Made by a program: the position numbers and the translations under genes. From sequence record OR515477.1: DNA of 64,000 nucleotides. One strand, given 5' to 3'. Below the pieces are notes generated by a model. The model saw only the letters and a list, made by a program, of their open reading frames with translations. It searched no databases and was not told the origin of the DNA. Positions 1-64,000 of the stretch are shown here, one piece after another (position 1 is the first letter of the stretch; each line of letters opens with the position of its first letter). Source of the stretch: Escherichia phage Es2.

Positions 1-719
1 CCATCATAGTCCTTAGCAACCAGACCACGACGAGACAGCATAGATTTAACACCGCGCTCAGATTTACCAGTTTTCTCAGCGATCTCAGCAACAGTCATGT
101 TAACCAGATCCAGACCTTCTAACAGATCTTCACGAGTTTTAGCACTTGAAGTTTCCTGTACCGGCATAGCAGCGATACGACCTTCACGAAGCAGGCTCAG
201 AGCTTTACCACGGATCTGTTTGATATTACGACCGAAGTGAGCAGCGATAGCTTCAATAGTAGCACCAGCAACAACCTGATTAACAAAATCAGTTTCTTCA
301 TCCGGAGTGAAGGAACGAACAGCGGCAGCTTTTTCAGTTGGTTTAACAGAAGCGGTCATTTCCAGACTCAGGATCTTACCCTGTACCTGTTTAGCACCGA
401 ACTGACCACCAGCTACAGCAGCAGCGATCTCAGCATAGGTATACTGACCAGCATGAGCGTTCAGGAAATCAACCAGTTCAGCTTCCTGCTCAGGAGTCCA
501 CGGGGATTTCTGTACTTCGTTAGCTTTCTGTACTTCAAAACCTTCTTTACGCAGTTTAGAGCCAACGGAGCGAGCAGTAACATCTTTGCCAGTTTCAGCA
601 GCCAGTTCAGCAGCGATAGCAGCTACTTGTTCTTGAGAGATTACAGCAACACCCAGAGCAGTGGCTTTTGCTTTCAGAGACTCGGTTACACCTTCTACGT
701 TCCAGTTCAGTTTAGACAT
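1..719 (-). CDS. hypothetical protein, partial (C-terminus beyond window edge); three internal repeats, strong codon bias
   Basis: Minus frame open from ATG (plus-strand cat at 717-719) to position 1; translation MSKLNWNVEGVTESLKAKATALGVAV... with three similar segments (AEIAAAV / IEAIAAHFGRNIKQIRGKALSL / VAEIAEKTGKSERGVKSMLSRRGL); the + ORF 237-746 is its Ser-rich antisense. Confidence 0.55.
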   Translation of the reverse strand, partial: MSKLNWNVEGVTESLKAKATALGVAVISQEQVAAIAAELAAETGKDVTARSVGSKLRKEGFEVQKANEVQKSPWTPEQEAELVDFLNAHAGQYTYAEIAAAVAGGQFGAKQVQGKILSLEMTASVKPTEKAAAVRSFTPDEETDFVNQVVAGATIEAIAAHFGRNIKQIRGKALSLLREGRIAAMPVQETSSAKTREDLLEGLDLVNMTVAEIAEKTGKSERGVKSMLSRRGLVAKDYD

Positions 720-1494
720 TATTATTTTTCTCCAATAGTTCTTTAATCGACAGGATTTCTATCCCATTCGTTTCGGCTTTCTTATAAGATGAGGAAGAAC
801 GCTTTGATTCATCCTCACAGATTAGGTATTTGACGTCTTTAGTAACGGATTTCTTAACCGTATACCCTAGACTTTCTAAATAGTTTGTTGCATCCGTTCT
901 ATTTGCAAAATCTTGCAAAGATCCGGTAATACATACCGCGATTCCATTTGGTTGGGCTACTAGACCATCAGTGATGATAACCTCAGCTTTAGCACCCTTA
1001 ATACCATTTGAGAATTTCCACGGTAATTCAATAACATCCTTGCCTTGTGGGGAATTTAGCCAGGCTTTATAGTTTTCTCCAGCTTTGCCGTCAGCCTTCA
1101 CATCACGGAAGCTAGTGCAATTTTGGGATAATTTCTTTGCTGCAACCTCTCCAATTAGGGGGATTCCTAAAGAACCGAGAACTGAACCAAAGTCAATGTC
1201 TCCGCGAACTTTAGTATTTAATTCGCTAATTAACTTAGCGGCAACCTTGCTACCCACGGCTCTAACCAAATCTTCTTCGGTTAGGTAAAATAGTTCTGAA
1301 ATCTTCGTCAGCCCCAGCTTCTCAATAGTTTTTGGGCCAAAACCCTTTAACTTCATTTTTGAACAGAAGTTCTCAATTAACTTACTTGATTGCGCTGGAC
1401 AGTTGGACTTATTCCGACAGAATAATTGTCCGTTGACAAGATCTAGCTTAGAACCACAAGAGGGACATTGTGTTGGAATTTCGATTTTCATCAA
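712..1494 (-). CDS. lig: NAD-dependent DNA ligase, C-terminal module (Zn-finger, HhH, BRCT-like)
   Basis: CPSCGSKL..C..C zinc-finger-like N-terminus, GFGPKTIEKL helix-hairpin-helix, C-terminal BRCT-like region; adjacent to the adenylation module. Confidence 0.75.
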   Translation of the reverse strand: MMKIEIPTQCPSCGSKLDLVNGQLFCRNKSNCPAQSSKLIENFCSKMKLKGFGPKTIEKLGLTKISELFYLTEEDLVRAVGSKVAAKLISELNTKVRGDIDFGSVLGSLGIPLIGEVAAKKLSQNCTSFRDVKADGKAGENYKAWLNSPQGKDVIELPWKFSNGIKGAKAEVIITDGLVAQPNGIAVCITGSLQDFANRTDATNYLESLGYTVKKSVTKDVKYLICEDESKRSSSSYKKAETNGIEILSIKELLEKNNNV

Positions 1495-1521
1495 ATTTCT
1501 TCCTTATCAATTTATATAAAT

Positions 1522-1550
1522 ATTATAGCAAGTATTTAAGCATTTAGCAA
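1522..1550 (-). promoter_or_regulatory. early-type sigma70 promoter (minus strand)
   Basis: Reverse complement reads TTGCTA, 17 bp, TATAAT, then TTTATATAAATTGATAAGG. Confidence 0.6.
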
Positions 1551-1693
1551 CTACAATTTTAATTAACTTTGCTTACCCTCGCCATAACTTTCTATCCCTC
1601 AACTGAATGATAATAGTATATACCTAAGCGGCGAAAATGTCAATAACCACTTTATAATTCCGATATGGTAGATGGGTAGCAAAGGGTTATGTA

Positions 1694-2665
1694 TTAATCG
1701 TATACTCGCTCTACTATGCACGGTATTACACCACCAGCACGAATCACTCGAATCTGGCAACCGATCTCTAGATCAAGAGAGTTAATATAATCAACGTTAT
1801 TAAGAGTCGCTTTAACAATTGTAGCGTCATCAATAATTACCGGTTCGAAATATCCAACAGGAGTTACTTTACCAGAAGCCCCTACCTGCCACTCAACTTT
1901 GAGAAGAGTTGTAATTTCGCCTTCTTCATCTTGTTTAATTGCATAAGCACCGCGAGGATGTTTATTCGTCCAACCTTCTCGGAAGAATTTGTTGTTGTCA
2001 TTAATACGAACAACTTTACCGTCCGTAGGAATCCATTTAAAGAAGGAACGCACATTAACAACTGTTAAGAAGTTCTCATTCTCCAGCCAGAGCATATCTT
2101 TTAAATATGCTTCTGTAACACCTACAGATTCAGCAGAACACTGGATACCATATGCAACGAAGATTAAACCACCCTCCCCGATACGTTGTACGAAATCATC
2201 GCTATCTTTGAGGTTAATAGCACCAGAGGCAAAGTTACGTTTATTTTCTACTTCTTTTGTAATTAGAACTTCGCCAGTGATTTGAGTAGGTACTTTTTGA
2301 GAAATCTTTTTAGGAATGTTCAGCAATCTTACGTTGCTTGTGACATCATTTCCCAGAATACCATTACCACGAGTTAATGCTTGAACAAACTCACCGTTAA
2401 TATATAGCAGAGAAATTGCACAACCATCTAACTTATCAGTTTCTACCTGACCTAACGGGTTAAATGGGGGTTTATCTCCACGATTATAATAAACTTTCTG
2501 TAAAGAATACATACGATACAGATGTGGAATATCACCCTTAGGCCCGATCTCTTCTTCTAGTGGGAAGCGTTTTACTAAGCAATCATATTCTTCATCAGAG
2601 ATTAAAGACATGCCTTGATAGTATGCTTCTTGACAGCGTTTAATAAATTCTTTTACATTAGTCAT
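1694..2665 (-). CDS. lig: NAD-dependent DNA ligase, N-terminal adenylation/OB module
   Basis: KLDG adenylation motif (ETDKLDGCAISLLY), LigA-like domain order; promoter-like sequence in the 199 bp gap to the C-terminal module. Confidence 0.75.
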   Translation of the reverse strand: MTNVKEFIKRCQEAYYQGMSLISDEEYDCLVKRFPLEEEIGPKGDIPHLYRMYSLQKVYYNRGDKPPFNPLGQVETDKLDGCAISLLYINGEFVQALTRGNGILGNDVTSNVRLLNIPKKISQKVPTQITGEVLITKEVENKRNFASGAINLKDSDDFVQRIGEGGLIFVAYGIQCSAESVGVTEAYLKDMLWLENENFLTVVNVRSFFKWIPTDGKVVRINDNNKFFREGWTNKHPRGAYAIKQDEEGEITTLLKVEWQVGASGKVTPVGYFEPVIIDDATIVKATLNNVDYINSLDLEIGCQIRVIRAGGVIPCIVERVYD

Positions 2666-2697
2666 TTATTTGTATCTCTCATTAATTTATATAAATA

Positions 2698-2725
2698 TTA
2701 TATAACAGAACTGAGTTGAAAGCAA
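2698..2725 (-). promoter_or_regulatory. early-type sigma70 promoter (minus strand)
   Basis: Reverse complement TTGCTT, 16 bp, TATAAT; drives the ligase N-terminal module. Confidence 0.6.
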
Positions 2726-2752
2726 ATACATTTATAAAGAAAAAGCCAAGAA

Positions 2753-3061
2753 CTAGGCATTCTTGGCTTTGAGTTCTTCAGCTCGTTTCTGTACTTCATG
2801 TAAAACCTCAGATTCGCTAAGAATCTGTGTAAACGCATAGAAAAGCTGTGATGTTGTTTCTAGAGTGTAAGGAAAAGAGAAGCCAGATTTCGTTGGAAAC
2901 CATTCATCATTAATATCAAGAAGCCAGTAACGAATACCCATGTATAGATTCCCACGAAATTCAGATACTGTTAATCTTACTTGTTCCCCCTCCTTCTCCC
3001 AAAGTATGATGGACTGGTCATCAACGTGTCCTTCATAGTTTTGATTTACCTGTTCGCTCAT
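2753..3061 (-). CDS. hypothetical protein
   Basis: Six-frame ORF, 102 aa, preceded by early-type promoter on minus strand. Confidence 0.5.
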   Translation of the reverse strand: MSEQVNQNYEGHVDDQSIILWEKEGEQVRLTVSEFRGNLYMGIRYWLLDINDEWFPTKSGFSFPYTLETTSQLFYAFTQILSESEVLHEVQKRAEELKAKNA

Positions 3062-3080
3062 TTACATATCCCAAATACAC

Positions 3081-3101
3081 AAAAAGCCCCATATAGGGGC
3101 T
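3081..3101 (-). terminator. rho-independent terminator (minus strand)
   Basis: Reverse complement AGCCCCTATATGGGGCT followed by TTTTT. Confidence 0.55.
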
Positions 3102-3111
3102 AATTGGTTTC

Positions 3112-3408
3112 TTATCGGCCTACTGGAGAAGCACGATCTAACTCTGATTGGAGGCTAGTCACACGACGGACTTTCTCGACAGGAATAAAACGGAAGCTAT
3201 CATTAGTACGAGAGAAGACAAGGATCTCATCATCTTTCGCTTTACGAATACGTTCACGTTTAATACGCTCAGCTAGATATTTATCCTGGGCTGGATCAAA
3301 TTCCATAGTACCCTGAAGGTACGTGGTTCCTTTCTGACGAAGTTTCTCGTAATGAAGATAAAACTCACCAAATTTTTCACATTGTGCAATAATTTCAGCT
3401 TTGGTCAT
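3112..3408 (-). CDS. hypothetical protein
   Basis: Six-frame ORF, 98 aa; followed by minus-strand hairpin terminator. Confidence 0.5.
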   Translation of the reverse strand: MTKAEIIAQCEKFGEFYLHYEKLRQKGTTYLQGTMEFDPAQDKYLAERIKRERIRKAKDDEILVFSRTNDSFRFIPVEKVRRVTSLQSELDRASPVGR

Positions 3409-3444
3409 AACTGTGTTCCTTTTGTTGGTGGATTTATCTAAAAA

Positions 3445-3855
3445 TTACTTAGTGATAGCTCGGATTGCTTCTGCCAGATGAGCAGCCGCTTTACCGGTCA
3501 GTTTGTCGATAATTGCATCATCCAGAAAATCTGGTGCTAGGCCAGCATCAGAGAATGCTGAACGAAGGTCGGCATGAGCTTGGGCTTTAGAAGTACGAGA
3601 GCCACCAGAAGCTTTTTCTCCAGTAGATGCGCTAGATTTAGAAGTAGAACCAGCAGCTTTCTTGATGTACAAACCTGCTTTAGTCAGCTTCATACGAAAA
3701 CCGTTCGGGGTTACACCATTTTCCTGGGCAATTTCGCTAACAATTTCCATGCTAACACCCGGACGTTCATCCTCTGGGAATTGCTCCATACGAGCAACAT
3801 ATTCGGAAGACATTTTTTCGAACAGTTCATCAGTCCACTGAGTTGGAGTAGTCAT
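3445..3855 (-). CDS. hypothetical protein
   Basis: Six-frame ORF, 136 aa, promoter upstream at 3913-3941. Confidence 0.5.
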   Translation of the reverse strand: MTTPTQWTDELFEKMSSEYVARMEQFPEDERPGVSMEIVSEIAQENGVTPNGFRMKLTKAGLYIKKAAGSTSKSSASTGEKASGGSRTSKAQAHADLRSAFSDAGLAPDFLDDAIIDKLTGKAAAHLAEAIRAITK

Positions 3856-3912
3856 ATTTTATATTTCCTTAATTAAGAATTAAACAGAATAGTTCTTTCA
3901 AACTATGAGAAT

Positions 3913-3941
3913 ATTATATCAAGAATTGTAGGATTAAGCAA
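3913..3941 (-). promoter_or_regulatory. early-type sigma70 promoter (minus strand)
   Basis: Reverse complement TTGCTT, 17 bp, TATAAT. Confidence 0.55.
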
Positions 3942-3961
3942 TTGAAATTTTTCGGTAATTG

Positions 3962-4222
3962 CTACACATCTAGCTCAACAATCCCCCAATCATCCGCTAG
4001 AGCTTCGTCTAGGGTTAATTCAACCTCTTCATCACTAGGCAGCAGCGTAGTATCTGGAGGCATCCACACGTATTGACGTACAGTATTGCTGTCTACGTCA
4101 AATTTCAATAGTACAGTATATTCTTTATTATTTTCCCAGCTATCCCGCTGGAGATATTTTACGTCTCCAGCTTTAAGTAAATCAGTTAGTTTACTCACGG
4201 CGTTTTCCTTTTTCTTTATCAA
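3962..4222 (-). CDS. hypothetical acidic protein
   Basis: Six-frame ORF, 86 aa. Confidence 0.45.
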   Translation of the reverse strand: MIKKKENAVSKLTDLLKAGDVKYLQRDSWENNKEYTVLLKFDVDSNTVRQYVWMPPDTTLLPSDEEVELTLDEALADDWGIVELDV

Positions 4223-4895
4223 GTTTCAGGGCAGCCTTAACAGCTTCGTTAATCAACGTAATAACTTCTTCACGAGTCCACTTGTACCCCAGTGATTTTA
4301 CGTCAACTCCTAACTTTTCCAGGTGTTTAACAGAAGCCAGCTCATAATTCATATAATGAACGTTCTGTTGTTTGCCTTCCGATAGAAGCCATACGCGGTA
4401 ACAACCAACAGGGTTATCCATTGCTTTTTTGATTTCACCGATACACTGGTATCCAGGAACCCAGACAAGTTCTCCAACCTCAAATTCTTCTGCTACAGCA
4501 TCATCAGGAATAATTGGTGGATTCAATGGATCTACAATATCATTCAAACGAAGCAGAGCGCCATAGCGCTCCAGAACAGATTTAACCATTGCTACAGAGC
4601 GATAATTACGATCAGCAATCTCCTCAAAGGAATCACCAGATAGATACTGTTCAATAACGTTGGCTAACTCGATGCCTTCAATGAGTGTGCCACGTTTCTT
4701 TTTCTTCATTTCGGCAACTTGAATCTGGCGGTCTTGCCATTCCTCAATCATCCTTTCCATAGTTGGATTGGATGATACGCCGAGCATTTCACATGCTGCT
4801 TTCTTAGTACCACCGTTCTCCAGGTGCTCTATAACCTTTTTAAAGACTTCATCTGGGATTTCATGAATGTGTTTCTTTCTGCGAGAACCAGCCAT
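4191..4895 (-). CDS. putative HTH DNA-binding protein
   Basis: 234 aa; N-terminal HTH-like segment (GGTKKAACEMLGVSSNPTMERMIEEW); sits directly downstream of a PN25-like promoter. Confidence 0.5.
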   Translation of the reverse strand: MAGSRRKKHIHEIPDEVFKKVIEHLENGGTKKAACEMLGVSSNPTMERMIEEWQDRQIQVAEMKKKKRGTLIEGIELANVIEQYLSGDSFEEIADRNYRSVAMVKSVLERYGALLRLNDIVDPLNPPIIPDDAVAEEFEVGELVWVPGYQCIGEIKKAMDNPVGCYRVWLLSEGKQQNVHYMNYELASVKHLEKLGVDVKSLGYKWTREEVITLINEAVKAALKLDKEKGKRRE

Positions 4896-4926
4896 ATTTA
4901 AACTCCTCTCTCAAATTTATGAATCT

Positions 4927-4955
4927 ATTATACAGAAATTTTTTGCACTATGCAA
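4927..4955 (-). promoter_or_regulatory. PN25-like strong early promoter (minus strand)
   Basis: Reverse complement AAAAATTTATTTGCAT...TTTCTGTATAATAGATTCATAAATTTGAGAGAGGAGTTT; the -10 and downstream segment match the classic T5 N25 promoter as recalled. Confidence 0.7.
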
Positions 4956-4963
4956 ATAAATTT

Positions 4964-5206
4964 TTACGATTCCTTGAGCAAAGAAGCAAGTTCAGCATAG
5001 ACTTTATCTAACTCAAAGCCTACGCGAAGAGACACGTTAGTTTTCCGTTGTTTAAGTAACCACTCGGATATGTTAGGGATGCCAGCTAGTCTATGCGGTA
5101 CCACCCTACATAGCTTTTCCGAAGTGTCGTAAACAGGAACTTTACGTTCTTTTACTGGAAACTTCCTTGTTTCCCATTTTTTATTCTTCACTGTCATTTC
5201 TAGCAC
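4964..5206 (-). CDS. hypothetical protein
   Basis: Six-frame ORF, 80 aa. Confidence 0.4.
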   Translation of the reverse strand: MLEMTVKNKKWETRKFPVKERKVPVYDTSEKLCRVVPHRLAGIPNISEWLLKQRKTNVSLRVGFELDKVYAELASLLKES

Positions 5207-7970
5207 CTAGCTCTGCCATTGCTTCATCATGCATATGTTTTTCCTCGTCAGTCATGAATTTATAAGGAATTGGCATACACTCGATTTTACAATAAGTTCT
5301 GTACCAGTCTACGATATTTTCAGTGTTCATATCTTTGCCAATACCCATCATACCAAGATACATTCTGGCATATTTTGGGTTAGCACTCTGACCTGTTTTA
5401 AGGAAGAAATCTTTCTTCTTACCTTTCAGAGCTTCTATGAATGGTTTGATAGTGACATTTGAACACTTCTTAATATCTTCCCAGAACATCTCATGCATCT
5501 TATGGAAGAACGCAGCTCGATCATTAGGTTTATCCTTGATATATTGTTCAACATGCTCAACTGTTACATCTTTAATAGACTCAAGATGATAATAGCGAAC
5601 AAGAAGTAGTTTAGCTTCATACGCATCTGCATGGCGTGGAGCACAATAGTCCGGAGTTGAGTGCAGAATAGCTTTGATTCGCTCTTCTGTATACTCTTTT
5701 CCTGCACCTTCGATAGTTCCCCAGCTTTCACTGAAAATATCAATAGTTGCTCCCTGATCAAGCAAGTAATAGCGTAAAGTACTAGTGTAGTTCCTAGATT
5801 CCAGCTCCCTACGACGTGCGTATAATTGCTGTGCTAACTCCAGCCAACCTTCATCAATGTTATATTGTTCAGAACCTGCTGAGAATCCACTCGTAGATTT
5901 ATCAATAAAATAATAAATGTTCTGAGCGCCACGGTCGCGCCTGATTGCTTGGAAACGCATGTTTGGCGCTTGATTACTGGTTCTAGTAATAACGAATACG
6001 TTATCAAAATAGTTAAAGTCAACGCCACTCGTTACGGATGGACTACATAATAAGCAATCAATTTGTTGATCAATTAGCTCATTAGTTGTGTAATCCAGAA
6101 TACGTCTAATATCTACATCAGACGTAGAATTTGAGTGAATTTCCTTAACTAACGCACCCGTATTACGACGCAGTGCCATACCCTTCTCATTCAGCTCATC
6201 AGGGCCACAGTCAGATACTAGAATAGACTTCTCCCCCATCTCTAGTGATGTTTGGAGTGCAACCCAAATACTAGATTCATCAGGAAACTCATAAGCATGG
6301 GCTTTTGACAGCATCTTACGGTGATGATTATAAAATGCGACCGGTTTATCAAACTCAATTAAAGAACCATATGCTTCAATTGTTTCTGCACTAATGTCCC
6401 CATCAGATAATATAATGATTTTTGCAGTTGCAAGAATATCCCGAAGAACCTGAATACATTCACGACGTTGCTTAACAACCGGGGCGAATAACAGGTCATT
6501 CATTACAGCATCACATTCATCGATAAAGATTGCATCTATTTGACCAATAAAACTCTTGAATTTATGCAAAGAGTGAATAGTTGTGGACATACGGTCAATA
6601 GCACCACGCTTAAAATTAAGCATATCTACAGACTTATCGTATTGTCCTGCACTAAATTTCTTAGCATTTGAGGATACCAGTGCTCGAGTATTGGTAATTG
6701 CTAAGAAATTACCTTTAATAACTCCCGAATCTAACCAACGCACAACCGCCGTAGTTTTACCTGTACCTAGACTTGCTTTTACAAAAGTCATATAGCCTTC
6801 TGGTGGTACAGTATTTAATTTCAAGAAGTTATCAGTCTCTAAAGAGTTAGTTTCTAGCTTTTTAAGTGGAATACCTTTTAAAACATCAGGTATATCACGT
6901 TTAGAATTATTAACAAACGCTTTCAGAGCCTGTTTTCTACCATTATTAAAGTAATCTTGAATATTACGACTATTATCTTTAGTTGCAATATATTCTGATA
7001 AGGCTGGGCGGATTTCTTTTTCTAGCCATGCAAAGTCAACACCATCCTCTAAAGCTCTGTGATAGAGTTTAGGTATGATACGTAGATACACTCCATCCTC
7101 AGCTTCTTCTAGTTCGCTGATAGTTTCCTCTACTTTATCAGAGGCAGCTTTTTTACCCTTAATTTGGTCGAGTAAAGAGTAGAACTCTTCTTTAAACTCA
7201 CCTCTAGTTGTTTCATAGTCAACCAGATTATTGGGTAAATTTACTTTAGAACCCTTAACAAATACCAGACGTGAAGCACCCTCCGCTTTAAACGGATCTA
7301 CTATACCATCAGTAAATAAAGGATCTGCAAAATAATGGAGCTGTACGGAAGAGTAATAAGCTAAGTCGGCAATATCAAAGCCATACTTTTGTCTACTACT
7401 TTCGTTGATAGATGTAAATAAGAATTTGATTTGACCCTGAGTTACTTTAACATTAGATTCTAGTATTAAGTGCATTCGGATACCTGGTTTTAGCCCAGCC
7501 GAAGACGATGCGTGAGCGATAAACCCTGCATCAAGAGGAAACATATCCTCACTAATACTATTTAACATTCTAATAATATGTCGAGCCATGCCAACAAGAT
7601 CAAACTTGTTACAACCACCTGTATCTACAATACCATCCACGTCCATTGCAATTATATGACTTGGATTAGATACATTAAAGTTGCCCTTCTTACGTCGCAC
7701 ATTATTTTTAGGTGCAAGACATCGACCTCGTACCGCAACGATATGAGGGTCAGACGTTAAACGTCTCATAAGAGGAAGCATTTCTACTAGGGTTTGAGGA
7801 TCAACTTCATCAATTACATCAAACTTGAAGGGCATTGAAGCTGGTTTACCTTCAGGATGCTTTGAGGAAAATCTTTTAGCAAAAAGATAGTCTTCTGCTT
7901 TAACTTCTCGCCAAATGCCTGTGGCTAAATCGCGATGAAATCCTGCATGACCTTGTAGGATTGAGAACAC
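5181..7970 (-). CDS. SF2-like helicase/ATPase (Walker A GTGKTT, DECD box)
   Basis: Walker A LGTGKTT and Walker B-like IFIDECDAV; track ORF begins at a TTG (8048) but a GTG about 7 nt after an AGGAG at ~7970 is the better start (position +/-1). Confidence 0.6.
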   Translation of the reverse strand: MFSILQGHAGFHRDLATGIWREVKAEDYLFAKRFSSKHPEGKPASMPFKFDVIDEVDPQTLVEMLPLMRRLTSDPHIVAVRGRCLAPKNNVRRKKGNFNVSNPSHIIAMDVDGIVDTGGCNKFDLVGMARHIIRMLNSISEDMFPLDAGFIAHASSSAGLKPGIRMHLILESNVKVTQGQIKFLFTSINESSRQKYGFDIADLAYYSSVQLHYFADPLFTDGIVDPFKAEGASRLVFVKGSKVNLPNNLVDYETTRGEFKEEFYSLLDQIKGKKAASDKVEETISELEEAEDGVYLRIIPKLYHRALEDGVDFAWLEKEIRPALSEYIATKDNSRNIQDYFNNGRKQALKAFVNNSKRDIPDVLKGIPLKKLETNSLETDNFLKLNTVPPEGYMTFVKASLGTGKTTAVVRWLDSGVIKGNFLAITNTRALVSSNAKKFSAGQYDKSVDMLNFKRGAIDRMSTTIHSLHKFKSFIGQIDAIFIDECDAVMNDLLFAPVVKQRRECIQVLRDILATAKIIILSDGDISAETIEAYGSLIEFDKPVAFYNHHRKMLSKAHAYEFPDESSIWVALQTSLEMGEKSILVSDCGPDELNEKGMALRRNTGALVKEIHSNSTSDVDIRRILDYTTNELIDQQIDCLLCSPSVTSGVDFNYFDNVFVITRTSNQAPNMRFQAIRRDRGAQNIYYFIDKSTSGFSAGSEQYNIDEGWLELAQQLYARRRELESRNYTSTLRYYLLDQGATIDIFSESWGTIEGAGKEYTEERIKAILHSTPDYCAPRHADAYEAKLLLVRYYHLESIKDVTVEHVEQYIKDKPNDRAAFFHKMHEMFWEDIKKCSNVTIKPFIEALKGKKKDFFLKTGQSANPKYARMYLGMMGIGKDMNTENIVDWYRTYCKIECMPIPYKFMTDEEKHMHDEAMAELGARNDSEE

Positions 7971-8469
7971 AACAATACTCCTGTGTTGGAAATAAAATAA
8001 GTTTTCTTTAGGACTATTCAGAAAGAATAGAACAACTGTTACTGTCAATTTCTCAACAAATTAATCGCAAATACTGAAGGGGGGTGGCAACTTCCCCTTT
8101 CACGCTACACTGCCGCTTCACTATACCGCACAAATCCTTGAGGATGGCCGCTAAGCCAGATTTGCTCACCTAATGCTTCATGTACTAGCTCATACTAGGT
8201 GCAGTATACCTTACGTCATCACTTCTCAGAGTTTTTCACTCTTCCCGTCTCACTTCACAACCACCTCACACTAGGTTGCTTCGAGGCCTTACCAGGGTTC
8301 CTACGGGATGTAGATCGCTAAGTATTCTATTAACTATTTGTTTAAAAACTAACACGTAACAGTTAAAACAACCCTTAATGGGGCAGCCTAACTGTTCCGT
8401 ATCGCGGATTGTAAACAAGAAAAATTAGTAAAATCAATTTTTACTAATGTCTCTCAATTCAATATAAAT

Positions 8470-8498
8470 ATTATATCAAGATTTTGGGCATCCTGCAA
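8470..8498 (-). promoter_or_regulatory. early-type sigma70 promoter (minus strand) upstream of helicase leader
   Basis: Reverse complement TTGCAG, 17 bp, TATAAT, then TTTATATTGAATTGAGAG. Confidence 0.55.
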
Positions 8499-8589
8499 GT
8501 AAAATTTTCCAGATGGTGCTATCATTGGTCTTGGGTACGGATAAAACCGAGCCAAAATGACTCGGTAATCGGGGTTCAGCTAATAAAAA

Positions 8590-8982
8590 TCATTCATCAT
8601 TTAATCCCGGAACATAGATCCCAACACGGCTTAATTGTTCTTTAGCTTCTGCGAGAATATCTGGAGTGTACTCCCAAATATCATCTTCCACCCGTAAAAG
8701 ATGGGGTGAACAACCATCATCCGGCACACGACATATGGCCAGACCACGTGGATGGAACAAAGAGAAATTTAGGGCAACAATCAAGCCCATAGCAGACAAT
8801 TCATTCCAATCCAATTCCCGTTCCCCGGCATATCCAGACAGGAAAACACCAATGCAGGGGTCATCTATTTGCTGCTCCGGAAAAGTGAAGGAGGCTTGTC
8901 TTACCCCCAACCAACGTTGTAGTAGCTTCTCCGCACGTCTCACCAAACTAGGGTCAATCTGACGCCAATATACTTGTTCCAT
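8590..8982 (-). CDS. hypothetical protein, paralog of 8992-9420
   Basis: Shares PCIG, W.EL..MGL..ALN..LF.P and G..VPGL blocks with the adjacent ORF. Confidence 0.55.
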   Translation of the reverse strand: MEQVYWRQIDPSLVRRAEKLLQRWLGVRQASFTFPEQQIDDPCIGVFLSGYAGERELDWNELSAMGLIVALNFSLFHPRGLAICRVPDDGCSPHLLRVEDDIWEYTPDILAEAKEQLSRVGIYVPGLNDE

Positions 8983-8991
8983 TCTGCCTCC

Positions 8992-9420
8992 TTAAGCAGT
9001 TAAACCTGGGATCATATACCCGAAACGTCGAAGTTTCTGAATCCCCTCATTTACTTCTTCCGGTGAGTAAGACCAACCATAACGTTCATTAACCTGAAAA
9101 CCAGGAGATTCACTAGTCTTATAGTTAACAACGAGGCGATGCTTAGCAGGCATAAACAGCTTATAGTTTAACGCAAAAACTAAGCCCATTTCATCTAGCT
9201 CTTTCCAGCCCACAATCTCTTCAAGACCATCCTCTACCTGCACAATTAAACCAATACATGGGGCCTCATCAATATCATCTTTAAAAGCAAAGGAGATTTC
9301 GTTATTCTCACACCATATTTTCAAAAAGTTAATAGCCTCATTATACAGGCTAGCCGGGAGAGTACGCCAAAAGTTAACCAAAATTGGGTTAGCTTCTTTA
9401 GAGAATACATTATTGAACAT
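8992..9420 (-). CDS. hypothetical protein, paralog of 8590-8982
   Basis: Tandem paralog; same conserved blocks. Confidence 0.55.
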   Translation of the reverse strand: MFNNVFSKEANPILVNFWRTLPASLYNEAINFLKIWCENNEISFAFKDDIDEAPCIGLIVQVEDGLEEIVGWKELDEMGLVFALNYKLFMPAKHRLVVNYKTSESPGFQVNERYGWSYSPEEVNEGIQKLRRFGYMIPGLTA

Positions 9421-9422
9421 AC

Positions 9423-9929
9423 TTACACCTTAAATTGTTGTAAGGATTTACACATTTCAAGATCTGGGCTAAATTCTAGCATATAGCTAACAGCTTTTAA
9501 ATCTTGAAGATTTACCCCAGTCCTACCATTGACTATAACCGTTGGATACTGGTACATCATAGCACCAGCATCATCCAGCACACACCAATGTTTGAGCTTA
9601 TGCTTTTCAACGAAGCGAAGAACAGAATTACCCCTAGATAATCCACCCCCGGTAAAATCCGTTGTACCAAGAAAACGATCGATAAGACCTAATCCGGTCA
9701 TAATCTGAACGTTCTCCATCTCATTTCTGACAGAGAACCAAGATGATACCCCAACAATCATTATTGAAGAGGGACGAATAAAATCCTGAAAAGCCTTGAG
9801 AAGTGGCTTAAAAACCCAATCACTTCCGAAGAAGATCTTTTCATCATCCGGCGCATGGTGGTGCGAGATGCTCGAATTGAGCACCCCATCAATATCTAGA
9901 AAAATAACTGGAGTATTACTTATTTCCAT
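9423..9929 (-). CDS. HAD-superfamily phosphatase-like protein
   Basis: N-terminal FLDIDGVLN (DxDG[TV] HAD motif I). Confidence 0.55.
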   Translation of the reverse strand: MEISNTPVIFLDIDGVLNSSISHHHAPDDEKIFFGSDWVFKPLLKAFQDFIRPSSIMIVGVSSWFSVRNEMENVQIMTGLGLIDRFLGTTDFTGGGLSRGNSVLRFVEKHKLKHWCVLDDAGAMMYQYPTVIVNGRTGVNLQDLKAVSYMLEFSPDLEMCKSLQQFKV

Positions 9930-10098
9930 TTTTGTTCCTTTCTAAGAACGTATCATACTCAACCGTATCAACATATATGACACCATAGTCATCGGATTTA
10001 TAGTCCATTTCCCACAGCTCACAGCGATAACACCAACTACCATCCGCCCATACAAATATATCATCGGGATGTGTATATACAGATTTAACTATAGACAT
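9916..10098 (-). CDS. hypothetical protein
   Basis: 60 aa ORF overlapping neighbours by a few nt (coupled). Confidence 0.4.
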   Translation of the reverse strand: MSIVKSVYTHPDDIFVWADGSWCYRCELWEMDYKSDDYGVIYVDTVEYDTFLERNKNGNK

Positions 10099-10913
10099 AT
10101 TTGTTTCCCTGGCATATAAGGTCTACCCTCTAAATGAGCTTCCACACGAGCAATAAAATCAGGATCACTGAAAGCATCTACCGCACCTTTACTCCAGTAA
10201 GGGATACCACGTTCTTCCAACTGGTACATCTCACTACGAGTCATACCTTGATAGCCGGGCTCCGCTGCTAGAGCACTATCATAGTAGTTAACAACCATAA
10301 GTTTCGCAGCAGTCAAATTAAGAACAGGAAATAATTCCCAGTAGAAGTTAATTACTTGGTTAGAACAACCAACTACAATAATCATATCTTGACTGGTAAT
10401 ACTGTCAAAAACATTATACATTTCTGTGTATGCAGGAGCATGCTCTCCAAAGAAGATTACATTAGGTTTAACCCATTTATAATCATCTGGATCAATAGAA
10501 TTGTATCCTACGTCAATAATCCGTTTATTGCTACTATTATAGCTATCAGCTACAATAATCTCTTTTAAATATCCGTGAATGTGCAGAATGTCACTATGTG
10601 GAACGCCAGCACGTTCAATAAGGTCATCAACGTTAGTAGTCAAGTTTACTACTTGACCTGGATATTGTTTATACCATTCACCAATACGCAAATGCGCAAG
10701 ATTGGGTTCAACAGTTTTTAGCTCTTCACGACGTTTATTGTAAAATGCGTGAGTTTTATGATAAAAGTTACCACGAAAGGCATGAATATTACATACCTCT
10801 TCTAGATCATAATCATCCCACAATGCCTTACCGCTAGCAGTATCCGTACGGAAGGCTCGTACACCACTTTCAACGCTCAAACCTGCACCACTAATAATAA
10901 TTAATCTACGCAT
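10089..10913 (-). CDS. Sir2-family (sirtuin-like) NAD-dependent protein
   Basis: ISGAGLSVESGVRAFR (GAGIS..SGIP.FR-like), TNVDDLIERAG (TQNID.LH..AG-like) and HIHG motifs. Confidence 0.7.
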   Translation of the reverse strand: MRRLIIISGAGLSVESGVRAFRTDTASGKALWDDYDLEEVCNIHAFRGNFYHKTHAFYNKRREELKTVEPNLAHLRIGEWYKQYPGQVVNLTTNVDDLIERAGVPHSDILHIHGYLKEIIVADSYNSSNKRIIDVGYNSIDPDDYKWVKPNVIFFGEHAPAYTEMYNVFDSITSQDMIIVVGCSNQVINFYWELFPVLNLTAAKLMVVNYYDSALAAEPGYQGMTRSEMYQLEERGIPYWSKGAVDAFSDPDFIARVEAHLEGRPYMPGKQICL

Positions 10914-11127
10914 TTTTCACCTGTTCTCTGAAGTTTTGCCCAATACTGTCTAACAGCTCAGCTAACTCTTTATTGCCTTTCTCCATTAAGGTATTAGCAA
11001 TAACTTCTAGCATAGTAGCGCAGGATTCAACACCATCCTTATAGCCAGTTTCCCAGTGCTGCATTAATGCGTTTTCCAAAGCGGTGTTTAAATCATTATC
11101 GGGTAGCATCGGCTTCGAGAATGCCAT
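10906..11127 (-). CDS. hypothetical protein
   Basis: Six-frame ORF, 73 aa. Confidence 0.4.
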   Translation of the reverse strand: MAFSKPMLPDNDLNTALENALMQHWETGYKDGVESCATMLEVIANTLMEKGNKELAELLDSIGQNFREQVKNA

Positions 11128-11320
11128 AAAGTTTCTCCTCTAGTTCCATGATACGATTTTCATAAGAGGCACGCAACTTTTCAATTGCCAGCGCACGCAC
11201 TGTAACTTCATTAGAATTAATAGCTAATTGGGCCAGGTCTTCTGTTTCCATACGTCCGTTGTAAATTAAGCGATATTTAAGATGTTTCACATTCTTAGTC
11301 ATTATTAAACTCCACTGCAA
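11096..11320 (-). CDS. hypothetical protein
   Basis: Six-frame ORF, 74 aa. Confidence 0.4.
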   Translation of the reverse strand: MQWSLIMTKNVKHLKYRLIYNGRMETEDLAQLAINSNEVTVRALAIEKLRASYENRIMELEEKLYGILEADATR

Positions 11321-11675
11321 CTGTTTCTAGGTCTTCATCAGAAAAATTAGAGTATACATCTTTAAGGTATTGTTTAATGTCTTCAGTAATATCTTCGTAT
11401 CCCTCAGGACTACGTTGGTATACTTTTAGTACTCTATTATAAACAAATTCAATATCATACTTTATTTCACCCTCATCCTCGTCAAACAAGCAATCTGAGT
11501 TATACGGTGATACATCTAGATTTGTTTCTACCCAATCACCAATAATTGATGAATATCCAATACCCTCTAGATGGGAGTAATCTCCAGTAGATGCAAAAAT
11601 AGCTTCTCTAAGATCGTCTACGCCAAGATGGAAACCACCACATGTAGACTCAACTATATATGGTTTTAGATTCAT
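11295..11675 (-). CDS. hypothetical acidic protein
   Basis: 126 aa ORF downstream of promoter 11706-11734. Confidence 0.5.
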   Translation of the reverse strand: MNLKPYIVESTCGGFHLGVDDLREAIFASTGDYSHLEGIGYSSIIGDWVETNLDVSPYNSDCLFDEDEGEIKYDIEFVYNRVLKVYQRSPEGYEDITEDIKQYLKDVYSNFSDEDLETVAVEFNND

Positions 11676-11705
11676 AATTCATACCTCTCTCAAATTTATA
11701 AATCT

Positions 11706-11734
11706 ATTATATATAAATTTTTGGCTGAAAGCAA
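11706..11734 (-). promoter_or_regulatory. early-type sigma70 promoter (minus strand)
   Basis: Reverse complement TTGCTT, 17 bp, TATAAT, then ATTTATAAATTTGAGAGAGG. Confidence 0.6.
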
Positions 11735-11770
11735 ATAAAATAAAAGCCAGGTCGACTAGCAACCCGGCTG
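11733..11770 (-). terminator. rho-independent terminator after nrdD (minus strand)
   Basis: Reverse complement AGCCGGGTTGCTAGTCGACCTGGCT followed by TTTATTTTATTT. Confidence 0.6.
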
Positions 11771-11776
11771 ATTAGC

Positions 11777-13651
11777 TTATTTAGCTCGAATATCCTGATG
11801 TTTCACTCTGCCCATAACCTCGTGCTGTTTGCCAGGGTTAAATGGACGAGCACCTGGATTTCCAAGATACCCACAAACTCGACGAGTTACTTCAAGAGTT
11901 TCGGGGTCATGATTACCACAGATAGGGCACTTAAATCCATCTTCGGATGCTACTGTTTCACCTAAGAATCCACATTTACCACAAGAATCCACTGGAGTAT
12001 TAATACCGAAGTAATGAACTTTACTAGCAGCATAATTAATAACCCATTCCAGTGCATCTGGGAATCGTTTCATATCTGGTAGTTCTACATAGGAAATGCA
12101 CCCACCAGAAGCAATCGGAGTAAAATTAGATTCATAATCAAATTTCACATTGGGAGCAACTTTGCGTTCTACATCAAGGTGGTGCGAGTTAGTGTAGTAA
12201 CCTTTACTAAGAATATCTTCATGCTCCGGGAAATATTCACGATCTAAACGGCAGAAACGATCACATAAGGATTCAGATGGTGTAGCATACAGGCTATAAC
12301 CTAACTTAGTTTCTTCCTTCTTCTGATCGACTCTATCCCGCATGTACTGCAATACACGCTGAACAAACTTGATGCAGGTATCGGACATTGTGTCTACATC
12401 TTTGCCAAACATGAACTGTAGCATTTCATGGCAACCAATATACCCTAGAGATACAGAAGCACGGTTATAGAAATGATCGAATACATATTCATCAGGCTCC
12501 AAGCGTAACCCAAAGGCTCCTGACATATAGAGGATGGGTGCAGCTTTAGCTTGGATGTATTTTAAGCGATCAACTCTCCACTCCAATGCTTTTAGCGCTG
12601 TATCCACACGTAGCTCAAGCAAATCAAAGAATAGATCAATATTTCCTTCAGCTTCGATAGCAATTCTAGGCAAGTTTACAGAAACAACACCTAAGTTATT
12701 ACGACCGGCAGTTTCACCATCTTCTGCAGCAGCTAGGAATGAACGACAGCCCATAGAAACTTTGTAGTCTCCAGTAACTTCTACAACCTTGTCATAGCTG
12801 ATATAATCTGGATACATACGTTCAGACGTACATTTCATAGCTAACTTCTTGATGTCATAATTAACATCCCCTGGTTTCATGTTAACGCCATCACGGAGTA
12901 CAAATACCAGTTTAGGGAAGATAGCTGTACGCTTATTGATACCTAAACCATCCATGCGTACTTTCAGTATTGCTTTCTGTACTAGACGTGCTTCCCAAGA
13001 AGTTCCTAGACCAAAACCAAAGGTAATAAATGGACTCTGACCATTAGAGTTGAACATGGTATTGATTTCATATTCTAAACCCTGACAAGCGTCATAGACT
13101 TCTTTTTCAGTCATCTCCGTAGCCATTACGGATGCTTTAGCTTCATCCTTAGTCCAACGTTTTGCAAACGCATGATTTTTGTCATAGGATTTACGAACAT
13201 AAGGGGCTAATACTTCATCAAGGCGATCTACAGAAGTACCACCATACTGATGGGAGCTAACCTGAGTGATAATCTGAGCAGTAATAGCCGCCGCAGTAGT
13301 GATAGAGTTTGGAGTGCTAATTTCAGCATTACCAACCTTCATACCATTCTTCAACATATCTTCCAGAGCTACCAGGCAACAGTTAGTCATGCCTAATGCA
13401 GCATAATCAGCATCATGGAAATGAATATCCCCAATCATATGAGCATTTCGAATCTGAATTGGCATTTCTTCTAGAATCAGATACTTACTCAATTCACCTG
13501 CAAGCATATCCCTTTGTGTAGGGAAACGTTCTGAGGGTTTATTGGCATTATTAAACAGCAGCTCTTCATCTGCTGACCCTTCGATAATCTCTTTGCAGTT
13601 TCTAATTAACGCCTGCATTTCTTTATACTTTAGTTCTTCATTGCGATTCAT
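11777..13651 (-). CDS. nrdD: anaerobic ribonucleoside-triphosphate reductase (class III RNR)
   Basis: C-terminal glycyl-radical motif TRRVCGYLG, Cys-rich CGKCGF..CPICG zinc site, 624 aa. Confidence 0.8.
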   Translation of the reverse strand: MNRNEELKYKEMQALIRNCKEIIEGSADEELLFNNANKPSERFPTQRDMLAGELSKYLILEEMPIQIRNAHMIGDIHFHDADYAALGMTNCCLVALEDMLKNGMKVGNAEISTPNSITTAAAITAQIITQVSSHQYGGTSVDRLDEVLAPYVRKSYDKNHAFAKRWTKDEAKASVMATEMTEKEVYDACQGLEYEINTMFNSNGQSPFITFGFGLGTSWEARLVQKAILKVRMDGLGINKRTAIFPKLVFVLRDGVNMKPGDVNYDIKKLAMKCTSERMYPDYISYDKVVEVTGDYKVSMGCRSFLAAAEDGETAGRNNLGVVSVNLPRIAIEAEGNIDLFFDLLELRVDTALKALEWRVDRLKYIQAKAAPILYMSGAFGLRLEPDEYVFDHFYNRASVSLGYIGCHEMLQFMFGKDVDTMSDTCIKFVQRVLQYMRDRVDQKKEETKLGYSLYATPSESLCDRFCRLDREYFPEHEDILSKGYYTNSHHLDVERKVAPNVKFDYESNFTPIASGGCISYVELPDMKRFPDALEWVINYAASKVHYFGINTPVDSCGKCGFLGETVASEDGFKCPICGNHDPETLEVTRRVCGYLGNPGARPFNPGKQHEVMGRVKHQDIRAK

Positions 13652-13680
13652 TATACTCTCCTTCTCTAACTAAGACTACT

Positions 13681-13709
13681 ATTATAACTCATTCGAGGGC
13701 GGATGTCAA
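13681..13709 (-). promoter_or_regulatory. sigma70 promoter for nrdD (minus strand)
   Basis: Reverse complement TTGACA, 17 bp, TATAAT. Confidence 0.55.
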
Positions 13710-13760
13710 CAATATTTTACTATAAAGTTCTGTAACATGATCTGAGTCAAAAAATTTTAT

Positions 13761-13789
13761 TTGCCAATCTCTATTAAAAATTGTATAAT
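13761..13789 (+). promoter_or_regulatory. sigma70-like promoter (TTGCCA, 17 bp, TATAAT)
   Basis: Part of the divergent control region; followed by CACGCACTCGTGCACGC partial dyad. Confidence 0.5.
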
Positions 13790-13901
13790 CACGCACTCGT
13801 GCACGCAATATAAAATGATTATCTAGTATCACACATCTCACGTTAAAAGCAAGCAAATTTTTTATTTAAATGCAATATCATAGGCTTATTTAAAATTGTA
13901 G

Positions 13902-13930
13902 TTGCTTTTTACTGTATATATTGGTATAAT
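13902..13930 (+). promoter_or_regulatory. early-type sigma70 promoter for phoH operon
   Basis: TTGCTT, 17 bp (TG-extended), TATAAT. Confidence 0.6.
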
Positions 13931-14003
13931 ATATTTGTAAGTTGATAAACAAGATCTTTTTGTTGATCCTCTGTTAGCGAAATACACTATAGGAGTGTTA
14001 TTT

Positions 14004-14756
14004 ATGGGAAAAGCACGTCAAAAAAGAGAGAACCGCAATGGTTCAAGAAAGCGTGGCAACAAGTATGAGAATAACGTAATTCAGGCTGATTTTTCTAATG
14101 ATTACGCTAACCCAGTTGCTAAATCCCTAGTAGGTAAAAACCGCGAGCAAAAATCATATATCAATATGATCAAGAACAACACAGTGACTGTGGGTATCGG
14201 TGAGCCAGGTACTGGTAAAACCTTTATTCCGTCCGTTCTTGCAGCTCAGGAACTCGTAGACATTCACTCAGATATTGAGCAAGTGATTCTCGTCCGTCCT
14301 AATGAACCTCTAGGTAAGTCTCTTGGTATGCTTCCTGGTGATCTAGCGGAAAAGCTAGAGCCTTGGTTGGAGCCAATAGCTGATGGTATGAAATGGGCCA
14401 TCGGCGATCATGCATATAAAGGATATGTCGAACGTCAGAAAATTAAATTTTTGGCTATCGAACATGCTCGTGGCAGAACTTTCAACAACTCCTATGTAAT
14501 TGTCGATGAAGCTCAGAATATTTCCGTTGAGGCAATGATTTGTCTCCTAACTCGTGTAGGACAAGACTGCCGTTTAATTATCTGCGGAGATATAGCTCAG
14601 AAAGACATTAAAGGTGATTCAGGTCTAGCACTCCTTATGGAAGTCTATGAGAAATACGAAAATGCCCCCTTCTCAATGATCGAATTGATTGATAACGTTC
14701 GTTCTGTTGAGTCTAAAGCATTCTATGACATTTTTAAAGACATGGGGAAGGTGTAA
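14004..14756 (+). CDS. phoH: PhoH-like ATPase
   Basis: Walker A GEPGTGKTF, Walker B-like VIVDEAQN; ATG 14004 with AGGAG upstream. Confidence 0.75.
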   Translation: MGKARQKRENRNGSRKRGNKYENNVIQADFSNDYANPVAKSLVGKNREQKSYINMIKNNTVTVGIGEPGTGKTFIPSVLAAQELVDIHSDIEQVILVRPNEPLGKSLGMLPGDLAEKLEPWLEPIADGMKWAIGDHAYKGYVERQKIKFLAIEHARGRTFNNSYVIVDEAQNISVEAMICLLTRVGQDCRLIICGDIAQKDIKGDSGLALLMEVYEKYENAPFSMIELIDNVRSVESKAFYDIFKDMGKV

Positions 14757-14757
14757 T

Positions 14758-14979
14758 ATGGGAAACGTCGTTCATCTGAGCCGTAAAACTAAAATACATC
14801 GTACTTCACTGAGTGCTGCTAATATGATTACACGTAAGGAAGGGGAAGAAAGTCCTAAGACAACCCTAGCATGGAAAATTGTAACCTCAAATCCAAATAA
14901 ACCATTCAATTATAACGAGCTGAGCACCTCCATAGATATTCTATTAAAAGAAGTAGCTAGAGCTAAAGTAATTGAATAA
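14758..14979 (+). CDS. hypothetical protein
   Basis: ATG immediately after phoH stop; 73 aa. Confidence 0.45.
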   Translation: MGNVVHLSRKTKIHRTSLSAANMITRKEGEESPKTTLAWKIVTSNPNKPFNYNELSTSIDILLKEVARAKVIE

Positions 14980-15121
14980 GCTAAAAAGCTAGACTGACAA
15001 CACAGAAGGCCTGGGTATGAAAATACTCGGGCCTTTTCTATCAGAAAATTTTATTTGCCTAATGACCGATAATAAAGTAGAATATTTCCTAAATCCTGAT
15101 AACTATAAAAAGGAAAACCAA

Positions 15122-17452
15122 ATGAGCCATCGTATTGAAAAAGTAATTAAACGTGACGGTACTGTAGAAGACTTTGCTCCTGGAAAAATCAATGGTTGGG
15201 CAGAGTATGGTTGCAAAACAGTTGATGTAAGTTGGTCAGCCATTACTATGGCTGCTCAAAAAACTCTACCTAAAGGGGTTGTAGATTCCGATACTCTGAT
15301 GGACGCATTAATTAAGGCTGCTGAAAGTCTTATCAAAGATAACCCAGCATATGATGTGCCGGCAAAGGAATTACGTCTTGCGCAAATGCGTAAACGTCTT
15401 TATGACTCTTTCGAACCGCCTTCTCTGCGCTTCTTCCACGACCATATGGTTAGCGTAGGTGCATGGGAAGATATGAGTGCATGGATTACCGATGAGCAAT
15501 TTGAAGCTCTGAATCAGGTTATCGACCATGATCGTGACCGTCTTTTTACTAGTGGTGGGCTGAAGCAGTTCTTTGATAAATATTCCCGTCGTAACATAGC
15601 CACTGGTGAAATTTACGAAACCCCGCAGTTTGCCTACATGGGTATGGCAATGGCGATGCTATCTCAACCTAACTGGACAATTCTAGATGCAATCGATCTC
15701 TACAATGCAATGTCGCTCCACAAAATCAACGTTCCTACGCCGCCACTGGTTGGTCTGCGCTCTAGTGACCGTGGATTTGCTAGTTGCTGCCTCGTGGATT
15801 CCACTGACACGTTGGATTCAATCGACACCGCCGAGCACATCGTCTTCAAGATGGTCGCAGCCAGAGCGGGAATCGGGTATCATCTTGAAAGCCGATCAAT
15901 TGCTGATCCGGTGCGAAATGGGGCATTCCCGCATTCCGGAAAACTGCCATATTATCGACACATTGACCGCTCAGTAAAGGCCAATACTCAGCAAACTCGT
16001 GGTGGTTCTGCTACAGTGTCTTATCCATACTTCGACCCTGAAATCATTCAGTTGATGCAGGTTAAGCAACAACGTGCTACAGACGAGAATAAAATCGACA
16101 AGATGGATTATTCTCTGAATTTCAATAATCTTTTGTTAAAACGTTATCTTAAAAACGAAGATATTACGCTAATGTCATACTTCTATGCTCCAGAAGTTCA
16201 TGAAGCGTTTTATAGTGATGACGAGGCTAAATTTGAAGAAATCTACGTGGCAGCGGAGAAACGTGTGGCATCTCTTACAAAGATCGACCACGAAGGAAAA
16301 ACAGTTCCAGCAGCTCCTAAAGTCTCTGCAAAAGAAATCCTAGATACTTGGCTACGTATCCGAATGGAAACAGGACGTATGTATGCTCATCACATCGGGG
16401 AATCTAATCGTCACGGTAACTTCCTTGATCCGATCCGTATGACAAACCTTTGTGTTGAAATTACTCAGCCTACACGCCCGTTCCATCATATTACAGAGCT
16501 GTACAAGACAAAAGAGCAGCTTGATCAAATGAAGCCGGAGGATATTGGTGAAGTATCCCTGTGTAACTTAGGTGGTGTTGTACTTGGACGCATGGAATCT
16601 CTGGCTGAGTGGGAAAAAACTTGCTATATTCTTCTGAAATTCGTTGATACCATCATTGAAATTCAGGATTATCCGTTCCCAACTATGGAATATACGGCTA
16701 AGAAACGTCGTAACGTTGGTATTGGTCTGATGAACGCAGCGGGTGCAATGGCAGCGGAAGGTTTGGCTTACGAAGGTATTGAAGCTCGTAACTGGATCCA
16801 CCGTGAGGCTGAAAAACTATCTTACTTCCTGCATAAAGCCTCTGTACGCCTGGCTAAGGAACAGGGTGCATGTGAGTGGTTTGATCGTACTAAACCATCT
16901 AAAGGAATTCTAGTAATCGATACGTACAAGAAAACTGTTGATGAACTGGTATCCGTAGGTCTAGAAATGGATTGGGAGTCTCTGCGTGCAGATATTCTGA
17001 AATACGGTATGCGTAACTCTGTTCTGACTGCTCAGATGCCAGGAGAAAGTTCTTCTGTTCTGTTAGGTGTTACTAACTCTATTGAACCGCCTCGTAAGAT
17101 TGTATCTATCAAAGGTAGTGCAGTGAATAAAGTAATTGCAATTGCCCCGGGTGCAACCGATTGGGAAACGTTAATGAGCTATAAACTGGCTTATGATGTA
17201 GATCGTATCGAGTGGATCAAATGGGTAGCAACTATGCAGAAATTCTTCAGTCAGTCTATCAGTACGAATATGTACTATGACTACACCAAGTTTGAGAATG
17301 AAATCATTCCTGGCCCAGTAGTAGTTCGTGATTTCATGACTGCTGTTAAGTATGGGTGGAAAACTTGGTATTATGCTAACTTCAACACTGCAAATGGTGG
17401 AGGTGCAGGAGAAGAAGCAGCAGGTTGTGCATCCGGTGGTTGTACTATTTAA
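15122..17452 (+). CDS. nrdA: ribonucleoside-diphosphate reductase alpha subunit (class Ia)
   Basis: N-terminal ATP-cone-like region, active-site TNLCVEI, C-terminal CASGGC tail; start at MSHRIEK with RBS. Confidence 0.8.
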   Translation: MSHRIEKVIKRDGTVEDFAPGKINGWAEYGCKTVDVSWSAITMAAQKTLPKGVVDSDTLMDALIKAAESLIKDNPAYDVPAKELRLAQMRKRLYDSFEPPSLRFFHDHMVSVGAWEDMSAWITDEQFEALNQVIDHDRDRLFTSGGLKQFFDKYSRRNIATGEIYETPQFAYMGMAMAMLSQPNWTILDAIDLYNAMSLHKINVPTPPLVGLRSSDRGFASCCLVDSTDTLDSIDTAEHIVFKMVAARAGIGYHLESRSIADPVRNGAFPHSGKLPYYRHIDRSVKANTQQTRGGSATVSYPYFDPEIIQLMQVKQQRATDENKIDKMDYSLNFNNLLLKRYLKNEDITLMSYFYAPEVHEAFYSDDEAKFEEIYVAAEKRVASLTKIDHEGKTVPAAPKVSAKEILDTWLRIRMETGRMYAHHIGESNRHGNFLDPIRMTNLCVEITQPTRPFHHITELYKTKEQLDQMKPEDIGEVSLCNLGGVVLGRMESLAEWEKTCYILLKFVDTIIEIQDYPFPTMEYTAKKRRNVGIGLMNAAGAMAAEGLAYEGIEARNWIHREAEKLSYFLHKASVRLAKEQGACEWFDRTKPSKGILVIDTYKKTVDELVSVGLEMDWESLRADILKYGMRNSVLTAQMPGESSSVLLGVTNSIEPPRKIVSIKGSAVNKVIAIAPGATDWETLMSYKLAYDVDRIEWIKWVATMQKFFSQSISTNMYYDYTKFENEIIPGPVVVRDFMTAVKYGWKTWYYANFNTANGGGAGEEAAGCASGGCTI

Positions 17453-17459
17453 TAAAAAT

Positions 17460-17487
17460 AAGGAGATCTTCGGGTCTCCTTTTTCTT
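17460..17487 (+). terminator. rho-independent terminator after nrdA
   Basis: AGGAGATC-TTCG-GGTCTCCT followed by TTTTCTTT. Confidence 0.65.
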
Positions 17488-17553
17488 TGAAATTTTACTT
17501 GCTAATCGCTACCAGATTTGCTATAATATCTCCATTAGTTAAGGAGATTAGTT

Positions 17554-18078
17554 TTGATAACACAAGATGAATTAAAAAGGGTTCTGGAATATAATCCAGA
17601 TGAAGGAACATTTACTTGGTTAGATAATCAAGAAGTACATAATAAAGTAAGAGGGCTACCTGCCGGTTGCTTAAAACCGCACTCAGTAGATCCTAACCGA
17701 AAAGATTTAGTAATACAAATCAACGGTAAGAAGTATCCTGCACAAAATATTGCTTTCCTGTATATGACAGGAAATTTACCCAAAATTATGGTTGATCATG
17801 TAGATGGAGATCCACTAAATTATAGGTGGAATAATCTAAGGGAAGCAGACTGGCAGTTAAATAGTCAAAATAGAAAAACCAGCAAAAACAATATATTGGG
17901 TACTAAGAATATTAGGAAGAAAGGGTCTGGGTTCCAAGTTAGAAAATCCATTAACGGAAAAGAATATGTGAAAACTCTTCCTACGCTAGAAGAAGCGATA
18001 GAATATCGAGATTCTTTAATCCTCTCTATAACCAAAGACCCAACACTACTTAGAAACACAGATAAACAGGAGAACTAA
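17554..18078 (+). CDS. HNH homing endonuclease-like protein
   Basis: DHVDGDPLNYRWNNLREA HNH motif; TTG start 7 nt after AAGGAGA; inserted between nrdA and nrdB. Confidence 0.6.
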   Translation: MITQDELKRVLEYNPDEGTFTWLDNQEVHNKVRGLPAGCLKPHSVDPNRKDLVIQINGKKYPAQNIAFLYMTGNLPKIMVDHVDGDPLNYRWNNLREADWQLNSQNRKTSKNNILGTKNIRKKGSGFQVRKSINGKEYVKTLPTLEEAIEYRDSLILSITKDPTLLRNTDKQEN

Positions 18079-19223
18079 TGACAACTTTACTTAACTTAAA
18101 CTGGGACCATACCAATAAAGATCTATTTCTTGGTGATTCTCTTGGTATTGCAGATTATGTACGAGTAGCCCATCCAGAGCTAGAAAGGCTGGCGTTATTA
18201 GCTCGCTCTCAATTTTGGACTGAAACTGAAATCAGTCTGGAAGCAGATAAGAAACAATGGCCTAATCTCCCACGTGAAATTCAGGAAATTACACTCCTGA
18301 ACTTAGCATGGCAAACCCAAACCGACTCCTTTATCAGTCGTGCCCCTGAAGCAGCTATTATGCCGCTTGTAAGTCGTCCAGAATTGGAAGGTATGCTCAA
18401 GCAGTGGAGCTACTTCGAAGATCTGCATAGTCGTGCTTATAGTAATATTATTCGTAATGTGCTGACTGATCCAGCAGAATTTATTGATTCTGTAACCAAA
18501 AACCAGGAAGCATTCGCACGTATCGCTGATTCTGTTGAACTATTCGATGAACTGTACCAGTTAGGTCAGTATTTCATCGCAGTACGCGATCATCGTGGCG
18601 ACAATACATACCCAGAAACTGAGTTCCCTGAAGTTAAACGTGAAACTCAGTCTAAACTATTAGACGCTTACTTTGCGATCTATGGTCTGGAAGCAATGCA
18701 GTTTTACGCATCCTTTGCATGTACCTTTGCATTAGCAGAGAACGATATTCTGCAAGGTATTGCTAAAAATCTGCAATTAATCGCTAAAGATGAAGCTCTG
18801 CACACTCAGATGTCCAAAGCAATCATCCAGATTATGTTTCAGCAATTTGACAAAGATCTGGTAGATGAAGCAGTGGCTAAAGCACCAGCACAGCTCCTGA
18901 AAACTCTGAAAACTGAAATTGAATGGGGTCATTTCATTTTCAAAGGTCGTAGTCTGATTGGCTTGAATGCAGAACTTCTAGAAGAATATCTGTACTTTGT
19001 GGGGCGTAATGCATTTATGCACATTGGTGTAGAATGGCCTAGTCATTTACCAGTAATCACCAAAAACCCTATTCCGTGGATCATGAACTGGTTGGATACC
19101 ACTTCTTTACAGCCTGCTCCACAAGAAATCCAGATTGGTGCAGCTTACCGTGTAGGTCAGGTAACTGAGACCTCTACTGATACTCTGAAAGATTTGGGCA
19201 ATGAATTTGGAGATTTCCTATGA
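18078..19223 (+). CDS. nrdB: ribonucleoside-diphosphate reductase beta subunit
   Basis: Di-iron ligand pattern (EDLHSRAY, DEALHTQM), size 381 aa, follows nrdA. Confidence 0.75.
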   Translation: MTTLLNLNWDHTNKDLFLGDSLGIADYVRVAHPELERLALLARSQFWTETEISLEADKKQWPNLPREIQEITLLNLAWQTQTDSFISRAPEAAIMPLVSRPELEGMLKQWSYFEDLHSRAYSNIIRNVLTDPAEFIDSVTKNQEAFARIADSVELFDELYQLGQYFIAVRDHRGDNTYPETEFPEVKRETQSKLLDAYFAIYGLEAMQFYASFACTFALAENDILQGIAKNLQLIAKDEALHTQMSKAIIQIMFQQFDKDLVDEAVAKAPAQLLKTLKTEIEWGHFIFKGRSLIGLNAELLEEYLYFVGRNAFMHIGVEWPSHLPVITKNPIPWIMNWLDTTSLQPAPQEIQIGAAYRVGQVTETSTDTLKDLGNEFGDFL

Positions 19224-19753
19224 TTACAGCAATGTATGCAGTTGGGCCGAATGGGGAGTTCGGCCTCCGAGGTAAGCTACCATGGGGTTCTTTCAAAGAA
19301 GAATTGAATGCTTTTTATTCCCAACTGGATGTATTGAATCCCGATAACATCATTATTGGTGCGGGTACTTATTTAGCTCTTCCACACGCCGTTAGGGAAC
19401 GTATGATTGGAGCTTCTGACCTATTTATTCGTGCTGATCGTCCACTACCAGACGATATTACACATGATATTTACACTCCAATTTCTAAGATTGGGGATAC
19501 ATTACCTACATTCTTAAAAGATCAACAGACAGTGGTGTTAGGTGGTGCAACATTACTGTACGAAATGTATATTCATGGACATATTGAAAGTGCTTTTGTA
19601 TCCACGATCTTTAGTACTCAAAAACTAGAGGCAGATGTACATCTGGATAATACGATTCTAGATTACAACTATGAATCTACTCGTTTAGTTTACGCAACTG
19701 GCGCAAACAGTGATAACAGCCTGCGATTTGTACAGGAATTGGTTACTTATTAA
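19220..19753 (+). CDS. frd: dihydrofolate reductase
   Basis: [24 protein letters not shown]-terminal DHFR signature; ATGA overlap with nrdB. Confidence 0.7.
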
Positions 19754-20607
19754 TGGATCAGTATATCGAAGTTGGAAAACGTATTCTATCAGAAGGTCAG
19801 TGGGTAACGAATCCTAGAACAGGGGTTCGTTGCCTCACCATTATTGACGCAGATTTTACTTTTAACGTAGGTGCAGGTGAATTTCCACTTATTACTACCC
19901 GTAAGGCGTTTGCAAAACAAGCAATAATGGAAATGATTGGGTATCTACGTGGGTATGATTCAGCAGCACAATTCCGCGCTATTGGTGTTAACACATGGAA
20001 TGCTAATGCAAATGAAAATTTAGCTTGGCTAGACAATCCATACCGTAAAGGTGAGGATGATATGGGACGAGTCTATGGTGTTCAAGGACGTCAGTGGACT
20101 AATTCCGATGGTCTTATGTTTGACCAGCTAGCCAAGATTTACCATAACCTGAAGAAGGGCATTGATGATCGTGGGGAAATTCTAACGTTCTGGAATCCGG
20201 GGGAGTTCTCAAAGGGTTGCTTACGTCCATGTATGCACACTCATCAGTTCTCTATTTTGGGAGATACATTATACCTGAACTCTTTCCAGAGATCTAATGA
20301 CTTCCTGCTAGGCCAAGTATTTAACATGGTTCAGTGCTATACGCTTCTAGCATTAATGGCACAGATTACAGGCCTTAAACCAGGAATTGCACGCCAGAAG
20401 ATTATCAATCTTCATATCTATGAGGATCAGTATAATGTTTTGATGGAGCATAAGCAATTCGATCGTGAACCTTTTGCACCTCCTACTCTAGAAATCAATC
20501 CAAATATCCGAACTCTGGAGGATGTATTGACCTGGGTAAATAAGGATGATTTTACTGTTCGTGGTTATGAACACCATCCTGCTATTGCATACCCCTTTAC
20601 GGTATAA
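19753..20607 (+). CDS. thyA: thymidylate synthase
   Basis: Active-site region [11 protein letters not shown] and conserved DFLLGQVFN-like block; 284 aa. Confidence 0.8.
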
Positions 20608-20610
20608 TAT

Positions 20611-20964
20611 ATGCTTACAATATTATTATTTGTTATATTCTTCCTGAAACATTTTATGGCTGATTATCCCCTCCAAACTCCATACATGTTAAGAAAGACT
20701 CACAAAATAGGATGGAAACTTCCATTACTAACCCATTCTCTAGCACATGCTGGGCTAACCTTTATAATTCTTACTATGTTCACATCACTAGGGATGGCTA
20801 TAACTTTAGCTATAATGGAATTAATCCTACACTTTATCATAGATTACTGGAAAGCACAACGCTGTAAATACGATATAAGTGATTCCAAGTTTTGGATAGC
20901 TTTAGGATTTGATCAGTTACTTCATTACTTAACCTACGCTCTCATAATCTTGATTATAATTTAG
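20611..20964 (+). CDS. small integral membrane protein
   Basis: 117 aa, multiple hydrophobic segments; hairpin terminator follows. Confidence 0.5.
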   Translation: MLTILLFVIFFLKHFMADYPLQTPYMLRKTHKIGWKLPLLTHSLAHAGLTFIILTMFTSLGMAITLAIMELILHFIIDYWKAQRCKYDISDSKFWIALGFDQLLHYLTYALIILIII

Positions 20965-20968
20965 CTCA

Positions 20969-20995
20969 AATAGCCCTTCGGGGCTATTATATTTA
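20969..20995 (+). terminator. rho-independent terminator
   Basis: TAGCCC-TTCG-GGGCTA followed by TTATATTT. Confidence 0.6.
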
Positions 20996-21003
20996 AATTT
21001 CAT

Positions 21004-21032
21004 TTGCTTATTTAGTGAAATTTAAATATAAT
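21004..21032 (+). promoter_or_regulatory. early-type sigma70 promoter
   Basis: TTGCTT, 17 bp, TATAAT, then TTTTATAAATTGG. Confidence 0.6.
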
Positions 21033-21058
21033 ATATTTTATAAATTGGAGGTACACAT

Positions 21059-21322
21059 ATGGGACTCTTTAGAAAGAAAATTTATCTAACAGAAAGGCAA
21101 GAACACAAACTTCTTACTCTATCAGAATACTATCATTTACCTTATGACTACTTTGTAGATAGAGCAATAGAGGAATTCTTGGATAGGGAATTAGAGGCTA
21201 TAAAACCTAAGCCTCCTGAGCCGTCTTTAGCATCAAATGGTCCACAAAGAGAGTACCCAAGAGTTCCACCAATGCCTCCTACTCCGCCAAAAACTAGAGT
21301 TGTAACAGAAGGTGAAAAATAA
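21059..21322 (+). CDS. hypothetical protein
   Basis: 87 aa ORF after promoter 21004-21032, GGAGG RBS. Confidence 0.5.
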   Translation: MGLFRKKIYLTERQEHKLLTLSEYYHLPYDYFVDRAIEEFLDRELEAIKPKPPEPSLASNGPQREYPRVPPMPPTPPKTRVVTEGEK

Positions 21323-21798
21323 TGTCGGTTTTCCACATTTACACAGATGGTGCTTGTAAGTCTAATCCAGGTCCAGGTGCTTGGGGTTTTATTGTCTATG
21401 ATGATAACGACGATCGTTTAGGTTCTAAATCTGGTTATAATCCTAAAACTACAAATAATGAGATGGAACTCACAGCTATCGTAGAAGCCCTACGTTGGTC
21501 TGTTAAAAAAGATAATAGACCAATTGCTATATATACTGACTCTGCTTATTGCAAAAATGGTATGGAAAGTTGGATGTTTTCTTGGCAAAGGAAAGGTTGG
21601 AAGAAAGCAGATGGTGAAGTCCCTCTTAATCTAGAACTTTGGCAGGAAGCATTTAAATTAACACAGCAGTATATCAACTTTCATAATACTAACCCTACCT
21701 TTATTAAGGTTAAAGGACATTCTGGTATCAGTGGTAATGAAGCTGCAGATGCATTGTGTAACACAGTTATTACTGAAGCTGAAATGGCTGAGATGTGA
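21322..21798 (+). CDS. rnhA: ribonuclease H
   Basis: YTDGACKSNPGPGAWG and TNNEMEL RNase HI motifs. Confidence 0.8.
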   Translation: MSVFHIYTDGACKSNPGPGAWGFIVYDDNDDRLGSKSGYNPKTTNNEMELTAIVEALRWSVKKDNRPIAIYTDSAYCKNGMESWMFSWQRKGWKKADGEVPLNLELWQEAFKLTQQYINFHNTNPTFIKVKGHSGISGNEAADALCNTVITEAEMAEM

Positions 21799-21818
21799 TA
21801 AATAAATTAAAAATTTTC

Positions 21819-21847
21819 TTGCTTAAAGCCCTCTAATTTAGTATAAT
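21819..21847 (+). promoter_or_regulatory. early-type sigma70 promoter
   Basis: TTGCTT, 17 bp, TATAAT. Confidence 0.6.
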
Positions 21848-21874
21848 ATTCGTATTGAAAGTGAGGAGGGCTTT

Positions 21875-22153
21875 ATGCGAATTTATAACTCAAATTCACT
21901 AGGATTTAAACCATTGAGAAAACGTGCACAATCACCTCGTCAAATAAGAAAGGCTAATATTGGTGAGCCAGAAACACGTCTTCCACCCCCTCCAGAACAA
22001 CGTTTAGTTTATCTGGACGAAGAATTAGCTGAACGCGAAAGAAAAGCTCAAGAAGAGATTGAGCGTAAGAAAATGTGTACTGCTCCGGCGTATAATAAAG
22101 GAGCGTATCAATATGTCTCAGATGCTGAACAAGCTAAGATGGTTGGTAGATAA
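21875..22153 (+). CDS. hypothetical protein
   Basis: 92 aa ORF with GAGGAGGG RBS after promoter 21819-21847. Confidence 0.5.
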   Translation: MRIYNSNSLGFKPLRKRAQSPRQIRKANIGEPETRLPPPPEQRLVYLDEELAERERKAQEEIERKKMCTAPAYNKGAYQYVSDAEQAKMVGR

Positions 22154-22169
22154 TTTTTAAAAAATTCAT

Positions 22170-22198
22170 TTGCTAAACGTTTCAAATTCTCGTATAAT
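22170..22198 (+). promoter_or_regulatory. early-type sigma70 promoter
   Basis: AAAAATTCATTTGCTA, 17 bp, TATAAT, then TTCATAAATTGAT. Confidence 0.65.
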
Positions 22199-22236
22199 AT
22201 ATTTCATAAATTGATAAACAAAAAGGAAAATAAATA

Positions 22237-22752
22237 ATGGCTAAGCAGAAAAACGCAAAAACTCAAGCAGCTCCGGCAGTTAAAACTTTCCCGCAGACCG
22301 AGGCTAATCGCAAAGCTCGTCTGGAACGTCACCTGCGTAAGCATCCTACCGATGCTCAGGCTGCGCAAGCACTGAATAATCCGGCTCCGATTCGTAAGAA
22401 GCCTAAAGCTAAAAATGCCGCCCGTAAATCCTACAAAATGGTTATGTATGTAGAAAATTACGGCCACAAATCTGTCCCAGTTTCCCTGAGCTTCAACGCT
22501 GGGGCTGAATTGTTCCCTCGTAATGGTATGTCTATGAAAGACTATGAGAAGGCAGTTAACCAGAAGCGTAAACCAACAGCAGATGTATTGCGTGATACTC
22601 GTGGACAGTTTGGTTCTGTTAAGCCAAATATCTTTGGCGTAGAGTATAGTAAAGATAATGTTCGTGCTCTGTGTTACGGTGTAGGCATTAAGTTCACGGG
22701 TGATTCTGCTCGTAAATCTGCTAAACCAGCGCGCAAGCGTAAAGCGAAGTAA
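22237..22752 (+). CDS. hypothetical basic protein (possible nucleic-acid binding)
   Basis: 171 aa, Lys/Arg-rich, host-like codon bias; terminator 22762-22784 follows. Confidence 0.5.
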   Translation: MAKQKNAKTQAAPAVKTFPQTEANRKARLERHLRKHPTDAQAAQALNNPAPIRKKPKAKNAARKSYKMVMYVENYGHKSVPVSLSFNAGAELFPRNGMSMKDYEKAVNQKRKPTADVLRDTRGQFGSVKPNIFGVEYSKDNVRALCYGVGIKFTGDSARKSAKPARKRKAK

Positions 22753-22761
22753 TAGATAAAT

Positions 22762-22784
22762 AGGGGCGAAAGCCCCTCTTATTT
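22762..22784 (+). terminator. rho-independent terminator
   Basis: AGGGGC-GAAA-GCCCCT followed by CTTATTT. Confidence 0.65.
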
Positions 22785-22793
22785 GGAGAAACT

Positions 22794-23030
22794 ATGCGTA
22801 ATTTTGTAGCAAAGAATGACTTTAATCGTGCTAGCACTCATAAGTCCGCTAGAGATTATACACGACTTTCTAGTCATGAGGTAATGGATACCTGTTATGA
22901 AGAGCTGGAAGGTAGCTGGAATGAGTGGCCCGACTTCTCTATGGAAGAGAACTGGGATGTCAGTGAGGATATGCTTCCTGGTTTTAAAGACCCCAAGAAG
23001 TGGGAGTCTATTAAAGAGACAGCTCTTTAA
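22794..23030 (+). CDS. hypothetical acidic protein
   Basis: 78 aa ORF. Confidence 0.45.
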   Translation: MRNFVAKNDFNRASTHKSARDYTRLSSHEVMDTCYEELEGSWNEWPDFSMEENWDVSEDMLPGFKDPKKWESIKETAL

Positions 23031-23058
23031 TAGTTTTCTACACAATAAAGGATAAGTT

Positions 23059-23760
23059 ATGAAAGTAAAACCATTTGGTATGCTAGATATTGAATCTCTG
23101 GGAACTCCAGGAGATTGTGGTACTACTCATATCGCAATGCCTTCTTTCGCTTTTGTGGCTATGCATGGAATTGATAAAGACCCTGATCTAATATTTGTTA
23201 CTTTGGATGTGCAGGATCAGCTTAATTCTGGTGCCAAAGTTACAGCATCTACTCTAGCATTCTGGATGGATCAAGCTAAACATAGCCCGTCTGCTATCCA
23301 CATTATGGAAGCCATGAAGGAACGTAATCCAAAACTGATTGTCTTCCAAAATGGTAAACATCATTGCACTAATAAATTAGGCTCAAACTATGCTGCCTTC
23401 TCTATGGCTCAAAATATTATGGAGTTGGCTCTAGGTGAAAATGCTTTGTATTATGGCAACGGTCCAGAGTTTGATATGACTATCTACTCTGCAAACACGT
23501 TCCATGCTGGAACCAATGAAGAGGTAGTTCCGTGGAAATTCTGGAATTTGGGTAATGTTCGATCTCTTCGTAACCTCTGGATGCAAGCTGGATACAGTTA
23601 TAAAGCTCTAGAGACCGAAGGTATTAGCTGGGCAATAGCTAAAATGGAGAAGATGGACACCATTCGTTATGGGATCTATCCGGTTAAGCACGACCCTGCA
23701 TTTGATGCCTTAGTTGAAAGCTATTGTGTTGCAGCTATGATCGAAAAAATGAAAATTTGA
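23059..23760 (+). CDS. putative DEDDh-type 3'-5' exonuclease-like protein
   Basis: N-terminal MLDIESLG (D-x-E) and C-terminal KHDPAFDA (H-x-A-x-x-DA) resemble DnaQ/RNase T exonuclease motifs. Confidence 0.4.
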   Translation: MKVKPFGMLDIESLGTPGDCGTTHIAMPSFAFVAMHGIDKDPDLIFVTLDVQDQLNSGAKVTASTLAFWMDQAKHSPSAIHIMEAMKERNPKLIVFQNGKHHCTNKLGSNYAAFSMAQNIMELALGENALYYGNGPEFDMTIYSANTFHAGTNEEVVPWKFWNLGNVRSLRNLWMQAGYSYKALETEGISWAIAKMEKMDTIRYGIYPVKHDPAFDALVESYCVAAMIEKMKI

Positions 23761-23761
23761 T

Positions 23762-23790
23762 TTGCTTCCGGCTCCAAAATTCTGTATAAT
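23762..23790 (+). promoter_or_regulatory. early-type sigma70 promoter
   Basis: TTGCTT, 17 bp, TGTATAAT. Confidence 0.6.
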
Positions 23791-23830
23791 ATATTCATAA
23801 ATTTGAGAAAACAATAAAAGGAAAACAAAT

Positions 23831-24013
23831 ATGCCAGTATCTAAAAATGTTCGTAAAAATGGTAAGAAAGCTACTCGTAATCTGGGTATCCGTCGTATGG
23901 CTGAACGTCAATCAGGTATCCAGAAAATCTTTGATCTGCTAAATCGTGCTAATCCTAAAATTGATAACAGTAATGATACTGTTCTGCGCACTCTGCTGGC
24001 AATTGGTCTGTAA
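23831..24013 (+). CDS. hypothetical basic protein
   Basis: 60 aa ORF after promoter 23762-23790. Confidence 0.45.
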   Translation: MPVSKNVRKNGKKATRNLGIRRMAERQSGIQKIFDLLNRANPKIDNSNDTVLRTLLAIGL

Positions 24014-24066
24014 TAGGCCAACTTTAAACAAATTCAAATCTCAAACTTCATATAAGGAAGCAAATA

Positions 24067-24705
24067 ATGACTACTCGTATTTCTAAAACTCGCGCTCTGG
24101 CAACTATCAAATCTCTGGAAGCTAAAATCCGTAAAGCTACTGAACAACATCTTCTGATTGCTGTTGGTGAAGGTAAGGATAAAAACCAGGTTGTAGTTGG
24201 CGCTGCAATCGAAGTAGCTGATCTGTCTACTCGTATTAAGACTGATTTCCAATCTCTGCTGGATATGATGTCTCGGCGTGATCGTATTAAATCTGCTCTG
24301 ATTAAGAGCAATGCAGAAACAATCGTTGAGATCGGTTCTCGTAAGATGACTGTTGCGGAAGCAATTGAAGCTAAGCGTTCTATGGAACTTAAAGCTCAAC
24401 TGCTGGCTAACATGCGTAAGCAGTTCCATGCCGCTACGGTTAAGTTTAATACGCAGAAAGCACAGTTTGATGCTAAATACGAGCGTTTGCAGGACAGCAT
24501 GGCTACCCGCGATAAGAAAACTTCCGAAGATGAAGTTAAAATGCAGCTCAACCTGCTGGAACTCAAGAATACTCCATTCTTGATTGATCCGCTGGAACTG
24601 GAGAAGCTGATTAAGCAGCATGACGAGGAATACCAGGACTTTGCAACAAATGTTGACTTTGTTCTGTCCGAGTCTAACGCCTCTACCTTTATTGAAGTAG
24701 AGTAA
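24067..24705 (+). CDS. hypothetical protein
   Basis: 212 aa ORF, strong codon bias, coiled-coil-like. Confidence 0.55.
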   Translation: MTTRISKTRALATIKSLEAKIRKATEQHLLIAVGEGKDKNQVVVGAAIEVADLSTRIKTDFQSLLDMMSRRDRIKSALIKSNAETIVEIGSRKMTVAEAIEAKRSMELKAQLLANMRKQFHAATVKFNTQKAQFDAKYERLQDSMATRDKKTSEDEVKMQLNLLELKNTPFLIDPLELEKLIKQHDEEYQDFATNVDFVLSESNASTFIEVE

Positions 24706-25088
24706 TAATTTAAAAGCTAGTAAATCGGTAGACGAAAGCCCAAGCATCTTACCTCGCAGCAGCGGTTGAAATACGAGGTTAAATAAGACCGCTGACCATA
24801 CTATAAAGTATAATCTATTGGAGATTATGTTTATTACACCAGCCTTTTAAGCTGACACGTAAGAACAAAGCGTCGTTGATATTACCGACACAACTTCAAA
24901 GATCAACATTTAAGTATGAAAGCTGAAAAGTTCAAAGAACTCAAACTTCTAAACTTCTAAAGCTAAAAGATGCAAAGTATTCGTTGATGATTCAAACCCT
25001 AGATCAAAGGTACATGGCTCATAAGATATGGCCTGTGGCGCCTCTAGGCTGTTTATCGGTTTACTAGTTTCACAATTTAAAAATGTAT

Positions 25089-25117
25089 TTGCTAATCTAC
25101 TAAATTATATGTATAAT
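25089..25117 (+). promoter_or_regulatory. early-type sigma70 promoter
   Basis: TTGCTA, 17 bp, TGTATAAT. Confidence 0.6.
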
Positions 25118-25147
25118 ATATTTTTAAATTGATGAAACGAGGCTATT

Positions 25148-25465
25148 ATGACTTTTCATATTTTGATTGATGATGTGCGTAATCTTCACGGAATGGACAT
25201 TATCATTCGAACCCCAGAAGCCGCTGTAGAGTTTCTGAATAAAACTGATACCACAGGCCATTTCGTTTATATGGATAATGACTTGGCTGTAGATGGTATG
25301 GAAGGTTATCAAATTCTTCGTTTACTCTTAGAATTTGGGCAGAGACCAAAGAAAGTGGTACTAGTAACCTCGAACCCAGTAGCTAAGCAAAATATGCGTA
25401 ATGATTTGCTTGACTTAGGGTATAAAGAAAATCCCAATCGTGTTGAATATGATTGGCAGGAGTAA
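25148..25465 (+). CDS. hypothetical protein
   Basis: 105 aa ORF after promoter 25089-25117. Confidence 0.5.
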   Translation: MTFHILIDDVRNLHGMDIIIRTPEAAVEFLNKTDTTGHFVYMDNDLAVDGMEGYQILRLLLEFGQRPKKVVLVTSNPVAKQNMRNDLLDLGYKENPNRVEYDWQE

Positions 25466-25470
25466 AAAGA

Positions 25471-25920
25471 ATGAAGGCAGCTTTGCTTTTAGTAGCTGCC
25501 CTTACCTTCAGCTTTAGTAGTCAGGCATCGCACGATGCAAAAGAAATAGATTGCATTGCTAAAAATATCTATTTCGAAAGTCGTGGTGAGGGCATAAAGG
25601 GAATGACGGCGATTGCACATGTTACTAAAAACCGTGTAAACTCCGGTAAATTCCCAGATTCCTACTGTAAAGTAGTATATCAGTCTAACCAGTTCTCTTG
25701 GGTATCTAAGAGACCAAAAGTTGATAAAACTGATGAGGCTTGGCAAACCGCTAAGAATTTAGCTAGAGTGATATACTACGTTGATTTACCACAAGATCCT
25801 ACACATGGAGCATTATACTTCCATAGTGGTAAAGATAAACCTTACTGGACAAAGAAATTTAAGAAAACAACTAAGATTAAGGGGCATACATTCTATAAAC
25901 CTGTTGTCACTAAAACTTAA
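25471..25920 (+). CDS. secreted SleB-like cell-wall hydrolase
   Basis: Signal peptide MKAALLLVAALTFSFSSQA then CIAKNIYFESRGE...AHVTKNRV...YCKVVYQSNQFSW (cell-wall hydrolase family signature). Confidence 0.6.
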   Translation: MKAALLLVAALTFSFSSQASHDAKEIDCIAKNIYFESRGEGIKGMTAIAHVTKNRVNSGKFPDSYCKVVYQSNQFSWVSKRPKVDKTDEAWQTAKNLARVIYYVDLPQDPTHGALYFHSGKDKPYWTKKFKKTTKIKGHTFYKPVVTKT

Positions 25921-25928
25921 AAATTTAC

Positions 25929-25957
25929 TTGCTTAAATACTTAAATTTCTGTATAAT
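25929..25957 (+). promoter_or_regulatory. early-type sigma70 promoter
   Basis: TTGCTT, 17 bp, TGTATAAT. Confidence 0.6.
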
Positions 25958-25988
25958 ACTTCCATAAATTAATGAGAGGAAGCGAAAT

Positions 25989-26159
25989 ATGAAATCAGTT
26001 GTAATTATTGGTGTTAACACTCGCGGTATTCGTACTACGAAAACTGTTAAAACTTCTAACGTTGCTGAAATCACTACGAACCCTAAAAAGTTTGATTTCG
26101 CCAAAGTCTCAGCAGTTATGACAGAGCAATCTTTTAACCAAGCATTGGGGATGAAATAA
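25989..26159 (+). CDS. hypothetical small protein
   Basis: 56 aa ORF (MKSVVIIGVNTRGIR...) with AGGAAG RBS after promoter 25929-25957; below track cutoff. Confidence 0.4.
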   Translation: MKSVVIIGVNTRGIRTTKTVKTSNVAEITTNPKKFDFAKVSAVMTEQSFNQALGMK

Positions 26160-26593
26160 TGGGTACGAATATGATTCGTGTGCTGCGAGAATTAATTGAA
26201 AAAGCTCGCAAACACGGTGATACTGTGTCAGTCAAGCACCTTAGTACGATTTTAGGTGACTTACAACGAATTGATAAAGATTGCGTATCTAGACTAGAGT
26301 TTACTAACTGGATTAAATCACAGTTCAAAGCAATTGAGAATACAATGACTTCTGCTGCAAAAGCAAATATCGAGTATACTCCAGATGCTGAATATCTCGA
26401 CTTGTTAGCAGGTCTAGAGTATGAATATGCTCTAGAGCAGTTAACTGAAGTTCAGATTCGTGAGTATTTTGCAGAACTGGTTAAATTAAACCCAGGTATT
26501 ACCAAAGCTCTATTAATGAAAACTATTAAGGCAGAATTTCCTGGACGTTATGACGGTAAAACAACTGCTTTGATTGCTAGTGAATTTTTCTAA
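26159..26593 (+). CDS. hypothetical protein
   Basis: 144 aa ORF, ATGA coupling. Confidence 0.5.
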   Translation: MGTNMIRVLRELIEKARKHGDTVSVKHLSTILGDLQRIDKDCVSRLEFTNWIKSQFKAIENTMTSAAKANIEYTPDAEYLDLLAGLEYEYALEQLTEVQIREYFAELVKLNPGITKALLMKTIKAEFPGRYDGKTTALIASEFF

Positions 26594-26601
26594 AAATTCA
26601 T

Positions 26602-26630
26602 TTGCTAAATGCTTATAAATTCTGTATAAT
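26602..26630 (+). promoter_or_regulatory. early-type sigma70 promoter heading the tRNA/ncRNA cluster
   Basis: AAAAATTCATTTGCTA, 17 bp, TGTATAAT. Confidence 0.6.
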
Positions 26631-26853
26631 ATATTCATAAATTAGGGAACAGCGAGCCGATTACGCTGAGTGCAGAATCCCAACCGGAGCGCATTGAATA
26701 GAGTCGGTGGGTTAGTTGTAAAACTAGTACACAGGGGGCGGCAATCCCGGTTAGTGGCTAGAACGTGTAAAATGAGGCGTCTGAAACCTCTCCCTTAAAC
26801 TCTTCTCTAATTTATAAATAGTGGGGTGTGGAAATCACTTATGTAGTAACACT

Positions 26854-26925
26854 GCCGTCCTAGTATAATTGGTATTATCAAGCCGTAACTGGTGGAAGAT
26901 GTAGGTTCGAATCCTACGGTCGGTA
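26854..26925 (+). tRNA. tRNA-like (isotype undetermined)
   Basis: T-arm GTAGG-TTCGAAT-CCTAC and acceptor GCCGTCC/GGTCGGT, but no clean anticodon arm. Confidence 0.35.
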
Positions 26926-27427
26926 AGAACTGGATAACTGATGCTTTTAACGTAAAAGCTTCCGAGGTTAGTTGCGCACTGCCTAAACCACGCGGTAGTT
27001 GGTTCCAGACTAACCAACCAGTCTGCTGAATAGTTTTATTACGATTTAACTATGTCCAGGCTAAAGAAGAACTTTAGAAAGTATTCTAGGATAGTGAAGT
27101 TCTTTCTCCATATCGGAGTAGTTTTTCAAGCTATCCATAAAGTGGGAAATGCTGGCATGAGAGATGCCACTAATGGTGCACAATAGCACAGGTAATTCGC
27201 GATAACTCCTGTTGAGTAGCAGCAAAAGGCGGGAAGTCATGACCCCAAGCCTAACCGAGTCCTCAATATACCGCAGGACATAACCACTAAGTCACCCTGA
27301 CTTAAACTGGAAAATAATAGACGTTACTGTATTTTGTCTTGAAATACTTAATGAGTGAGACTTATGACTCTCCCGGTATCGTCTGTATTTTTAAGAGTTT
27401 TTACGAGAGTTCTTAAAAATACTTAAA

Positions 27428-27499
27428 CGGGGTGTAGTCTAAGGGAGAGGCAGGAGTCTTCTAAATTCCTTTATGCAGGTTCGAATCCTGTCACCTCGG
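27428..27499 (+). tRNA. tRNA-Arg (anticodon TCT)
   Basis: Acceptor CGGGGTG/CACCTCG, anticodon loop CTTCTAA, T-arm GCAGG-TTCGAAT-CCTGT, CCA encoded. Confidence 0.7.
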
Positions 27500-27536
27500 C
27501 CAATTTTATTAACTGTAGCTAAAACAAAGGAAATAT

Positions 27537-28484
27537 ATGTTTAATACTAAAAATATGAAAGAACTGACTTCTGAGCAAAAAGTAATTCGCACTATTAAAC
27601 GTTGGGGTATTGGTGCTGTAGTTGGTTTAGCAGGTTTAGTTCTAGCTCTTAACTCCTATACCGTTGTTCAAGACGGTACTGTTAAGACCCAGACTTTCTT
27701 GGGTAAAGTTGATCCTAACCCTGTATTGCCGGGCTTTCATATTGTAAATCCTTTTGCTTCTTTTGATACTTTTAGTACTAAAGATATTGCTCTGAAATTA
27801 GATAAACTTCAGGTTCCTAGTCAGGATAAGTTTAAATCCACTGTTGACCTGACTGTTATGTTGCAGTTTGATGGTTCTAAAGCACCGATTAACCGTATTA
27901 ATGCAGGTACTCAGGATCAAGCATTAGACAAATATGTAACTGAAAAATTACTGTCTACTATTCGTGAGTTTGGTAAGTCTGTACCTAAAGCACAAGATTT
28001 ATTTGATGCTAAAATTCAGGCTCAATTGCAAACTGCAATTCAACAGGAAGTTGAAGAGTATGCACGCCCATATGGTTACACAGTTAAGCAGGTGTTTCTT
28101 CAGGATATTACTTTGCCACCGGTAATCATGGAACAGGTACAGAATACCAAAGTTCGTGAAGAACAGGTTAATGCTGCTAAAGCTGAATTAGCTCGTGTTG
28201 AACAGGAAGCACAGCAAAAAGTTAAACAAGCAGAAGCAGATCGTGAAGCTCGCAACAACCAAGCTATTGCTAACGAACGTGACGCAGATGCTAAGCTGTA
28301 TGCAGCTAAGAAAGAAGCTGAAGCTAACGCCGCATTGCAACGTACCATTACTCCTGAGATGATTCACTGGAAGCAACTGGAAGTTGAAATGATTCGTGCT
28401 CAGAAGTATCAGGGTGGTGTACCGCAGACTGTGGTTGGCACTGGCTATGATGGCCAAATGATTATGGATATGCGTAATAAATAA
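27537..28484 (+). CDS. SPFH/band-7 (prohibitin/HflKC-like) membrane protein
   Basis: N-terminal TM (WGIGAVVGLAGLVLAL), SPFH-like core, Ala/Gln/Glu-rich coiled-coil C-terminus. Confidence 0.6.
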   Translation: MFNTKNMKELTSEQKVIRTIKRWGIGAVVGLAGLVLALNSYTVVQDGTVKTQTFLGKVDPNPVLPGFHIVNPFASFDTFSTKDIALKLDKLQVPSQDKFKSTVDLTVMLQFDGSKAPINRINAGTQDQALDKYVTEKLLSTIREFGKSVPKAQDLFDAKIQAQLQTAIQQEVEEYARPYGYTVKQVFLQDITLPPVIMEQVQNTKVREEQVNAAKAELARVEQEAQQKVKQAEADREARNNQAIANERDADAKLYAAKKEAEANAALQRTITPEMIHWKQLEVEMIRAQKYQGGVPQTVVGTGYDGQMIMDMRNK

Positions 28485-28509
28485 TACCCGCATGTAACAT
28501 CTGAAGTAA

Positions 28510-28545
28510 GCCCTGCGTTTCCTGGAGAGCGCAGGGCTTTTCTAT
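28510..28545 (+). terminator. rho-independent terminator
   Basis: GCCCTGCG...CGCAGGGC hairpin followed by TTTTC. Confidence 0.6.
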
Positions 28546-28580
28546 ATAATGTATTTGTAAATCTAACTAGGAGATCAAAT

Positions 28581-29099
28581 ATGAATGTTGATGAGCTAAC
28601 ACAGCACCTCTTATCTAGAGGATTTGATACAGATAAATATCATTGCTGGTTAAGTCCAGCAGGGTGGCTAACAGTCCCGTTGTATGATTTCTCTGGGATG
28701 TTGAGGGGCTATCAAACTTATAATCCTTCTGCTCCAAAAGGTCATGGTAAGTGTCCCTTTGAAGCTAAATATTTTACCTATTCTACTACCCAGTGTGTAT
28801 GGGGATTAGAAACTCTCAATGGAGATGAAAAAGTAGTATTGGTCGCTGAATCTGTATTTAAGGCAGTTGCGTTACATAATGCTGGTTATCCAGCCCTAGC
28901 AATGTTGGGTTCTTCTCCAGGAAAAGCGTTATTAAAGCAACTGAAATTATTACCTTTTAAATTGGTAGCTGTCGGGGATAACGATCCTGCGGGTGAAAAA
29001 TTTGCTAGAAAATTAAACGGCTTTGTTTCTCCTGTAGATGTGGATGAGATGTCTACCGAAAACTTGAAAAATTTTCTTGCTATGAAGCTAAATTTCTAA
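28581..29099 (+). CDS. hypothetical protein
   Basis: 172 aa ORF with AGGAG RBS. Confidence 0.5.
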   Translation: MNVDELTQHLLSRGFDTDKYHCWLSPAGWLTVPLYDFSGMLRGYQTYNPSAPKGHGKCPFEAKYFTYSTTQCVWGLETLNGDEKVVLVAESVFKAVALHNAGYPALAMLGSSPGKALLKQLKLLPFKLVAVGDNDPAGEKFARKLNGFVSPVDVDEMSTENLKNFLAMKLNF

Positions 29100-29120
29100 T
29101 ATAATATATCTTATAAATTC

Positions 29121-29206
29121 GGAAGAATAGCATAATGGTATTGCAGCAGATTGCTAATCTGTCGGTTTGAAATATAGCCTTGTGGGTTCGATTCCCACTT
29201 CTTCCG
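29121..29206 (+). tRNA. tRNA-Ser (anticodon GCT)
   Basis: Acceptor GGAAGAA/TTCTTCC, anticodon loop TTGCTAA, long variable arm, T-arm GTGGG-TTCGATT-CCCAC, CCA encoded. Confidence 0.75.
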
Positions 29207-29215
29207 CCAGATTTT

Positions 29216-29290
29216 GGTTCTCAAGCTCATATGGTATGAGCACCCGGCTCATAACCGGAAGGTACGTAGGTTCGAATCCTCGGGGAGCCA
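29216..29290 (+). tRNA. tRNA-Met/Ile2 (anticodon CAT)
   Basis: Acceptor GGTTCTC/GGGAGCC, anticodon loop CTCATAA, TTCGAAT T-loop (T-stem imperfect), CCA encoded. Confidence 0.6.
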
Positions 29291-29312
29291 CCAACTTATT
29301 TAGGAGCTACAA

Positions 29313-29501
29313 GTGGAACTATACATAGTTTATGTTGTGTTTATTCAAGATAGAGAATATCCGGATGAGTATAAACAAGGGTATAGGTTAGCCAGGGCTA
29401 CCTCTGAAGCACAAGCTATGGATAAAGTAGCTGAGTATATGATTATGGTAGAAAATGTACACTATATCGACTCACTTGAAGCCTCAAAAGTAATTGAATA
29501 A
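29313..29501 (+). CDS. hypothetical protein
   Basis: 62 aa ORF. Confidence 0.4.
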   Translation: MELYIVYVVFIQDREYPDEYKQGYRLARATSEAQAMDKVAEYMIMVENVHYIDSLEASKVIE

Positions 29502-29510
29502 GGAGACTGT

Positions 29511-29696
29511 ATGTCCAAGTTTCAAGAACTCAAGCAAGAGCTAGAAGAATGTGCCTGCCCTGAGTGTAGGGGAATTGGTGAAAGTTCTGATGCAGAAGCA
29601 GGAGATACTTTTTGCAATATCTGGGTTTGCCCAAATTGCAATGGTACAGGTATTAATCCTAACTGTGGTATTTCTCTAGATATTGAAAGGGGATAA
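29511..29696 (+). CDS. small zinc-ribbon protein
   Basis: CACPECRG...CPNCNG paired CxxC motifs, AAGGAG RBS. Confidence 0.5.
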   Translation: MSKFQELKQELEECACPECRGIGESSDAEAGDTFCNIWVCPNCNGTGINPNCGISLDIERG

Positions 29697-29797
29697 TATC
29701 TGTGAAACTAAAAGATTATTATATTGGTTGGTTTGTGGGACTAGTAGTAGGATTTTCACTAGGCTATAATATGTATCAACTAATAAACTGATTACAC

Positions 29798-29871
29798 GGG
29801 GGTGTAATCGAATTGGCATAGGTACTGGACTTAAAATTCAGGTTTTGTGGGTTCGAATCCCACCACCCCTA
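29798..29871 (+). tRNA. tRNA with anticodon TAA (Leu-decoding; class I architecture)
   Basis: Acceptor GGGGGTG/CACCCCT, anticodon loop CTTAAAA, short variable arm, T-arm GTGGG-TTCGAAT-CCCAC, CCA encoded. Confidence 0.55.
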
Positions 29872-30049
29872 CCAAATTAAGGAAATAAGATGTATAGACA
29901 TCCACCTCCGCCAACACGTCGTTCTAGAGAAGTTATCCTCATGGAATTGACTAAAAACTTCAAGGCAACTCTTGAAGATAGAGATTTAGGCACGGATGAA
30001 GACATTGATTTTATTTGTAGACTATTAAAGATGAAATTGGAGAAACAAC

Positions 30050-30256
30050 ATGGCTAATCCTGAAATTACCGCACAACGTTTCATGCTTAAAGGCATGATT
30101 GCTGAAGCAGGTATGACTCAAGAGGTTGCAGACTTTCATAAGCAATTTCTTGATATTATAACTCTAGCTAAGGAGACTGGAGAAAAAGAGCACGCAGCAG
30201 CAATTATGGCTATATCTCTTATTAGTCTAGACTTGGCTGAAGAATCTGGAGTTTAG
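30050..30256 (+). CDS. hypothetical protein
   Basis: 68 aa ORF. Confidence 0.45.
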   Translation: MANPEITAQRFMLKGMIAEAGMTQEVADFHKQFLDIITLAKETGEKEHAAAIMAISLISLDLAEESGV

Positions 30257-30285
30257 CTCCTCCAAACAGAATTTTTAAAAATGTA

Positions 30286-30315
30286 CTTGCCTTTTGCTTT
30301 AAATTTCTGATATAA
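30286..30315 (+). promoter_or_regulatory. early-type sigma70 promoter
   Basis: TTGCCT, 18 bp, TATAAT. Confidence 0.5.
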
Positions 30316-30346
30316 TAGTTATATAAATTAATGAAGGAGTTAACAA

Positions 30347-30622
30347 ATGCAAAATCGTGTTATAGCAACTGGTATTGAAAGTGCAATCTGTAAATCCTGG
30401 GAAGGCTGGGAAGGTGAGATTGAATGGCTTTATTTCTACGATGTAGAACTTCTGCCGGAAGTTAAAGCTAAATGTGTTGAAGCTGGCATGGCTCCAGATG
30501 CAAAAGCTGATATTGATATTTCAATGTCTGAACTTAAAGGCCGTGTAATTACTGTTAGTGATGAGGGCGAAGAAGTTTTCGAACTTCCGTTCTCCTTAAC
30601 TGTCACTCCTAAGTTCGACTAA
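30347..30622 (+). CDS. hypothetical acidic protein
   Basis: 91 aa ORF, AAGGAG RBS after promoter 30286-30315. Confidence 0.5.
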   Translation: MQNRVIATGIESAICKSWEGWEGEIEWLYFYDVELLPEVKAKCVEAGMAPDAKADIDISMSELKGRVITVSDEGEEVFELPFSLTVTPKFD

Positions 30623-30658
30623 CTAATACAGCACTGAGCAAGTTCTTTAAAATTTGAC

Positions 30659-30687
30659 TTGCTCAGTGCCTTAAAACTTGGTATAAT
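30659..30687 (+). promoter_or_regulatory. early-type sigma70 promoter overlapping a 12 bp-stem hairpin
   Basis: TTGCTC, 17 bp, TGGTATAAT; -35 lies inside the inverted repeat GCACTGAGCAAG...CTTGCTCAGTGC (30631-30669). Confidence 0.55.
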
Positions 30688-30705
30688 AGTTATCTAATTT
30701 GGAAA

Positions 30706-30812
30706 CATATTTGAATGAGAAGTAACTAAGCGAGTTGCTTTGAGGGGTAAAGTCAGGATAGCCTGAAATATTCCACCTTGAGTTTAACCGACTTACTTTT
30801 CATTCAAATATG
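30706..30812 (+). ncRNA. long hairpin element (20 bp stem enclosing 67 nt) at start of tRNA-Tyr transcript
   Basis: CATATTTGAATGAGAAGTAA (30706-30725) pairs with TTACTTTTCATTCAAATATG (30793-30812); lies between promoter -10 (30682-30687) and tRNA-Tyr. Confidence 0.4.
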
Positions 30813-30890
30813 GGGGGGTTGGCTCAGAGGCGACGGCGCCTGGCTGTAGACCGGGTATACCACGCGGAGGTTCGAGTCCTCCATCCCCCA
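30813..30890 (+). tRNA. tRNA-Tyr (anticodon GTA)
   Basis: Acceptor GGGGGGT/ATCCCCC, anticodon loop CTGTAGA, extended variable region, T-arm GGAGG-TTCGAGT-CCTCC, CCA encoded. Confidence 0.6.
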
Positions 30891-30911
30891 CCAAATTACT
30901 AAGGAAATAAT

Positions 30912-31457
30912 ATGCACAATAAGTTAATAAATGAACTTCAAAAAAGACAAATAATAACAAAAACTAAGGAGTTTGATATAACTCCGGATTTAATAGTTGA
31001 ATGTTCGAAAGTTTACTTAGAGTTAAGTAACACAAAGGCTAAGAAAGTCTCTTTAGGAGATCTTAGATATAATGTTAAACTATTGTGCCTATCCTTAATT
31101 AAATTTAAGCAAGAAAATAAACTTCTCATAAAAGAAGGTTTCATATATTTTATAGCAAATAAGGCGTGGCCCAATTATTTTAAGATTGGTATGTCAGCTA
31201 ACCCAAAGAAACGTCTGGCTAACTATCAAACATATAGTCCTTTTAGGGATTATACAATGCTACACTGGTCTTTCTGGTTTGACAGAAAGGAAGGTGAAAA
31301 ATTTGTACATAGTCTCTACCAAGACAGAGATCATGAATGGGTTAGGCTGCCACAAAGAAAACTAAATAAAATATTTGAGCAAATAAATAAACTTTCTGGC
31401 CTAGAACACTTGGTACAGAAAGTTAATAGAGAAATAGTTAATGCACCTATCGTCTAA
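30912..31457 (+). CDS. GIY-YIG-like (T5orf172-type) domain protein
   Basis: FIYFIANKAWPNYFKIGMSANPKKRLANYQTYSP resembles the GIY-YIG/T5orf172 fold; 3' end overlaps tRNA-Glu. Confidence 0.5.
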   Translation: MHNKLINELQKRQIITKTKEFDITPDLIVECSKVYLELSNTKAKKVSLGDLRYNVKLLCLSLIKFKQENKLLIKEGFIYFIANKAWPNYFKIGMSANPKKRLANYQTYSPFRDYTMLHWSFWFDRKEGEKFVHSLYQDRDHEWVRLPQRKLNKIFEQINKLSGLEHLVQKVNREIVNAPIV

Positions 31458-31514
31458 TGGTTAGGACATCAGGATTTCAATCTGAGAATCGGAGTTCAAT
31501 TCTCCGTGGGTGTA
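31443..31514 (+). tRNA. tRNA-Glu (anticodon TTC)
   Basis: Acceptor GCACCTA/TGGGTGT, anticodon loop ATTTCAA, T-arm CGGAG-TTCAATT-CTCCG, CCA encoded. Confidence 0.7.
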
Positions 31515-31523
31515 CCAAATTCT

Positions 31524-31599
31524 GCATTCCTAGAGTGTTACTGGACAGCATGTCGGTCTCCAAAACCGTACGGTCTAGGTTCGAGTCCTAGTAGGTTTG
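31524..31599 (+). tRNA. tRNA-like, possible tRNA-Trp (anticodon CCA)
   Basis: Good T-arm CTAGG-TTCGAGT-CCTAG and anticodon loop CTCCAAA, but acceptor stem pairing is poor; ends approximate. Confidence 0.35.
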
Positions 31600-31608
31600 C
31601 CAAAATTT

Positions 31609-31680
31609 GCACCTTTAGCTGAGATGGATTAGCGCTTGCCTGAAGAGCTTGAGAGGTTCGTTCGATTCGAACAGGGTGCA
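31609..31680 (+). tRNA. tRNA, possible tRNA-Phe (anticodon GAA)
   Basis: Acceptor GCACCTT/AGGGTGC, T-arm GTTCG-TTCGATT-CGAAC, CCA encoded; anticodon stem weak (loop CTGAAGA). Confidence 0.5.
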
Positions 31681-31685
31681 CCAAT

Positions 31686-31973
31686 TTGAGGGAGCTGCTG
31701 ATGCATCCTGAAAACTTCTTTATTTACTGCGCTGATAAGTCGCTGAAACGTAGAATTAACAAAGTCTATCATTATAGTGCTAGTCAACAGCCTTATGTAT
31801 ACGCTTTTGACGGTGATCACATTCCACTAGAACAATTATCTTGTGATTACATGATATTGAAGAACTTTGATGAGACGAAGATCTCGAGCGTTCATAATCG
31901 ACAGAATCCATTGACGTGGAAATATAAGAAGAAAAAGAAAGGCATCAAATTCTTAAAAAATGTAGTTGCTTAG
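31686..31973 (+). CDS. hypothetical protein
   Basis: 95 aa ORF; a promoter overlaps its 3' end. Confidence 0.45.
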   Translation: MRELLMHPENFFIYCADKSLKRRINKVYHYSASQQPYVYAFDGDHIPLEQLSCDYMILKNFDETKISSVHNRQNPLTWKYKKKKKGIKFLKNVVA

Positions 31974-31994
31974 TTTCCAAAAGTTCTGTATAAT
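31966..31994 (+). promoter_or_regulatory. early-type sigma70 promoter
   Basis: TTGCTT, 17 bp, TGTATAAT. Confidence 0.6.
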
Positions 31995-32005
31995 AATTAC
32001 ATAAA

Positions 32006-32248
32006 TTGAACTGGAGAAGCAACATGACAGAACAAGAATTGAATGAACGTAAGCTGGTAATGCTTCGCTTACTAAATATTTTCTCTGGTATGGACGGTGG
32101 AATTGACTTTGTTCATCTACGTTCTTTCGTAGAAGAAGCTGAAGGCGAATCTATCACTAAAATCCTTAAACACATGGGATTACTTTTAGATGCTGCTAAT
32201 GTGGCTACTGAATATAAAATAGAAGATCTACCGGAGCGTGTTAAATGA
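32006..32248 (+). CDS. hypothetical protein
   Basis: 80 aa ORF after promoter 31966-31994. Confidence 0.5.
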   Translation: MNWRSNMTEQELNERKLVMLRLLNIFSGMDGGIDFVHLRSFVEEAEGESITKILKHMGLLLDAANVATEYKIEDLPERVK

Positions 32249-32436
32249 AACGATTAGTTAGATTTAAGTGTTGTGGTTCCGAGCACATTTTCACACATCT
32301 TCGTGAATTTAAAATGTGTGATTGTGGTAAATCAGGCTATGACTCAGGAGATGGGTTCTACACCCGTACTCTAGGGAACTTCAATGATCTAGAATTTGAA
32401 GATCTCGAAAAACAAGATAAACCGACCGTTGGCTGA
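32245..32436 (+). CDS. small Cys-rich protein
   Basis: 63 aa, CCGSEH...CDCG motif; 3' end overlaps tRNA-Cys. Confidence 0.45.
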   Translation: MKRLVRFKCCGSEHIFTHLREFKMCDCGKSGYDSGDGFYTRTLGNFNDLEFEDLEKQDKPTVG

Positions 32437-32495
32437 ATGGCTTAGGCGAAGGATTGCAAATCCTTTTTATGTGAGTTCAAATCTCATGCGGTCGT
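32423..32495 (+). tRNA. tRNA-Cys (anticodon GCA)
   Basis: Acceptor CGACCGT/GCGGTCG, anticodon stem-loop AAGGA-TTGCAAA-TCCTT, T-arm GTGAG-TTCAAAT-CTCAT, CCA encoded. Confidence 0.7.
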
Positions 32496-32501
32496 CCAAT
32501 T

Positions 32502-32640
32502 TGCTGAAAGAATTGTTAAATCAATTCAGGCACGCGTAGGAACACTGTCTCCGTAATTGAAAGATGAGGCACGGTTTGGAGAGGTATGCCGCTACACGCT
32601 ACGGTGCTAACTCCGTCTAGGTGAAAATCCTAGTCAGCAA
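32502..32640 (+). ncRNA. long tRNA-like element (~139 nt)
   Basis: 7 bp acceptor-like pairing TTGCTGA/TCAGCAA, D-arm-like hairpin GAATTG-TTAAAT-CAATTC, T-arm-like CTAGG-TGAAAAT-CCTAG; no ORF. Confidence 0.35.
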
Positions 32641-32650
32641 TATAAATTTA

Positions 32651-32730
32651 GGGTCGTTAGCCAAGCGGTTTGGCGGTGGACTGTTAATCCATGTCGAAAG
32701 ACAACGTAGGTTCGAATCCTACACGGCCCG
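32651..32730 (+). tRNA. tRNA-Asn (anticodon GTT)
   Basis: Acceptor GGGTCGT/ACGGCCC, anticodon loop CTGTTAA, extended variable region, T-arm GTAGG-TTCGAAT-CCTAC, CCA encoded. Confidence 0.65.
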
Positions 32731-32835
32731 CCAAATTCTGTGTAGAGTTAAGTAAACCGGTAGCCAACCAGCTATCATTGCTGATATCGAATTCAGCCAC
32801 AGATACCATTTTCATTAATAACTGAGGAAACAAGC

Positions 32836-33021
32836 ATGTCCAAGAATGTAATTGCACAGCTAGAAGTTCATCGTGATAACACAGCTAATAACATTAAGTG
32901 CCGACAAAAAGATATTGAAGCTCGAAAGGCTGATCTTTTAATGAGTATTCGAGAGCTTAATGTACGGAAAGAGTTTCTTAAAGAACTTAATGCAGCTATT
33001 GAAAAACTCAAAGTTGAGTAA
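32836..33021 (+). CDS. hypothetical protein
   Basis: 61 aa ORF, coiled-coil-like. Confidence 0.4.
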   Translation: MSKNVIAQLEVHRDNTANNIKCRQKDIEARKADLLMSIRELNVRKEFLKELNAAIEKLKVE

Positions 33022-33030
33022 ATAAATTAT

Positions 33031-33104
33031 GCGACCGGGGCTGGCTTGGTAATGGTACTCCCCTGTCACGGGAGGGAATGTGGGTTCAAATCCCATCGGT
33101 CGCG
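33031..33104 (+). tRNA. tRNA-Asp (anticodon GTC)
   Basis: Acceptor GCGACCG/CGGTCGC, anticodon stem-loop CTCCC-CTGTCAC-GGGAG, T-arm GTGGG-TTCAAAT-CCCAT, CCA encoded. Confidence 0.75.
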
Positions 33105-33132
33105 CCAAATTAATTTAGTATGAGAATATACT

Positions 33133-33480
33133 ATGCGTAATGCTAAAGAAGAGTTGTTACTTGCCTTAAAAAATACTAATTCTGAAGTTAAATGTATTAA
33201 AATAGAATTCGGGTATTATGGGGATAAAAAAGTTTGGGTATTACCTTTAGGTTATACAGAAAAAGATATTGAGGATTTTCTTAATAATCTAGACTTTAAG
33301 TACGATTCTGGGTATGGTGGGCAATTACTTTATGGTAATGTATGGTTTGCCGACGGAACTTGGCTAGAACGTGGGGAATACGATGGTGCTGAGTGGTGGG
33401 AGTACAAAGCTACCCCGGAAATTCCAGAGGAATGCCGAACAATTAATGGTGAAGTAGATAATACTTTACTATTAAACTAA
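33133..33480 (+). CDS. hypothetical protein
   Basis: 115 aa ORF. Confidence 0.5.
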   Translation: MRNAKEELLLALKNTNSEVKCIKIEFGYYGDKKVWVLPLGYTEKDIEDFLNNLDFKYDSGYGGQLLYGNVWFADGTWLERGEYDGAEWWEYKATPEIPEECRTINGEVDNTLLLN

Positions 33481-33602
33481 AAGAATTTCAGTGCAGAACA
33501 CGGAGCTAGCAATTCGGAAGTGCTGACTCATGATAAGCTGCCTATGTACTTGCTAAGCGGTCGTGTCCAAGACTCGGACTCTTGCACTGAAAACAATCAA
33601 AC

Positions 33603-33723
33603 ATTCTAGCGTGGTTGATGGGGAAACCAGCTTGGCTAGGGCAGAAGCTCGTTCGATTCGAGTGAAAGAATGGTTCTCGTAAGTCCGCACAAGTGATAGC
33701 AGGTTCGAGTCCTGTCTAGAATG
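33603..33723 (+). ncRNA. long tRNA-like element (~121 nt)
   Basis: Perfect 7 bp acceptor pairing ATTCTAG/CTAGAAT, T-arm GCAGG-TTCGAGT-CCTGT, internal second T-arm-like GCTCG-TTCGATT-CGAGT; too long for a canonical tRNA. Confidence 0.4.
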
Positions 33724-33731
33724 ACACTATA

Positions 33732-33859
33732 AAGTTTACTTATTATGTAGGTTCCGATAGATCGGCGGGTCTATTCTGGCATTTAAGAGAAGTCTCGCAA
33801 ACTTCTTTGTCAGCCGTGGGGTTGGTAGCCTCCAGGTGGCCTACACAATAAGTAAATTT
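33732..33859 (+). ncRNA. long hairpin element (20 bp stem enclosing ~88 nt)
   Basis: AAGTTTACTTATTATGTAGG (33732-33751) pairs with CCTACACAATAAGTAAATTT (33840-33859); sub-hairpins inside; no ORF. Confidence 0.4.
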
Positions 33860-33872
33860 ATTAAAAATTCAT

Positions 33873-33901
33873 TTGCTATTTTTCTTAATTATCTGTATAA
33901 T
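33873..33901 (+). promoter_or_regulatory. early-type sigma70 promoter
   Basis: AAAAATTCATTTGCTA, 17 bp, TGTATAAT. Confidence 0.6.
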
Positions 33902-33933
33902 ATATTTTATAAAGTGAAGAGAAGGAAAGCAAA

Positions 33934-34092
33934 ATGAAACACAAGATAGCCCAAGTTTTTATGGCATTATGGTGTATGCCAATAGCTATAACAGCATTTA
34001 ATCTAGATACTTTTACTATAGAAGAAAAATGTATCGGATTAGTTAGCGGCTTTAGTATGCTTGGCTTATCTTTGTTGTGGTTGAAGAAATAA
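33934..34092 (+). CDS. small hydrophobic protein
   Basis: 52 aa ORF MKHKIAQVFMALWCMPIAITAF... after promoter 33873-33901; below track cutoff. Confidence 0.4.
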   Translation: MKHKIAQVFMALWCMPIAITAFNLDTFTIEEKCIGLVSGFSMLGLSLLWLKK

Positions 34093-34096
34093 TATT

Positions 34097-34171
34097 CTCC
34101 GTGTAGCTCAGTTTGGCCAGAGCGTTTCGTTTGGGGCGATAGGGTCGGGGGTTCAAATCCTCCCACGGAGA
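34097..34171 (+). tRNA. tRNA-Pro (anticodon TGG)
   Basis: Acceptor CTCCGTG/CACGGAG, D-arm GCTC..GAGC, anticodon loop TTTGGGG, T-arm GGGGG-TTCAAAT-CCTCC, CCA encoded. Confidence 0.7.
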
Positions 34172-34180
34172 CCAAACAAT

Positions 34181-34255
34181 TGCGGGTTAGATCTCTGGTA
34201 GAGATCGCTAGTCTCATAAGCTAGAAAGAGGTAGGTTCGATTCCTGCACCCGCTT
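34181..34255 (+). tRNA. tRNA-Met/Ile2 (anticodon CAT)
   Basis: Acceptor TGCGGGT/ACCCGCT (1-72 mismatch), anticodon stem-loop CTAGT-CTCATAA-GCTAG, T-arm GTAGG-TTCGATT-CCTGC, CCA encoded. Confidence 0.65.
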
Positions 34256-34278
34256 CCATTTTAATAGAGGATTTCGAA

Positions 34279-34446
34279 ATGAAAGTATTTCGATTAGTAG
34301 TAAGTGACAAACGGTTAGGTAAGAATACATCAAAATCCCTACTCGCTCATTACGGTAAAAATTGGGATGAAGTAATGGCAGAGTTTAGTACTAATCACCC
34401 TTACTTGAAAGTTCACTCTATTAAAGAAGTATATAATGGTTACTAA
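34279..34446 (+). CDS. hypothetical small protein
   Basis: 55 aa ORF with GAGGA RBS between tRNAs; below track cutoff. Confidence 0.4.
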   Translation: MKVFRLVVSDKRLGKNTSKSLLAHYGKNWDEVMAEFSTNHPYLKVHSIKEVYNGY

Positions 34447-34447
34447 T

Positions 34448-34523
34448 AGATCGCTAGCTCAATAGGTTTAGTAGCATCCGACTTTTAATCGGAAGGTTCT
34501 GGGTTCGAGTCCCAGGCGATCTA
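34448..34523 (+). tRNA. tRNA-Lys (anticodon TTT)
   Basis: Acceptor AGATCGC/GCGATCT, anticodon stem-loop TCCGA-CTTTTAA-TCGGA, T-arm CTGGG-TTCGAGT-CCCAG, CCA encoded. Confidence 0.75.
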
Positions 34524-34530
34524 CCAAATT

Positions 34531-34601
34531 GCTCGGTTAGTTTAATGGGAGAACCCCGTCTTTACACGGCGGTTGAGATAGTTCAATTCTATCACCGAGT
34601 A
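34531..34601 (+). tRNA. tRNA-Val (anticodon TAC)
   Basis: Acceptor GCTCGGT/ACCGAGT, anticodon loop TTTACAC, T-arm GATAG-TTCAATT-CTATC, CCA encoded. Confidence 0.7.
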
Positions 34602-34623
34602 CCAATTAACTCAAAATAAGGAA

Positions 34624-34983
34624 TTGCAAATGCAATTATCAAGCAAGATTCAAGGTTATTTCGGTCATGTAACAATGGAGTTCGCTATCTCTAAAGGTTG
34701 GGACTTCGAACAAGATTTAGCTGAGTTCTACAAAGATATTGATCTGAACGTACCGTACATGGGACTTTCTACTGGTCAGGAGATCACAGAAGCCGATGTA
34801 TTCAAGGCAAGTCAAGGTGAGGTAACACCTAGTTTTGCCGAGTTCTGGTTAGGCATTACGTTAAAAGAAGATGCACCAGATAGTGGTGTACTAATGTCTA
34901 GTATGCACTCTGGAAGTTCCGATTACCTTTTCATTAGCGATGTTAAGGAAATACAAGAAGTCTGCAAAAATGTACTTGCTTGA
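34624..34983 (+). CDS. hypothetical protein
   Basis: 119 aa ORF with AAGGA RBS. Confidence 0.5.
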   Translation: MQMQLSSKIQGYFGHVTMEFAISKGWDFEQDLAEFYKDIDLNVPYMGLSTGQEITEADVFKASQGEVTPSFAEFWLGITLKEDAPDSGVLMSSMHSGSSDYLFISDVKEIQEVCKNVLA

Positions 34984-35004
34984 TGCTTAATTTCTTGTTA
35001 TAAT
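34976..35004 (+). promoter_or_regulatory. early-type sigma70 promoter
   Basis: TTGCTT, 17 bp, TATAAT; followed by hairpin GATGAGGA-GAAA-TCCTCATC. Confidence 0.55.
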
Positions 35005-35242
35005 ATTTATATAAATTGATGAGGAGAAATCCTCATCATAGTTCACTAAGGTATTAGCTCGACCTAGGACTGGCTGCCAAAAAGCACGATCCCTACGATT
35101 CGGGAAAAGTTCTAGATTGGTCCACTAGATTCAGCGGCAACTGAATAGTGTATTGGGTTTGCGAGATGACGTAGTTCCTTCCGCTCTAAGCGAAGGTGCT
35201 GTAGTTACGCCGAGCTAATAGCCTTAGTAAACTAAAGAATTT

Positions 35243-35318
35243 GGGGAATGGGTCTGCATGGAGTGGACACCTCGCTTGCACCGAGGACATCAGAACGGTT
35301 CGATTCCGTTATTCTCCA
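35243..35318 (+). tRNA. tRNA-Ala (anticodon TGC)
   Basis: Acceptor GGGGAAT/ATTCTCC, anticodon stem-loop CCTCG-CTTGCAC-CGAGG, T-arm AACGG-TTCGATT-CCGTT, CCA encoded. Confidence 0.7.
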
Positions 35319-35326
35319 CCAAATAC

Positions 35327-35400
35327 GCGTGATTGATGGAATGGGCATACATACCGTCCTTAGAAGTCGGGTTTTGAGGGTTCGAATCCCTTGTCACGCA
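35327..35400 (+). tRNA. tRNA with anticodon TAG (Leu-decoding; class I architecture)
   Basis: Acceptor GCGTGAT/GTCACGC, anticodon loop CTTAGAA, short variable arm, T-arm GAGGG-TTCGAAT-CCCTT, CCA encoded. Confidence 0.55.
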
Positions 35401-35515
35401 CCAAATTTGATGGTCAGAGTAAATTAAACCTACTATCTCGGTTGAGCTGTTTTAATGGGTTCGAATCCCAGCGGGGCGTAACTGCCTGGTGTGATAGAGG
35501 CATCATCTTATTATT

Positions 35516-35603
35516 GGAAGAGCAAATCGAATTGGCGACGAAAACCGCTTGGAAAGTGGCTGACTGGTAAAACGGCTTGAGAGTTCAAATCTCTCCTCTT
35601 CCG
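35516..35603 (+). tRNA. tRNA-Ser (anticodon GGA)
   Basis: Acceptor GGAAGAG/CTCTTCC, anticodon loop TTGGAAA, 18 nt variable arm, T-arm GAGAG-TTCAAAT-CTCTC, CCA encoded. Confidence 0.7.
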
Positions 35604-35618
35604 CCAAACAATTTATAT

Positions 35619-35710
35619 GGTAGGTCAATCCAATGGCTGGCGCTGGACTCCGACTTGAAATCGGTTGATCGTAGTGATACGGTGTAAGGGTTCGATCCCC
35701 TTACCTACCT
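35619..35710 (+). tRNA. tRNA-Ser (anticodon TGA)
   Basis: Acceptor GGTAGGT/ACCTACC, anticodon loop CTTGAAA, 20 nt variable arm, T-arm AAGGG-TTCGATC-CCCTT, CCA encoded. Confidence 0.7.
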
Positions 35711-35716
35711 CCAAAT

Positions 35717-35850
35717 CTTGAAGTATGCCGGAATCGGTAGACGGGGCTGCCTAAAAGGTTTATAGGGAACATCCACTCCCTGCAACATACCTCATAAAGC
35801 GGCTGAGATAAATGGTCTATCTCGTGAAGGTTCAAGTCCTTCTGCTTCTT
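35717..35850 (+). ncRNA. long tRNA-like element (~134 nt)
   Basis: Acceptor-like pairing TGAAGTA/TGCTTCT (6 of 7), T-arm GAAGG-TTCAAGT-CCTTC, internal D-arm-like hairpins; no CCA, no ORF. Confidence 0.35.
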
Positions 35851-35964
35851 GATACATCTATGGCTCAAAGTGTAACGGTGCTATTTGATGCTCTTGGTAA
35901 GACTTCCCCGACATGCGTTCGGGAGTAAGCTGCTAAGACTAGAGTAGAAGAGTTTCTGAGAGCC

Positions 35965-36084
35965 GCCACAATTGAAAATTCGTACTCGTCTTGAGCTGCG
36001 CGCAATAGGAGATAACTTGATTAGTATTCTAGAACATGCTAATTGAGGAAGGTTTCGCTAACCCTGCGAGTTTTCAATTGTGGC
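35965..36084 (+). ncRNA. long hairpin element (18 bp stem enclosing ~85 nt) abutting tRNA-His
   Basis: GCCACAATTGAAAATTCG (35965-35982) pairs with CGAGTTTTCAATTGTGGC (36067-36084); the 3' arm overlaps the tRNA-His acceptor. Confidence 0.4.
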
Positions 36085-36153
36085 TATATCATAATTGGTT
36101 AATGATCCTGATTGTGAATCAGGCCTATGTGGATTCGAATTCCACTAGCCACC
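36080..36153 (+). tRNA. tRNA-His (anticodon GTG)
   Basis: Acceptor GTGGCTA/TAGCCAC, D-arm TCAT..ATGA, anticodon stem-loop CCTGA-TTGTGAA-TCAGG, T-arm GTGGA-TTCGAAT-TCCAC, CCA encoded. Confidence 0.7.
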
Positions 36154-36180
36154 CCAAATTAACTTAAATAGGAAATAAAT

Positions 36181-36387
36181 ATGGCTGATTTCTGCAAACA
36201 ATGCTCCATTGATATGTGGGGTAAAGATACTGGTGATCTTTCTGGTTTGATTACAGAAGCTGAAGTTAAAGAAGGCTACGGTGCTGCTGTGATCTGCGAA
36301 GGATGCGGAGTTATTCGAGTAGATCATGAAGGCAAACGTTTAGAAGATCCAAAAAGTATTAAGAAGAAGGTTAGCCAAGTAGGTTAA
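36181..36387 (+). CDS. small zinc-ribbon protein
   Basis: CKQCS...CEGCG motifs, 68 aa; 3' end overlaps tRNA-Gln. Confidence 0.5.
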   Translation: MADFCKQCSIDMWGKDTGDLSGLITEAEVKEGYGAAVICEGCGVIRVDHEGKRLEDPKSIKKKVSQVG

Positions 36388-36437
36388 GGCTGGGGTCTCT
36401 GAAATCCTGATCAGTGGTTCGAATCCACTACCTTCTG
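36365..36437 (+). tRNA. tRNA-Gln (anticodon CTG)
   Basis: Acceptor AGAAGGT/ACCTTCT, anticodon loop CTCTGAA, T-arm AGTGG-TTCGAAT-CCACT, CCA encoded. Confidence 0.6.
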
Positions 36438-36446
36438 CCAAACAAT

Positions 36447-36521
36447 TGGGGATTAGCTTAGCTTGGCCTAAAGCTTCGGCCTTTGAAGTCGAGATCATTG
36501 GTTCAAATCCAATATCCCCTG
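36447..36521 (+). tRNA. tRNA-Gln (anticodon TTG)
   Basis: Acceptor TGGGGAT/ATCCCCT, D-arm GCTT..AAGC, anticodon stem-loop TCGGC-CTTTGAA-GTCGA, T-arm ATTGG-TTCAAAT-CCAAT, CCA encoded. Confidence 0.65.
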
Positions 36522-36534
36522 CCAGCTAAATTAA

Positions 36535-36607
36535 TGCGTGATTAGTTCAGTGGCTAGAATAACTGGCTTCCAACCAGTAGACACGAGTTCGACTCTCGTA
36601 TCCCGCA
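36535..36607 (+). tRNA. tRNA-Gly (anticodon TCC)
   Basis: Acceptor GCGTGAT/ATCCCGC, anticodon stem-loop ACTGG-CTTCCAA-CCAGT, T-arm ACGAG-TTCGACT-CTCGT, CCA encoded. Confidence 0.7.
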
Positions 36608-36624
36608 CCAAATAAGGAAACGTT

Positions 36625-36846
36625 ATGCACGTTTTTGAGTTTCGTAATAAAAATACTGATAAGCGAGTTATCATTATTGGAGAAACATACCGAGCATATG
36701 AACAAACTGACGGCTCTGTTATCTTGAATGATGAGAAAGGAGGTTTTAGCTTTTATCCAGAAGAACCTTATGAAGAGTTTCGTACTAAGTTTCTTTTACC
36801 AGACTGGCTAGCAGTAGCCGAGCAACGAGAATCCGAAGATGGCTGA
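36625..36846 (+). CDS. hypothetical protein
   Basis: 73 aa ORF, AAGGAAAC RBS. Confidence 0.5.
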   Translation: MHVFEFRNKNTDKRVIIIGETYRAYEQTDGSVILNDEKGGFSFYPEEPYEEFRTKFLLPDWLAVAEQRESEDG

Positions 36847-37001
36847 TAACCTAAAATTAAGGGTCGACAAACAAAAGAAATACATTGAGGTTGAATTAGG
36901 CGAAGAACGATTAAAGCTAACTTTCGAGTTTCTTCAGCAGTTGGCTATGACAGTTATGACTGATAAGTCTCCTGTTATTGAAAAAGAAATCCCGTTGAAA
37001 T
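36840..37001 (+). CDS. hypothetical small protein
   Basis: About 53 aa ORF (MADNLKLRVDKQKKYIEV...) overlapping the previous stop; coordinates +/-2. Confidence 0.35.
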
Positions 37002-37012
37002 AACGGGATCAT

Positions 37013-37085
37013 CGCTCCTAAAGCATTGCTGGCGATGCAGTTGCCTTGTAAGCATCTGAACCGGGTTCGATTCCTGGTGGGAGCA
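37013..37085 (+). tRNA. tRNA-Thr (anticodon TGT)
   Basis: Acceptor GCTCCTA/TGGGAGC, D-arm GCAT..ATGC, anticodon loop CTTGTAA, T-arm CCGGG-TTCGATT-CCTGG, CCA encoded. Confidence 0.65.
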
Positions 37086-37103
37086 CCAAATTTAAAAATT
37101 CAT

Positions 37104-37132
37104 TTGCTTTCTCTCTTATTTATTGTTATAAT
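37104..37132 (+). promoter_or_regulatory. early-type sigma70 promoter
   Basis: AAAAATTCATTTGCTT, 17 bp, TATAAT. Confidence 0.6.
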
Positions 37133-37162
37133 ATTCATATAAATTAATGAGAGGGAAGCCAA

Positions 37163-37456
37163 ATGAAACGTTATCTTTCTGTTGTGTTCCAAACTGGTGG
37201 TCAACGCTATACTTACGAATTTCCTGGCTCTTGGAAGATCAAAGAAGGTGATCAAGTAGTAGTGTTAACACCGCGTGAGGGTTTTAAGGTAGTAACGGTT
37301 AAGCAAGTATTTCCAAAAGAGCGTGAACCAGCTAAAGGCATTCGCTATAAGATGATTCATGGTGTAGTTCGTCAAGTACCACGAGCGGAAGTCGAAATCA
37401 AAGTAGATAAAGATGGTAAACTTAAATATACCTCTTGCTTAGACGAGTTGCTATAA
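37163..37456 (+). CDS. hypothetical protein
   Basis: 97 aa ORF after promoter 37104-37132. Confidence 0.5.
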   Translation: MKRYLSVVFQTGGQRYTYEFPGSWKIKEGDQVVVLTPREGFKVVTVKQVFPKEREPAKGIRYKMIHGVVRQVPRAEVEIKVDKDGKLKYTSCLDELL

Positions 37457-37662
37457 TGAGGATTACTTTTACAGAAAAGATCATGAGTAATGGTGTTATG
37501 ATCATTACCGCATGGGATGGTAATCAGTGGTGTAGTGTTTCAGGTATTAAGCCTGAAGAACAAACACTAGATAATATCTCAAAGATTAAGCGAAGAATGA
37601 CAGAACGTGCACGACTTCCAGGTGCACCTAGAAATGGCAAACGTTCTGCTGCAAAATGTTAA
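37456..37662 (+). CDS. hypothetical protein
   Basis: 68 aa ORF starting at overlapping TAATG. Confidence 0.45.
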   Translation: MRITFTEKIMSNGVMIITAWDGNQWCSVSGIKPEEQTLDNISKIKRRMTERARLPGAPRNGKRSAAKC

Positions 37663-37663
37663 T

Positions 37664-37737
37664 GCTTCGGTAGCTTAGCGATCTAAAGCACTCGGCTGAT
37701 AACCGAGAGATCGGGGGTTTAAATCCCTCCCGGAGTA
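37664..37737 (+). tRNA. tRNA-Ile (anticodon GAT)
   Basis: Acceptor GCTTCGG/CCGGAGT, D-arm GCTT..AAGC, anticodon stem-loop CTCGG-CTGATAA-CCGAG, unusual T-loop TTTAAAT, CCA encoded. Confidence 0.7.
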
Positions 37738-37836
37738 CCAAATTTAGGAATTAAGACTATGCGTCCAGGAAAGTTTAAAAAAGCTAATTGGTCTAAAGAG
37801 TATAAAGAATACTTACTTAGTCTAGTAAAACATAAT

Positions 37837-37909
37837 AGTTAGTTGGCAGAGTGGTTATGCACCTCCTTCATACGGAGCGACTACAGTGGTTCAAATCCAC
37901 TACTAACTA
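37837..37909 (+). tRNA. tRNA-Met/Ile2 (anticodon CAT)
   Basis: Acceptor AGTTAGT/ACTAACT, anticodon loop TTCATAC, T-arm AGTGG-TTCAAAT-CCACT, CCA encoded. Confidence 0.65.
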
Positions 37910-37949
37910 CCATTAAAAGAGCTAGAGATAGCTAACTTTAGGAGCAGCT

Positions 37950-38144
37950 ATGTTAACAATTAAAATAATGTCAGCCAAGAATGGGGAACAGATTCATACA
38001 GGCAAAAGTGTAAGCTTTAATCCTAGAAATAAAAGACTGGCTATAGTTGGAGTAGACCAAGCCATCTTTTTAAAAGAAGATGAAGTAGCATATGTCATGA
38101 ACCAAACTGGTAAGACAGTTTCCGTATACTATGGAAAAGTATAA
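37950..38144 (+). CDS. hypothetical protein
   Basis: 64 aa ORF, AGGAG RBS. Confidence 0.45.
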   Translation: MLTIKIMSAKNGEQIHTGKSVSFNPRNKRLAIVGVDQAIFLKEDEVAYVMNQTGKTVSVYYGKV

Positions 38145-38186
38145 AGAATAAATAGCTGAGCCAAATTCTAACATCGGGGAGATCTA

Positions 38187-38555
38187 ATGAAAGCATATCA
38201 AAACCTTAAATCTGGCGTAATTAATATTGTTCATAATAATCAGATCATTCAGCTATATTCCGATAATGGTGAACTTAAACAGAAAGTTCTAGTTGAAGAT
38301 CTAGAAGGTATCACACCTCACTTTGACCCTGAGGCCTTTCGCATTGTAGATGTGGAAGTGGTTCCTCAAATCGAAGGTGGTCAGCACCTAAATGTCAATG
38401 TATTAAGCCGTGATCAGCTTTTGGATGCGCAGAAACATCCTGAAAAATACCCTCAATTAACTATCCGTGTTTCAGGGTACGCTGTTCGATTTAATGCACT
38501 GACTCGTGAACAACAGAACGACGTTATTAGTCGTACATTTACTCAGGCGATGTAA
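38187..38555 (+). CDS. grcA: autonomous glycyl-radical cofactor-like protein (GrcA/YfiD-like)
   Basis: C-terminal [11 protein letters not shown]...[37 protein letters not shown] closely matches the GrcA/PFL glycyl-radical domain as recalled from memory (RVSGY motif). Confidence 0.7.
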
Positions 38556-38636
38556 TGGGGTTTGGGTACGATTTCTCCCAGCTACGCAAGGTAGTCGAGC
38601 AAACTCCGTTTATCTCCCAAGTTTTAGGAGAAATGT

Positions 38637-38951
38637 GTGGATCGAGCATTAAGACGTCATCACAGGCAACGTGTAAAGAACAACCGCAAGAAGTACTGGA
38701 CAGTCTTTCCACATGAAGAAAGCCCTAAGCGGTTAGGTATTATCACTACTACTCCTTGCATCTGTTCTTGTTGGATGTGTGGGAACCCTCGCAAGTACTA
38801 TAAGAATAGTAAAGCAGGCATGAAAACCTCGGAGATCAGGAAAATGGAAGCGATGATTATGGGCATCTCAAATGATGAATTTGATGGCTTTGTAGGATTC
38901 GGAGAAGGAATCAGCTCAGGCTGTTTAGAAGATGAACGCCCCGACCTGTAA
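38637..38951 (+). CDS. hypothetical Cys-rich basic protein
   Basis: 104 aa ORF, CICSCWMC motif; start codon uncertain. Confidence 0.4.
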   Translation: MDRALRRHHRQRVKNNRKKYWTVFPHEESPKRLGIITTTPCICSCWMCGNPRKYYKNSKAGMKTSEIRKMEAMIMGISNDEFDGFVGFGEGISSGCLEDERPDL

Positions 38952-38962
38952 TTAATAACAAA

Positions 38963-38997
38963 CCCCAGCTATTGAATAAGTAGTCTGGGGTTTTTCT
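38963..38997 (+). terminator. rho-independent terminator
   Basis: CCCCAG...CTGGGG hairpin followed by TTTTTCT. Confidence 0.6.
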
Positions 38998-39072
38998 GTA
39001 TAAAGGTACATAATATATGTATAATAAAATTCATCCACATTAGGTTAATTTAAAAGACTTAATGGAGGTAAT

Positions 39073-39420
39073 ATGAGCCGTACTTATCGTAGACAATCTG
39101 GTGATCAGTGGTGGAAGTCTAAAGAACAATTCTCTCAAGAATATTCTTTCCTCAAAGAAAATGGCTACTGGATTCGTGTTATTTATGCCAAATCCTGGGA
39201 CGACATCAAAAAAGAAATGAAGGAAGCAACCATTCGTAATGAGAAAAAGGATGGTTATAACTGGAATTCCATTAGTAAGAATGTTAAGTGGCATTCTAAT
39301 AAAATGGTTCGTCAAGGGAATCGTCAAGAACTCCACCGCGTGATGAAAGATCCAGAAAATTACGACTATAATCGCGACCATGACATGCGTAAGCGTGGAT
39401 TATGGTGGTGCTATGACTAA
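39073..39420 (+). CDS. hypothetical protein
   Basis: 115 aa, Trp/Lys-rich, GGAGG RBS. Confidence 0.5.
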   Translation: MSRTYRRQSGDQWWKSKEQFSQEYSFLKENGYWIRVIYAKSWDDIKKEMKEATIRNEKKDGYNWNSISKNVKWHSNKMVRQGNRQELHRVMKDPENYDYNRDHDMRKRGLWWCYD

Positions 39421-39437
39421 ATTCTGAAATAATTCAT

Positions 39438-39466
39438 TTGCTAAACCTCTCTTTTCTTGCTATAAT
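39438..39466 (+). promoter_or_regulatory. early-type sigma70 promoter
   Basis: TTGCTA, 17 bp, TATAAT. Confidence 0.6.
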
Positions 39467-39496
39467 ATATTTATAAATTGATAAGAGAGGTTTGAA

Positions 39497-39778
39497 ATGA
39501 AAAATCGCCTAGACTGTGCCATTCATGTTCTTGAACATGATGTTACGGGAACCTGTATGTCTTACCACGAAGCAGGTCGTTTAATTAAAGAACGCGTGGC
39601 AGATGTGTGCGGATTGAAGATTACTGCTGAGGAAGCTGATGATCTTTTAGGTCAAGCACTGGAGAAAACCGAAATGTTCCTCTGCGATTCTTGTTCTTGG
39701 TGGTGTGAAGCTCACGAACGTTCTTTCAACGATTATGATGTATGTCGTGATTGTAGTGGGGAGGATAAAGATGAATAA
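39497..39778 (+). CDS. hypothetical Cys-rich protein
   Basis: 93 aa ORF after promoter 39438-39466; CDSCSWWC...CRDC motifs. Confidence 0.5.
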   Translation: MKNRLDCAIHVLEHDVTGTCMSYHEAGRLIKERVADVCGLKITAEEADDLLGQALEKTEMFLCDSCSWWCEAHERSFNDYDVCRDCSGEDKDE

Positions 39779-40067
39779 GTTTATTATTGCACTGATGATC
39801 TCCGCAGTTAGTTTCGGTTCTCTGGCGTCTACCAAAGTTTCTATGAAAAATGGTAATGTTAAAGTCCAACAGAACGGTATTATTACTGAGTATGGTAAAG
39901 TTCGTGATGTTAAAGAACGTAATGGTAAGGTAGAAATCTATACTAATAAAAACTTCTCTACTCCAGCCGTTACTATTAGCAAACGCGGTGAAATAACCAC
40001 TCAACGTACTAATAGCTCCAGTTCTTTTACTTGTCGTTATGATTGCGACTTTGAAGGGGAAGAGTAA
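39771..40067 (+). CDS. secreted small protein (signal peptide)
   Basis: MNKFIIALMISAVSFGSLAS signal-like N-terminus; ATGAATAA overlap with upstream stop. Confidence 0.5.
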   Translation: MNKFIIALMISAVSFGSLASTKVSMKNGNVKVQQNGIITEYGKVRDVKERNGKVEIYTNKNFSTPAVTISKRGEITTQRTNSSSSFTCRYDCDFEGEE

Positions 40068-40068
40068 C

Positions 40069-40377
40069 ATGGAAAAGAACGTGAAAAAACTAAACATCAA
40101 CAGCACAGTGCAGATTCCAGCAACTAAGGATGTTTTAACATTCCTACGGAGTGAAAACGCTCAGTTTTGGCATGATCATGTTGTAAAGAACGGTAGTACT
40201 CCAGATGTAGTTTACTTTGCTAAAAAACGTATCGAAGAATATAAAGATCCAGAGATTAAAGATGGGATGATAACTATGCAATTGTGGGTAGCCATGAATA
40301 CGTTTGGACCTACTATGAGTCTAGGAGTTACTCCACTGTTTACTAATATTCTAATTAATGAAAAGGATCTGAAATGA
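40069..40377 (+). CDS. hypothetical protein
   Basis: 102 aa ORF starting MEKNVKKLN with GAAGGGGAAGAG RBS. Confidence 0.5.
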   Translation: MEKNVKKLNINSTVQIPATKDVLTFLRSENAQFWHDHVVKNGSTPDVVYFAKKRIEEYKDPEIKDGMITMQLWVAMNTFGPTMSLGVTPLFTNILINEKDLK

Positions 40378-40658
40378 TTATCTCTCCATTTGCTCTTTGG
40401 TTCGTCATCGGATCTATAGTAGCTATTTACAGCTTGGTTGATGATCTGTATATTTCTAAGAATAAAGATGTAATATTATACATTATACATAAAACTCGAC
40501 CGTTAGATCTGCCTCCTCTTGATGATAAAACATTACTGAGATGTGCTAGATCTATGATATTTATTGTGGATATTCTTCTAGGCCCAACATCTGTGTTTTT
40601 CTTTTATAGAAAGACTCGTAATATGAAAAAATTTAAAGCTGAAATGCAGAATACCTAA
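40374..40658 (+). CDS. small membrane protein
   Basis: 94 aa with two hydrophobic segments; ATGA coupling. Confidence 0.5.
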   Translation: MIISPFALWFVIGSIVAIYSLVDDLYISKNKDVILYIIHKTRPLDLPPLDDKTLLRCARSMIFIVDILLGPTSVFFFYRKTRNMKKFKAEMQNT

Positions 40659-40768
40659 AGAACTCGCGTAGGACCGAGTTGCGTCACCTGCAACTGTTAC
40701 GGATAAGGGAGTCGTGCCCCTTAGTGCGGTAAGTGGTGAGGTGGCTGCTAGCCCTAACTGGAGATAAT

Positions 40769-41113
40769 ATGACTATATTACTAATTCTTGTTACAACTTG
40801 GTTTTTAATCGGTGCTGGATATGCGATAGCTATTATTAGACATTTGGATGAACATTCTGCTGAATGGTTTGTTAAGTATCTACGTATTGATGGTCAAGAA
40901 CAGAAGTTTAAAGACGAAAAGCAGAAAAAAGCAGTAAATAATATGACAGCCAAAGAATGCTTGTTCTACATGCGTATTGTAGGGTTCTTTGGACTATTAG
41001 TTGCTGGCCCAATTGGTTCTACCATTGCCCCATATAAAGAAACAGTTGCTGACATCAAATTGTGGAGAAATGCAGGGGTACTGCACAAAGCTAGAAAAAC
41101 TAATATTACATAA
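40769..41113 (+). CDS. membrane protein
   Basis: Start MTILLILVTTWFLIGAGYAIAII with GGAGA RBS; hydrophobic segments; terminator follows. Confidence 0.5.
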   Translation: MTILLILVTTWFLIGAGYAIAIIRHLDEHSAEWFVKYLRIDGQEQKFKDEKQKKAVNNMTAKECLFYMRIVGFFGLLVAGPIGSTIAPYKETVADIKLWRNAGVLHKARKTNIT

Positions 41114-41158
41114 GATTGACACTAAGTCAGCTTACTAGCAAAAGCAAATAATGACAAA

Positions 41159-41193
41159 GCCCAGCCTGCACTTTTGCGACTGGGCTATTTTTA
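41159..41193 (+). terminator. rho-independent terminator
   Basis: GCCCAG...CTGGGC hairpin followed by TATTTTTAT. Confidence 0.6.
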
Positions 41194-41207
41194 TAATAAA
41201 ATTTTAG

Positions 41208-41236
41208 TTGCTTAGATGCCCAAACTTTTGTATAAT
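41208..41236 (+). promoter_or_regulatory. early-type sigma70 promoter
   Basis: TTGCTT, 17 bp, TGTATAAT. Confidence 0.6.
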
Positions 41237-41267
41237 ATGTTTATAGATTGAGGCAAGAGGATTAAAT

Positions 41268-41966
41268 ATGAGGATTATTTCTAAGTTCGCCGATGTGTAT
41301 GATTTGCAGAACAGTTTGTTTGACCCAGATCGTGTGTGGGAACGTAAAACTGAGGAGTTACTGGTTAAAGTAACCGATGATGCAGAAAAGAACATTGTGC
41401 ATACTCGCCAGGTATTTCGTGATGGTTCGCTATCTTTCCGTGGTGATTTCGAATACTTTGTAAACCCACTATTTGTTGCAGGTGAAGTTTACTGGTTACA
41501 CGAGCTGTACTGCTGGCATCCAGCATTTAGCTTCAAAACGTTCAACCTCGACACTATGTTCGATAAAATGGAAGAGATGGGATTGCATGCTCGCTCTTAC
41601 TTAATGGATAAGAGTCGCGGAGATGTTCGTGAAACAATGCGTGATTTGCTCGCTGAAGCAAAACCTAAAGCAGAACGTATCTTATCCGAACTGCGTGTAC
41701 CGATTGCATATGTGAAAGGTATTAAGAAGAACGATAACGATGATGTTCGTAACTTCGTGATTCAGACTAACATTCGTTTCCATCAGTCAGGTATTCCGTG
41801 GCAGGAAATTGAAAGTAACTTATACCGTTTACACCAAGTTCTCGAACAGTATATCTTCGGTGTACTAGGAACTGGTGAGCCTGATATGATTAAAGTATCA
41901 GATAAAGACAGGTTAGCAGCGCATGGATTTGATACAAAAACTTCTTTCAGGAATATGGCAAGGTAA
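41268..41966 (+). CDS. hypothetical protein
   Basis: 232 aa ORF after promoter 41208-41236. Confidence 0.55.
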   Translation: MRIISKFADVYDLQNSLFDPDRVWERKTEELLVKVTDDAEKNIVHTRQVFRDGSLSFRGDFEYFVNPLFVAGEVYWLHELYCWHPAFSFKTFNLDTMFDKMEEMGLHARSYLMDKSRGDVRETMRDLLAEAKPKAERILSELRVPIAYVKGIKKNDNDDVRNFVIQTNIRFHQSGIPWQEIESNLYRLHQVLEQYIFGVLGTGEPDMIKVSDKDRLAAHGFDTKTSFRNMAR

Positions 41967-42372
41967 GTGGTATATCCTGGGAGCAGGTCTAGCGATAGGC
42001 ATCGGGTTCGGTGCTTATCACTTAGTAGATAAAGTGGAGACTTTAGCGGGAGATCTTGCGGTAGCTACTAAAAAGATCTCTTCTCTAGAAACTTCCCTTA
42101 ATAAGGTGAAAGCTGAGAGCGAACTTCGGGAGACTCGAATGAACCAGTATTTCACAATGAATAATATTTCGCAAGCAGATCTAGACAAAAAGATTAAGCA
42201 GCTAGATAAAGCTCTTAGTCGTCAAGATATTATAGCTGCAAAGCCTGGATTGGTAACATTAATAGCTAAAAAGCAGAGTAGAGAGTTCGAGGAAAGATTA
42301 GCATGTTTAACTGGAAACTTGGAATACTGCTCGCAGCCGCAATCACAATCACAGGCTGTGCAGAAGAAATAA
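41923..42372 (+). CDS. putative i-spanin-like protein (TM plus coiled coil)
   Basis: N-terminal TM (WYILGAGLAIGIGFGAYHLV) followed by coiled-coil; downstream lipoprotein gene starts inside its 3' end. Confidence 0.45.
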   Translation: MDLIQKLLSGIWQGKWYILGAGLAIGIGFGAYHLVDKVETLAGDLAVATKKISSLETSLNKVKAESELRETRMNQYFTMNNISQADLDKKIKQLDKALSRQDIIAAKPGLVTLIAKKQSREFEERLACLTGNLEYCSQPQSQSQAVQKK

Positions 42373-42656
42373 AACCAGAGCCTTCTCATGAGTTAAAGCA
42401 AGCTCATGTAGACTGGCCTAAAGGACTTCAACCTTGTAGCTTTGACTTTAAGTTTGAAAAGAAATTAGCTACAAATGGGGAAGATGGCGTAGTAGTTGTT
42501 GTACCATATAAAGATTGGAATGCAAAAGCAAAATGTGAGGAAGCAGTTTACTCTTACATTTCACGACTGACTGGTATGGTTTGCTTCTATCGCCAAGATT
42601 TACAAGAAAAACGTTGCTTAGTTTACTATCCACCAATTAACAATAGGAAAGATTAA
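42303..42656 (+). CDS. putative o-spanin-like lipoprotein
   Basis: Lipoprotein signal MFNWKLGILLAAAITITGC (lipobox ITGC); overlaps the upstream gene in another frame (Rz/Rz1-like arrangement). Confidence 0.45.
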   Translation: MFNWKLGILLAAAITITGCAEEIKPEPSHELKQAHVDWPKGLQPCSFDFKFEKKLATNGEDGVVVVVPYKDWNAKAKCEEAVYSYISRLTGMVCFYRQDLQEKRCLVYYPPINNRKD

Positions 42657-43408
42657 TGTCAGTATTAGTCGGTTTACATGGTGAAGCTGGTTCGGGAAAA
42701 GATACCGTTGCAAAATTAATTATCGATTGGTGTAATGACACGTATCCAACGTGTTTATCCCGTCGTTATAGTTTTGCTAAGCCCGTTTATGAACTTGCAT
42801 CCGTAATCCTCGGTGTAACTCCAGAGTTTCTAGGAGAGCGCAGAGGAAAAGAGATTGCTCAATGGTTTACGGTCACACAATCTCAATTGGAGCGAGCTAG
42901 AGATGTGTGGTTTAAATACGGTATCGATAAGTTTGAAGACTTCTCGTACGTTTGGCCTATTTTTGAGGAAAAATATCTTAATCCTCAACAACTTATCTCA
43001 GAGAATAAAGAAGACGGACTTTATAGTTTATTTATTTCTCCGAGAAAAATGTTACAGCTCGTAGGGACAGAGCTAGGAAGGCAGCTGGTGCATGAACGCA
43101 TTTGGCTCATAATTCTGGAGCAATCCATCGCTAAAGACGACCCAGACGTCGCCGTAATAACAGATGTTAGATTCCCCAATGAAGGAGAGCTACTCAGAGA
43201 AACAAACCATTTAGATATGGATTCTTTGATAGTAAATGTAGTACCCGCTGAGCAGAAGTTTACTATTAAATCAGATCATCCATCTGAAAGTGGTATTCCT
43301 GCAAAATATATTACTCACGAATTAGTTAATAAATTCGATGGTATCAATAACCTTAAACTAGAAGTTTATAACTTCTGTGACTTAGAGCTAGAACCACTAG
43401 TTGGATAA
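42656..43408 (+). CDS. deoxynucleoside monophosphate kinase-like P-loop kinase
   Basis: Walker A LHGEAGSGKDT resembles phage dNMP kinases. Confidence 0.55.
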   Translation: MSVLVGLHGEAGSGKDTVAKLIIDWCNDTYPTCLSRRYSFAKPVYELASVILGVTPEFLGERRGKEIAQWFTVTQSQLERARDVWFKYGIDKFEDFSYVWPIFEEKYLNPQQLISENKEDGLYSLFISPRKMLQLVGTELGRQLVHERIWLIILEQSIAKDDPDVAVITDVRFPNEGELLRETNHLDMDSLIVNVVPAEQKFTIKSDHPSESGIPAKYITHELVNKFDGINNLKLEVYNFCDLELEPLVG

Positions 43409-43420
43409 TCAAGGATCGCT

Positions 43421-44020
43421 ATGACTAATAAAAAAGAAGAAAAGACTAACCTGTTTCACTCCATTCGCCAATCTAACGAGTATACCTTTTTCTTTGATGA
43501 AGAATTAGGCCCACCAGATGAATACCGTGATTTATCAATGGTACTTATGCAGGCAAATGAGGACGACGAAATTAATCTGATGATTAATGGTCCGGGTGGT
43601 TATGTTGATACTGCTGCACAGTTATCTAACTTAATTGCTAATTGCCGTGGAACAGTTATAGGGCATCTGATTGGTCCTAGTGCTTCTGCTTACTGCACAA
43701 TTTTCCTATCCTGTCATGGGTGGGTAGTACATCCACATGCTACGCTAATGGGGCACACGTTCTCTGGCGGATTCTGTGAGAAGGGTCAAGAAATTAAGAA
43801 AGCCTATGAATCTTACAACAAGTTCGTAGAAGATATGATGCTAGATGTCTACTATCCGTTCTTCTCAATAGACGAAATCGACGAGATGGTAAAAGACAAC
43901 AAAAATATCTATCTAGATAGCAAAGAAATCCATAAGCGTATTGAAATCTTGGCAAAATATCGATCTGAGCAATATAATAAAGCCCAGTTACCTCAATTAG
44001 AGGAGCACAGTGAAGAGTAA
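43421..44020 (+). CDS. ClpP-like serine peptidase
   Basis: INGPGGYVDTAAQL (ClpP INSPGG-like), GPSASAY serine region, downstream His residues. Confidence 0.55.
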   Translation: MTNKKEEKTNLFHSIRQSNEYTFFFDEELGPPDEYRDLSMVLMQANEDDEINLMINGPGGYVDTAAQLSNLIANCRGTVIGHLIGPSASAYCTIFLSCHGWVVHPHATLMGHTFSGGFCEKGQEIKKAYESYNKFVEDMMLDVYYPFFSIDEIDEMVKDNKNIYLDSKEIHKRIEILAKYRSEQYNKAQLPQLEEHSEE

Positions 44021-44029
44021 GTAGTTTTA

Positions 44030-44060
44030 AGCCAGGGTTTAACGACCCTGGCTTTTCTTT
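44030..44060 (+). terminator. rho-independent terminator
   Basis: GCCAGGG...CCCTGGC hairpin followed by TTTTCTTTT. Confidence 0.65.
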
Positions 44061-44176
44061 TATCTAAAATTCTTCTTGACAACGACAAAATTTTATGCTC
44101 CAGAAGTGATCTTTAAAAACACATTGTAATTTTCCTCCAAAATTAGTATAATGGTACTGGTTAGAGGAGGTTACAA

Positions 44177-44833
44177 TTGGAAAAGTTCTTACAATTATTA
44201 ACGGTACTGCTCCAAGAAGCGAAAGATCCAGCATCGCTTCTTAAACGTCTGCTAACTATCTTAGTTGCTGTCATTATTTTCTTATTTGTTAGTAATACTA
44301 GCGAGGTGATGTCATTCTTAAAGACTTTCTCCACGTCTGCGGTTCTACAGGATGTTCAAACTCAAAGGATAGATAACTTTCCTAATGTAGCTAGAGAAAA
44401 AAGCATGGTACTCTTTTCTCAAACGGGTGCGGATGCTGTTTTTGTCGTCAAGTATAAACCCGATGCCATTAATGATTATTCTAACATTATTGCATGGGAA
44501 AGCAATGCGCAATTAGATAGGGCTGACTTGGCCGATAAAGCGGTAAATAAAACGTCTGAGCTATATAGACGTCACTTGGAAGGCTTTAACTACGCATCGG
44601 ATTTAAGTGTAAAAGTAAATAAATACATGGGGTTAGATATACCTGCGTTTAAGAACGTTACTTTTAATTACATATACACTTGTCCATATTTCAATCTAAA
44701 CAATATCTATGCTGGATATATTGGTATTGCTTGGAAAGATAATCCTGTAGATGCAGCCGATTCTGAGAAATTTAACGAGTATTTAACAAAGCTCTGTTCC
44801 CCACAACAGAGATCTTTAGGTAGATCAATATGA
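44177..44833 (+). CDS. putative holin
   Basis: 218 aa with N-terminal TM (LTILVAVIIFLFV), directly upstream of and overlapping the endolysin gene. Confidence 0.6.
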   Translation: MEKFLQLLTVLLQEAKDPASLLKRLLTILVAVIIFLFVSNTSEVMSFLKTFSTSAVLQDVQTQRIDNFPNVAREKSMVLFSQTGADAVFVVKYKPDAINDYSNIIAWESNAQLDRADLADKAVNKTSELYRRHLEGFNYASDLSVKVNKYMGLDIPAFKNVTFNYIYTCPYFNLNNIYAGYIGIAWKDNPVDAADSEKFNEYLTKLCSPQQRSLGRSI

Positions 44834-45243
44834 GTTTTAAATTTGGTAAAAATAGTGAAAAACAATTAGCTACCGTTAAGCCAGAGCTACAAAAAGTAGC
44901 TCGTAGAGCTTTAGAATTATCTCCATATGATTTCACGATCGTACAGGGTATTCGTACAGTAGCACAAAGTGCCCAGAATATTGCTAATGGTACTTCATTT
45001 TTAAAAGATCCTAGTAAAAGCAAGCATATTACTGGGGATGCCCTTGATTTTGCTCCATATATTAATGGCAAAATTGATTGGAATGATTTAGAAGCATTTT
45101 GGGCAGTTAAAAAGGCTTTTGAACAAGCAGGTAAAGAACTAGGCATTAAACTTCGTTTTGGTGCTGATTGGAATGCTTCGGGAGACTATCACGATGAAAT
45201 AAAACGTGGTACCTATGATGGCGGTCATGTCGAACTAGTTTAA
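44830..45243 (+). CDS. lys: endolysin, L-alanyl-D-glutamate peptidase type
   Basis: 137 aa; H..D...H metal-site pattern (KHITGDALD ... DGGHVELV); matches the T5 endolysin as recalled from memory. Confidence 0.75.
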   Translation: MSFKFGKNSEKQLATVKPELQKVARRALELSPYDFTIVQGIRTVAQSAQNIANGTSFLKDPSKSKHITGDALDFAPYINGKIDWNDLEAFWAVKKAFEQAGKELGIKLRFGADWNASGDYHDEIKRGTYDGGHVELV

Positions 45244-45252
45244 TTGATAACT

Positions 45253-45278
45253 GAGGCGGGAATATTCCCGCCTTTTTA
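45253..45278 (+). terminator. rho-independent terminator
   Basis: GGCGGG-AATATT-CCCGCC hairpin followed by TTTTT. Confidence 0.7.
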
Positions 45279-45320
45279 GGCAAAGGGGGCTTTAATAATT
45301 TTTGAAGATAGGAGAAAGCC

Positions 45321-45737
45321 ATGTTTGCAGAACTATTCACTATGATGCTGCTAGGTATCTGGAAAATAAGTCTAGTAGTATTCGTTTTAATGATAGTTTT
45401 TACTATCCTTGCATTAACTACCCGAAATAGCTTACTAATAAAGGTTATTCACGGACTAGAGTATATAATTATGGGTTCATTCGGCGTTTGTAAATGCAAT
45501 TGCCATAGAGATACGAAATATTGTTGGTTATGGATGGAACTAGAGAATCCTATATCCATAGCTTTGGCTGTTTCATTCGGCATGATTCTTATGGCCCTTA
45601 CTCTAGCATTAATTCCTTTGATGTTAGCTGGGGGAGTTACAGCGTATTTCACCCTTTTCTCCCCGATACTTATGTACTCAATTTACCCAATAACTATGTA
45701 TCTAGTTAGGAAAAGATTTATACATGCAGTAGATTAA
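45321..45737 (+). CDS. integral membrane protein
   Basis: 138 aa with 3-4 hydrophobic segments. Confidence 0.5.
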   Translation: MFAELFTMMLLGIWKISLVVFVLMIVFTILALTTRNSLLIKVIHGLEYIIMGSFGVCKCNCHRDTKYCWLWMELENPISIALAVSFGMILMALTLALIPLMLAGGVTAYFTLFSPILMYSIYPITMYLVRKRFIHAVD

Positions 45738-45750
45738 GATAAAAAAGTAG

Positions 45751-45779
45751 TTGACTTTTAGCCCTAGTTATTATATAAT
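45751..45779 (+). promoter_or_regulatory. sigma70 promoter
   Basis: TTGACT, 17 bp, TATAAT. Confidence 0.6.
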
Positions 45780-45812
45780 ATATACATAAATTAGTTAAGA
45801 GAGGTATATATT

Positions 45813-46244
45813 ATGTCTGATCGTTTCTATACTCAAATGGCGGAACATTTTCGTATACCACATTACGAGCTAAACATTGCACTCCGTGATCATGACTCTC
45901 CTGAGTACAAAAAGCTCGAAAAGAAAGCGGAAAAATCTATTGATACAAAGGTAGGTGCATCTATGTCTAAGGGCAAAAAGTTAACTCGTCTTGATCTTAA
46001 TAAAATTTTAACTGAACTTTTGGGTACTGATATTGAAGGTGCTAAATTACCGCTTCTTGTACTAGAGACTATGATTAAAAAGGTCAAAAATAAAGAGTAT
46101 AAAAAGGTAGAAGTCCCAGAAGGCAGATTAAAGGCTCCTTATCAGGAAGCATTAACCGAGTGTTTGGGTGTAAATCTTGATCTGAGCACCGCAACCGTAA
46201 AAACTATGAAAAACTTCTTAGAGGCCATTAATAACTATGAGTAA
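45813..46244 (+). CDS. hypothetical protein
   Basis: 143 aa ORF after promoter 45751-45779, GAGAGG RBS. Confidence 0.5.
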   Translation: MSDRFYTQMAEHFRIPHYELNIALRDHDSPEYKKLEKKAEKSIDTKVGASMSKGKKLTRLDLNKILTELLGTDIEGAKLPLLVLETMIKKVKNKEYKKVEVPEGRLKAPYQEALTECLGVNLDLSTATVKTMKNFLEAINNYE

Positions 46245-46527
46245 ATTAGTATATCTATTGAAAGGTTCTACTTGCAACCCTTGCAAAATGTTTGAGCCAG
46301 TATTTGATAAAGTAGTCAATGAATATAATTTGGAAGTCCATAAAGAGACTGATAATACAGAATTAATGCAGAAATTTGGCGTACGCCAAGTTCCTGTAGT
46401 AGTTCTGGCAGATCGCTTACCTAATGGTCGAGTAGAAGCTAATCATATTTTGATTGGACGTCAGCTTCGTAAAGAAACTATGCACGAAGCTATTAAAAAT
46501 TTCCTGGATGATAATCCAGAGGATTAA
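46237..46527 (+). CDS. thioredoxin-fold protein (CxxC)
   Basis: N-terminal STCNPCKMFEP CxxC motif, 96 aa. Confidence 0.5.
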   Translation: MSKLVYLLKGSTCNPCKMFEPVFDKVVNEYNLEVHKETDNTELMQKFGVRQVPVVVLADRLPNGRVEANHILIGRQLRKETMHEAIKNFLDDNPED

Positions 46528-46533
46528 TAAACC

Positions 46534-46566
46534 AAGCCTGATCTTAGCGGATCAGGCTTTTATTTT
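46534..46566 (+). terminator. rho-independent terminator
   Basis: AAGCCTGAT...ATCAGGCTT hairpin followed by TTTATTTT. Confidence 0.7.
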
Positions 46567-46568
46567 AC

Positions 46569-46597
46569 TTGCTTTCAGCTAAAAATTTTGGTATAAT
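46569..46597 (+). promoter_or_regulatory. early-type sigma70 promoter
   Basis: TTGCTT, 17 bp, TGGTATAAT. Confidence 0.6.
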
Positions 46598-46624
46598 ACT
46601 TATATAAATTGATTGGAGGATTAA

Positions 46625-46870
46625 ATGTTAGCGGAACAAGCAAAACGTTTAGCTAGGATAAATAGAGCTGCTCTTCTCAAGAGCAGAAAGAAGCCGTATA
46701 GATACGTTAAAAGACGGATTCTAGCTTCTGTAGAGGCTGGGGGTTCTTTTATACAATTTAATCGTGATGAAATTAGTTATGAAGCTATAAAAGCCCTCTA
46801 TAAAGATGGTTATACTCTAAAACTATCAAATAATTATGGTACAACTATTTTAAATGTTATTTGGGAATAA
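46625..46870 (+). CDS. hypothetical protein
   Basis: 81 aa ORF after promoter 46569-46597. Confidence 0.5.
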   Translation: MLAEQAKRLARINRAALLKSRKKPYRYVKRRILASVEAGGSFIQFNRDEISYEAIKALYKDGYTLKLSNNYGTTILNVIWE

Positions 46871-46872
46871 TT

Positions 46873-47736
46873 ATGAAAAAAGAATTTAATGTACATAAAA
46901 CACTAGTAGTACCTGATGATGTTAACTTATTCTTTGTTGGTGATATTCATGGATGCAACGATTTACTAGAAGATGCACTACAATTAGCTGGATATAACGG
47001 CAAGAAAGATTGCGTTGTATGCGTGGGAGATTTAATTGATCGAGGCACGCAGAACCTACAAGTTTTAGCTAAATTCCTGTATAATCCACGCTTTATCAGT
47101 GTCCGTGGTAATCATGACCAATTTATGATTGTGGGAGATTGGGCTAACTGGATGTATAACGGTGGTATGTGGGCTATGAATGAACTAGATGCAGATACCA
47201 TTAAAAATATTGCCGAAGACATGGCTGAAAAAATGCCAGTATTCCTAACTGTTAAACATCGCGGCAAGAAGTATGGTGTTGTTCATGGTGGTGTACCTTT
47301 TACATACAAAGAATGTGGTAATGAAGTAGAAACCCCAGTATGGGATAATCTTATTGCACAAGTAGAAGCAGCTAAGGAAGACCCACACGACCATCCTGGA
47401 TACCATGTTGAGCCATACTTATGGGATCGAGATGTAATCCAAGAAATAGGTTTTCACTTAGCTAAAAATGGTGAAGAACACTCATATTTCCAGCGTTATG
47501 CAGGGTTTAAAGAGAAATACATGGTAGAAGTACCTCCAGTTAATGGGGTAGACTTTGTATTTCATGGACATACCGGAGTACCTTACCCGATTTTATACCA
47601 GAACCGTGTTTATCTTGATACTGGCGGTGTTTTCAACGGGCAGTTGACGGTTGCGCAAGTTAATGATGAAACTGGGAAAATCACAACATTTACCACGCTT
47701 CGAGAAGATAGCTGTGGTGTACAGAGGATTCTTTAA
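46873..47736 (+). CDS. Ser/Thr protein phosphatase (calcineurin-like metallophosphoesterase)
   Basis: GDIHGC, GDLIDRG and RGNHD motifs. Confidence 0.75.
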   Translation: MKKEFNVHKTLVVPDDVNLFFVGDIHGCNDLLEDALQLAGYNGKKDCVVCVGDLIDRGTQNLQVLAKFLYNPRFISVRGNHDQFMIVGDWANWMYNGGMWAMNELDADTIKNIAEDMAEKMPVFLTVKHRGKKYGVVHGGVPFTYKECGNEVETPVWDNLIAQVEAAKEDPHDHPGYHVEPYLWDRDVIQEIGFHLAKNGEEHSYFQRYAGFKEKYMVEVPPVNGVDFVFHGHTGVPYPILYQNRVYLDTGGVFNGQLTVAQVNDETGKITTFTTLREDSCGVQRIL

Positions 47737-48023
47737 TGAATGATAGAATGAAAGAAGTACAAGAAGAATTACGAGCAATGCGTATTGATGCCCTTCGTTG
47801 GAGAGCATTAGTTAATGCTTTCGTCAAAGGAGATACCGGAGTAATATATTCTGGAATAGCAGTCAATTTTTGTTTTAATTCTCCTGCTGAAATAGAGATA
47901 GAAACAAGGCTTACTACCTACCTTAATGAGGTAGACCTTAAGGAAGGAGAGACTCCCGGGGAGTTTAAAACTAGAGTATTAACTACCTGGGTTGATAATT
48001 TAATACAAAAAAGGAGTAAGTGA
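47736..48023 (+). CDS. hypothetical protein
   Basis: 95 aa ORF, ATGA coupling. Confidence 0.45.
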   Translation: MNDRMKEVQEELRAMRIDALRWRALVNAFVKGDTGVIYSGIAVNFCFNSPAEIEIETRLTTYLNEVDLKEGETPGEFKTRVLTTWVDNLIQKRSK

Positions 48024-48613
48024 TGAAGGTTAAATTCTGGTCAGACTTGCACTTAGACCACCCTGGAGCACTACGTTTCCGTCCGTGGTTTAAGAACATG
48101 AAAGAGCACGATGAGTATATTCTAGATACTTTATCCAAGCATATTGGTAAACGAACAAAACTTATTTTGCTAGGAGATATTGCAGTAGGTCGTGAAGGTC
48201 TGGCCAAATTAAAGTCGGTTATCCACAATGTCCCTAATCAACTCATTATGGGTAATCATGATGCGGAGCGTCAAGGACTGAGTATTAGGGACTTAGCGGA
48301 AGTTTATGACGATATTCAAGCTCTAGGCAAACAGACTGGAGGTGGCAAAAAGTTTTGGCTATCTCACTGCCCTTTGCACCCTAATGAACTTCGTGGCAAA
48401 CTAAATATTCACGGACATGTACATACTACTTCTTTACGTGATCCACGTTATATTAATGTCTCATTTGAAATGAGTAGAACTCCAATTCCACTAGAGGATA
48501 TTGTGTCTGGTAAGTTTACTAGTTACGATAGAGTGGTTAATTGTACTACCGGCGAGGTATTACAAATAGGAGAAGACGTAGCTGCTGTATTGCGTGGCGA
48601 TATAAATGTCTAA
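48020..48613 (+). CDS. calcineurin-like metallophosphoesterase (second copy)
   Basis: LGDIAVGREG, GNHD and HGHVH motifs. Confidence 0.6.
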   Translation: MMKVKFWSDLHLDHPGALRFRPWFKNMKEHDEYILDTLSKHIGKRTKLILLGDIAVGREGLAKLKSVIHNVPNQLIMGNHDAERQGLSIRDLAEVYDDIQALGKQTGGGKKFWLSHCPLHPNELRGKLNIHGHVHTTSLRDPRYINVSFEMSRTPIPLEDIVSGKFTSYDRVVNCTTGEVLQIGEDVAAVLRGDINV

Positions 48614-48721
48614 GTATATAGCTAGGGCTATTATTAAACGAATTATACAAGTGATAGCAATACTTATAGTTATTTGTATTGCCATTGGCACAGGACTAGG
48701 CATTTTAATTAAAAGTTTTAT

Positions 48722-48750
48722 TTGCTAAAATGCCTAAATTTCTGTATAAT
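48722..48750 (+). promoter_or_regulatory. early-type sigma70 promoter
   Basis: TTGCTA, 17 bp, TGTATAAT. Confidence 0.6.
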
Positions 48751-48780
48751 TACTTTATAAATTGATGAGAAGGAATAAAA

Positions 48781-49212
48781 ATGAACAAAGTCGATAAAGC
48801 CTTAGTTTTCGCAGCAGCAGATAAGTTTGAACAAGTCAAGGCAACTTTCCGAACCTTGTTCCAGTCTTACGTTCAAGATAAGTCTAATCCTATTTCTGAA
48901 CGCTTAATGGTTTGGGAATGTCATGCTTGCAATGCCCTGCTAATTGCGGATTATCGTAGTGATATAGATAAAGATCTCTGTGAAATCCTCATCCCTGAGG
49001 AAGCAGAACGTTATCAGCTAATCTCTTTTCAAGATTTGGCAGAGCACATAATCCCTGATGATCTTTGGGATAAATACTATGGTGATCCTGAAGATGAGGG
49101 GATGACTCCAGAAGCATGTATTGAGTTAATCTGTAAGGATCATCCTGAAATTGCAGAAAAATTTGAAAAAGTTTTTGCTTCTGAGTTCTCTGGTGTTGTT
49201 AACGATTGGTAA
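48781..49212 (+). CDS. hypothetical protein
   Basis: 143 aa ORF after promoter 48722-48750. Confidence 0.5.
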   Translation: MNKVDKALVFAAADKFEQVKATFRTLFQSYVQDKSNPISERLMVWECHACNALLIADYRSDIDKDLCEILIPEEAERYQLISFQDLAEHIIPDDLWDKYYGDPEDEGMTPEACIELICKDHPEIAEKFEKVFASEFSGVVNDW

Positions 49213-49229
49213 GTAATTAAAAAATTCAG

Positions 49230-49258
49230 TTGCTTTAAGCCTTAAAATTCTGTATAAT
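49230..49258 (+). promoter_or_regulatory. early-type sigma70 promoter
   Basis: TTGCTT, 17 bp, TGTATAAT. Confidence 0.6.
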
Positions 49259-49290
49259 AAGTTCATAAATTAATGAGAGAGGAAATTCTA

Positions 49291-49542
49291 ATGGAAAACA
49301 TGACTAAAAATGAAATGGCTAACGTTCTGGCAATTCTCCTCGACATGCAGGGTTTTGAGGGTCAGCTCATGAAGATGTCTATTCCGGCAATGAAAAAGAT
49401 GTATGATTCTCTGAATAAGAATGCTATGGCATTCAACCTTGCAAAACAGGAAGCACGTTTTGCTAAAGAGCATCAAGCGACTGCCGAACGTCGTGCAGCA
49501 TCTTTTGAGCGTGAAGTTAAGCAACTGAAAGGTAAGAAATAA
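49291..49542 (+). CDS. hypothetical protein
   Basis: ATG 49291 with GAGAGG RBS after promoter 49230-49258. Confidence 0.5.
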   Translation: MENMTKNEMANVLAILLDMQGFEGQLMKMSIPAMKKMYDSLNKNAMAFNLAKQEARFAKEHQATAERRAASFEREVKQLKGKK

Positions 49543-49564
49543 GGACTAAGGGAGTATATAATTA

Positions 49565-49846
49565 ATGTTGATTGAAATTCTTATTGGGTTACTAGTTCTT
49601 ACTACCCTAGTAGCGATTGGCGGAGTTATTGGGATTGTGAATGCACGAAAAAGCATGGAAAATATGCTTATTACTAATGATGGACTACACCACCGTTTGC
49701 TAGAGCAAGAGCAGGATATTGAATTAGCACAAAGACGCTCGGATATTCTTAAGGAAAAATTAAATAATATAGAAGCAATAGTTGGGAATAATAAATTACC
49801 TGCTAAAGTAATGCGTACACAGATAATCACGGAGATTAAAAAATGA
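49565..49846 (+). CDS. membrane-anchored protein
   Basis: N-terminal TM (ILIGLLVLTTLVAIGGVIGIV), 93 aa. Confidence 0.5.
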   Translation: MLIEILIGLLVLTTLVAIGGVIGIVNARKSMENMLITNDGLHHRLLEQEQDIELAQRRSDILKEKLNNIEAIVGNNKLPAKVMRTQIITEIKK

Positions 49847-50088
49847 TGATGTTTATTCTAGCGTTTTATCTAATTGTGGTTGGTGTACTGGTTACTAAGT
49901 ATCACACATGGACACCAAAGAATGTAGGTAAGGTAGCACTGTTTGTTATCCCAGTTCCACTTATTATCTTTTCTATGTTACTGGTGATGTTAATTGGTAA
50001 AGTAACAAAAACTGATATTAAACGTATTGCTGATGAATTGCAACAGTCTTGTGATATGGTAGAGGATATTATTAAAGATGAAGCTTAA
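49843..50088 (+). CDS. small membrane protein
   Basis: 81 aa, two hydrophobic segments. Confidence 0.5.
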   Translation: MMMFILAFYLIVVGVLVTKYHTWTPKNVGKVALFVIPVPLIIFSMLLVMLIGKVTKTDIKRIADELQQSCDMVEDIIKDEA

Positions 50089-50404
50089 TTTTAATGAATT
50101 AAATACCTTACATGAGATATTACAGTTTGTGAATAATAATATTAGTATTCCAGATGATACTCTAGAAGTTCTCATGTTAATCGAGAAAAAGGTAGGAATT
50201 GAAATTGAGGATTCTTGGAAACCACTTTCTGTATTAACACCACTTAATATAAAAGTGATAGTTAAAAATATTGATACTGGTGAAGAGTGTGAAATGATTC
50301 GTAAAGAACTAGCTGATAGTTATTCACCAAAGTCTGTAGTAATGTACCATGATGATACTCCTAAGGTTCTACAGACAGCTAATTACGTATGGCGTCTACC
50401 ATGA
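50078..50404 (+). CDS. hypothetical protein
   Basis: 108 aa ORF. Confidence 0.5.
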   Translation: MKLNFNELNTLHEILQFVNNNISIPDDTLEVLMLIEKKVGIEIEDSWKPLSVLTPLNIKVIVKNIDTGEECEMIRKELADSYSPKSVVMYHDDTPKVLQTANYVWRLP

Positions 50405-50503
50405 TTGATCTAGTACCAGTTACTGCGGGGCTAATAGCATTGCTAGTATTAGCAGTATTCATTATTGTGGAGCAGGCCAAAGTAATAAGGAGACTTAAAA
50501 ACA

Positions 50504-50704
50504 ATGATAAAACGTCTTGTTTATCAGGCACCAAAGATTGTAACTGAGTATTTTGTATTACTGCCTCAGATTGTATTTCTAACAGCATTATTTAATATAC
50601 TTTTTCGACATCTAGGAATAACGGAAAATATCTTCTACACTTCTGAACTACTTCCCTTTATGTACGAAGGCATCATCGTGGCAATTAACGGAGTTCGTAA
50701 ATGA
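50504..50704 (+). CDS. hypothetical protein
   Basis: 66 aa ORF. Confidence 0.4.
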   Translation: MIKRLVYQAPKIVTEYFVLLPQIVFLTALFNILFRHLGITENIFYTSELLPFMYEGIIVAINGVRK

Positions 50705-51162
50705 CAGCACTACAACAACTACAGAATTACTGGTTTGATAACCAATTTAACGATCTCTTTATCCAGTTGTTTGTCGAAACGAACGGACGCTTCAACTACC
50801 GATTCTTTAATAAGTTTCACGAAACAAAATTCTCCCATACAGAAATTAACGCAGCAATTCAGGACTTAACAGGTTCTAAGGTAATTCAGTATCGTGAAGT
50901 AGACTTTACACCAGATTGTTTTGGATTTGAATTGTTTAAGAAAGCGTATAAATTTGGCAAGTTTGAGGATGCTCGTCAATGGGTTCATGATTTCTGGTAT
51001 AATACCGATATTGTTCCTAGTCGTGTGCTGATTCTTAACTGGATTGCTAAACAACACCCACCTAAAGCTCAATCGTCCTTCTTACCAACTGACACAGGAA
51101 ACCTTTACCATGACAGAAAAGAAAAATCCATTGCTGGAGCAGATGAAGGAATGGGAGAGTAA
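50701..51162 (+). CDS. hypothetical protein
   Basis: 153 aa ORF, ATGA coupling. Confidence 0.5.
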   Translation: MTALQQLQNYWFDNQFNDLFIQLFVETNGRFNYRFFNKFHETKFSHTEINAAIQDLTGSKVIQYREVDFTPDCFGFELFKKAYKFGKFEDARQWVHDFWYNTDIVPSRVLILNWIAKQHPPKAQSSFLPTDTGNLYHDRKEKSIAGADEGMGE

Positions 51163-51481
51163 TATTGAAACTGGTCTAGTAGACGGAGAAGATATTGTTA
51201 ACTCTATGCTAGAAGTAACAGTGGATAATATTAACCCTATTTTGGCCGGGGAAACCTCAGATCTTATAGGACTTTCTAGTACATTCGATTCTTTGGCTAA
51301 ATTAGCCTTAGATAACGAAGAGATAACCAAAGAAGATCTCGCTACAGCTATGAATATGGCTATTAACGCCTATATTGGTAAACGTACTGATGAACTCGAT
51401 AAACAAATCAAAAAGCGTGATACAACGTTAGATCTTATGGAAATGGCCACTATGTTAAGAAGTGGTAAACAACTTCATTAA
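51110..51481 (+). CDS. hypothetical protein
   Basis: Start MTEKKNPLLEQ (ACAGGAAACC upstream); terminator follows. Confidence 0.45.
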   Translation: MTEKKNPLLEQMKEWESNIETGLVDGEDIVNSMLEVTVDNINPILAGETSDLIGLSSTFDSLAKLALDNEEITKEDLATAMNMAINAYIGKRTDELDKQIKKRDTTLDLMEMATMLRSGKQLH

Positions 51482-51487
51482 TTTTAG

Positions 51488-51518
51488 GGGCCAGGACTTA
51501 ATTGTTCTGGCCTTTTGT
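51488..51518 (+). terminator. rho-independent terminator
   Basis: GGCCAGG...CTGGCC hairpin followed by TTTTGTG. Confidence 0.6.
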
Positions 51519-51535
51519 GTTTCAAGGAACTCCAA

Positions 51536-51739
51536 ATGCAAGTATACGTCCTTACTAGAGACATAAATGAGTATAATCAGGATGGTGAGTATTTTGTAAA
51601 AGTGTTCGCTGAAAAGCCAAGTAAACAACAACTATTAGACGCTGGAGTACCAGAAGACCAGGCTAAGTATATACTACAAGATAAAGAATTTACTGGAGAT
51701 GCTTACGAATGCTTCCATCTTAGTTGTGAGAATATCTAA
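51536..51739 (+). CDS. hypothetical protein
   Basis: 67 aa ORF. Confidence 0.45.
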   Translation: MQVYVLTRDINEYNQDGEYFVKVFAEKPSKQQLLDAGVPEDQAKYILQDKEFTGDAYECFHLSCENI

Positions 51740-51740
51740 T

Positions 51741-52187
51741 ATGAGAGAAAAAGTAAATGAATTATTAATCGAGGAAGCGAACAACTTCCCAATAAATAGG
51801 TTTATCAAATCGGATGGATCTATTAATAGAACTAAGATTAAGCAGTTACACCCCGACTTTCAACAAGAAGCGCTAAATCTTATATTTGTCAAGAAAGCTG
51901 TTGCAGCTCATGGGGTTTTCTTCGGGTATGAGCGTGTAAATTATAAGACAATGCAACAGCAGGTTGAGATATATTGTCCAGACCACAAGGGTTATTACTG
52001 GCAAACTGCTAGATCTCATTTAGAAGGGCATGGTTGTCGACTGTGCGCACACAAGGTTGTGCAGCGTATCACGGATTATGGAACTTATACCGTACCAGCA
52101 TGTTATCATAAATTTGTAATTGACGATAACCATATAGTTTGGTATAATAAGTTTTCAAAGTTAAGAATGGAGATAAATAGTGAGTAG
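51741..52187 (+). CDS. hypothetical Cys/His-containing protein
   Basis: 148 aa; CPDHKGYYW...HGCRLCAHK motif. Confidence 0.45.
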   Translation: MREKVNELLIEEANNFPINRFIKSDGSINRTKIKQLHPDFQQEALNLIFVKKAVAAHGVFFGYERVNYKTMQQQVEIYCPDHKGYYWQTARSHLEGHGCRLCAHKVVQRITDYGTYTVPACYHKFVIDDNHIVWYNKFSKLRMEINSE

Positions 52188-52470
52188 CTACATTGTATGG
52201 TCAAATCCATTAGCAGCACTTAGTAATAAATTATTTAAAACAGAATGGGGTAAAAACGAAATAGACTTAGGTAGTCGCCCAATACCAAATAAGCACCCAT
52301 TAGTACCCGAGCTATATAGGGTAGTTATAAATGGCACAGAGTATTTGGTCGATAAATTTGACAGAAAACGTTTACTAGAGGGTATCTACGATAATTCTAT
52401 ATCAATAAATGAATTAGTGGAACATGCCCAAATATATGATAAAAGCTGGATGTTAATATGGAAATCATAG
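52180..52470 (+). CDS. hypothetical protein
   Basis: 96 aa ORF. Confidence 0.45.
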   Translation: MSSYIVWSNPLAALSNKLFKTEWGKNEIDLGSRPIPNKHPLVPELYRVVINGTEYLVDKFDRKRLLEGIYDNSISINELVEHAQIYDKSWMLIWKS

Positions 52471-52691
52471 CAATTATTTTAGTAGTTATGTTATTCATCG
52501 TAGTACTTGTATCTTTTGCTATTATGAGCAGAGCTAGAGAACTAGCAGAAGATCTAACAAAATTACGTGGTGAAGTGGCCGCCCTTAAACTACAGCGTGA
52601 GGCTTTAAAGTTGTTTGTAGTTCAGGGTAGCGTAGCTCATACACCAGAAGACTTCATCATATACCTCAAACGCTATATGGGGATTAAATAA
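52458..52691 (+). CDS. small membrane protein
   Basis: 77 aa with N-terminal TM. Confidence 0.45.
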   Translation: MEIIAIILVVMLFIVVLVSFAIMSRARELAEDLTKLRGEVAALKLQREALKLFVVQGSVAHTPEDFIIYLKRYMGIK

Positions 52692-52876
52692 TGGAAACAC
52701 TTTTTCTTTTAATGCTCGTAGGTTCGTTAGTAGTTATATTAGCACTCCTATTAATCTGTAATATTCTTAATAATAAGAATTTAGGACTAAAGTGTGAGAA
52801 CCAAATCCTTAATCGTGAACTTGAGCAATATAACCTAGCAGCCCATAAACTATTAGACAAACTGGAGAATAAATAA
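52691..52876 (+). CDS. small membrane protein
   Basis: 61 aa with N-terminal TM. Confidence 0.45.
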   Translation: METLFLLMLVGSLVVILALLLICNILNNKNLGLKCENQILNRELEQYNLAAHKLLDKLENK

Positions 52877-53475
52877 TGTTCACACAACAACCTATTCAAG
52901 TAGTACCAGACCATGAACTGAACACATGGGATTATAGCTTTAAAGATTTAACTGCTACTGTACAATTCAAATCTATGAAGCTAACATTTGCACACACTGA
53001 CCTTAGAGCATGTAAAGATCTTGAAGGTAAGCTAGAAGATGCTCGTAAGATTTTTGGCAAGGCTCGCATCCCGGCTGATAACCTGATTAATGCACTGATC
53101 GATGCAGGATACAAACTCGTGAAGGCTGAGGTTAACCGTCCTAGTACTCCAGTGACTATTAGAGATCCGTGGCAATCAGGGCCAATCGCAATGCTAAATA
53201 AATCATCGGATTTGCACAATGTTCCATGTGGCGGTACGCTGTCGTCTAATCAATCCTATCGAGTTGGGGAAGATTATGGGCCTTCTATACAGTTGAAACA
53301 TACTCAAGAAGCTCTTGAGTCTGACATGAAAAGCGTAGCACCGGGGAACTCTGGAGTTTCTAGGAATTCTGTCTATACTGTTCATTTAAACAATCCTGGT
53401 AATCATGGAAGTTTAGAGGATGCTATTATGGAGGCGTTGGGAGCTGTCATTAATGAAGATAAGAGAGGTAATTAA
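52876..53475 (+). CDS. hypothetical protein
   Basis: 199 aa ORF. Confidence 0.5.
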   Translation: MFTQQPIQVVPDHELNTWDYSFKDLTATVQFKSMKLTFAHTDLRACKDLEGKLEDARKIFGKARIPADNLINALIDAGYKLVKAEVNRPSTPVTIRDPWQSGPIAMLNKSSDLHNVPCGGTLSSNQSYRVGEDYGPSIQLKHTQEALESDMKSVAPGNSGVSRNSVYTVHLNNPGNHGSLEDAIMEALGAVINEDKRGN

Positions 53476-53822
53476 TGATATTTGGTAAAACAAAAATAGC
53501 CCCTGCTGGGGAAAATTTAATTACTCTTAGCCTCTACTATAAGGATGAAAATGTAGAAATAGAAACATTAGAGTATGTTCTTATAAATACTAATAAGCCT
53601 AAAATAGGAGAGTTACTTGGTATAATCTCTAATATCTCTGATAGGGAAGATATTCCAAGTATAACACCAAAGAATATAGCTCACTTAGCACAACAATTAG
53701 GAATCTTGTGGTATAAAGTAGATCTTCCAGCTAAAGAAAGAACCAAAGGAACCTTTGCAGAGATCGCAAGAAAACCTAAGTCAGAAAAGAAAGAAACAGG
53801 GGAGCAAGCGTCTGATATATGA
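53475..53822 (+). CDS. hypothetical protein
   Basis: 115 aa ORF. Confidence 0.5.
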   Translation: MIFGKTKIAPAGENLITLSLYYKDENVEIETLEYVLINTNKPKIGELLGIISNISDREDIPSITPKNIAHLAQQLGILWYKVDLPAKERTKGTFAEIARKPKSEKKETGEQASDI

Positions 53823-54532
53823 TTAAAGAAGCCGAAAAATTAAAACGTCTCATCCAGCTAGCGCGGGGTGCTACACAAAAGAGTCTTTCCCAGCTAACTA
53901 ATGAAGAAAAATATGCAGTAATGTTTTTAGGAGATCATTATCCTGCTAGGTGGGATAAAGGTAAGATCAAGTATGATCGTGATGCAAAACAAGTTGTTTG
54001 GTCAGGCTCATATGTAGAAGTGAATAAAGCATTAAAGGCTTTAGATCCTGAAGCAAAAGGTTTCTCTTCTAATGCTATTCATATTCTAATTGATGAAGAT
54101 CTCCCAAGATTTAAGGAAGCATCATTTAAAGAAGCATTAGCTAGTGAAGATCTTATTCCTTTTAAACACGGTAAGTATGCACATCTTCCACCACTAGAAA
54201 AAGAGAAACCTACTCTAGTTAAAGATGAAGTTTATCGTGGGATTGGCACAATGCTAGCGAGTTTGACTGTAGCTCTCCATAAAGATCTAGAGTTAACGCC
54301 CCTAGAAAACGCTGTGCATTTCATGTGCCATAAGTACGAGGATACATTTAAAGAGCTATGTAAGTCGCTAGGAATGCCAAGTTACACGATATTAAACTAT
54401 GCTCCTGAATATACTAGAGCAGCTCGTGGAACTATGGATTACGATGATACAGGATCCACTGCTTCCTATTTAGCAACTTATATCTACTTCGCATCCTTAG
54501 GTATCAAACTCAAATCCAAGAAGGAGGAATAA
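53819..54532 (+). CDS. hypothetical protein
   Basis: 237 aa ORF; last gene before the repeat region. Confidence 0.5.
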   Translation: MIKEAEKLKRLIQLARGATQKSLSQLTNEEKYAVMFLGDHYPARWDKGKIKYDRDAKQVVWSGSYVEVNKALKALDPEAKGFSSNAIHILIDEDLPRFKEASFKEALASEDLIPFKHGKYAHLPPLEKEKPTLVKDEVYRGIGTMLASLTVALHKDLELTPLENAVHFMCHKYEDTFKELCKSLGMPSYTILNYAPEYTRAARGTMDYDDTGSTASYLATYIYFASLGIKLKSKKEE

Positions 54533-54547
54533 AAGTTAACAAAAAGT

Positions 54548-54576
54548 TCTTGCATTCTCATACCCAAACATGTTAT
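54548..54576 (+). promoter_or_regulatory. sigma70-like promoter (TTGCAT, 17 bp, TATAAT)
   Basis: ttcTTGCATtctcatacccaaacatgtTATAATaatc. Confidence 0.5.
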
Positions 54577-54582
54577 AATAAT

Positions 54583-54750
54583 CTCATAGATTAACAACTA
54601 CTCTAGTTGATTAACTCTAGGGGCGATGATTATTACACGAATGTCTCGTATAGCTTGCGGCCTAGCAACAGCGGTATGACGGCATGAGTACTCACGTAAT
54701 TAATCACGCGCCCACAGGAGAGACTCTCATGAAATTGGGGGTCTCTTTTT
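54583..54750 (+). ncRNA. candidate small RNA unit (promoter to terminator, no ORF)
   Basis: Bounded by promoter 54548-54576 and hairpin AGAGAC...GTCTCT plus TTTTTCTTT (~54713-54750); internal inverted repeat TTAACAACT...AGTTGATTAA. Confidence 0.35.
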
Positions 54751-55042
54751 CTTTATATTATTTAAATATTTTTAATGGCAATATCTGTGTTCAAGATGAT
54801 ACACCTGTTGCCGCTCATCTGCTAGGATGGCACAACACTTTCTTCTAGACTCCTAAGTTTCTAGGAATAGTTGAGCACTAACTCTAGAGTTTACATTAAA
54901 CTTTAAATCTGTTTCTCTAGTCAACTCAGGCGGTTTTCATATTCCTAGAAACTCTAGCAATAGGCGGTTAATACAGGGCGGTTTTAGGGAGGGCGGTTAT
55001 TTCTAGAAGACATTTTTTGAAAACACATTTCTAGAAATTACT

Positions 55043-55643
55043 GTCGTATTTGCACACTGCATTTCTAGAAATTTATGGTCGGATTTGCACAAACGCCTAA
55101 GTTTTTAGGAACATATAATCTCTTGAAAATGGCAGCATTATTTCGGGCCGAAGGCCCGTGATTGCCTGAGTTTTTAGAGCCACAAGAATTTTCACTTGTC
55201 AAGCTATTTTGCCCCATTTAGCAAATAAAATTTTACTTTATCTCCTCTAATCTCAAATTAACCCAAATCTTCTCAACTCTTCCCCAAAATACCCGCAAAT
55301 CAGGTGCTCCGCACCAAACATGCGCCTCTCCCACAGTTCCCCCAAAATTTCTCTCGCTCTCTCAACTTCTCCCCAAACATACACAATCACACACCCTCCA
55401 ATCGAAGCCACAAAAATCTTGTCGGATTCGCACATCTTAATCCTAGAAAAACCGTGTCGGATTTGCACATACCCCACAGGATTCGAACGCAGTTCGAGAT
55501 TGCTGGAGTTTTTAGGAAAATTCATTGTCGGATTCGCACACTATAAAAATTTTTCGGGTCGGATTTGCACACTACCAAAAATTGTCGGATTCGCACATAC
55601 ACGCCCGCACGTAACACCCGTGGAGCAATGTCGGATTTGCACA
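55043..55643 (+). repeat. eight dispersed copies of a 14 bp motif GTCGGATT(T/C)GCACA
   Basis: Copies at about 55043, 55078, 55421, 55456, 55527, 55558, 55584 and 55630; interspersed TTCTAGAA palindromes and GGCGGTT repeats. Confidence 0.7.
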
Positions 55644-55646
55644 AAA

Positions 55647-55668
55647 GCGCAGGGCAATTGCCCTGCGC
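55647..55668 (+). repeat. perfect palindrome GCGCAGGGC-AATT-GCCCTGCGC
   Basis: 9 bp arms with 4 nt centre; read directly. Confidence 0.8.
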
Positions 55669-55669
55669 T

Positions 55670-55900
55670 AAATGAGAATAAAAATAAGAATCATTCTCAT
55701 TTAGAAAGCGGAATGAGAATGATAATAATTCGCATTTAGAAAGCGAAATGAGAATCAATCTCATTTAAGAACGGAAACGAAAATTATTCAGGAAGTGAAA
55801 CGATTCTCATTTAGAAAGTGGAATGATTCTCATTTAGAAAGTGGAATGCAAATGATAATGATTCGCATTTAAGAATGGAAGTGAGAAACACTGTTATTTA
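55670..55900 (+). repeat. tandem ~28-30 bp direct repeats (CTCATTTAGAAAG[CT]GGAATGA-like), about 6 units
   Basis: Repeated ATTCTCATTTAGAAAGCGGAATGAGAATGA-like units with variants; no ORF. Confidence 0.7.
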
Positions 55901-56010
55901 AGTTATCCACAGACTTATCAACAGCACGATTTGACTTGACAAAATTCTAGCCATTTTGAGGCGTTATCAACAGACTTATCAACAGCTTATCCTACTGTAT
56001 AAATATACAG
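55881..56010 (+). repeat. left composite inverted repeat (IR-A and IR-B) with DnaA-box-like TTATCCACA
   Basis: IR-A 55881-55918 is 37/38 identical to the reverse complement of 59205-59242; IR-B 55971-56010 is 38/40 identical to the reverse complement of 59113-59152. Confidence 0.75.
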
Positions 56011-56207
56011 TATTCCTATGCAGTGAATAATTCTAATATACAGCTAAAACGCTCTCAAACGCATTCTAACGCGTTTAATTTTGGTGGGGATACTAAAACA
56101 CGGGCAAAATTGGAGGAGGCTTAGAAATTAGTTAGCTCGCTAACGATCACACAAGGCGACACGTAACATCCTAACCATTAGCAGGCTAACCATCGCGGGC
56201 GCGGTCA

Positions 56208-56228
56208 AATGAGAATGATTCTCATTTG
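56208..56228 (+). repeat. palindrome AAATGAGAAT-G-ATTCTCATTT
   Basis: 10 bp perfect arms; same half-site as the 55670-55900 repeats. Confidence 0.75.
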
Positions 56229-56378
56229 AGAATTGGGGGCACTTCCTGATAGTTGCGCCCCGTGATTATTACAGTAGTGGGCAACCTTTACGCTTTGCCC
56301 ATTCCCGCCACTCATCTTGATGTCTAGACTTGCGACGGCGTACTAAAAACCATTTATACCAGTGATTAAACCATCGTT

Positions 56379-56582
56379 TCATAAATCCTCCTCCGGTAGT
56401 CGGTGCGTGATTTTTTCCTCCTCTCCGTAGGAATCCACTAAATGCTGATAATAACCATCGTGATCATAAATCACTTTATCATATTCGCCACGCTCGACCG
56501 CTTGTCGGTTTTCCGGCGTATCTGGCACGTAAAAAACATCAACCATTGTACTGATTTTGGTTACAACAATTTTATTGCTCAT
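56379..56582 (-). CDS. hypothetical protein
   Basis: 67 aa; last gene of the inverted-repeat-bounded block; GGAG RBS. Confidence 0.45.
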   Translation of the reverse strand: MSNKIVVTKISTMVDVFYVPDTPENRQAVERGEYDKVIYDHDGYYQHLVDSYGEEEKITHRLPEEDL

Positions 56583-56607
56583 AATAACGCTCCGTTATTA
56601 TATAATC

Positions 56608-56952
56608 TCATTGTGCCACCTTTCGAAACGCTGTTTCAATACTTTCCGCAGTTGACTGAATATACGCGCCTTTCATGATCAGGCGCTCAGTGCATACCTT
56701 ACGGAAGATATTAATAAAATCATCTTCATTTTCTGCAATTAACGCTTCACCCATAACCTGAACGTCACAAGATGCAAAGGTCAAAAATTGAAACGCTAGT
56801 TCACGGGCAACGACCTCATTGATTTTATAATGCGCCTTGCCCTCATAAATATTAATAACGCCCTTATATGTTGGGGAAAGCTGATTTAAATAATTTGCTA
56901 ATAATGCTGGGCGGCAATTAGCAATAAAACGATTGCCTTCATAAATAACCAT
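56608..56952 (-). CDS. hypothetical protein
   Basis: Start MVIYEGNRF after GGGAGG; 114 aa. Confidence 0.5.
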   Translation of the reverse strand: MVIYEGNRFIANCRPALLANYLNQLSPTYKGVINIYEGKAHYKINEVVARELAFQFLTFASCDVQVMGEALIAENEDDFINIFRKVCTERLIMKGAYIQSTAESIETAFRKVAQ

Positions 56953-57079
56953 TTGACAGCCTCCCAATTAGATAGCCAGATAATAACATAAAGATCCCCA
57001 ATGAAAGGGGGTCATTTTTAAATAGGGTGGCGGTAAAACCGCCAGCCATTGCAAGGATGATAACAATAACGCTTTTCAT
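56942..57079 (-). CDS. small hydrophobic peptide
   Basis: 45 aa (MKSVIVIILAMAGGFTATLF...), ATGA coupling to the upstream gene; below track cutoff. Confidence 0.35.
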
Positions 57080-57288
57080 AGTACCCCACGAAACGCAGCG
57101 TAAAAGGTGGCAAAATGTTTAACTGTTTCAGCTATCACGTTGCCGCGCTTGTCAAATTTCTTTTCTGTAACACGAAAGGCATTCTTATTACGTGCTACAT
57201 ATTCAATTTTACAATCTTCCCGCTCGAACGTGTTAACATCCACCAGCTTAAAGCCTTTCGAACGTGCAAGAGAAACATTGCGGATCAT
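57076..57288 (-). CDS. hypothetical protein
   Basis: 70 aa; AGGAGAATAA RBS. Confidence 0.5.
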   Translation of the reverse strand: MIRNVSLARSKGFKLVDVNTFEREDCKIEYVARNKNAFRVTEKKFDKRGNVIAETVKHFATFYAAFRGVL

Positions 57289-57290
57289 TT

Positions 57291-57446
57291 TTATTCTCCT
57301 TTACTAGTCATGCAGCCCAGCAGATAAGAAAATGCAGCGATACCCGCGCCAATAATAACCGCGTGAACACCGAAAGCTATTGCAAAAAGGGATAAAATAG
57401 CGCCCAAGATACCTGCTAGAATAGCTCGAAAAATAACCATTTTCAT
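57291..57446 (-). CDS. small hydrophobic peptide
   Basis: 51 aa (MKMVIFRAILAGILGAILSLFAIAFGVHAVIIGAGIAAF...), GGAGA RBS; below track cutoff. Confidence 0.35.
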   Translation of the reverse strand: MKMVIFRAILAGILGAILSLFAIAFGVHAVIIGAGIAAFSYLLGCMTSKGE

Positions 57447-57486
57447 TCTCCTAGTTTGCGGGGCGAAAGTAACGCCCCGTTATTAC

Positions 57487-57717
57487 TTACATTAAAACAA
57501 TTTTTGCCGCTTGTTTTTTAGTACAGTGTTCCGCTTTCAGGGTATCCAGCAAAAAGCCGGCCGTTTGCTGATCGATTTTATCGGCGTTGTATAGTTCTTG
57601 GATGGTGTTATAAGTTTTAGCAATGCCGAACTCCTGCACCATTTCATGAATGATGGCGCGATTAGATACCCAGCCTTGCGCGGTGAACAGATGACTAGCA
57701 GAAGAATAAGCAACCAT
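57487..57717 (-). CDS. hypothetical protein
   Basis: Start MVAYSSASH after GGAGGT; 76 aa. Confidence 0.5.
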   Translation of the reverse strand: MVAYSSASHLFTAQGWVSNRAIIHEMVQEFGIAKTYNTIQELYNADKIDQQTAGFLLDTLKAEHCTKKQAAKIVLM

Positions 57718-57781
57718 TTTAAACCTCCAAATTTTTGGGAAAATTTTCAACCGTCCTCAAACGGTGTAAAGGCATTATAAC

Positions 57782-57810
57782 AAAAAAGGTCGCCATAAAA
57801 GGCGACCTTT
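57782..57810 (-). terminator. rho-independent terminator (hairpin usable on both strands)
   Basis: AAAGGTCGCC-ATAAAA-GGCGACCTTT with A/T runs on both sides. Confidence 0.65.
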
Positions 57811-57835
57811 ACAAAACTTTACATTAGATTATTTA

Positions 57836-58846
57836 TTACTCGTTTTCGGTGTTAGTGGTAAAAGTAGAAATATCGATACCTTTTACCATTTCATCAATCA
57901 TTTCAGCGATGTTAAAACTTTGCACCATTTCCAACATTGCCGCTTCCATAGCTGCCCCTGCTACCGCTTTCGCTTTCTGGTTGCTTGGGGCATACTGGTC
58001 AACCGCTACGCTCAGCAGGTTGGCAATTACTACTCGACCGATAGGCGTATCAATATAACCTTTAATCATGAACGGTGCTTTTTTAGCCGCTACTTTCGTA
58101 ATTTGAGTCAGTGCAATTTTACCCGCTTCCAGTTTTGCAGCGTTTACAACGGCGGATTTATTAGCGGCAACGATGTTAGCAATCTTGGTCATGGTATTTT
58201 TTCCTTTATTTTCAGTGATTTGAGTATTAACGCTTTGAGTGTTAGAATTTACAGCATGGTTTTCTACGCTGTCAATAATCTGATCTTCATCTTTCCAGAA
58301 AGAAAAACCAGCGCTTTCTATATCCCCATCATAAATATACGGGTATAGCTCCCGTGGTAACAAAAAATTACCGTCGCCATCAAAAGCCATTATACCGGTA
58401 TATTGAGATCCGTCGTTATCCGGCTTATACCATCCAGCGGGTAAATACTTCCAGATAACATCTAAAAATCCCTCAATGCTAGAAAGTCCATTTATCAGAT
58501 CAAGCCCAATAAGCTCAAAACCATTTATATTAAATGATTGACGGCCTGAATTGCTATGATACGCAACAATAGTATTGCCCTGCGCAACAATAAAATCGGT
58601 ATCCGGCCCCGCTCCCCTGCCCGTAAAGATATGGCAATCCCGATTATGTAAAACTAGCGTTGCCCCTTGCTTATATAAGGGTAGAAAACTATCCATATCA
58701 TAGGCGTCATATTCATCAAAAAAGTTTTGATGAATAGTTTCAACCTTGTTAATAAAATGTTTAATGCTGGTTGACTTGCTACCGTCCAGCAGGTTACGCA
58801 ATGCACCTTTTAAGACGGTTGCGTTATCTGGTTTATAAAGCCTCAT
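57836..58846 (-). CDS. hypothetical protein (336 aa)
   Basis: AGGAGG RBS; GC-richer codon usage than the surrounding phage genes; no recognisable motif. Confidence 0.55.
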   Translation of the reverse strand: MRLYKPDNATVLKGALRNLLDGSKSTSIKHFINKVETIHQNFFDEYDAYDMDSFLPLYKQGATLVLHNRDCHIFTGRGAGPDTDFIVAQGNTIVAYHSNSGRQSFNINGFELIGLDLINGLSSIEGFLDVIWKYLPAGWYKPDNDGSQYTGIMAFDGDGNFLLPRELYPYIYDGDIESAGFSFWKDEDQIIDSVENHAVNSNTQSVNTQITENKGKNTMTKIANIVAANKSAVVNAAKLEAGKIALTQITKVAAKKAPFMIKGYIDTPIGRVVIANLLSVAVDQYAPSNQKAKAVAGAAMEAAMLEMVQSFNIAEMIDEMVKGIDISTFTTNTENE

Positions 58847-59112
58847 TTGTTCGGCCTCCTCGTTAATCGGTGAGTGAATGATAAAGGTATTTTCTTTCTA
58901 GGGGCAAATATTATTTTACCTTTTTATTTTCTTTGCCTAACTCCTAGTTTTATGCTAATCGCGCAGCGGTACAGTAAAGAGCAAAACACGGCGAAGCCAC
59001 CAGGGCGACGGGTGAAGGCTTTACTTTAATATTACCCCACTGCATTTAGCTCGTTAGAAAGCGATTTAGGCCGCTTAAAATTGATTGCAGTTGTTAACAC
59101 TACCTTTTTACC

Positions 59113-59242
59113 CTGTATATTTATACAGTAGGATAACCTGTGGATAAGTCTGTGTAAAAGTCCTTATATCGCCGCCTATCATGTCAAGTTATTTTACAAA
59201 ATGTATAAGTCTGTGGATAACTTAAATAATAGTGTTTCTCAC
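59113..59242 (+). repeat. right composite inverted repeat (IR-B' and IR-A') with two TGTGGATAA DnaA-box-like sites
   Basis: Reverse-complement match to 55881-56010. Confidence 0.75.
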
Positions 59243-59410
59243 TAACTAATTTATGCAGTTATTATATCGTAAAATATAGTTAGTTGGCTAATAGGATTTT
59301 AAAGTGATTATGAGTCCGCTAATTAAACCTGAAAAACTCATTAGCTAGTCTGCTAATCATTTTGATATAATATAATAGAGATTAAATTAATAACATAAGG
59401 AAACAATTAG

Positions 59411-59929
59411 ATGCCTAAATATAAACATATAGATTATGACCTTTTTAATAGTTACTTTTATTATGATGAAACATCGTTATCATTTTTACGCTGGCGAGAA
59501 GATCATGCCATCGCTGGTGGTTTAAATGGTAATTATTGGCAAGTTGAATTATTAGATAAAGGACAATTCAAAGTACATAGAATTATTTTTTGTATAATGA
59601 ATGGTGGTATAGATAGCGAGCTAATGATTGATCATATTGATCGTAACCCCCGTAATAATAACATTTGGAATCTTCGCGCGGTTGATAGTTCCCAGAATAA
59701 CTATAATAAGACTCCTAGTGAGTATGAAAACTATAAGCGTGCTAATGGTATCCCTAGAAACATTTACGTTAATAAAATTCGCCCCCGTGATAGTTTCGGG
59801 CGTGATTATTTAACTGCTCAAATTAAGAATCCTATTACTAACAAGCGTGTTAGTAAGTCTGGTTATGATTTACAAGAGTTATTATTATGGCTTGAAGCTA
59901 AAAAAGCTGAATTCGGAATTGTCAATTAA
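59411..59929 (+). CDS. HNH endonuclease
   Basis: DHIDRNPRNNNIWNLRAV HNH motif; AAGGAAAC RBS. Confidence 0.65.
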   Translation: MPKYKHIDYDLFNSYFYYDETSLSFLRWREDHAIAGGLNGNYWQVELLDKGQFKVHRIIFCIMNGGIDSELMIDHIDRNPRNNNIWNLRAVDSSQNNYNKTPSEYENYKRANGIPRNIYVNKIRPRDSFGRDYLTAQIKNPITNKRVSKSGYDLQELLLWLEAKKAEFGIVN

Positions 59930-60875
59930 TTTATTTTATAAATTAACTCGTTTAGTCTTGATTTTTAAAAGTCAAGACCTTTTTCAACTATTTTTCAATT
60001 TTGCGGTTGTTAAATATTTGTTAAACCGAAAATAAGCCGCCTAAAACGCCCCAGAACGCGATGAAAGTTTTAGTCATGCCATTGCATTGCCTACCCTCGT
60101 TTATCGCTACCACGAGCTTTTTAGATTTTGTCAAGTAGGGGAAAGCAAATATAAATGAAAAAATTACTTGCCTATCTGCTATGTTTTGTGGTATTCACGC
60201 GCCCGTTTCTTTTAATTTTAGTGTGCCGCGCCCTAGTCGCCGCACGCCGTCCGGTGAATCGTGTCTTTACGTTTCTTTACAAAAATAAGGTTGCGCCATT
60301 TTCGGGAATCCCCTATTATTTATCACGTAGGGCGGCAATGACGAACTACACGGCGGGAAGTTTACCGCCACGCTCTTTAAAAATTGGGTATATCTTAAAG
60401 CCTATCGGCGGTAAACTTATTCATTATAAGGAATCGACGATATGAAACAAACGCTTTTGATAACTGGTAAACCAGCTAAAAAATTAGATGGTACTACTAA
60501 AAAATTGTTGACAGTAGCGCAAAGATCCATAAGATATAGATTCACGCAGTACAAGAAAGGCCGCCAGCAAGGTTTAGAAATGATCTGGCGAAATATTATG
60601 ATTGACCTGAAAGAAAATCATAAAAAACTGCAAAAAATTGTTTGACACCCTAGCCGATAGGCTTTAAGATGTACCCAGTTCGATGAGAGCGATAACTTGA
60701 TACAATTTGACGGTCGGTGCTTACCATAATGCATCCCGCCCCCTAACTGGGATATAGCGGCCTGAGTGGAGTTCTTTAAATTGATTATAATGGCGAGCGG
60801 ATTGTTACTTATTACCTGCTACTATTTTCTAGTAGGTAATGCGAAACAATCCCCTAAATAACTGGAGTTTATACT

Positions 60876-61127
60876 ATGCAAAACGTTACTAATGCGCCGA
60901 AAATTGGTCAATCCGTTTTTATCCCTTTCGTTACCAAAACGGATGAATTAACCGGAAAAGCCGAACGTATTAAAGGTGCGGCGCTTATGCCGTTCGATAC
61001 AATCGACGCGGTATACGCTGAAAATGAACGCAGTAACAACGGCAAGCCGATTTATAACGTTCGCGTTAAATCCGGCGACGTTGTAAAGGTTGTTCAACGC
61101 AACGAAAAATGGGAAGCTGTACTGTAA
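60876..61127 (+). CDS. hypothetical protein
   Basis: 83 aa ORF with TGGAG RBS. Confidence 0.5.
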   Translation: MQNVTNAPKIGQSVFIPFVTKTDELTGKAERIKGAALMPFDTIDAVYAENERSNNGKPIYNVRVKSGDVVKVVQRNEKWEAVL

Positions 61128-61225
61128 TCTAGTGTTAACTTTATATTCCCCTGAAATATGGGGAATATAACGATTAACATTAGTTAATCATAATCCCTTA
61201 AATTAAACTAATAGGAGTTTATATC

Positions 61226-61633
61226 ATGACTAACGCAAAAACCGCAAAATTCGCATGGAATGAAGAAAACACCCAAAAAGCTGTTACCATGTACCAGCAG
61301 TTAATCAACGAAAACGGTTTAGATTTCGCAAATAGTGACGGGCTGAAAGAGATTGCAAAAGCAGTAGGCGCGGCTTCTCCCGTATCCGTTCGCTCAAAAT
61401 TGACCAGTGCAAAAGCCTACCAGAAAAGCGATAAGCCGCGTAAAGTTGGCGGCGGCAGTTCTGTACGCAAAGCGCATTATGTGCGTGTTATTGCTAAACA
61501 TGCCATTGATTCCGGCATTATCAAAGACGCTGACGATCTGGCATCACTGGAAAGTGCAAAACTTGAAACGCTGGACGCGGTAGCGCAATTGCTAGGCGTT
61601 GCCGATGAAGTGAAACAAGCCGCAGGCGAATAA
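61226..61633 (+). CDS. hypothetical protein
   Basis: 135 aa ORF with AGGAG RBS. Confidence 0.5.
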   Translation: MTNAKTAKFAWNEENTQKAVTMYQQLINENGLDFANSDGLKEIAKAVGAASPVSVRSKLTSAKAYQKSDKPRKVGGGSSVRKAHYVRVIAKHAIDSGIIKDADDLASLESAKLETLDAVAQLLGVADEVKQAAGE

Positions 61634-61722
61634 TAGTTATACATTGCCCTTCCTAGTGGGAGGGCAATAATATAACTGTTTAGCGATAGTTATTTTCTTC
61701 CCTTAAATCAGGAGTTTTAAAA

Positions 61723-61920
61723 ATGATTTTCTTTCCTACTGAATCATTAATTTTAGGCTTGTTTATTATGGCGGCCTCATTATTGTTCGCTTATTTTCAA
61801 AATGATTTAGATTCATATTATTTTAAACGTAAATCTAAGTTAGCAAAGCGTTTAGGTCTGATTTGTTTTATTGCCGCCGTTGCTTGTGGTGTTAGTTCTA
61901 GCCTTATGCCTTTAAATTAA
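61723..61920 (+). CDS. small membrane protein
   Basis: 65 aa, two hydrophobic segments. Confidence 0.45.
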   Translation: MIFFPTESLILGLFIMAASLLFAYFQNDLDSYYFKRKSKLAKRLGLICFIAAVACGVSSSLMPLN

Positions 61921-62016
61921 TGTTGCAAATTATAACGCCTATTATTCAAGGCGTTATATTTGGCAATATTTGCCAATAACAAACGTTTTTTAATCCCTTT
62001 AATGGAGTTTATTACT

Positions 62017-63681
62017 ATGATTATTTCCGCAGAAAAACAAACCGTTATCCTGAAAATGGCCGCTGACTTTAATTTCTATGGTAAACGTCTGCGCGCCACT
62101 AAACTGGAGGTCTGCGACGATATATCAAAAGCGGTCTACGATACAACAAAACACTCGACCGCCATTTGTGATTGGCTGGAAGCAAATAAACCAGTTAAAC
62201 CAAAAGCTGCAAAAGTAGCAAAAGCTATTAAAAACGATGAGCGCCCCGAAGCGGCTGGGATCGTTTCTAGCACGGTTGAACAGTGGGAAGTAAAACAAGG
62301 CAAACGCTTTATTATTACGTCGATTCAGAATAATACTTTCCCGCATAAAAACTTTTTGGCCTCGCTTGAACAGTATGCTAAATACATCGGCGCTGATTTG
62401 CTTGTTTCTAAGTATATTTATAATAAAAACGGCTTCCAAAATGGTGAAGGTGCGGATGGAATCAAATATGATTCCGCGTTCGATAAGTATATTTGCAGCA
62501 AAAACGTGTTTTTAAACAACCGCCGTTTTGCTTTCATGGCTGAAATTAACGTTTTGCCTACCGCAGATTATCCGCTTTCTGGATTCGCTGAAACTGCAAC
62601 GGCGCTTAATCTTGAAGGTCTGGCAATTGGTCACGCTAAAATCACCGCCGAAAGCGTGCCAGCTTTAAAAGGTGAAGTAGTACGCCGCATGTACTCAACC
62701 GGAACGGCAACGCTAAAAAACTACATTCAGCAGAAAGCAGGGCAAAAAGCGGAAGCGCTGCATAACTTCGGTGCGCTGATTGTTGAGTTCGACGAAGACG
62801 GTGAGTTTTTTGTACGCCAGCTTGAAACAATGGACGAAAGCGGGGTGTTTTATGATCTGAATGTTTGCGCTACTCCCGCAGGATGCTATGAAACATCGGG
62901 GCATGTTTTAGGTTTACAATATGGCGACATCCACGCAGAAAAATTAGATGATGATTGTGCCGTTGCGTCATGGGCTGGCGAAAATAGCTTGCTTGATATT
63001 CTTAAACCAAAATATCAGTTTATCCATGACGTTCACGATTTTACATCTCGCAATCATCATAATCGTGCGTCCGGTGTATTCCTAGCGAAACAGTACGCCG
63101 CCGGACGTGATAAAGTTCTGGATGATCTTATCGATACGGGGCGCGTGCTGGAATCAATGGAACGTGATTTTAGTCAAACGATCATTGTTGAATCGAATCA
63201 CGATTTGGCGCTATCCCGTTGGCTGGATGATCGTAATGCTAACATTAAAGACGATCCAGCAAACGCCGAACTATATCACCGCCTGAATGCTGCAATTTAC
63301 GCGGCAATCGGTGAACACGACGAAACGTTTAACGTGTTAGATTATGCGCTGCGCAAGGTTGCAGGTTGCGAGTTTAACGCCATTTTCCTAACAACTGACC
63401 AATCATTTAAAATTGCAGGCATCGAGTGTGGCGTACACGGTCACAACGGCATTAACGGAAGCCGTGGCAATCCTAAACAGTTTAAGAAATTGGGCAAACT
63501 GAACACGGGGCATACGCATACGGCAAGCATTTACGGCGGGGTATACACCGCTGGCGTGGCTGGTAGTCTGGACATGGGTTACAACGTTGGCGCGTCAAGC
63601 TGGACGCAAACGCATTTAATTACCTATGCAAACGGTCAGCGCACTTTGATTGACTTTAAAAACGGTAAATTCTTTGCGTAA
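62017..63681 (+). CDS. A1: A1-like pre-early protein with calcineurin-like phosphoesterase motifs
   Basis: GDIHAE, ESNHD, GHNG and GHTHT metallophosphoesterase motifs; size ~554 aa; gene symbol assigned by analogy to T5 A1 from memory. Confidence 0.5.
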   Translation: MIISAEKQTVILKMAADFNFYGKRLRATKLEVCDDISKAVYDTTKHSTAICDWLEANKPVKPKAAKVAKAIKNDERPEAAGIVSSTVEQWEVKQGKRFIITSIQNNTFPHKNFLASLEQYAKYIGADLLVSKYIYNKNGFQNGEGADGIKYDSAFDKYICSKNVFLNNRRFAFMAEINVLPTADYPLSGFAETATALNLEGLAIGHAKITAESVPALKGEVVRRMYSTGTATLKNYIQQKAGQKAEALHNFGALIVEFDEDGEFFVRQLETMDESGVFYDLNVCATPAGCYETSGHVLGLQYGDIHAEKLDDDCAVASWAGENSLLDILKPKYQFIHDVHDFTSRNHHNRASGVFLAKQYAAGRDKVLDDLIDTGRVLESMERDFSQTIIVESNHDLALSRWLDDRNANIKDDPANAELYHRLNAAIYAAIGEHDETFNVLDYALRKVAGCEFNAIFLTTDQSFKIAGIECGVHGHNGINGSRGNPKQFKKLGKLNTGHTHTASIYGGVYTAGVAGSLDMGYNVGASSWTQTHLITYANGQRTLIDFKNGKFFA

Positions 63682-63735
63682 TTAAATTATTACCCTAGCG
63701 GCTTGAAATACAGCCGCTATTATAGGAGTCAAAAA

Positions 63736-63993
63736 ATGAAAGTTACATTACCCAAAACATTAGACGAAAAAGCGTTTATTTCCCCCGATGAAATGGAATC
63801 CGATAAAGTTTACAGCTTCGGGCCTATCCTAGCCGCCAAAACTAATACTGATGGAATTATTACAGTCGATTATCGTGATAATGATATTGTTCCCTTTGAC
63901 GATGATGACGCTTTTTACGAGTGGTTAAGCGATAATAATTTACCCGTAAGTGGTGAATTAACGCCGTATCAGATGCAAATCATTATCAAATAA
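63736..63993 (+). CDS. hypothetical acidic protein
   Basis: Start MKVTLPKT with AGGAG RBS; 85 aa. Confidence 0.45.
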   Translation: MKVTLPKTLDEKAFISPDEMESDKVYSFGPILAAKTNTDGIITVDYRDNDIVPFDDDDAFYEWLSDNNLPVSGELTPYQMQIIIK

Positions 63994-64000
63994 TTTAAAT

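What the first reader, a model, noticed from the sequence alone, without database searches (positions are those of the whole stretch)
30706..36084. Three long-range 18-20 bp inverted repeats enclosing 67-88 nt, each abutting a tRNA or promoter
The stems are 30706-30725 with 30793-30812, 33732-33751 with 33840-33859, and 35965-35982 with 36067-36084. They share architecture but not sequence. Two sit immediately upstream of a tRNA (Tyr, His) and the third ends 13 nt before a promoter -35. The arrangement fits RNase III or RNase E processing hairpins, or small structured RNAs released from the polycistronic tRNA transcripts.
Basis: seen in the sequence. Interest (0 to 1): 0.5.

Follow-up and report, generated by a model that had tools for sequence, protein, structure and literature searches.

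The report
Known T5 stable-RNA stems beside tRNAs
The three long hairpin stems are real RNA structures in the tRNA gene cluster of a T5-like phage: two are the long-annotated 'stable RNAs' III and IV of phage T5, whose function is unknown, and the third is an unannotated leader in front of tRNA-Tyr, so the finding is mostly a rediscovery.

Summary
All three inverted repeats exist at the stated coordinates, fold far better than shuffles, and none of that quality appears in 60 shuffles of the window.

The window is a T5-like phage (Demerecviridae) tRNA region. Element 3 is T5 gene rnaIII (window 35973-36078). Element 2 is rnaIV (33745-33847). GenBank annotates both as 'stable RNA with unknown functions' in T5, BF23 and phage 5. 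Element 1 is the unannotated leader between promoter P14a and tRNA-Tyr. None matches an Rfam family.

Comparative work adds three points:
- **The ~20-bp closing stem is the conserved core.** At the tRNA-His and tRNA-Tyr loci, relatives carry alleles with different interiors or plain hairpins, yet keep 19-20 bp through compensatory changes.
- **RNA IV is a folded RNA in its own right.** It has a homologue in Pectobacterium phage My1 with strong covariation.

The annotated mature 5' ends lie inside the helices, with 1-2 nt 3' overhangs. That fits RNase III excision of spacer RNAs, which remains unproven. All three elements are absent from viable T5 deletion mutants. Novelty is low and interest modest.

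The parts
30641..30715 (+). Promoter P14a, with extended -10 TGGTATAAT at 30679-30687. The inferred transcription start is about 30693-30696, roughly 11 nt before the element 1 stem.
   Evidence: The T5 promoter P14a feature maps here at 97% identity. The start site is inferred.
30706..30725 (+). Element 1, 5' arm of the 20-bp closing stem
   Evidence: The arm is almost invariant across 11 variants: 18 of 20 stem pairs never vary, and most variants have C rather than T at 30711, giving a C.A mismatch.
30726..30792 (+). Element 1 interior (67 nt), a bent hairpin. It is absent from the 'short allele' relatives.
30793..30812 (+). Element 1, 3' arm, ending one base before tRNA-Tyr
30813..30893 (+). 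tRNA-Tyr (GTA). This is a different allele from T5's tRNA-Tyr.
   Evidence: The T5 tRNA-Tyr gene gives no blastn match in the window.
33732..33751 (+). Element 2, 5' arm of the closing stem. The full stem is about 23 bp with a 1x1 mismatch at 33745/33846.
33745..33847 (+). RNA IV (T5 rnaIV homologue, 103 nt): half-stem plus three hairpins, with invariant loops GGCG and CUCGCAA
   Evidence: 99% identical to T5 rnaIV. Covariation. My1 homologue.
33840..33859 (+). Element 2, 3' arm. It is A/T-rich and ends 13 nt before the -35 of P13a.
33873..33901 (+). Promoter P13a core (TTGCTA, 17-nt spacer, TATAAT)
   Evidence: The T5 P13a feature maps to 33854-33928.
35862..35968 (+). RNA I (T5 rnaI homologue). 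Its 3' end GCCA overlaps the first 4 nt of the element 3 stem.
35965..35984 (+). Element 3, 5' arm of the 20-bp closing stem
35973..36078 (+). RNA III (T5 rnaIII homologue, 106 nt): 12-bp half-stem plus three hairpins
   Evidence: 98% identical to T5 rnaIII and 100% to phage 5
36065..36084 (+). Element 3, 3' arm. It includes tRNA-His nucleotides +1 to +5.
36080..36156 (+). tRNA-His (GTG). Position -1 (36079) is U.
35045..35228 (+). A fourth element of the same build, not in the finding. RNA 2H (35052-35223) is closed by the stem 35045-35061/35211-35228. It lies downstream of promoter P13b and ends 19 nt before tRNA-Ala.
   Evidence: (I7)

Best explanation
These are RNA-level closing stems of non-tRNA 'spacer' RNAs in the early tRNA operons of a T5-like phage. 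Element 3 is the RNA III gene, element 2 is the RNA IV gene, and element 1 is the unannotated leader RNA of the P14a-tRNA-Tyr transcript. Shown: the identity with the annotated T5 genes, and the fact that selection preserves the helix of about 20 bp (two helical turns) itself. Inferred mechanism: in the polycistronic precursor the flanks of each spacer pair into a ~20-bp duplex, and host RNase III cuts that duplex on both strands. This excises the spacer and frees the neighbouring RNA (RNA I upstream, tRNA-His or tRNA-Tyr downstream) for final trimming by RNase P and 3' exonucleases. The excised interior keeps a 10-12 bp half-stem that seals both ends, so it accumulates as a 'stable RNA'. On this reading the abundance of RNA III and of the Tyr leader is largely a by-product of processing. 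RNA IV has a conserved, covarying interior and probably has an additional function of its own, which is unknown. My sub-confidences are: identity about 0.95; the stem is a selected RNA structure about 0.9; RNase III is the enzyme about 0.45.
For: Identity: T5, BF23 and phage 5 GenBank records annotate rnaIII immediately 5' of tRNA-His and rnaIV immediately 5' of promoter P13a. These map to window 35973-36078 and 33745-33847 at 98-99% identity.

The stem is the selected feature:
- At the RNA III locus, relatives have four other alleles, of 158, 158, 88 and 53 nt, the last a plain hairpin. All are closed by 19-20 bp.
- In a stem-only alignment of those alleles, 9 of 20 pairs show double compensatory changes, 97% of cells are paired, and 0 of 500 shuffles reach this.
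- Element 1 has a short allele that is a plain hairpin of about 20 bp abutting tRNA-Tyr.
- The RNA IV stem and hairpins covary (7 pairs). With the My1 homologue included, 25 of 50 pairs show compensatory changes, 12 of them in the closing stem.
- A 16-22 bp stem overlapping tRNA-His +1 to +5 is present in 5 of 5 Demerecviridae genera with different sequences, and absent in 3 of 3 other phage groups. Random-position controls reach at most 17 pairs, and their 99th percentile is 13-15 pairs.

The RNA strand: the + strand folds 9-14 kcal/mol better than the - strand.

RNase III:
- The annotated 5' ends lie 8 bp (RNA III), 13 bp (RNA IV) and 7 bp (RNA 2H) inside continuous helices.
- The matching 3' ends give 2-nt, 1-nt and 2-bp-staggered 3' overhangs.
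- E. coli has no 5'-to-3' exonuclease (background knowledge), so ends inside a duplex need a duplex-cutting endonuclease.
- Staggered double cuts with 2-nt 3' overhangs are the RNase III signature (PMC6212723).
- RNase III takes part in phage T4 tRNA maturation (PMC4810235).
Against: No end-mapping or rnc-mutant data could be found, so the enzyme is inferred. I could not check whether the GenBank end coordinates were measured or drawn by the annotators. The two base pairs between the proposed RNA III cuts are both A-U, whereas in vivo E. coli sites usually have at least one G-C there. RNA IV gives a 1-nt overhang rather than 2-nt. The RNA III 3' end coincides with the tRNA-His boundary, so RNase P alone could produce it. 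The outer 9 bp of the element 3 stem never vary, so their pairing cannot be told apart from constraint by RNA I and tRNA-His within T5-like phages; only the cross-genus comparison supports it. Element 1 shows no covariation among its 11 close variants.
Confidence: 0.55

Rival explanations
1. The stems are protective or insulating clamps and are not RNase III sites. They keep A/U-rich spacer RNA double-stranded so that RNase E and 3' exonucleases cannot attack it, and they stop spacers from mispairing with neighbouring tRNAs. The ends would be made by RNase P, at the tRNA 5' ends and perhaps at the half-stems acting as minihelix mimics, followed by exonucleolytic trimming.
For: The RNA III 3' end is the tRNA-His boundary and the element 1 stem ends at tRNA-Tyr -1, so RNase P cuts are expected there anyway. 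RNA I next door has a tRNA-like terminal stem plus GCCA, which shows that RNase P-type substrates exist in this cluster. RNA III and the TrudiGerster allele share a T-loop-like UUCGCUA loop. The RNA III site lacks the usual G-C pair between the cuts.
Against: It does not explain 5' ends 7-13 bp inside intact helices. It does not explain why the stem length stays at 19-24 bp in every allele, plain hairpins included. tRNAs that follow ORFs in the same operons have no such stems, so RNase P does not need them.
Confidence: 0.25
2. The elements are trans-acting non-coding RNAs, for example tRNA or anticodon-arm mimics that bind or decoy a host or phage factor. The stem would be only a structural clamp that gives them a long life.
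For: The RNA IV interior is conserved across two subfamilies, with invariant loops GGCG and CUCGCAA and covarying stems. CUCGCAA is a 7-nt anticodon-loop-like loop of the form Y-U-NNN-R-N (read from the sequence). The annotation says the RNAs accumulate as stable species. Phage tRNA clusters are now known to counter tRNA-targeting defences (PMC11464382).
Against: At the RNA III and tRNA-Tyr loci the interior is replaced or deleted in many natural relatives while the stem is kept. All three elements are missing from viable T5 deletion mutants. There is no Rfam tRNA or other family match. No target is known.
Confidence: 0.15
3. They are DNA-level elements (cruciforms, recombination or homing-endonuclease boundaries) or transcription terminators.
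For: Allele swaps end exactly at the stem/tRNA junctions. HNH homing endonuclease genes populate this region in relatives.
Against: Conserved G.U pairs make the + strand fold 9-14 kcal/mol better than the - strand. Compensatory changes keep RNA pairing. None of the three closing stems is called terminator-like: they are A/U-rich and enclose 67-88 nt, far beyond a terminator loop. The only site called inside an element is a small internal hairpin at 36054-36070.
Confidence: 0.04

Closest known systems
Phage T5 stable RNAs III and IV (genes rnaIII/T5s01 and rnaIV/T5s05 in NC_005859; also annotated in BF23 AJ604530 and phage 5 AJ604531)
   Same: Elements 3 and 2 are these genes. They show 98-100% and 99% identity, the same neighbours (RNA I, RNA III, tRNA-His; RNA IV, promoter P13a) and the same strand.
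   Different: The annotated mature RNAs are shorter than the inverted repeats. The outer 8 bp (RNA III) and 13 bp (RNA IV) of each stem lie outside the annotated RNA. Element 1 has no annotated counterpart in any record seen.
Phage T4 species I and II RNAs (rnaC, rnaD) in the T4 tRNA cluster
   Same: They are small stable RNAs of unknown function, co-transcribed with phage tRNAs and cut out of the same precursor (PMC2330249; T4 annotation). RNase III participates in T4 tRNA maturation (PMC4810235).
   Different: Folding T4 rnaC and rnaD shows no ~20-bp closing stem. rnaC carries a tRNA-like T arm. Sequence similarity was not formally searched.
RNase III processing stems of rRNA operons and phage T7 early RNA
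   Same: Flanking sequences pair into a helix of about two turns that encloses a structured RNA, and staggered cuts release it. The annotated ends here show 2-nt (RNA III, RNA 2H) or 1-nt (RNA IV) 3' overhangs.
   Different: Cleavage here is not demonstrated. The helices are very A/U-rich. The RNA III site has no G-C pair between the cuts. The released product is about 100 nt and has no known function.
T5 leader RNAs annotated as stable RNAs (RNA 2H after P13b, RNA X after P16-17)
   Same: Element 1 has the same layout as RNA 2H: promoter, short 5' tail, long closing stem around a structured insert, then a tRNA.
   Different: Element 1 is not annotated as an RNA in T5, BF23 or any other record seen. 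Its stem abuts the tRNA directly, whereas RNA 2H ends 19 nt before tRNA-Ala.

Membership tests
T5 rnaIII (stable RNA III) | Sequence homology to the annotated T5/BF23/phage 5 rnaIII gene | tested here: met
   98.1% over all 106 nt against T5. The 123-nt query spanning the element is 100% identical to phage 5 AJ604531.
T5 rnaIII (stable RNA III) | Position between rnaI and tRNA-His, on the same strand | tested here: met
   RNA I at 35862-35968, RNA III at 35973-36078, tRNA-His from 36079/36080
T5 rnaIII (stable RNA III) | Accumulates as a discrete stable RNA in infected cells | not testable with these tools
   Rests on the GenBank note 'stable RNA with unknown functions'. The primary papers are not in the library.
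T5 rnaIV (stable RNA IV) | Sequence homology to the annotated rnaIV gene | tested here: met
   99.0% over all 103 nt
T5 rnaIV (stable RNA IV) | Position immediately upstream of promoter P13a | tested here: met
   The upstream neighbour differs between phages (RNA2, tRNA-Gly or an ORF) but the link to P13a is constant.
E. coli RNase III substrate | Double-stranded stem of about two helical turns (about 20 bp) | tested here: met
   The closing stems are 20, about 23 and 20 bp in the window. They are 19-23 bp in every allele and genus with an enclosed insert. The plain hairpins in front of tRNA-His and tRNA-Tyr in two other genera are 16-17 bp.
E. coli RNase III substrate | Staggered double cleavage leaving 2-nt 3' overhangs | tested here: inconclusive
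   The annotated ends give 2 nt for RNA III, a 2-bp stagger for RNA 2H and 1 nt for RNA IV. The experimental basis of those coordinates could not be verified.
E. coli RNase III substrate | The two pairs between the cuts are base-paired and usually include a G-C pair (PMC6212723) | tested here: inconclusive
   RNA 2H has two G-C pairs. RNA III has A-U and U-A. RNA IV has a single U-A pair next to an A.C mismatch.
E. coli RNase III substrate | Cleavage depends on rnc in vivo or on purified enzyme in vitro | not testable with these tools
   No data found.
tRNA or tRNA-like RNA (Rfam RF00005 clan) | Match to the tRNA covariance model | tested here: not met
   An E<=1 scan of 26000-40000 lists the tRNAs but nothing overlapping the interiors of the three elements.
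Intrinsic terminator | G+C-rich hairpin followed by a U tract | tested here: not met
   The scan calls none of the three closing stems, and their bases are A/U-rich.
Any curated Rfam family | Covariance-model match at E<=1 | tested here: not met

The most novel reading that the evidence does not exclude
The two-turn helix that includes the first nucleotides of tRNA-His could be a family-wide device for setting that tRNA's 5' end. All five Demerecviridae tRNA-His genes examined have U, not G, at -1, so the -1 base cannot pair with base 73. From background knowledge, RNase P should then remove it, leaving a tRNA-His without the extra 5' nucleotide that E. coli HisRS needs. The annotated RNA III/tRNA-His junction (36078|36079) is exactly the 3'-strand partner of a 2-nt-staggered RNase III cut whose 5'-strand cut is the RNA III 5' end (35972|35973). 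RNase III rather than RNase P could therefore create a tRNA-His that carries U-1. More broadly, the ~20-bp stems may be fixed 'sockets' in which structured RNA inserts are gained, swapped or lost.
Probability: 0.12. Interest if true: 0.7.

Novelty: already known. Interest (0 to 1): 0.3.

Why it matters
Two of the three elements are genes that the T5 field has listed for decades as stable RNAs of unknown function, so the finding itself adds little.

The comparative results give that old question something concrete to test:
- The ~20-bp closing helix, not the insert, is conserved at the tRNA-His and tRNA-Tyr loci.
- RNA IV behaves as a folded RNA family shared with Pectobacterium phage My1, and it has no Rfam entry.
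- A stem overlapping the tRNA-His 5' end is present in every Demerecviridae genus sampled.

If RNase III processing is confirmed, these RNAs become a clean model for how phages organise mixed tRNA/mRNA operons. [quoted passage not shown]

Tried and rejected
- **Rfam.** An E<=1 scan gave no family for any element, so tRNA-likeness is rejected on that basis.
- **Terminators.** The scan calls none of the closing stems.
- **Coding.** Only tiny ORFs, or ORFs that cross a tRNA, overlap the elements.
- **Shared origin of the three interiors, RNA I, RNA 2H and the allelic inserts.** No pairwise similarity exceeds shuffles at z>4.
- **DNA cruciform reading.** The strand asymmetry of the folds argues against it.
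- **More lineages.** An IMG/VR protein-anchored search, two IMG/VR motif scans and one metagenome motif scan returned only T5-like phages and My1. RNA IV gave no hit in Klebsiella Sugarlandvirus, Pantoea AAS21 or about 35 more distant viral contigs.
- **Literature.** Seven searches found nothing on T5 RNA I, III or IV. The 1980s primary papers are not in the library, so the experimental basis of the annotated ends is unverified.
- **T4 species I and II as structural relatives.** Their folds show no comparable closing stem.
- **Inverted repeat at 25669-25782.** It lies inside a 155-aa ORF and was not pursued.
- **A possible link to queuosine-type tRNAs.** The stems sit in front of Tyr, His and Asp tRNAs, but the sample is too small and My1 has one in front of tRNA-Lys.

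Full report
**Observation.** The first is 20 nt at 95% complementarity with 67 nt enclosed. The second is 20 nt at 90% with 88 nt enclosed. The third is 18 nt at 94% with 84 nt enclosed. Folded as RNA on the + strand, each becomes a closing stem of 20-23 bp around two or three internal hairpins. Each has z = -5.6 to -5.8, and none of 200 dinucleotide shuffles folds as well. Inverted repeats with at least 17 of 18 Watson-Crick matches and a 40-200 nt spacer number 2 in the real window and 0 in 60 dinucleotide shuffles of all 64 kb. The stated neighbours are correct: tRNA-Tyr starts at 30813, tRNA-His at 36080, and the -35 of a consensus-like promoter at 33873. The - strand folds 9-14 kcal/mol worse, so the structures belong to the RNA strand that also carries the tRNAs.

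**What the region is.** The window is the tRNA gene region of a T5-like phage (Demerecviridae). The 5.6-kb stretch matches 581 phage records, the best being Shigella phage SSP1 (94% identity, 88% coverage), and T5 itself matches at 92%.
- The curated T5 record and the BF23 and phage 5 tRNA-region records annotate a series of 'stable RNA with unknown functions' genes among the tRNAs.
- Direct mapping shows that element 3 is rnaIII (window 35973-36078, 98% to T5, 100% to phage 5). It lies between rnaI (35862-35968) and tRNA-His.
- Element 2 is rnaIV (33745-33847, 99%), directly upstream of promoter P13a.
- Element 1 fills the gap between promoter P14a (30641-30715) and tRNA-Tyr. No record seen annotates it as an RNA.
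- Rfam has no family for any of them.
- A fourth element of the same build, RNA 2H (35052-35223; stem 35045-35061/35211-35228), sits between promoter P13b and tRNA-Ala.

**Conservation within T5-like phages.** The long form of element 1 occurs in 160 phage records, RNA IV in 406 and RNA III in 282, mostly at 90-100% identity.
- RNA IV has a divergent group at about 77% identity. In an alignment of 28 distinct variants, 7 pairs carry double compensatory changes, 98% of cells are paired, and 0 of 500 shuffles reach the observed score.
- The outer 13 bp of the RNA IV stem are essentially invariant even in that group. Its 3' arm lies where an A/T-rich upstream promoter element of P13a would be, which may explain the invariance (inference).
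- Element 1 shows no covariation among its 11 close variants.

**The stem is the conserved core.** A covariance model of RNA III finds, at the same place between RNA I and tRNA-His, four other alleles in relatives that lack RNA III by BLAST.
- They are 158 nt (TrudiGerster, L017), 88 nt (L023, L069) and a 53-nt plain hairpin (L013).
- All fold with a 19-20 bp closing stem.
- In a stem-only alignment, 9 of 20 pairs show double compensatory changes, 97% of cells pair, and 0 of 500 shuffles match.
- Element 1 likewise has a short allele in phage 5, NBSal002 and others. This is a plain hairpin of 8 + 11 bp with one mismatch, still abutting tRNA-Tyr.
- The interiors of all these elements share no detectable sequence similarity.

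**Conservation beyond T5-like phages.**
- The RNA IV model finds a full-length homologue in Pectobacterium phage My1, which belongs to another subfamily (44.7 bits, E about 1e-8).
- That homologue has the same loops GGCG and CUCGCAA and a 22-bp closing stem with a central 1x1 mismatch. The stem sequence is completely different, and its 3' arm overlaps the start of tRNA-Lys.
- With My1 included, 25 of 50 pairs show compensatory changes. The alignment was fitted to the model, so this count leans towards the structure.
- I scanned for the best stem whose 3' arm ends within -4 to +5 of each tRNA start. tRNA-His has such a stem of 19-22 bp, enclosing 80-123 nt, in the window, My1, a Klebsiella Sugarlandvirus and Pantoea phage AAS21. 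Proteus phage 2 (Novosibvirus) has a 16-bp plain hairpin there.
- Random positions give a 99th percentile of 13-15 pairs and a maximum of 17.
- Three tRNA-His genes from other phage groups show only background stems of 7-12 pairs.
- tRNA-Tyr has stems of 20, 17 and 13 bp in three of the four genera scanned.

**Mechanism.**
- The annotated mature 5' ends lie inside the helices: 8 bp in for RNA III, 13 bp for RNA IV and 7 bp for RNA 2H.
- The matching 3' ends leave 2-nt, 1-nt and 2-bp-staggered 3' overhangs.
- E. coli lacks a 5'-to-3' exonuclease (established knowledge), so such 5' ends need an endonuclease that cuts duplex RNA.
- Staggered double cuts with 2-nt 3' overhangs in an intramolecular stem are the RNase III pattern (PMC6212723).
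- RNase III takes part in phage T4 tRNA maturation (PMC4810235). The T4 cluster also yields species I and II RNAs from the same precursor (PMC2330249).
- The constant two-turn length, kept even where the insert is gone, fits an RNase III substrate better than a mere clamp.
- I therefore favour RNase III excision of spacer RNAs, with the sealed half-stem explaining why they persist.
- Several points are unverified or contrary. I found no cleavage data and could not check the basis of the GenBank ends. The RNA III site has only A-U pairs between the cuts. RNA IV gives a 1-nt overhang. RNase P could make the RNA III 3' end.
- RNA IV, with invariant loops and a covarying interior across subfamilies, probably does something more. 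What that is remains unknown.

**Dispensability.** The viable T5Mos deletion (30661-38625 in T5 coordinates) removes RNA IV, RNA 2H and the Tyr leader. The viable T5-123 deletion (29191-32442) removes RNA III (PMC11464382; T5 coordinates). None of the three elements is therefore essential on laboratory E. coli.

**Comparison and verdict.** Elements 2 and 3 are members of the T5 rnaIV and rnaIII genes by sequence and position. Element 1 is an unannotated RNA of the same kind as the T5 leader RNA 2H. T4 species I and II RNAs are the nearest analogues in context, but their folds show no such closing stem. The finding is a rediscovery of known phage genes plus one unannotated sibling, so novelty is low. 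The new elements are comparative: the ~20-bp stem as the selected unit, an RNA IV family reaching My1, and a family-wide stem over the tRNA-His 5' end. These make the old 'unknown function' question testable, and they raise one speculative idea about how a tRNA-His whose gene has U at -1 gets its 5' end.

Noticed in passing
window 35862-35968: RNA I (by T5 annotation) folds with a 5-bp terminal stem GGCUC/GAGCC followed by a 3' tail GCCA. That is a tRNA-like acceptor end with an encoded CCA, which suggests RNase P and tRNA 3'-end enzymes mature it.
   Followed up: partly
window 35045-35228: RNA 2H is a fourth long-stem element (about 17 bp with one bulged G, enclosing about 149 nt) between promoter P13b and tRNA-Ala. 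Its annotated ends are staggered across two G-C pairs, the best match to RNase III rules among the four.
   Followed up: partly
window 36079; L095 19043; L096 3452; L097 8098; L107 593: All five Demerecviridae tRNA-His genes examined have U rather than G at position -1, with C73 or U73. The usual bacterial way of keeping G-1 through RNase P should therefore not apply. Two of three outgroup phage tRNA-His genes have G at -1.
   Followed up: partly
window 30813-30893 and 35243-35321: The window's tRNA-Tyr and tRNA-Ala give no blastn match to T5's genes, although the leader and RNA 2H just upstream are 96-97% identical. The allele replacement ends at or near the stem/tRNA junction.
   Followed up: partly
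window 30618-30643 / 30657-30682: An imperfect hairpin (core CAGCACTGAGCAAGT/ACTTGCTCAGTGC, 13-nt loop) straddles the -35 region of promoter P14a. It is conserved in T5, phage 5, NBSal002 and TrudiGerster. It may act as a terminator or regulator for the upstream ORF.
   Followed up: no
window 26854-26925, 29216-29290, 35619-35709: Rfam tRNA-clan matches that ARAGORN did not call. The second corresponds by position to T5 tRNA-Ile2 (CAU). The third, a tRNA-Sec model hit below its gathering score, corresponds to T5 tRNA-Ser1. The first lies in the region corresponding by position to the 'RNA X' leader upstream of tRNA-Arg.
   Followed up: no
L095 (Pectobacterium phage My1) 11576-11704 and 18886-19054: My1 carries an unannotated RNA IV homologue directly 5' of tRNA-Lys. 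It also has an RNA III-like stem-enclosed 118-nt element directly 5' of a tRNA-His that its GenBank record does not annotate.
   Followed up: partly
L097 (Pantoea phage AAS21) about 5006-5139: A 24-bp stem with one mismatch, enclosing 84 nt, ends at -1 of tRNA-Asp. This is another example of the same build in front of a different tRNA.
   Followed up: no
window 33763-33766 and 33792-33798: The RNA IV loops GGCG and CUCGCAA are invariant in all variants, My1 included. They contain complementary GCG/CGC, so a loop-loop contact is possible. A similar UCGC-containing 7-nt loop, UUCGCUA, is shared by RNA III and the TrudiGerster allele.
   Followed up: no
window 25669-25687/25764-25782 and 26632-26652/26800-26820: Two further long-range inverted repeats (19 nt at 89% and 21 nt at 86%). 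The first lies inside a 155-aa ORF. The second lies in the region corresponding by position to the RNA X leader upstream of tRNA-Arg.
   Followed up: partly
window 33485-33591: A shorter closing stem (about 10 bp, TTTCAGTGCA/TGCACTGAAA) encloses about 85 nt between an ORF and the tRNA-like RNA2. Stem-closed spacers seem to be the rule in this region.
   Followed up: no

What the first reader, a model, noticed from the sequence alone, without database searches (positions are those of the whole stretch)
31443..36437. tRNA genes overlapping the 3' ends of protein-coding ORFs
tRNA-Glu starts 15 nt before the stop of ORF 30912-31457, tRNA-Cys 14 nt before the stop of 32245-32436, and tRNA-Gln(CTG) 23 nt before the stop of 36181-36387. 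Processing of the tRNA would cleave the mRNA 3' end, and the overlap constrains the C-terminal residues. This suggests coupled tRNA maturation and mRNA decay, or that some of these small ORFs are not expressed.
Basis: seen in the sequence. Interest (0 to 1): 0.4.

Follow-up and report, generated by a model that had tools for sequence, protein, structure and literature searches.

The report
Phage genes running into tRNA genes
In this T5-like phage, three (really four) protein genes have no stop codon of their own and end a few bases inside the next tRNA gene; the overlaps are real but are a long-annotated feature of T5-type tRNA clusters, and two of the three trace to selfish nuclease genes.

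Summary
ARAGORN and Rfam agree on the tRNA 5' ends, and the three ORFs end 15, 14 and 23 nt inside tRNA-Glu, tRNA-Cys and tRNA-Gln(CTG). A fourth overlap was missed: a 27-aa ORF runs 6 nt into tRNA-Met.

The window is the tRNA cluster of a T5-like phage (Tequintavirus). The same kind of overlap is annotated in T5, BF23, FFH1 and DaisyDussoix.

- ORF 30912-31457 is a T5orf172 (GIY-YIG-type) homing-endonuclease-like gene. It sits in what is an 8-nt tRNA-Tyr/tRNA-Glu spacer in a relative and takes its stop from the tRNA D-loop.
- ORF 36181-36387 is a conserved small gene fused in frame to the last codons of the HNH endonuclease gene hegD (F-TflII). It looks like a deletion scar and keeps hegD's 23-nt overlap.
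- ORF 32245-32436 is BF23 "ORF trn 2.7*", annotated there with the same 14-nt overlap.

ORF2 and the ORF3 core are under purifying selection (dN/dS about 0.1), and ORF1 has a Pfam nuclease domain. "Not expressed" is therefore unlikely.

The idea that tRNA processing cuts off the stop codon and lowers expression was published in 2008 for T4 segB and the T5 F-Tfl genes. It remains untested. Verdict: ordinary, already known, with modest added detail.

The parts
30813..30893 (+). tRNA-Tyr(GTA), short allele. It is the left border of the ORF1 insertion.
   Evidence: The same allele lies 8 nt from tRNA-Glu in IrmaTschudi, which is the empty site.
30912..31457 (+). ORF1, 181 aa, a T5orf172/GIY-YIG-clan homing-endonuclease-like gene. 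It has no stop codon of its own and reads into tRNA-Glu.
   Evidence: Pfam T5orf172 2.5e-9 and MUG113 1.8e-9. It is 50% identical to T5.069. It is absent from AKFV33, IME178, T5, FFH1 and others. 26 records share it.
31443..31517 (+). tRNA-Glu(TTC). Its first 15 nt encode A-P-I-V-stop of ORF1, and the TAA lies in the D-loop.
   Evidence: (56.9 bits).
32024..32248 (+). Upstream partner ORF. The ORF listing gives 32006-32248 from a TTG; the ATG is at 32024. Its TGA overlaps the ATG of ORF2 (ATGA), which fits translational coupling.
   Evidence: This ORF and ORF2 are deleted together in FFH1, DaisyDussoix and L6jm through an AACAAGA microhomology.
32245..32436 (+). ORF2, 63 aa, a small Cys-rich (zinc-ribbon-like) protein equal to BF23 'ORF trn 2.7*'. 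It ends at a TGA inside tRNA-Cys.
   Evidence: BF23 annotates the same 192-nt ORF with a 14-nt overlap, an RBS and promoter P14b. dN/dS is 0.12-0.13. DUF7695 scores 21.5 bits, below its cut-off of 25. 92 records share the junction.
32423..32498 (+). tRNA-Cys(GCA), with sequence identical to the T5 and BF23 allele. Its first 14 nt encode (P)-T-V-G-stop of ORF2.
   Evidence: (48.5 bits).
36181..36387 (+). ORF3, 68 aa. It is a chimera of a T5.062 homologue (about 56 codons, CxxC...CxxC) and the last 12-14 codons of hegD (F-TflII).
   Evidence: Alignments. dN/dS of the core is 0.08-0.26. FFH1 annotates the same ORF (ORF60) with a 23-nt overlap.
36344..36351 (+). AAGATCCA, an 8-nt microhomology at the fusion point. 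It is present both in the T5.062-type gene of L6jm and near the 3' end of hegD.
   Evidence: In BLAST the L6jm-like segment ends at 36351 and the DaisyDussoix-like segment starts at 36344.
36352..36387 (+). Remnant of the 3' end of the HNH homing endonuclease gene hegD (K-S-I-K-K-K-V-S-Q-V-G-stop), including its original overlap with the tRNA.
   Evidence: The T5 and DaisyDussoix hegD C-terminus is ...GKDPKSIKKKVSQVG*, with the same 23-nt overlap.
36365..36440 (+). tRNA-Gln(CTG), the allele that travels with hegD. The TAA of ORF3 lies in its D-loop.
   Evidence: 57.0 bits. Its 5' end and D-arm match T5 and DaisyDussoix, with substitutions elsewhere; it is unlike the AKFV33, IME178, BF23 and L6jm allele. 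The T5 copy scores only 39.1 bits and is flagged as a pseudogene.
37759..37842 (+). A 27-aa ORF in the position of T5.057 / BF23 ORF trn 2.20 (homology not tested) that overlaps the next tRNA by 6 nt.
   Evidence: The equivalent overlaps are annotated in T5 and BF23.
37837..37912 (+). tRNA-Met(CAT), overlapped by the 27-aa ORF.

Best explanation
The window is the early-region tRNA cluster of a T5-like phage. It is a set of very compact transcription units in which tRNAs, small ORFs and free-standing homing endonuclease genes (HEGs) follow one another with almost no spacer.

Modules are gained and lost with end points within a few bases of the tRNA 5' ends. An ORF left without its own stop codon runs into the tRNA and ends at the first in-frame stop there.

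- ORF1 is a T5orf172 HEG-like gene lying in what is an 8-nt tRNA-Tyr/tRNA-Glu spacer in a relative.
- ORF3 is the scar of a microhomology deletion that removed hegD (F-TflII) but kept its tRNA-overlapping 3' end, fused in frame to the upstream gene.
- ORF2 is a conserved small protein whose tRNA-proximal end is a recombination junction.

Inferred consequence: a full mRNA with a stop codon and a mature tRNA cannot both come from the same transcript molecule. RNase P cleavage would give a stop-less mRNA, which should lower protein yield through ribosome stalling, tmRNA tagging and decay. A terminating ribosome would in turn transiently unfold the acceptor and D arms. This is tolerable, or even useful, for a nuclease gene and for proteins with variable C-terminal tails.

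Shown here: the anatomy, the homologies, the empty and filled sites, the mosaic breakpoints and the purifying selection. Inferred: co-transcription and every step involving RNA processing or expression.
For: Identity of the window and tRNA boundaries:
- The window is a Tequintavirus; the best match is IME178 at 97.7%.
- tRNA 5' ends agree between two methods.

The same kind of overlap is annotated in curated records:
- T5: T5.069/tRNA-Asn 24 nt, hegC/tRNA-Ser 14 nt, hegD/tRNA-Gln 23 nt, T5.057/tRNA-Met 6 nt.
- BF23: ORF trn 2.7*/tRNA-Cys 14 nt, ORF trn 2.8/tRNA-Asn 24 nt, ORF trn 2.12.1/tRNA-Lys 10 nt.
- FFH1 and DaisyDussoix carry equivalent overlaps.

ORF1:
- It has a T5orf172 domain and is 50% identical to T5.069.
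- The empty site is CCA-AAATTAAT-GCACC in IrmaTschudi. The filled site has a 549-nt spacer.

ORF3:
- The junction GAAGATCC|AAAAAG equals the T5.062-type gene joined to the hegD 3' end.
- The flanks match L6jm at 97.8% and DaisyDussoix at 98.0%, with an 8-nt overlap between the two matches.

Broader pattern:
- All three overlaps lie at homology breakpoints against the closest relative, IME178.
- dN/dS is about 0.1 for ORF2 and the ORF3 core, while ORF3 tails vary between phages.
- No terminator-like site on the + strand lies at the three ORF/tRNA junctions.
- Of 77 IMG/VR loci with T5orf172 relatives, 37 lie in tRNA clusters. In 25 a tRNA starts within 10 nt of the stop, and 20 overlap. The tRNA partners are Glu, Asn, Lys, Leu, Tyr and Thr among the 20 overlapping loci, plus Asp, Pro and Gln among those that abut.

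Literature:
- The processing-coupled down-regulation idea was published for T4 segB and T5 F-TflI/II (PMC2330249).
- SegB targets tRNA genes and co-converts flanking tRNA genes.
- T5orf172 genes are regarded as HEGs that are abundant in T5-like phages (PMC10448857).
Against: - No expression, RNA-end or protein data were available, so the processing and decay part is inference only.
- Nuclease activity and the target of ORF1 are untested.
- The direction of the hegD event is inferred from parsimony. Loss by deletion, or recombination between a hegD-bearing and a hegD-free genome, are both possible.
- ORF2 is not a HEG, so HEG traffic does not explain every overlap.
- Non-HEG ORFs in the cluster are packed just as tightly (gaps +1 to +21). 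The HEG link is therefore not exclusive.
- The IMG/VR loci include near-duplicates, so the counts are not independent events.
Confidence: 0.8

Rival explanations
1. The overlap is a selected regulatory device rather than a by-product. Under this view, competition between translation termination inside the tRNA 5' end and RNase P cleavage sets either the HEG or small-protein dose or the output of that tRNA.
For: - The overlap recurs in several unrelated gene families and with many tRNA partners.
- The hegD overlap survived deletion of the HEG itself.
- The junctions are stable across 26 and 92 phage records.
- The idea has been proposed in the literature (PMC2330249).
Against: - Close relatives do well with the same ORFs ending before the tRNA. 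AKFV33 orf068 and orf062, IME178 and L6jm are examples.
- Overlap lengths and reading frames differ between paralogues (10, 15 and 24 nt), as expected from chance use of whichever stop comes first.
- There are no functional data.
Confidence: 0.25
2. The ORFs, or at least their overlapping ends, are annotation artefacts or are not translated. On this view the region is effectively only tRNA precursor and spacer.
For: - The ORFs are small (63 and 68 aa). ORF3 has no Pfam hit and ORF2 has only a sub-threshold one.
- ORF2 and its upstream partner are dispensable, being deleted in FFH1, DaisyDussoix and L6jm.
- Spurious ORFs do occur inside tRNAs, for example 31457-31591.
Against: - dN/dS is 0.12-0.13 for ORF2, even at dS of about 2.8 against AKFV33, and 0.08-0.26 for the ORF3 core.
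- The Cys pairs are conserved.
- Shine-Dalgarno motifs are present, and ORF2 has an ATGA coupling with the upstream ORF.
- ORF1 has a Pfam domain above threshold and conserved GIY-YIG-type motif positions.
Confidence: 0.07
3. The tRNA boundaries are wrong, or the overlapped tRNAs are non-functional copies carried along with HEGs. In that case there would be no real conflict between the mRNA and a functional tRNA.
For: - The T5 annotators flag the hegD-linked tRNA-Gln(CUG) as a pseudogene, and it scores only 39.1 bits.
- The tRNA-Cys allele starts with an unusual C1-G72 pair.
- The T5 record notes that several of these tRNAs cannot be converted into suppressors.
Against: - In the window the three tRNAs score 56.9, 48.5 and 57.0 bits over the full model, with intact acceptor stems, encoded CCA ends and matching ARAGORN calls.
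- Shifting the 5' end would break the acceptor stem pairing that can be read from the sequence.
Confidence: 0.08

Closest known systems
T5 and BF23 tRNA-region HEGs and ORFs that overlap tRNA genes. These are hegC/F-TflI with tRNA-Ser, hegD/F-TflII with tRNA-Gln(CUG), T5.069 (ORF172) with tRNA-Asn, and BF23 ORF trn 2.7* with tRNA-Cys (GenBank AY543070, NC_042564; Akulenko et al. 2004, as cited in PMC2330249 and PMC10644984).
   Same: - The genomic region, gene order and orientation are the same.
- ORF2 is the same gene and the same 14-nt overlap as BF23 ORF trn 2.7*.
- ORF3 keeps hegD's exact 23-nt overlap and its C-terminal residues.
- ORF1 is a 50%-identical paralogue of T5.069.
   Different: - ORF1 sits at a different site (Tyr/Glu spacer rather than Cys/Asn) with a different overlap (15 nt rather than 24 nt).
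- The window has no intact hegD, only its last codons fused to the upstream gene.
- Only FFH1, Elw and WP85 share this fusion.
T4 SegB, a GIY-YIG free-standing homing endonuclease in the T4 tRNA cluster (Brok-Volchanskaya et al. 2008, PMC2330249).
   Same: - It is a nuclease gene lying between tRNA genes and ending next to the following tRNA. segB ends 5 nt before tRNA-Arg.
- It targets conserved tRNA-gene sequence and co-converts neighbouring tRNA genes.
- The authors propose that tRNA processing removes the stop codon and limits expression.
   Different: - BLASTP finds no similarity to ORF1 (E = 2.5).
- segB abuts the tRNA rather than overlapping it.
- SegB's activity and homing were shown by experiment; nothing has been shown for ORF1.
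T5orf172-family HEGs as described in ICP1 and other phages (Barth, Dunham and Seed 2023, PMC10448857).
   Same: - ORF1 has the same Pfam domain.
- ORF1 shows the same presence/absence polymorphism and sits at a boundary of genetic exchange.
   Different: That paper does not mention overlap with, or preference for, tRNA genes: a term search gave 0 hits for 'overlap', and 'tRNA' appears only in other contexts. Here 20 of the 37 family members found in tRNA clusters overlap a tRNA.
The mitochondrial 'tRNA punctuation' model, in which tRNA excision defines mRNA ends, including mRNAs left without complete stop codons (my own knowledge; no paper was read for this).
   Same: ORF1 is flanked on both sides by tRNAs. 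tRNA excision would define both ends of its mRNA and leave it without a stop codon.
   Different: In mitochondria, polyadenylation completes the stop codon. No such repair is known in E. coli phage transcripts, where a stop-less mRNA is expected to be handled by tmRNA. The resemblance is an analogy only.

Membership tests
tRNA (Rfam RF00005), for the three overlapped genes | A full-length match to the covariance model above the gathering score, with a paired acceptor stem that defines the 5' end. | tested here: met
   One search gives 56.9, 48.5 and 57.0 bits (gathering score 29) over model positions 1-71, starting at 31443, 32423 and 36365. ARAGORN gives identical starts.
T5orf172 / GIY-YIG-superfamily free-standing homing endonuclease gene (ORF1) | A T5orf172 (GIY-YIG clan) nuclease domain. 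| tested here: met
   Pfam PF10544 at E 2.5e-9, 38 bits (cut-off 20), and PF13455 at 38.4 bits (cut-off 22.3). G76, F77, Y79, K91, G93, R101, E129, E142 and W143 are invariant across six paralogues.
T5orf172 / GIY-YIG-superfamily free-standing homing endonuclease gene (ORF1) | Presence/absence polymorphism at one locus among close relatives, with a recognisable empty site. | tested here: met
   ORF1 is absent from AKFV33, T5, IME178, FFH1, DaisyDussoix and L6jm. The IrmaTschudi empty site has closely similar Tyr and Glu alleles (a few substitutions) 8 nt apart. ORF1 is present in 26 of the 98 matching records.
T5orf172 / GIY-YIG-superfamily free-standing homing endonuclease gene (ORF1) | Site-specific cleavage of the HEG-less allele and biased inheritance in mixed infection. 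| not testable with these tools
   This needs purified protein and phage crosses.
HNH homing endonuclease F-TflII (hegD), for ORF3 | NUMOD4 plus HNH_3 domains in a protein of about 193 aa. | tested here: not met
   T5 hegD has both domains. ORF3 has no Pfam hit and shares only the last 12-14 codons with hegD. It is a remnant, not a member.
DUF7695 (Pfam PF24749), for ORF2 | A score at or above the Pfam gathering threshold. | tested here: inconclusive
   The score is 21.5 bits against a cut-off of 25, E = 2e-4.
tRNA-processing-coupled limitation of HEG expression (proposed for T4 segB and T5 F-TflI/II) | The ORF lies on the same strand, immediately 5' of or overlapping a tRNA, with no terminator or promoter between them. 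| tested here: met
   Overlaps are 6-23 nt. No + strand terminator-like site lies at the junctions. Co-transcription itself is inferred.
tRNA-processing-coupled limitation of HEG expression (proposed for T4 segB and T5 F-TflI/II) | RNase P cleavage removes the stop codon in vivo and lowers protein yield. | not testable with these tools
   In the literature read here this is only a proposal (PMC2330249).

The most novel reading that the evidence does not exclude
A subfamily of T5orf172 homing endonuclease genes may be specialised for phage tRNA clusters in both Demerecviridae and T4-like phages. These genes would insert into the few-nucleotide spacers 5' of tRNA genes as stop-less ORFs. They would take their stop codon from conserved tRNA positions such as U8-A9-G10 or the D-loop. 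They would be kept at a low, non-toxic dose because RNase P maturation of the downstream tRNA turns their mRNA into a stop-less mRNA that tmRNA clears. Deletion scars such as ORF3 would pass this built-in throttle on to neighbouring non-nuclease genes.
Probability: 0.3. Interest if true: 0.5.

Novelty: already known. Interest (0 to 1): 0.25.

Why it matters
The finding explains an odd-looking annotation feature of T5-like phages, which are widely used in phage therapy and biocontrol. The explanation is ordinary: homing-endonuclease traffic and extreme compaction in the tRNA cluster. The overlaps should not be "corrected" by annotators.

If the processing-coupled throttle were shown by experiment, it would be a simple bacterial counterpart of tRNA punctuation. 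It would also show how selfish nuclease genes keep their dose low. The tRNA region matters in its own right, because phage tRNAs counter host tRNA-targeting defences (cited in PMC10644984). Nuclease-driven swapping of tRNA alleles could therefore change which defences a phage escapes.

Tried and rejected
- **Wrong tRNA boundaries.** Rejected, because two methods agree and the acceptor stems pair.
- **Sequencing or assembly error.** Rejected, because the identical junctions occur in 26, 92 and 4 independent phage records.
- **Statistical excess of overlaps.** I found no meaningful null model. The overlaps are the tail of a continuum of gaps from -23 to +21 nt. In 58% of tRNA/frame combinations a read-in stops within 25 nt. 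I make no claim of enrichment.
- **Strict linkage of each HEG to a special downstream tRNA allele.** This holds in the seven relatives compared for hegD/tRNA-Gln and T5.069/tRNA-Asn. It fails in general. GEC_vB_N7 has a T5orf172 paralogue in front of the common tRNA-Glu allele. IrmaTschudi has the window's tRNA-Glu allele without the HEG.
- **Sequence homology of ORF1 to T4 SegB.** None was found by BLASTP.
- **Akulenko et al. 2004, on F-Tfl cleavage sites.** The paper is not held in the library, so the targets of the T5 enzymes could not be checked.
- **Literature search for RNase P, stop codon and HEG in phages.** It returned only mitochondrial papers.
- **The 152-nt tRNA-Cys/tRNA-Asn spacer as a structured RNA.** The fold z-score is only -1.8 and Rfam finds no family. 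This stays unresolved.
- **First IMG/VR scan with ORF1 alone.** It gave only 10 loci. The profile-based scan was needed.

Full report
**1. What the window is**

The 8 kb around the finding matches 589 phage records, all T5-like (Demerecviridae). The best match is Escherichia phage IME178, at 97.7% identity over 84% of the query. ARAGORN finds 23 tRNA genes between 27428 and 37912, all on the + strand. This is the early-region tRNA cluster of a Tequintavirus.

**2.

Rfam's tRNA model places the 5' ends at 31443, 32423 and 36365. These are the same positions as ARAGORN gives, over full model positions 1-71, at 56.9, 48.5 and 57.0 bits against a gathering score of 29. Reading the sequence directly gives:

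| ORF | Stop codon | Overlap | tRNA |
|---|---|---|---|
| 30912-31457 | TAA 31455-31457 | 15 nt | tRNA-Glu |
| 32245-32436 | TGA 32434-32436 | 14 nt | tRNA-Cys |
| 36181-36387 | TAA 36385-36387 | 23 nt | tRNA-Gln(CTG) |

Each stop lies in the D-arm/D-loop segment of the tRNA. A scripted scan recovers these three.

The ORF-to-tRNA gaps in the window run -23, -15, -14, -6, +1, +1, +4, +9, +10 and +21. The overlaps are therefore the end of a continuum of very tight packing. In 40 of 69 tRNA/frame combinations, an ORF reading in would meet a stop within 25 nt, often the TAG formed by U8-A9-G10 or a TAA/TGA in the D-loop. Short overlaps are what one expects once an ORF has no stop of its own. I claim no statistical excess.

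**3. The phenomenon is already annotated**

The curated T5 record (AY543070) shows four overlaps:
- T5.069 with tRNA-Asn, 24 nt.
- hegC (F-TflI) with tRNA-Ser, 14 nt.
- hegD (F-TflII) with tRNA-Gln(CUG), 23 nt.
- T5.057 with tRNA-Met, 6 nt.

The BF23 tRNA-region record shows ORF trn 2.7* with tRNA-Cys (14 nt), ORF trn 2.8 with tRNA-Asn (24 nt), ORF trn 2.12.1 with tRNA-Lys (10 nt) and ORF trn 2.20 with tRNA-Met (6 nt). That record also annotates ribosome-binding sites and promoters. FFH1 and DaisyDussoix show the same kind of overlap.

**4. ORF1 (30912-31457)**

- It has the Pfam T5orf172 and MUG113 domains of the GIY-YIG clan, above their cut-offs.
- It is 50% identical to T5.069, a 172-aa T5 ORF carrying the same T5orf172 domain.
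- It is absent from AKFV33, T5, BF23, IME178, FFH1, DaisyDussoix and L6jm, where tRNA-Tyr and tRNA-Glu are adjacent.
- IrmaTschudi carries closely similar tRNA-Tyr and tRNA-Glu alleles (a few substitutions) separated by only AAATTAAT. The window has 549 nt there. That stretch holds a Shine-Dalgarno motif, the ATG and 177 codons that run straight into the tRNA...GTT AAT|GCA CCT ATC GTC TAA.

ORF1 is therefore a minimal homing-endonuclease-like insertion with no stop codon of its own. 26 records share this arrangement.

Paralogues behave the same way:

| Phage | tRNA partner | Relation of stop to tRNA |
|---|---|---|
| GEC_vB_N7 | tRNA-Glu | 10-nt overlap |
| IrmaTschudi, BF23 | tRNA-Lys | 10-nt overlap |
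| Klebsiella phage K7_rec11 | tRNA-Asn | 10-nt overlap |
| Kosakonia phage 305 (T4-like) | tRNA-Asn | abuts, 1 nt between |

In an IMG/VR scan with a family profile, 37 of 77 loci lie in tRNA clusters. In 25 a tRNA starts within 10 nt of the stop, and 20 overlap it. These loci include near-duplicates, so the counts are descriptive only.

**5. ORF3 (36181-36387)**

- Its first 56 or so codons are the conserved small CxxC...CxxC protein T5.062. dN/dS is 0.08-0.26 against seven relatives, and the C-terminal tail differs between phages.
- Its last residues, DPKSIKKKVSQVG, are the C-terminus of hegD (F-TflII). They are in hegD's reading frame and keep hegD's 23-nt overlap with a tRNA-Gln(CTG) allele of the type that follows hegD in T5 and DaisyDussoix.
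- The junction lies in AAGATCCA (36344-36351). This 8-mer is present both in the T5.062-type gene of L6jm and near the 3' end of hegD.
- The left flank matches L6jm at 97.8% up to 36351. The right flank matches DaisyDussoix at 98.0% from 36344.

The simplest reading is a microhomology deletion, or a recombination, that removed about 580 bp of hegD and left its tRNA-overlapping end fused in frame. Only FFH1, Elw and WP85 share this junction. FFH1 annotates it as ORF60.

**6. ORF2 (32245-32436)**

- It is the same gene as BF23 ORF trn 2.7*. The two proteins differ at four of 63 residues, and the overlap is the same.
- dN/dS is 0.13 against BF23 and 0.12 against the divergent AKFV33 orf068, and the Cys pattern is conserved.
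- Its ATG overlaps the TGA of the upstream ORF (ATGA), with GGAG upstream.
- 92 records share the junction.

The tRNA-Cys 5' end is a recombination hot spot:
- T5 and IME178 join a different ORF end there, with its own TAA.
- AKFV33 has another tRNA-Cys allele, and orf068 stops 2 nt before it.
- FFH1, DaisyDussoix and L6jm have deleted ORF2 and its upstream partner through an AACAAGA microhomology. This leaves a 10-codon ORF (MTEQDKPTVG*) that still ends in the tRNA.

ORF2 is not a nuclease gene.

**7. The overlaps sit at mosaic boundaries**

Against IME178, homology breaks at three places:
- 30712-31598, which covers the tRNA-Tyr allele, ORF1, the tRNA-Glu allele and most of tRNA-Trp.
- 32417-32421, the tRNA-Cys 5' end.
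- 36347-36613, which covers the hegD remnant, both tRNA-Gln genes and tRNA-Gly.

This fits what is known for T4 SegB. SegB recognises a conserved tRNA motif, cuts inside tRNA genes of relatives that lack segB, and co-converts about 1.25 kb of neighbouring tRNA genes (PMC2330249). T5orf172 genes are regarded as homing endonuclease genes that mark boundaries of genetic exchange (PMC10448857).

**8. How it probably works**

No terminator-like site on the + strand lies at the ORF/tRNA junctions, and T5-type promoters lie upstream of the units. Co-transcription is therefore likely, but it is inferred.

If RNase P cuts at tRNA position +1, the upstream mRNA loses its stop codon. On established E. 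coli biology, such mRNAs stall ribosomes and are cleared through tmRNA. This step rests on my own knowledge and was not tested. Conversely, a ribosome terminating 6-23 nt inside the tRNA must unfold the acceptor and D arms.

This reasoning was published for T4 segB and for T5 F-TflI and F-TflII (PMC2330249). In T4, segB ends 5 nt before tRNA-Arg. I consider a by-product origin with a tolerated, possibly useful, dampening of expression more likely than a purpose-built regulator. Close relatives carry the same ORFs with stops upstream of the tRNA, and the overlap frames and lengths vary between paralogues.

**9. Verdict**

- The first interpretation (processing-coupled decay) is plausible, already published and untested.
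- The second interpretation (ORFs not expressed) is contradicted by the selection and domain evidence.
- The feature is an already-known property of T5-like tRNA clusters.
- What this analysis adds is the empty/filled-site anatomy of ORF1, the hegD-scar origin of ORF3, and the family-wide association of T5orf172 genes with tRNA 5' ends.

Noticed in passing
A 27-aa ORF in the position of T5.057 / BF23 ORF trn 2.20 (homology not tested) ends 6 nt inside tRNA-Met at 37837.
   Followed up: partly
window 29216-29290 and 35243-35321: The two tRNA finders disagree at two sites. Rfam finds a tRNA at 29216-29290 (40.3 bits) that ARAGORN misses; IME178 and FFH1 annotate tRNA-Met(CAT) at that position. 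ARAGORN's tRNA-Ala at 35243-35321 does not reach the Rfam gathering score.
   Followed up: no
L023 (Salmonella phage PK8) 1218-1739: A chimeric T5orf172 gene. Its 5' part is about 84% identical in DNA to ORF1. Its 3' end and downstream tRNA-Asn are of the T5.069 type (...SLALIG*). This implies recombination between the two paralogous nuclease genes, which deleted tRNA-Glu, Trp, Phe and Cys and the ORFs between them.
   Followed up: partly
L003 (IME178) 5154-5441, against window 32245-32436: In IME178 the ORF2 homologue is 95 aa long. About 110 bp carrying the 3' part of a T5.070-type ORF sit between ORF2 and tRNA-Cys, which gives an ORF2::T5.070' fusion with its own stop codon.
   Followed up: partly
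L005, L006 and L007 upstream of tRNA-Cys, against window 32024-32436: FFH1, DaisyDussoix and L6jm lack both ORF 32024-32248 and ORF2, through a deletion at the repeat AACAAGA. The remaining 10-codon ORF (MTEQDKPTVG*) still ends inside tRNA-Cys.
   Followed up: partly
window 32499-32650: A 152-nt non-coding spacer lies between tRNA-Cys and tRNA-Asn. The BLAST alignments to IME178, FFH1 and L6jm span it. T5 has the T5.069 nuclease gene at this position, and AKFV33 has only 6 nt. The fold z-score is -1.8 and there is no Rfam family, so it is unclear whether this is a stable RNA or a remnant.
   Followed up: partly
window 32423: The tRNA-Cys allele, which is identical in T5 and BF23, starts with a C1-G72 pair instead of the usual G1-C72. 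The T5 record notes that this tRNA cannot be converted into an amber suppressor.
   Followed up: no
window 28581-29099: A 172-aa ORF with a Toprim-like domain (Toprim_2, 25.3 bits) ends 21 nt before tRNA-Ser. BF23 calls its apparent counterpart (ORF trn 2.1, same length and position; not compared here) a putative primase-related protein.
   Followed up: no
L002 (T5) 7022-7097, against window 36365-36440: The hegD-linked tRNA-Gln(CUG) scores 39.1 bits in T5, where it is flagged as a pseudogene. It scores 57.0 bits in the window. This HEG-associated allele therefore seems to be decaying in some lineages but not in this one.
   Followed up: partly
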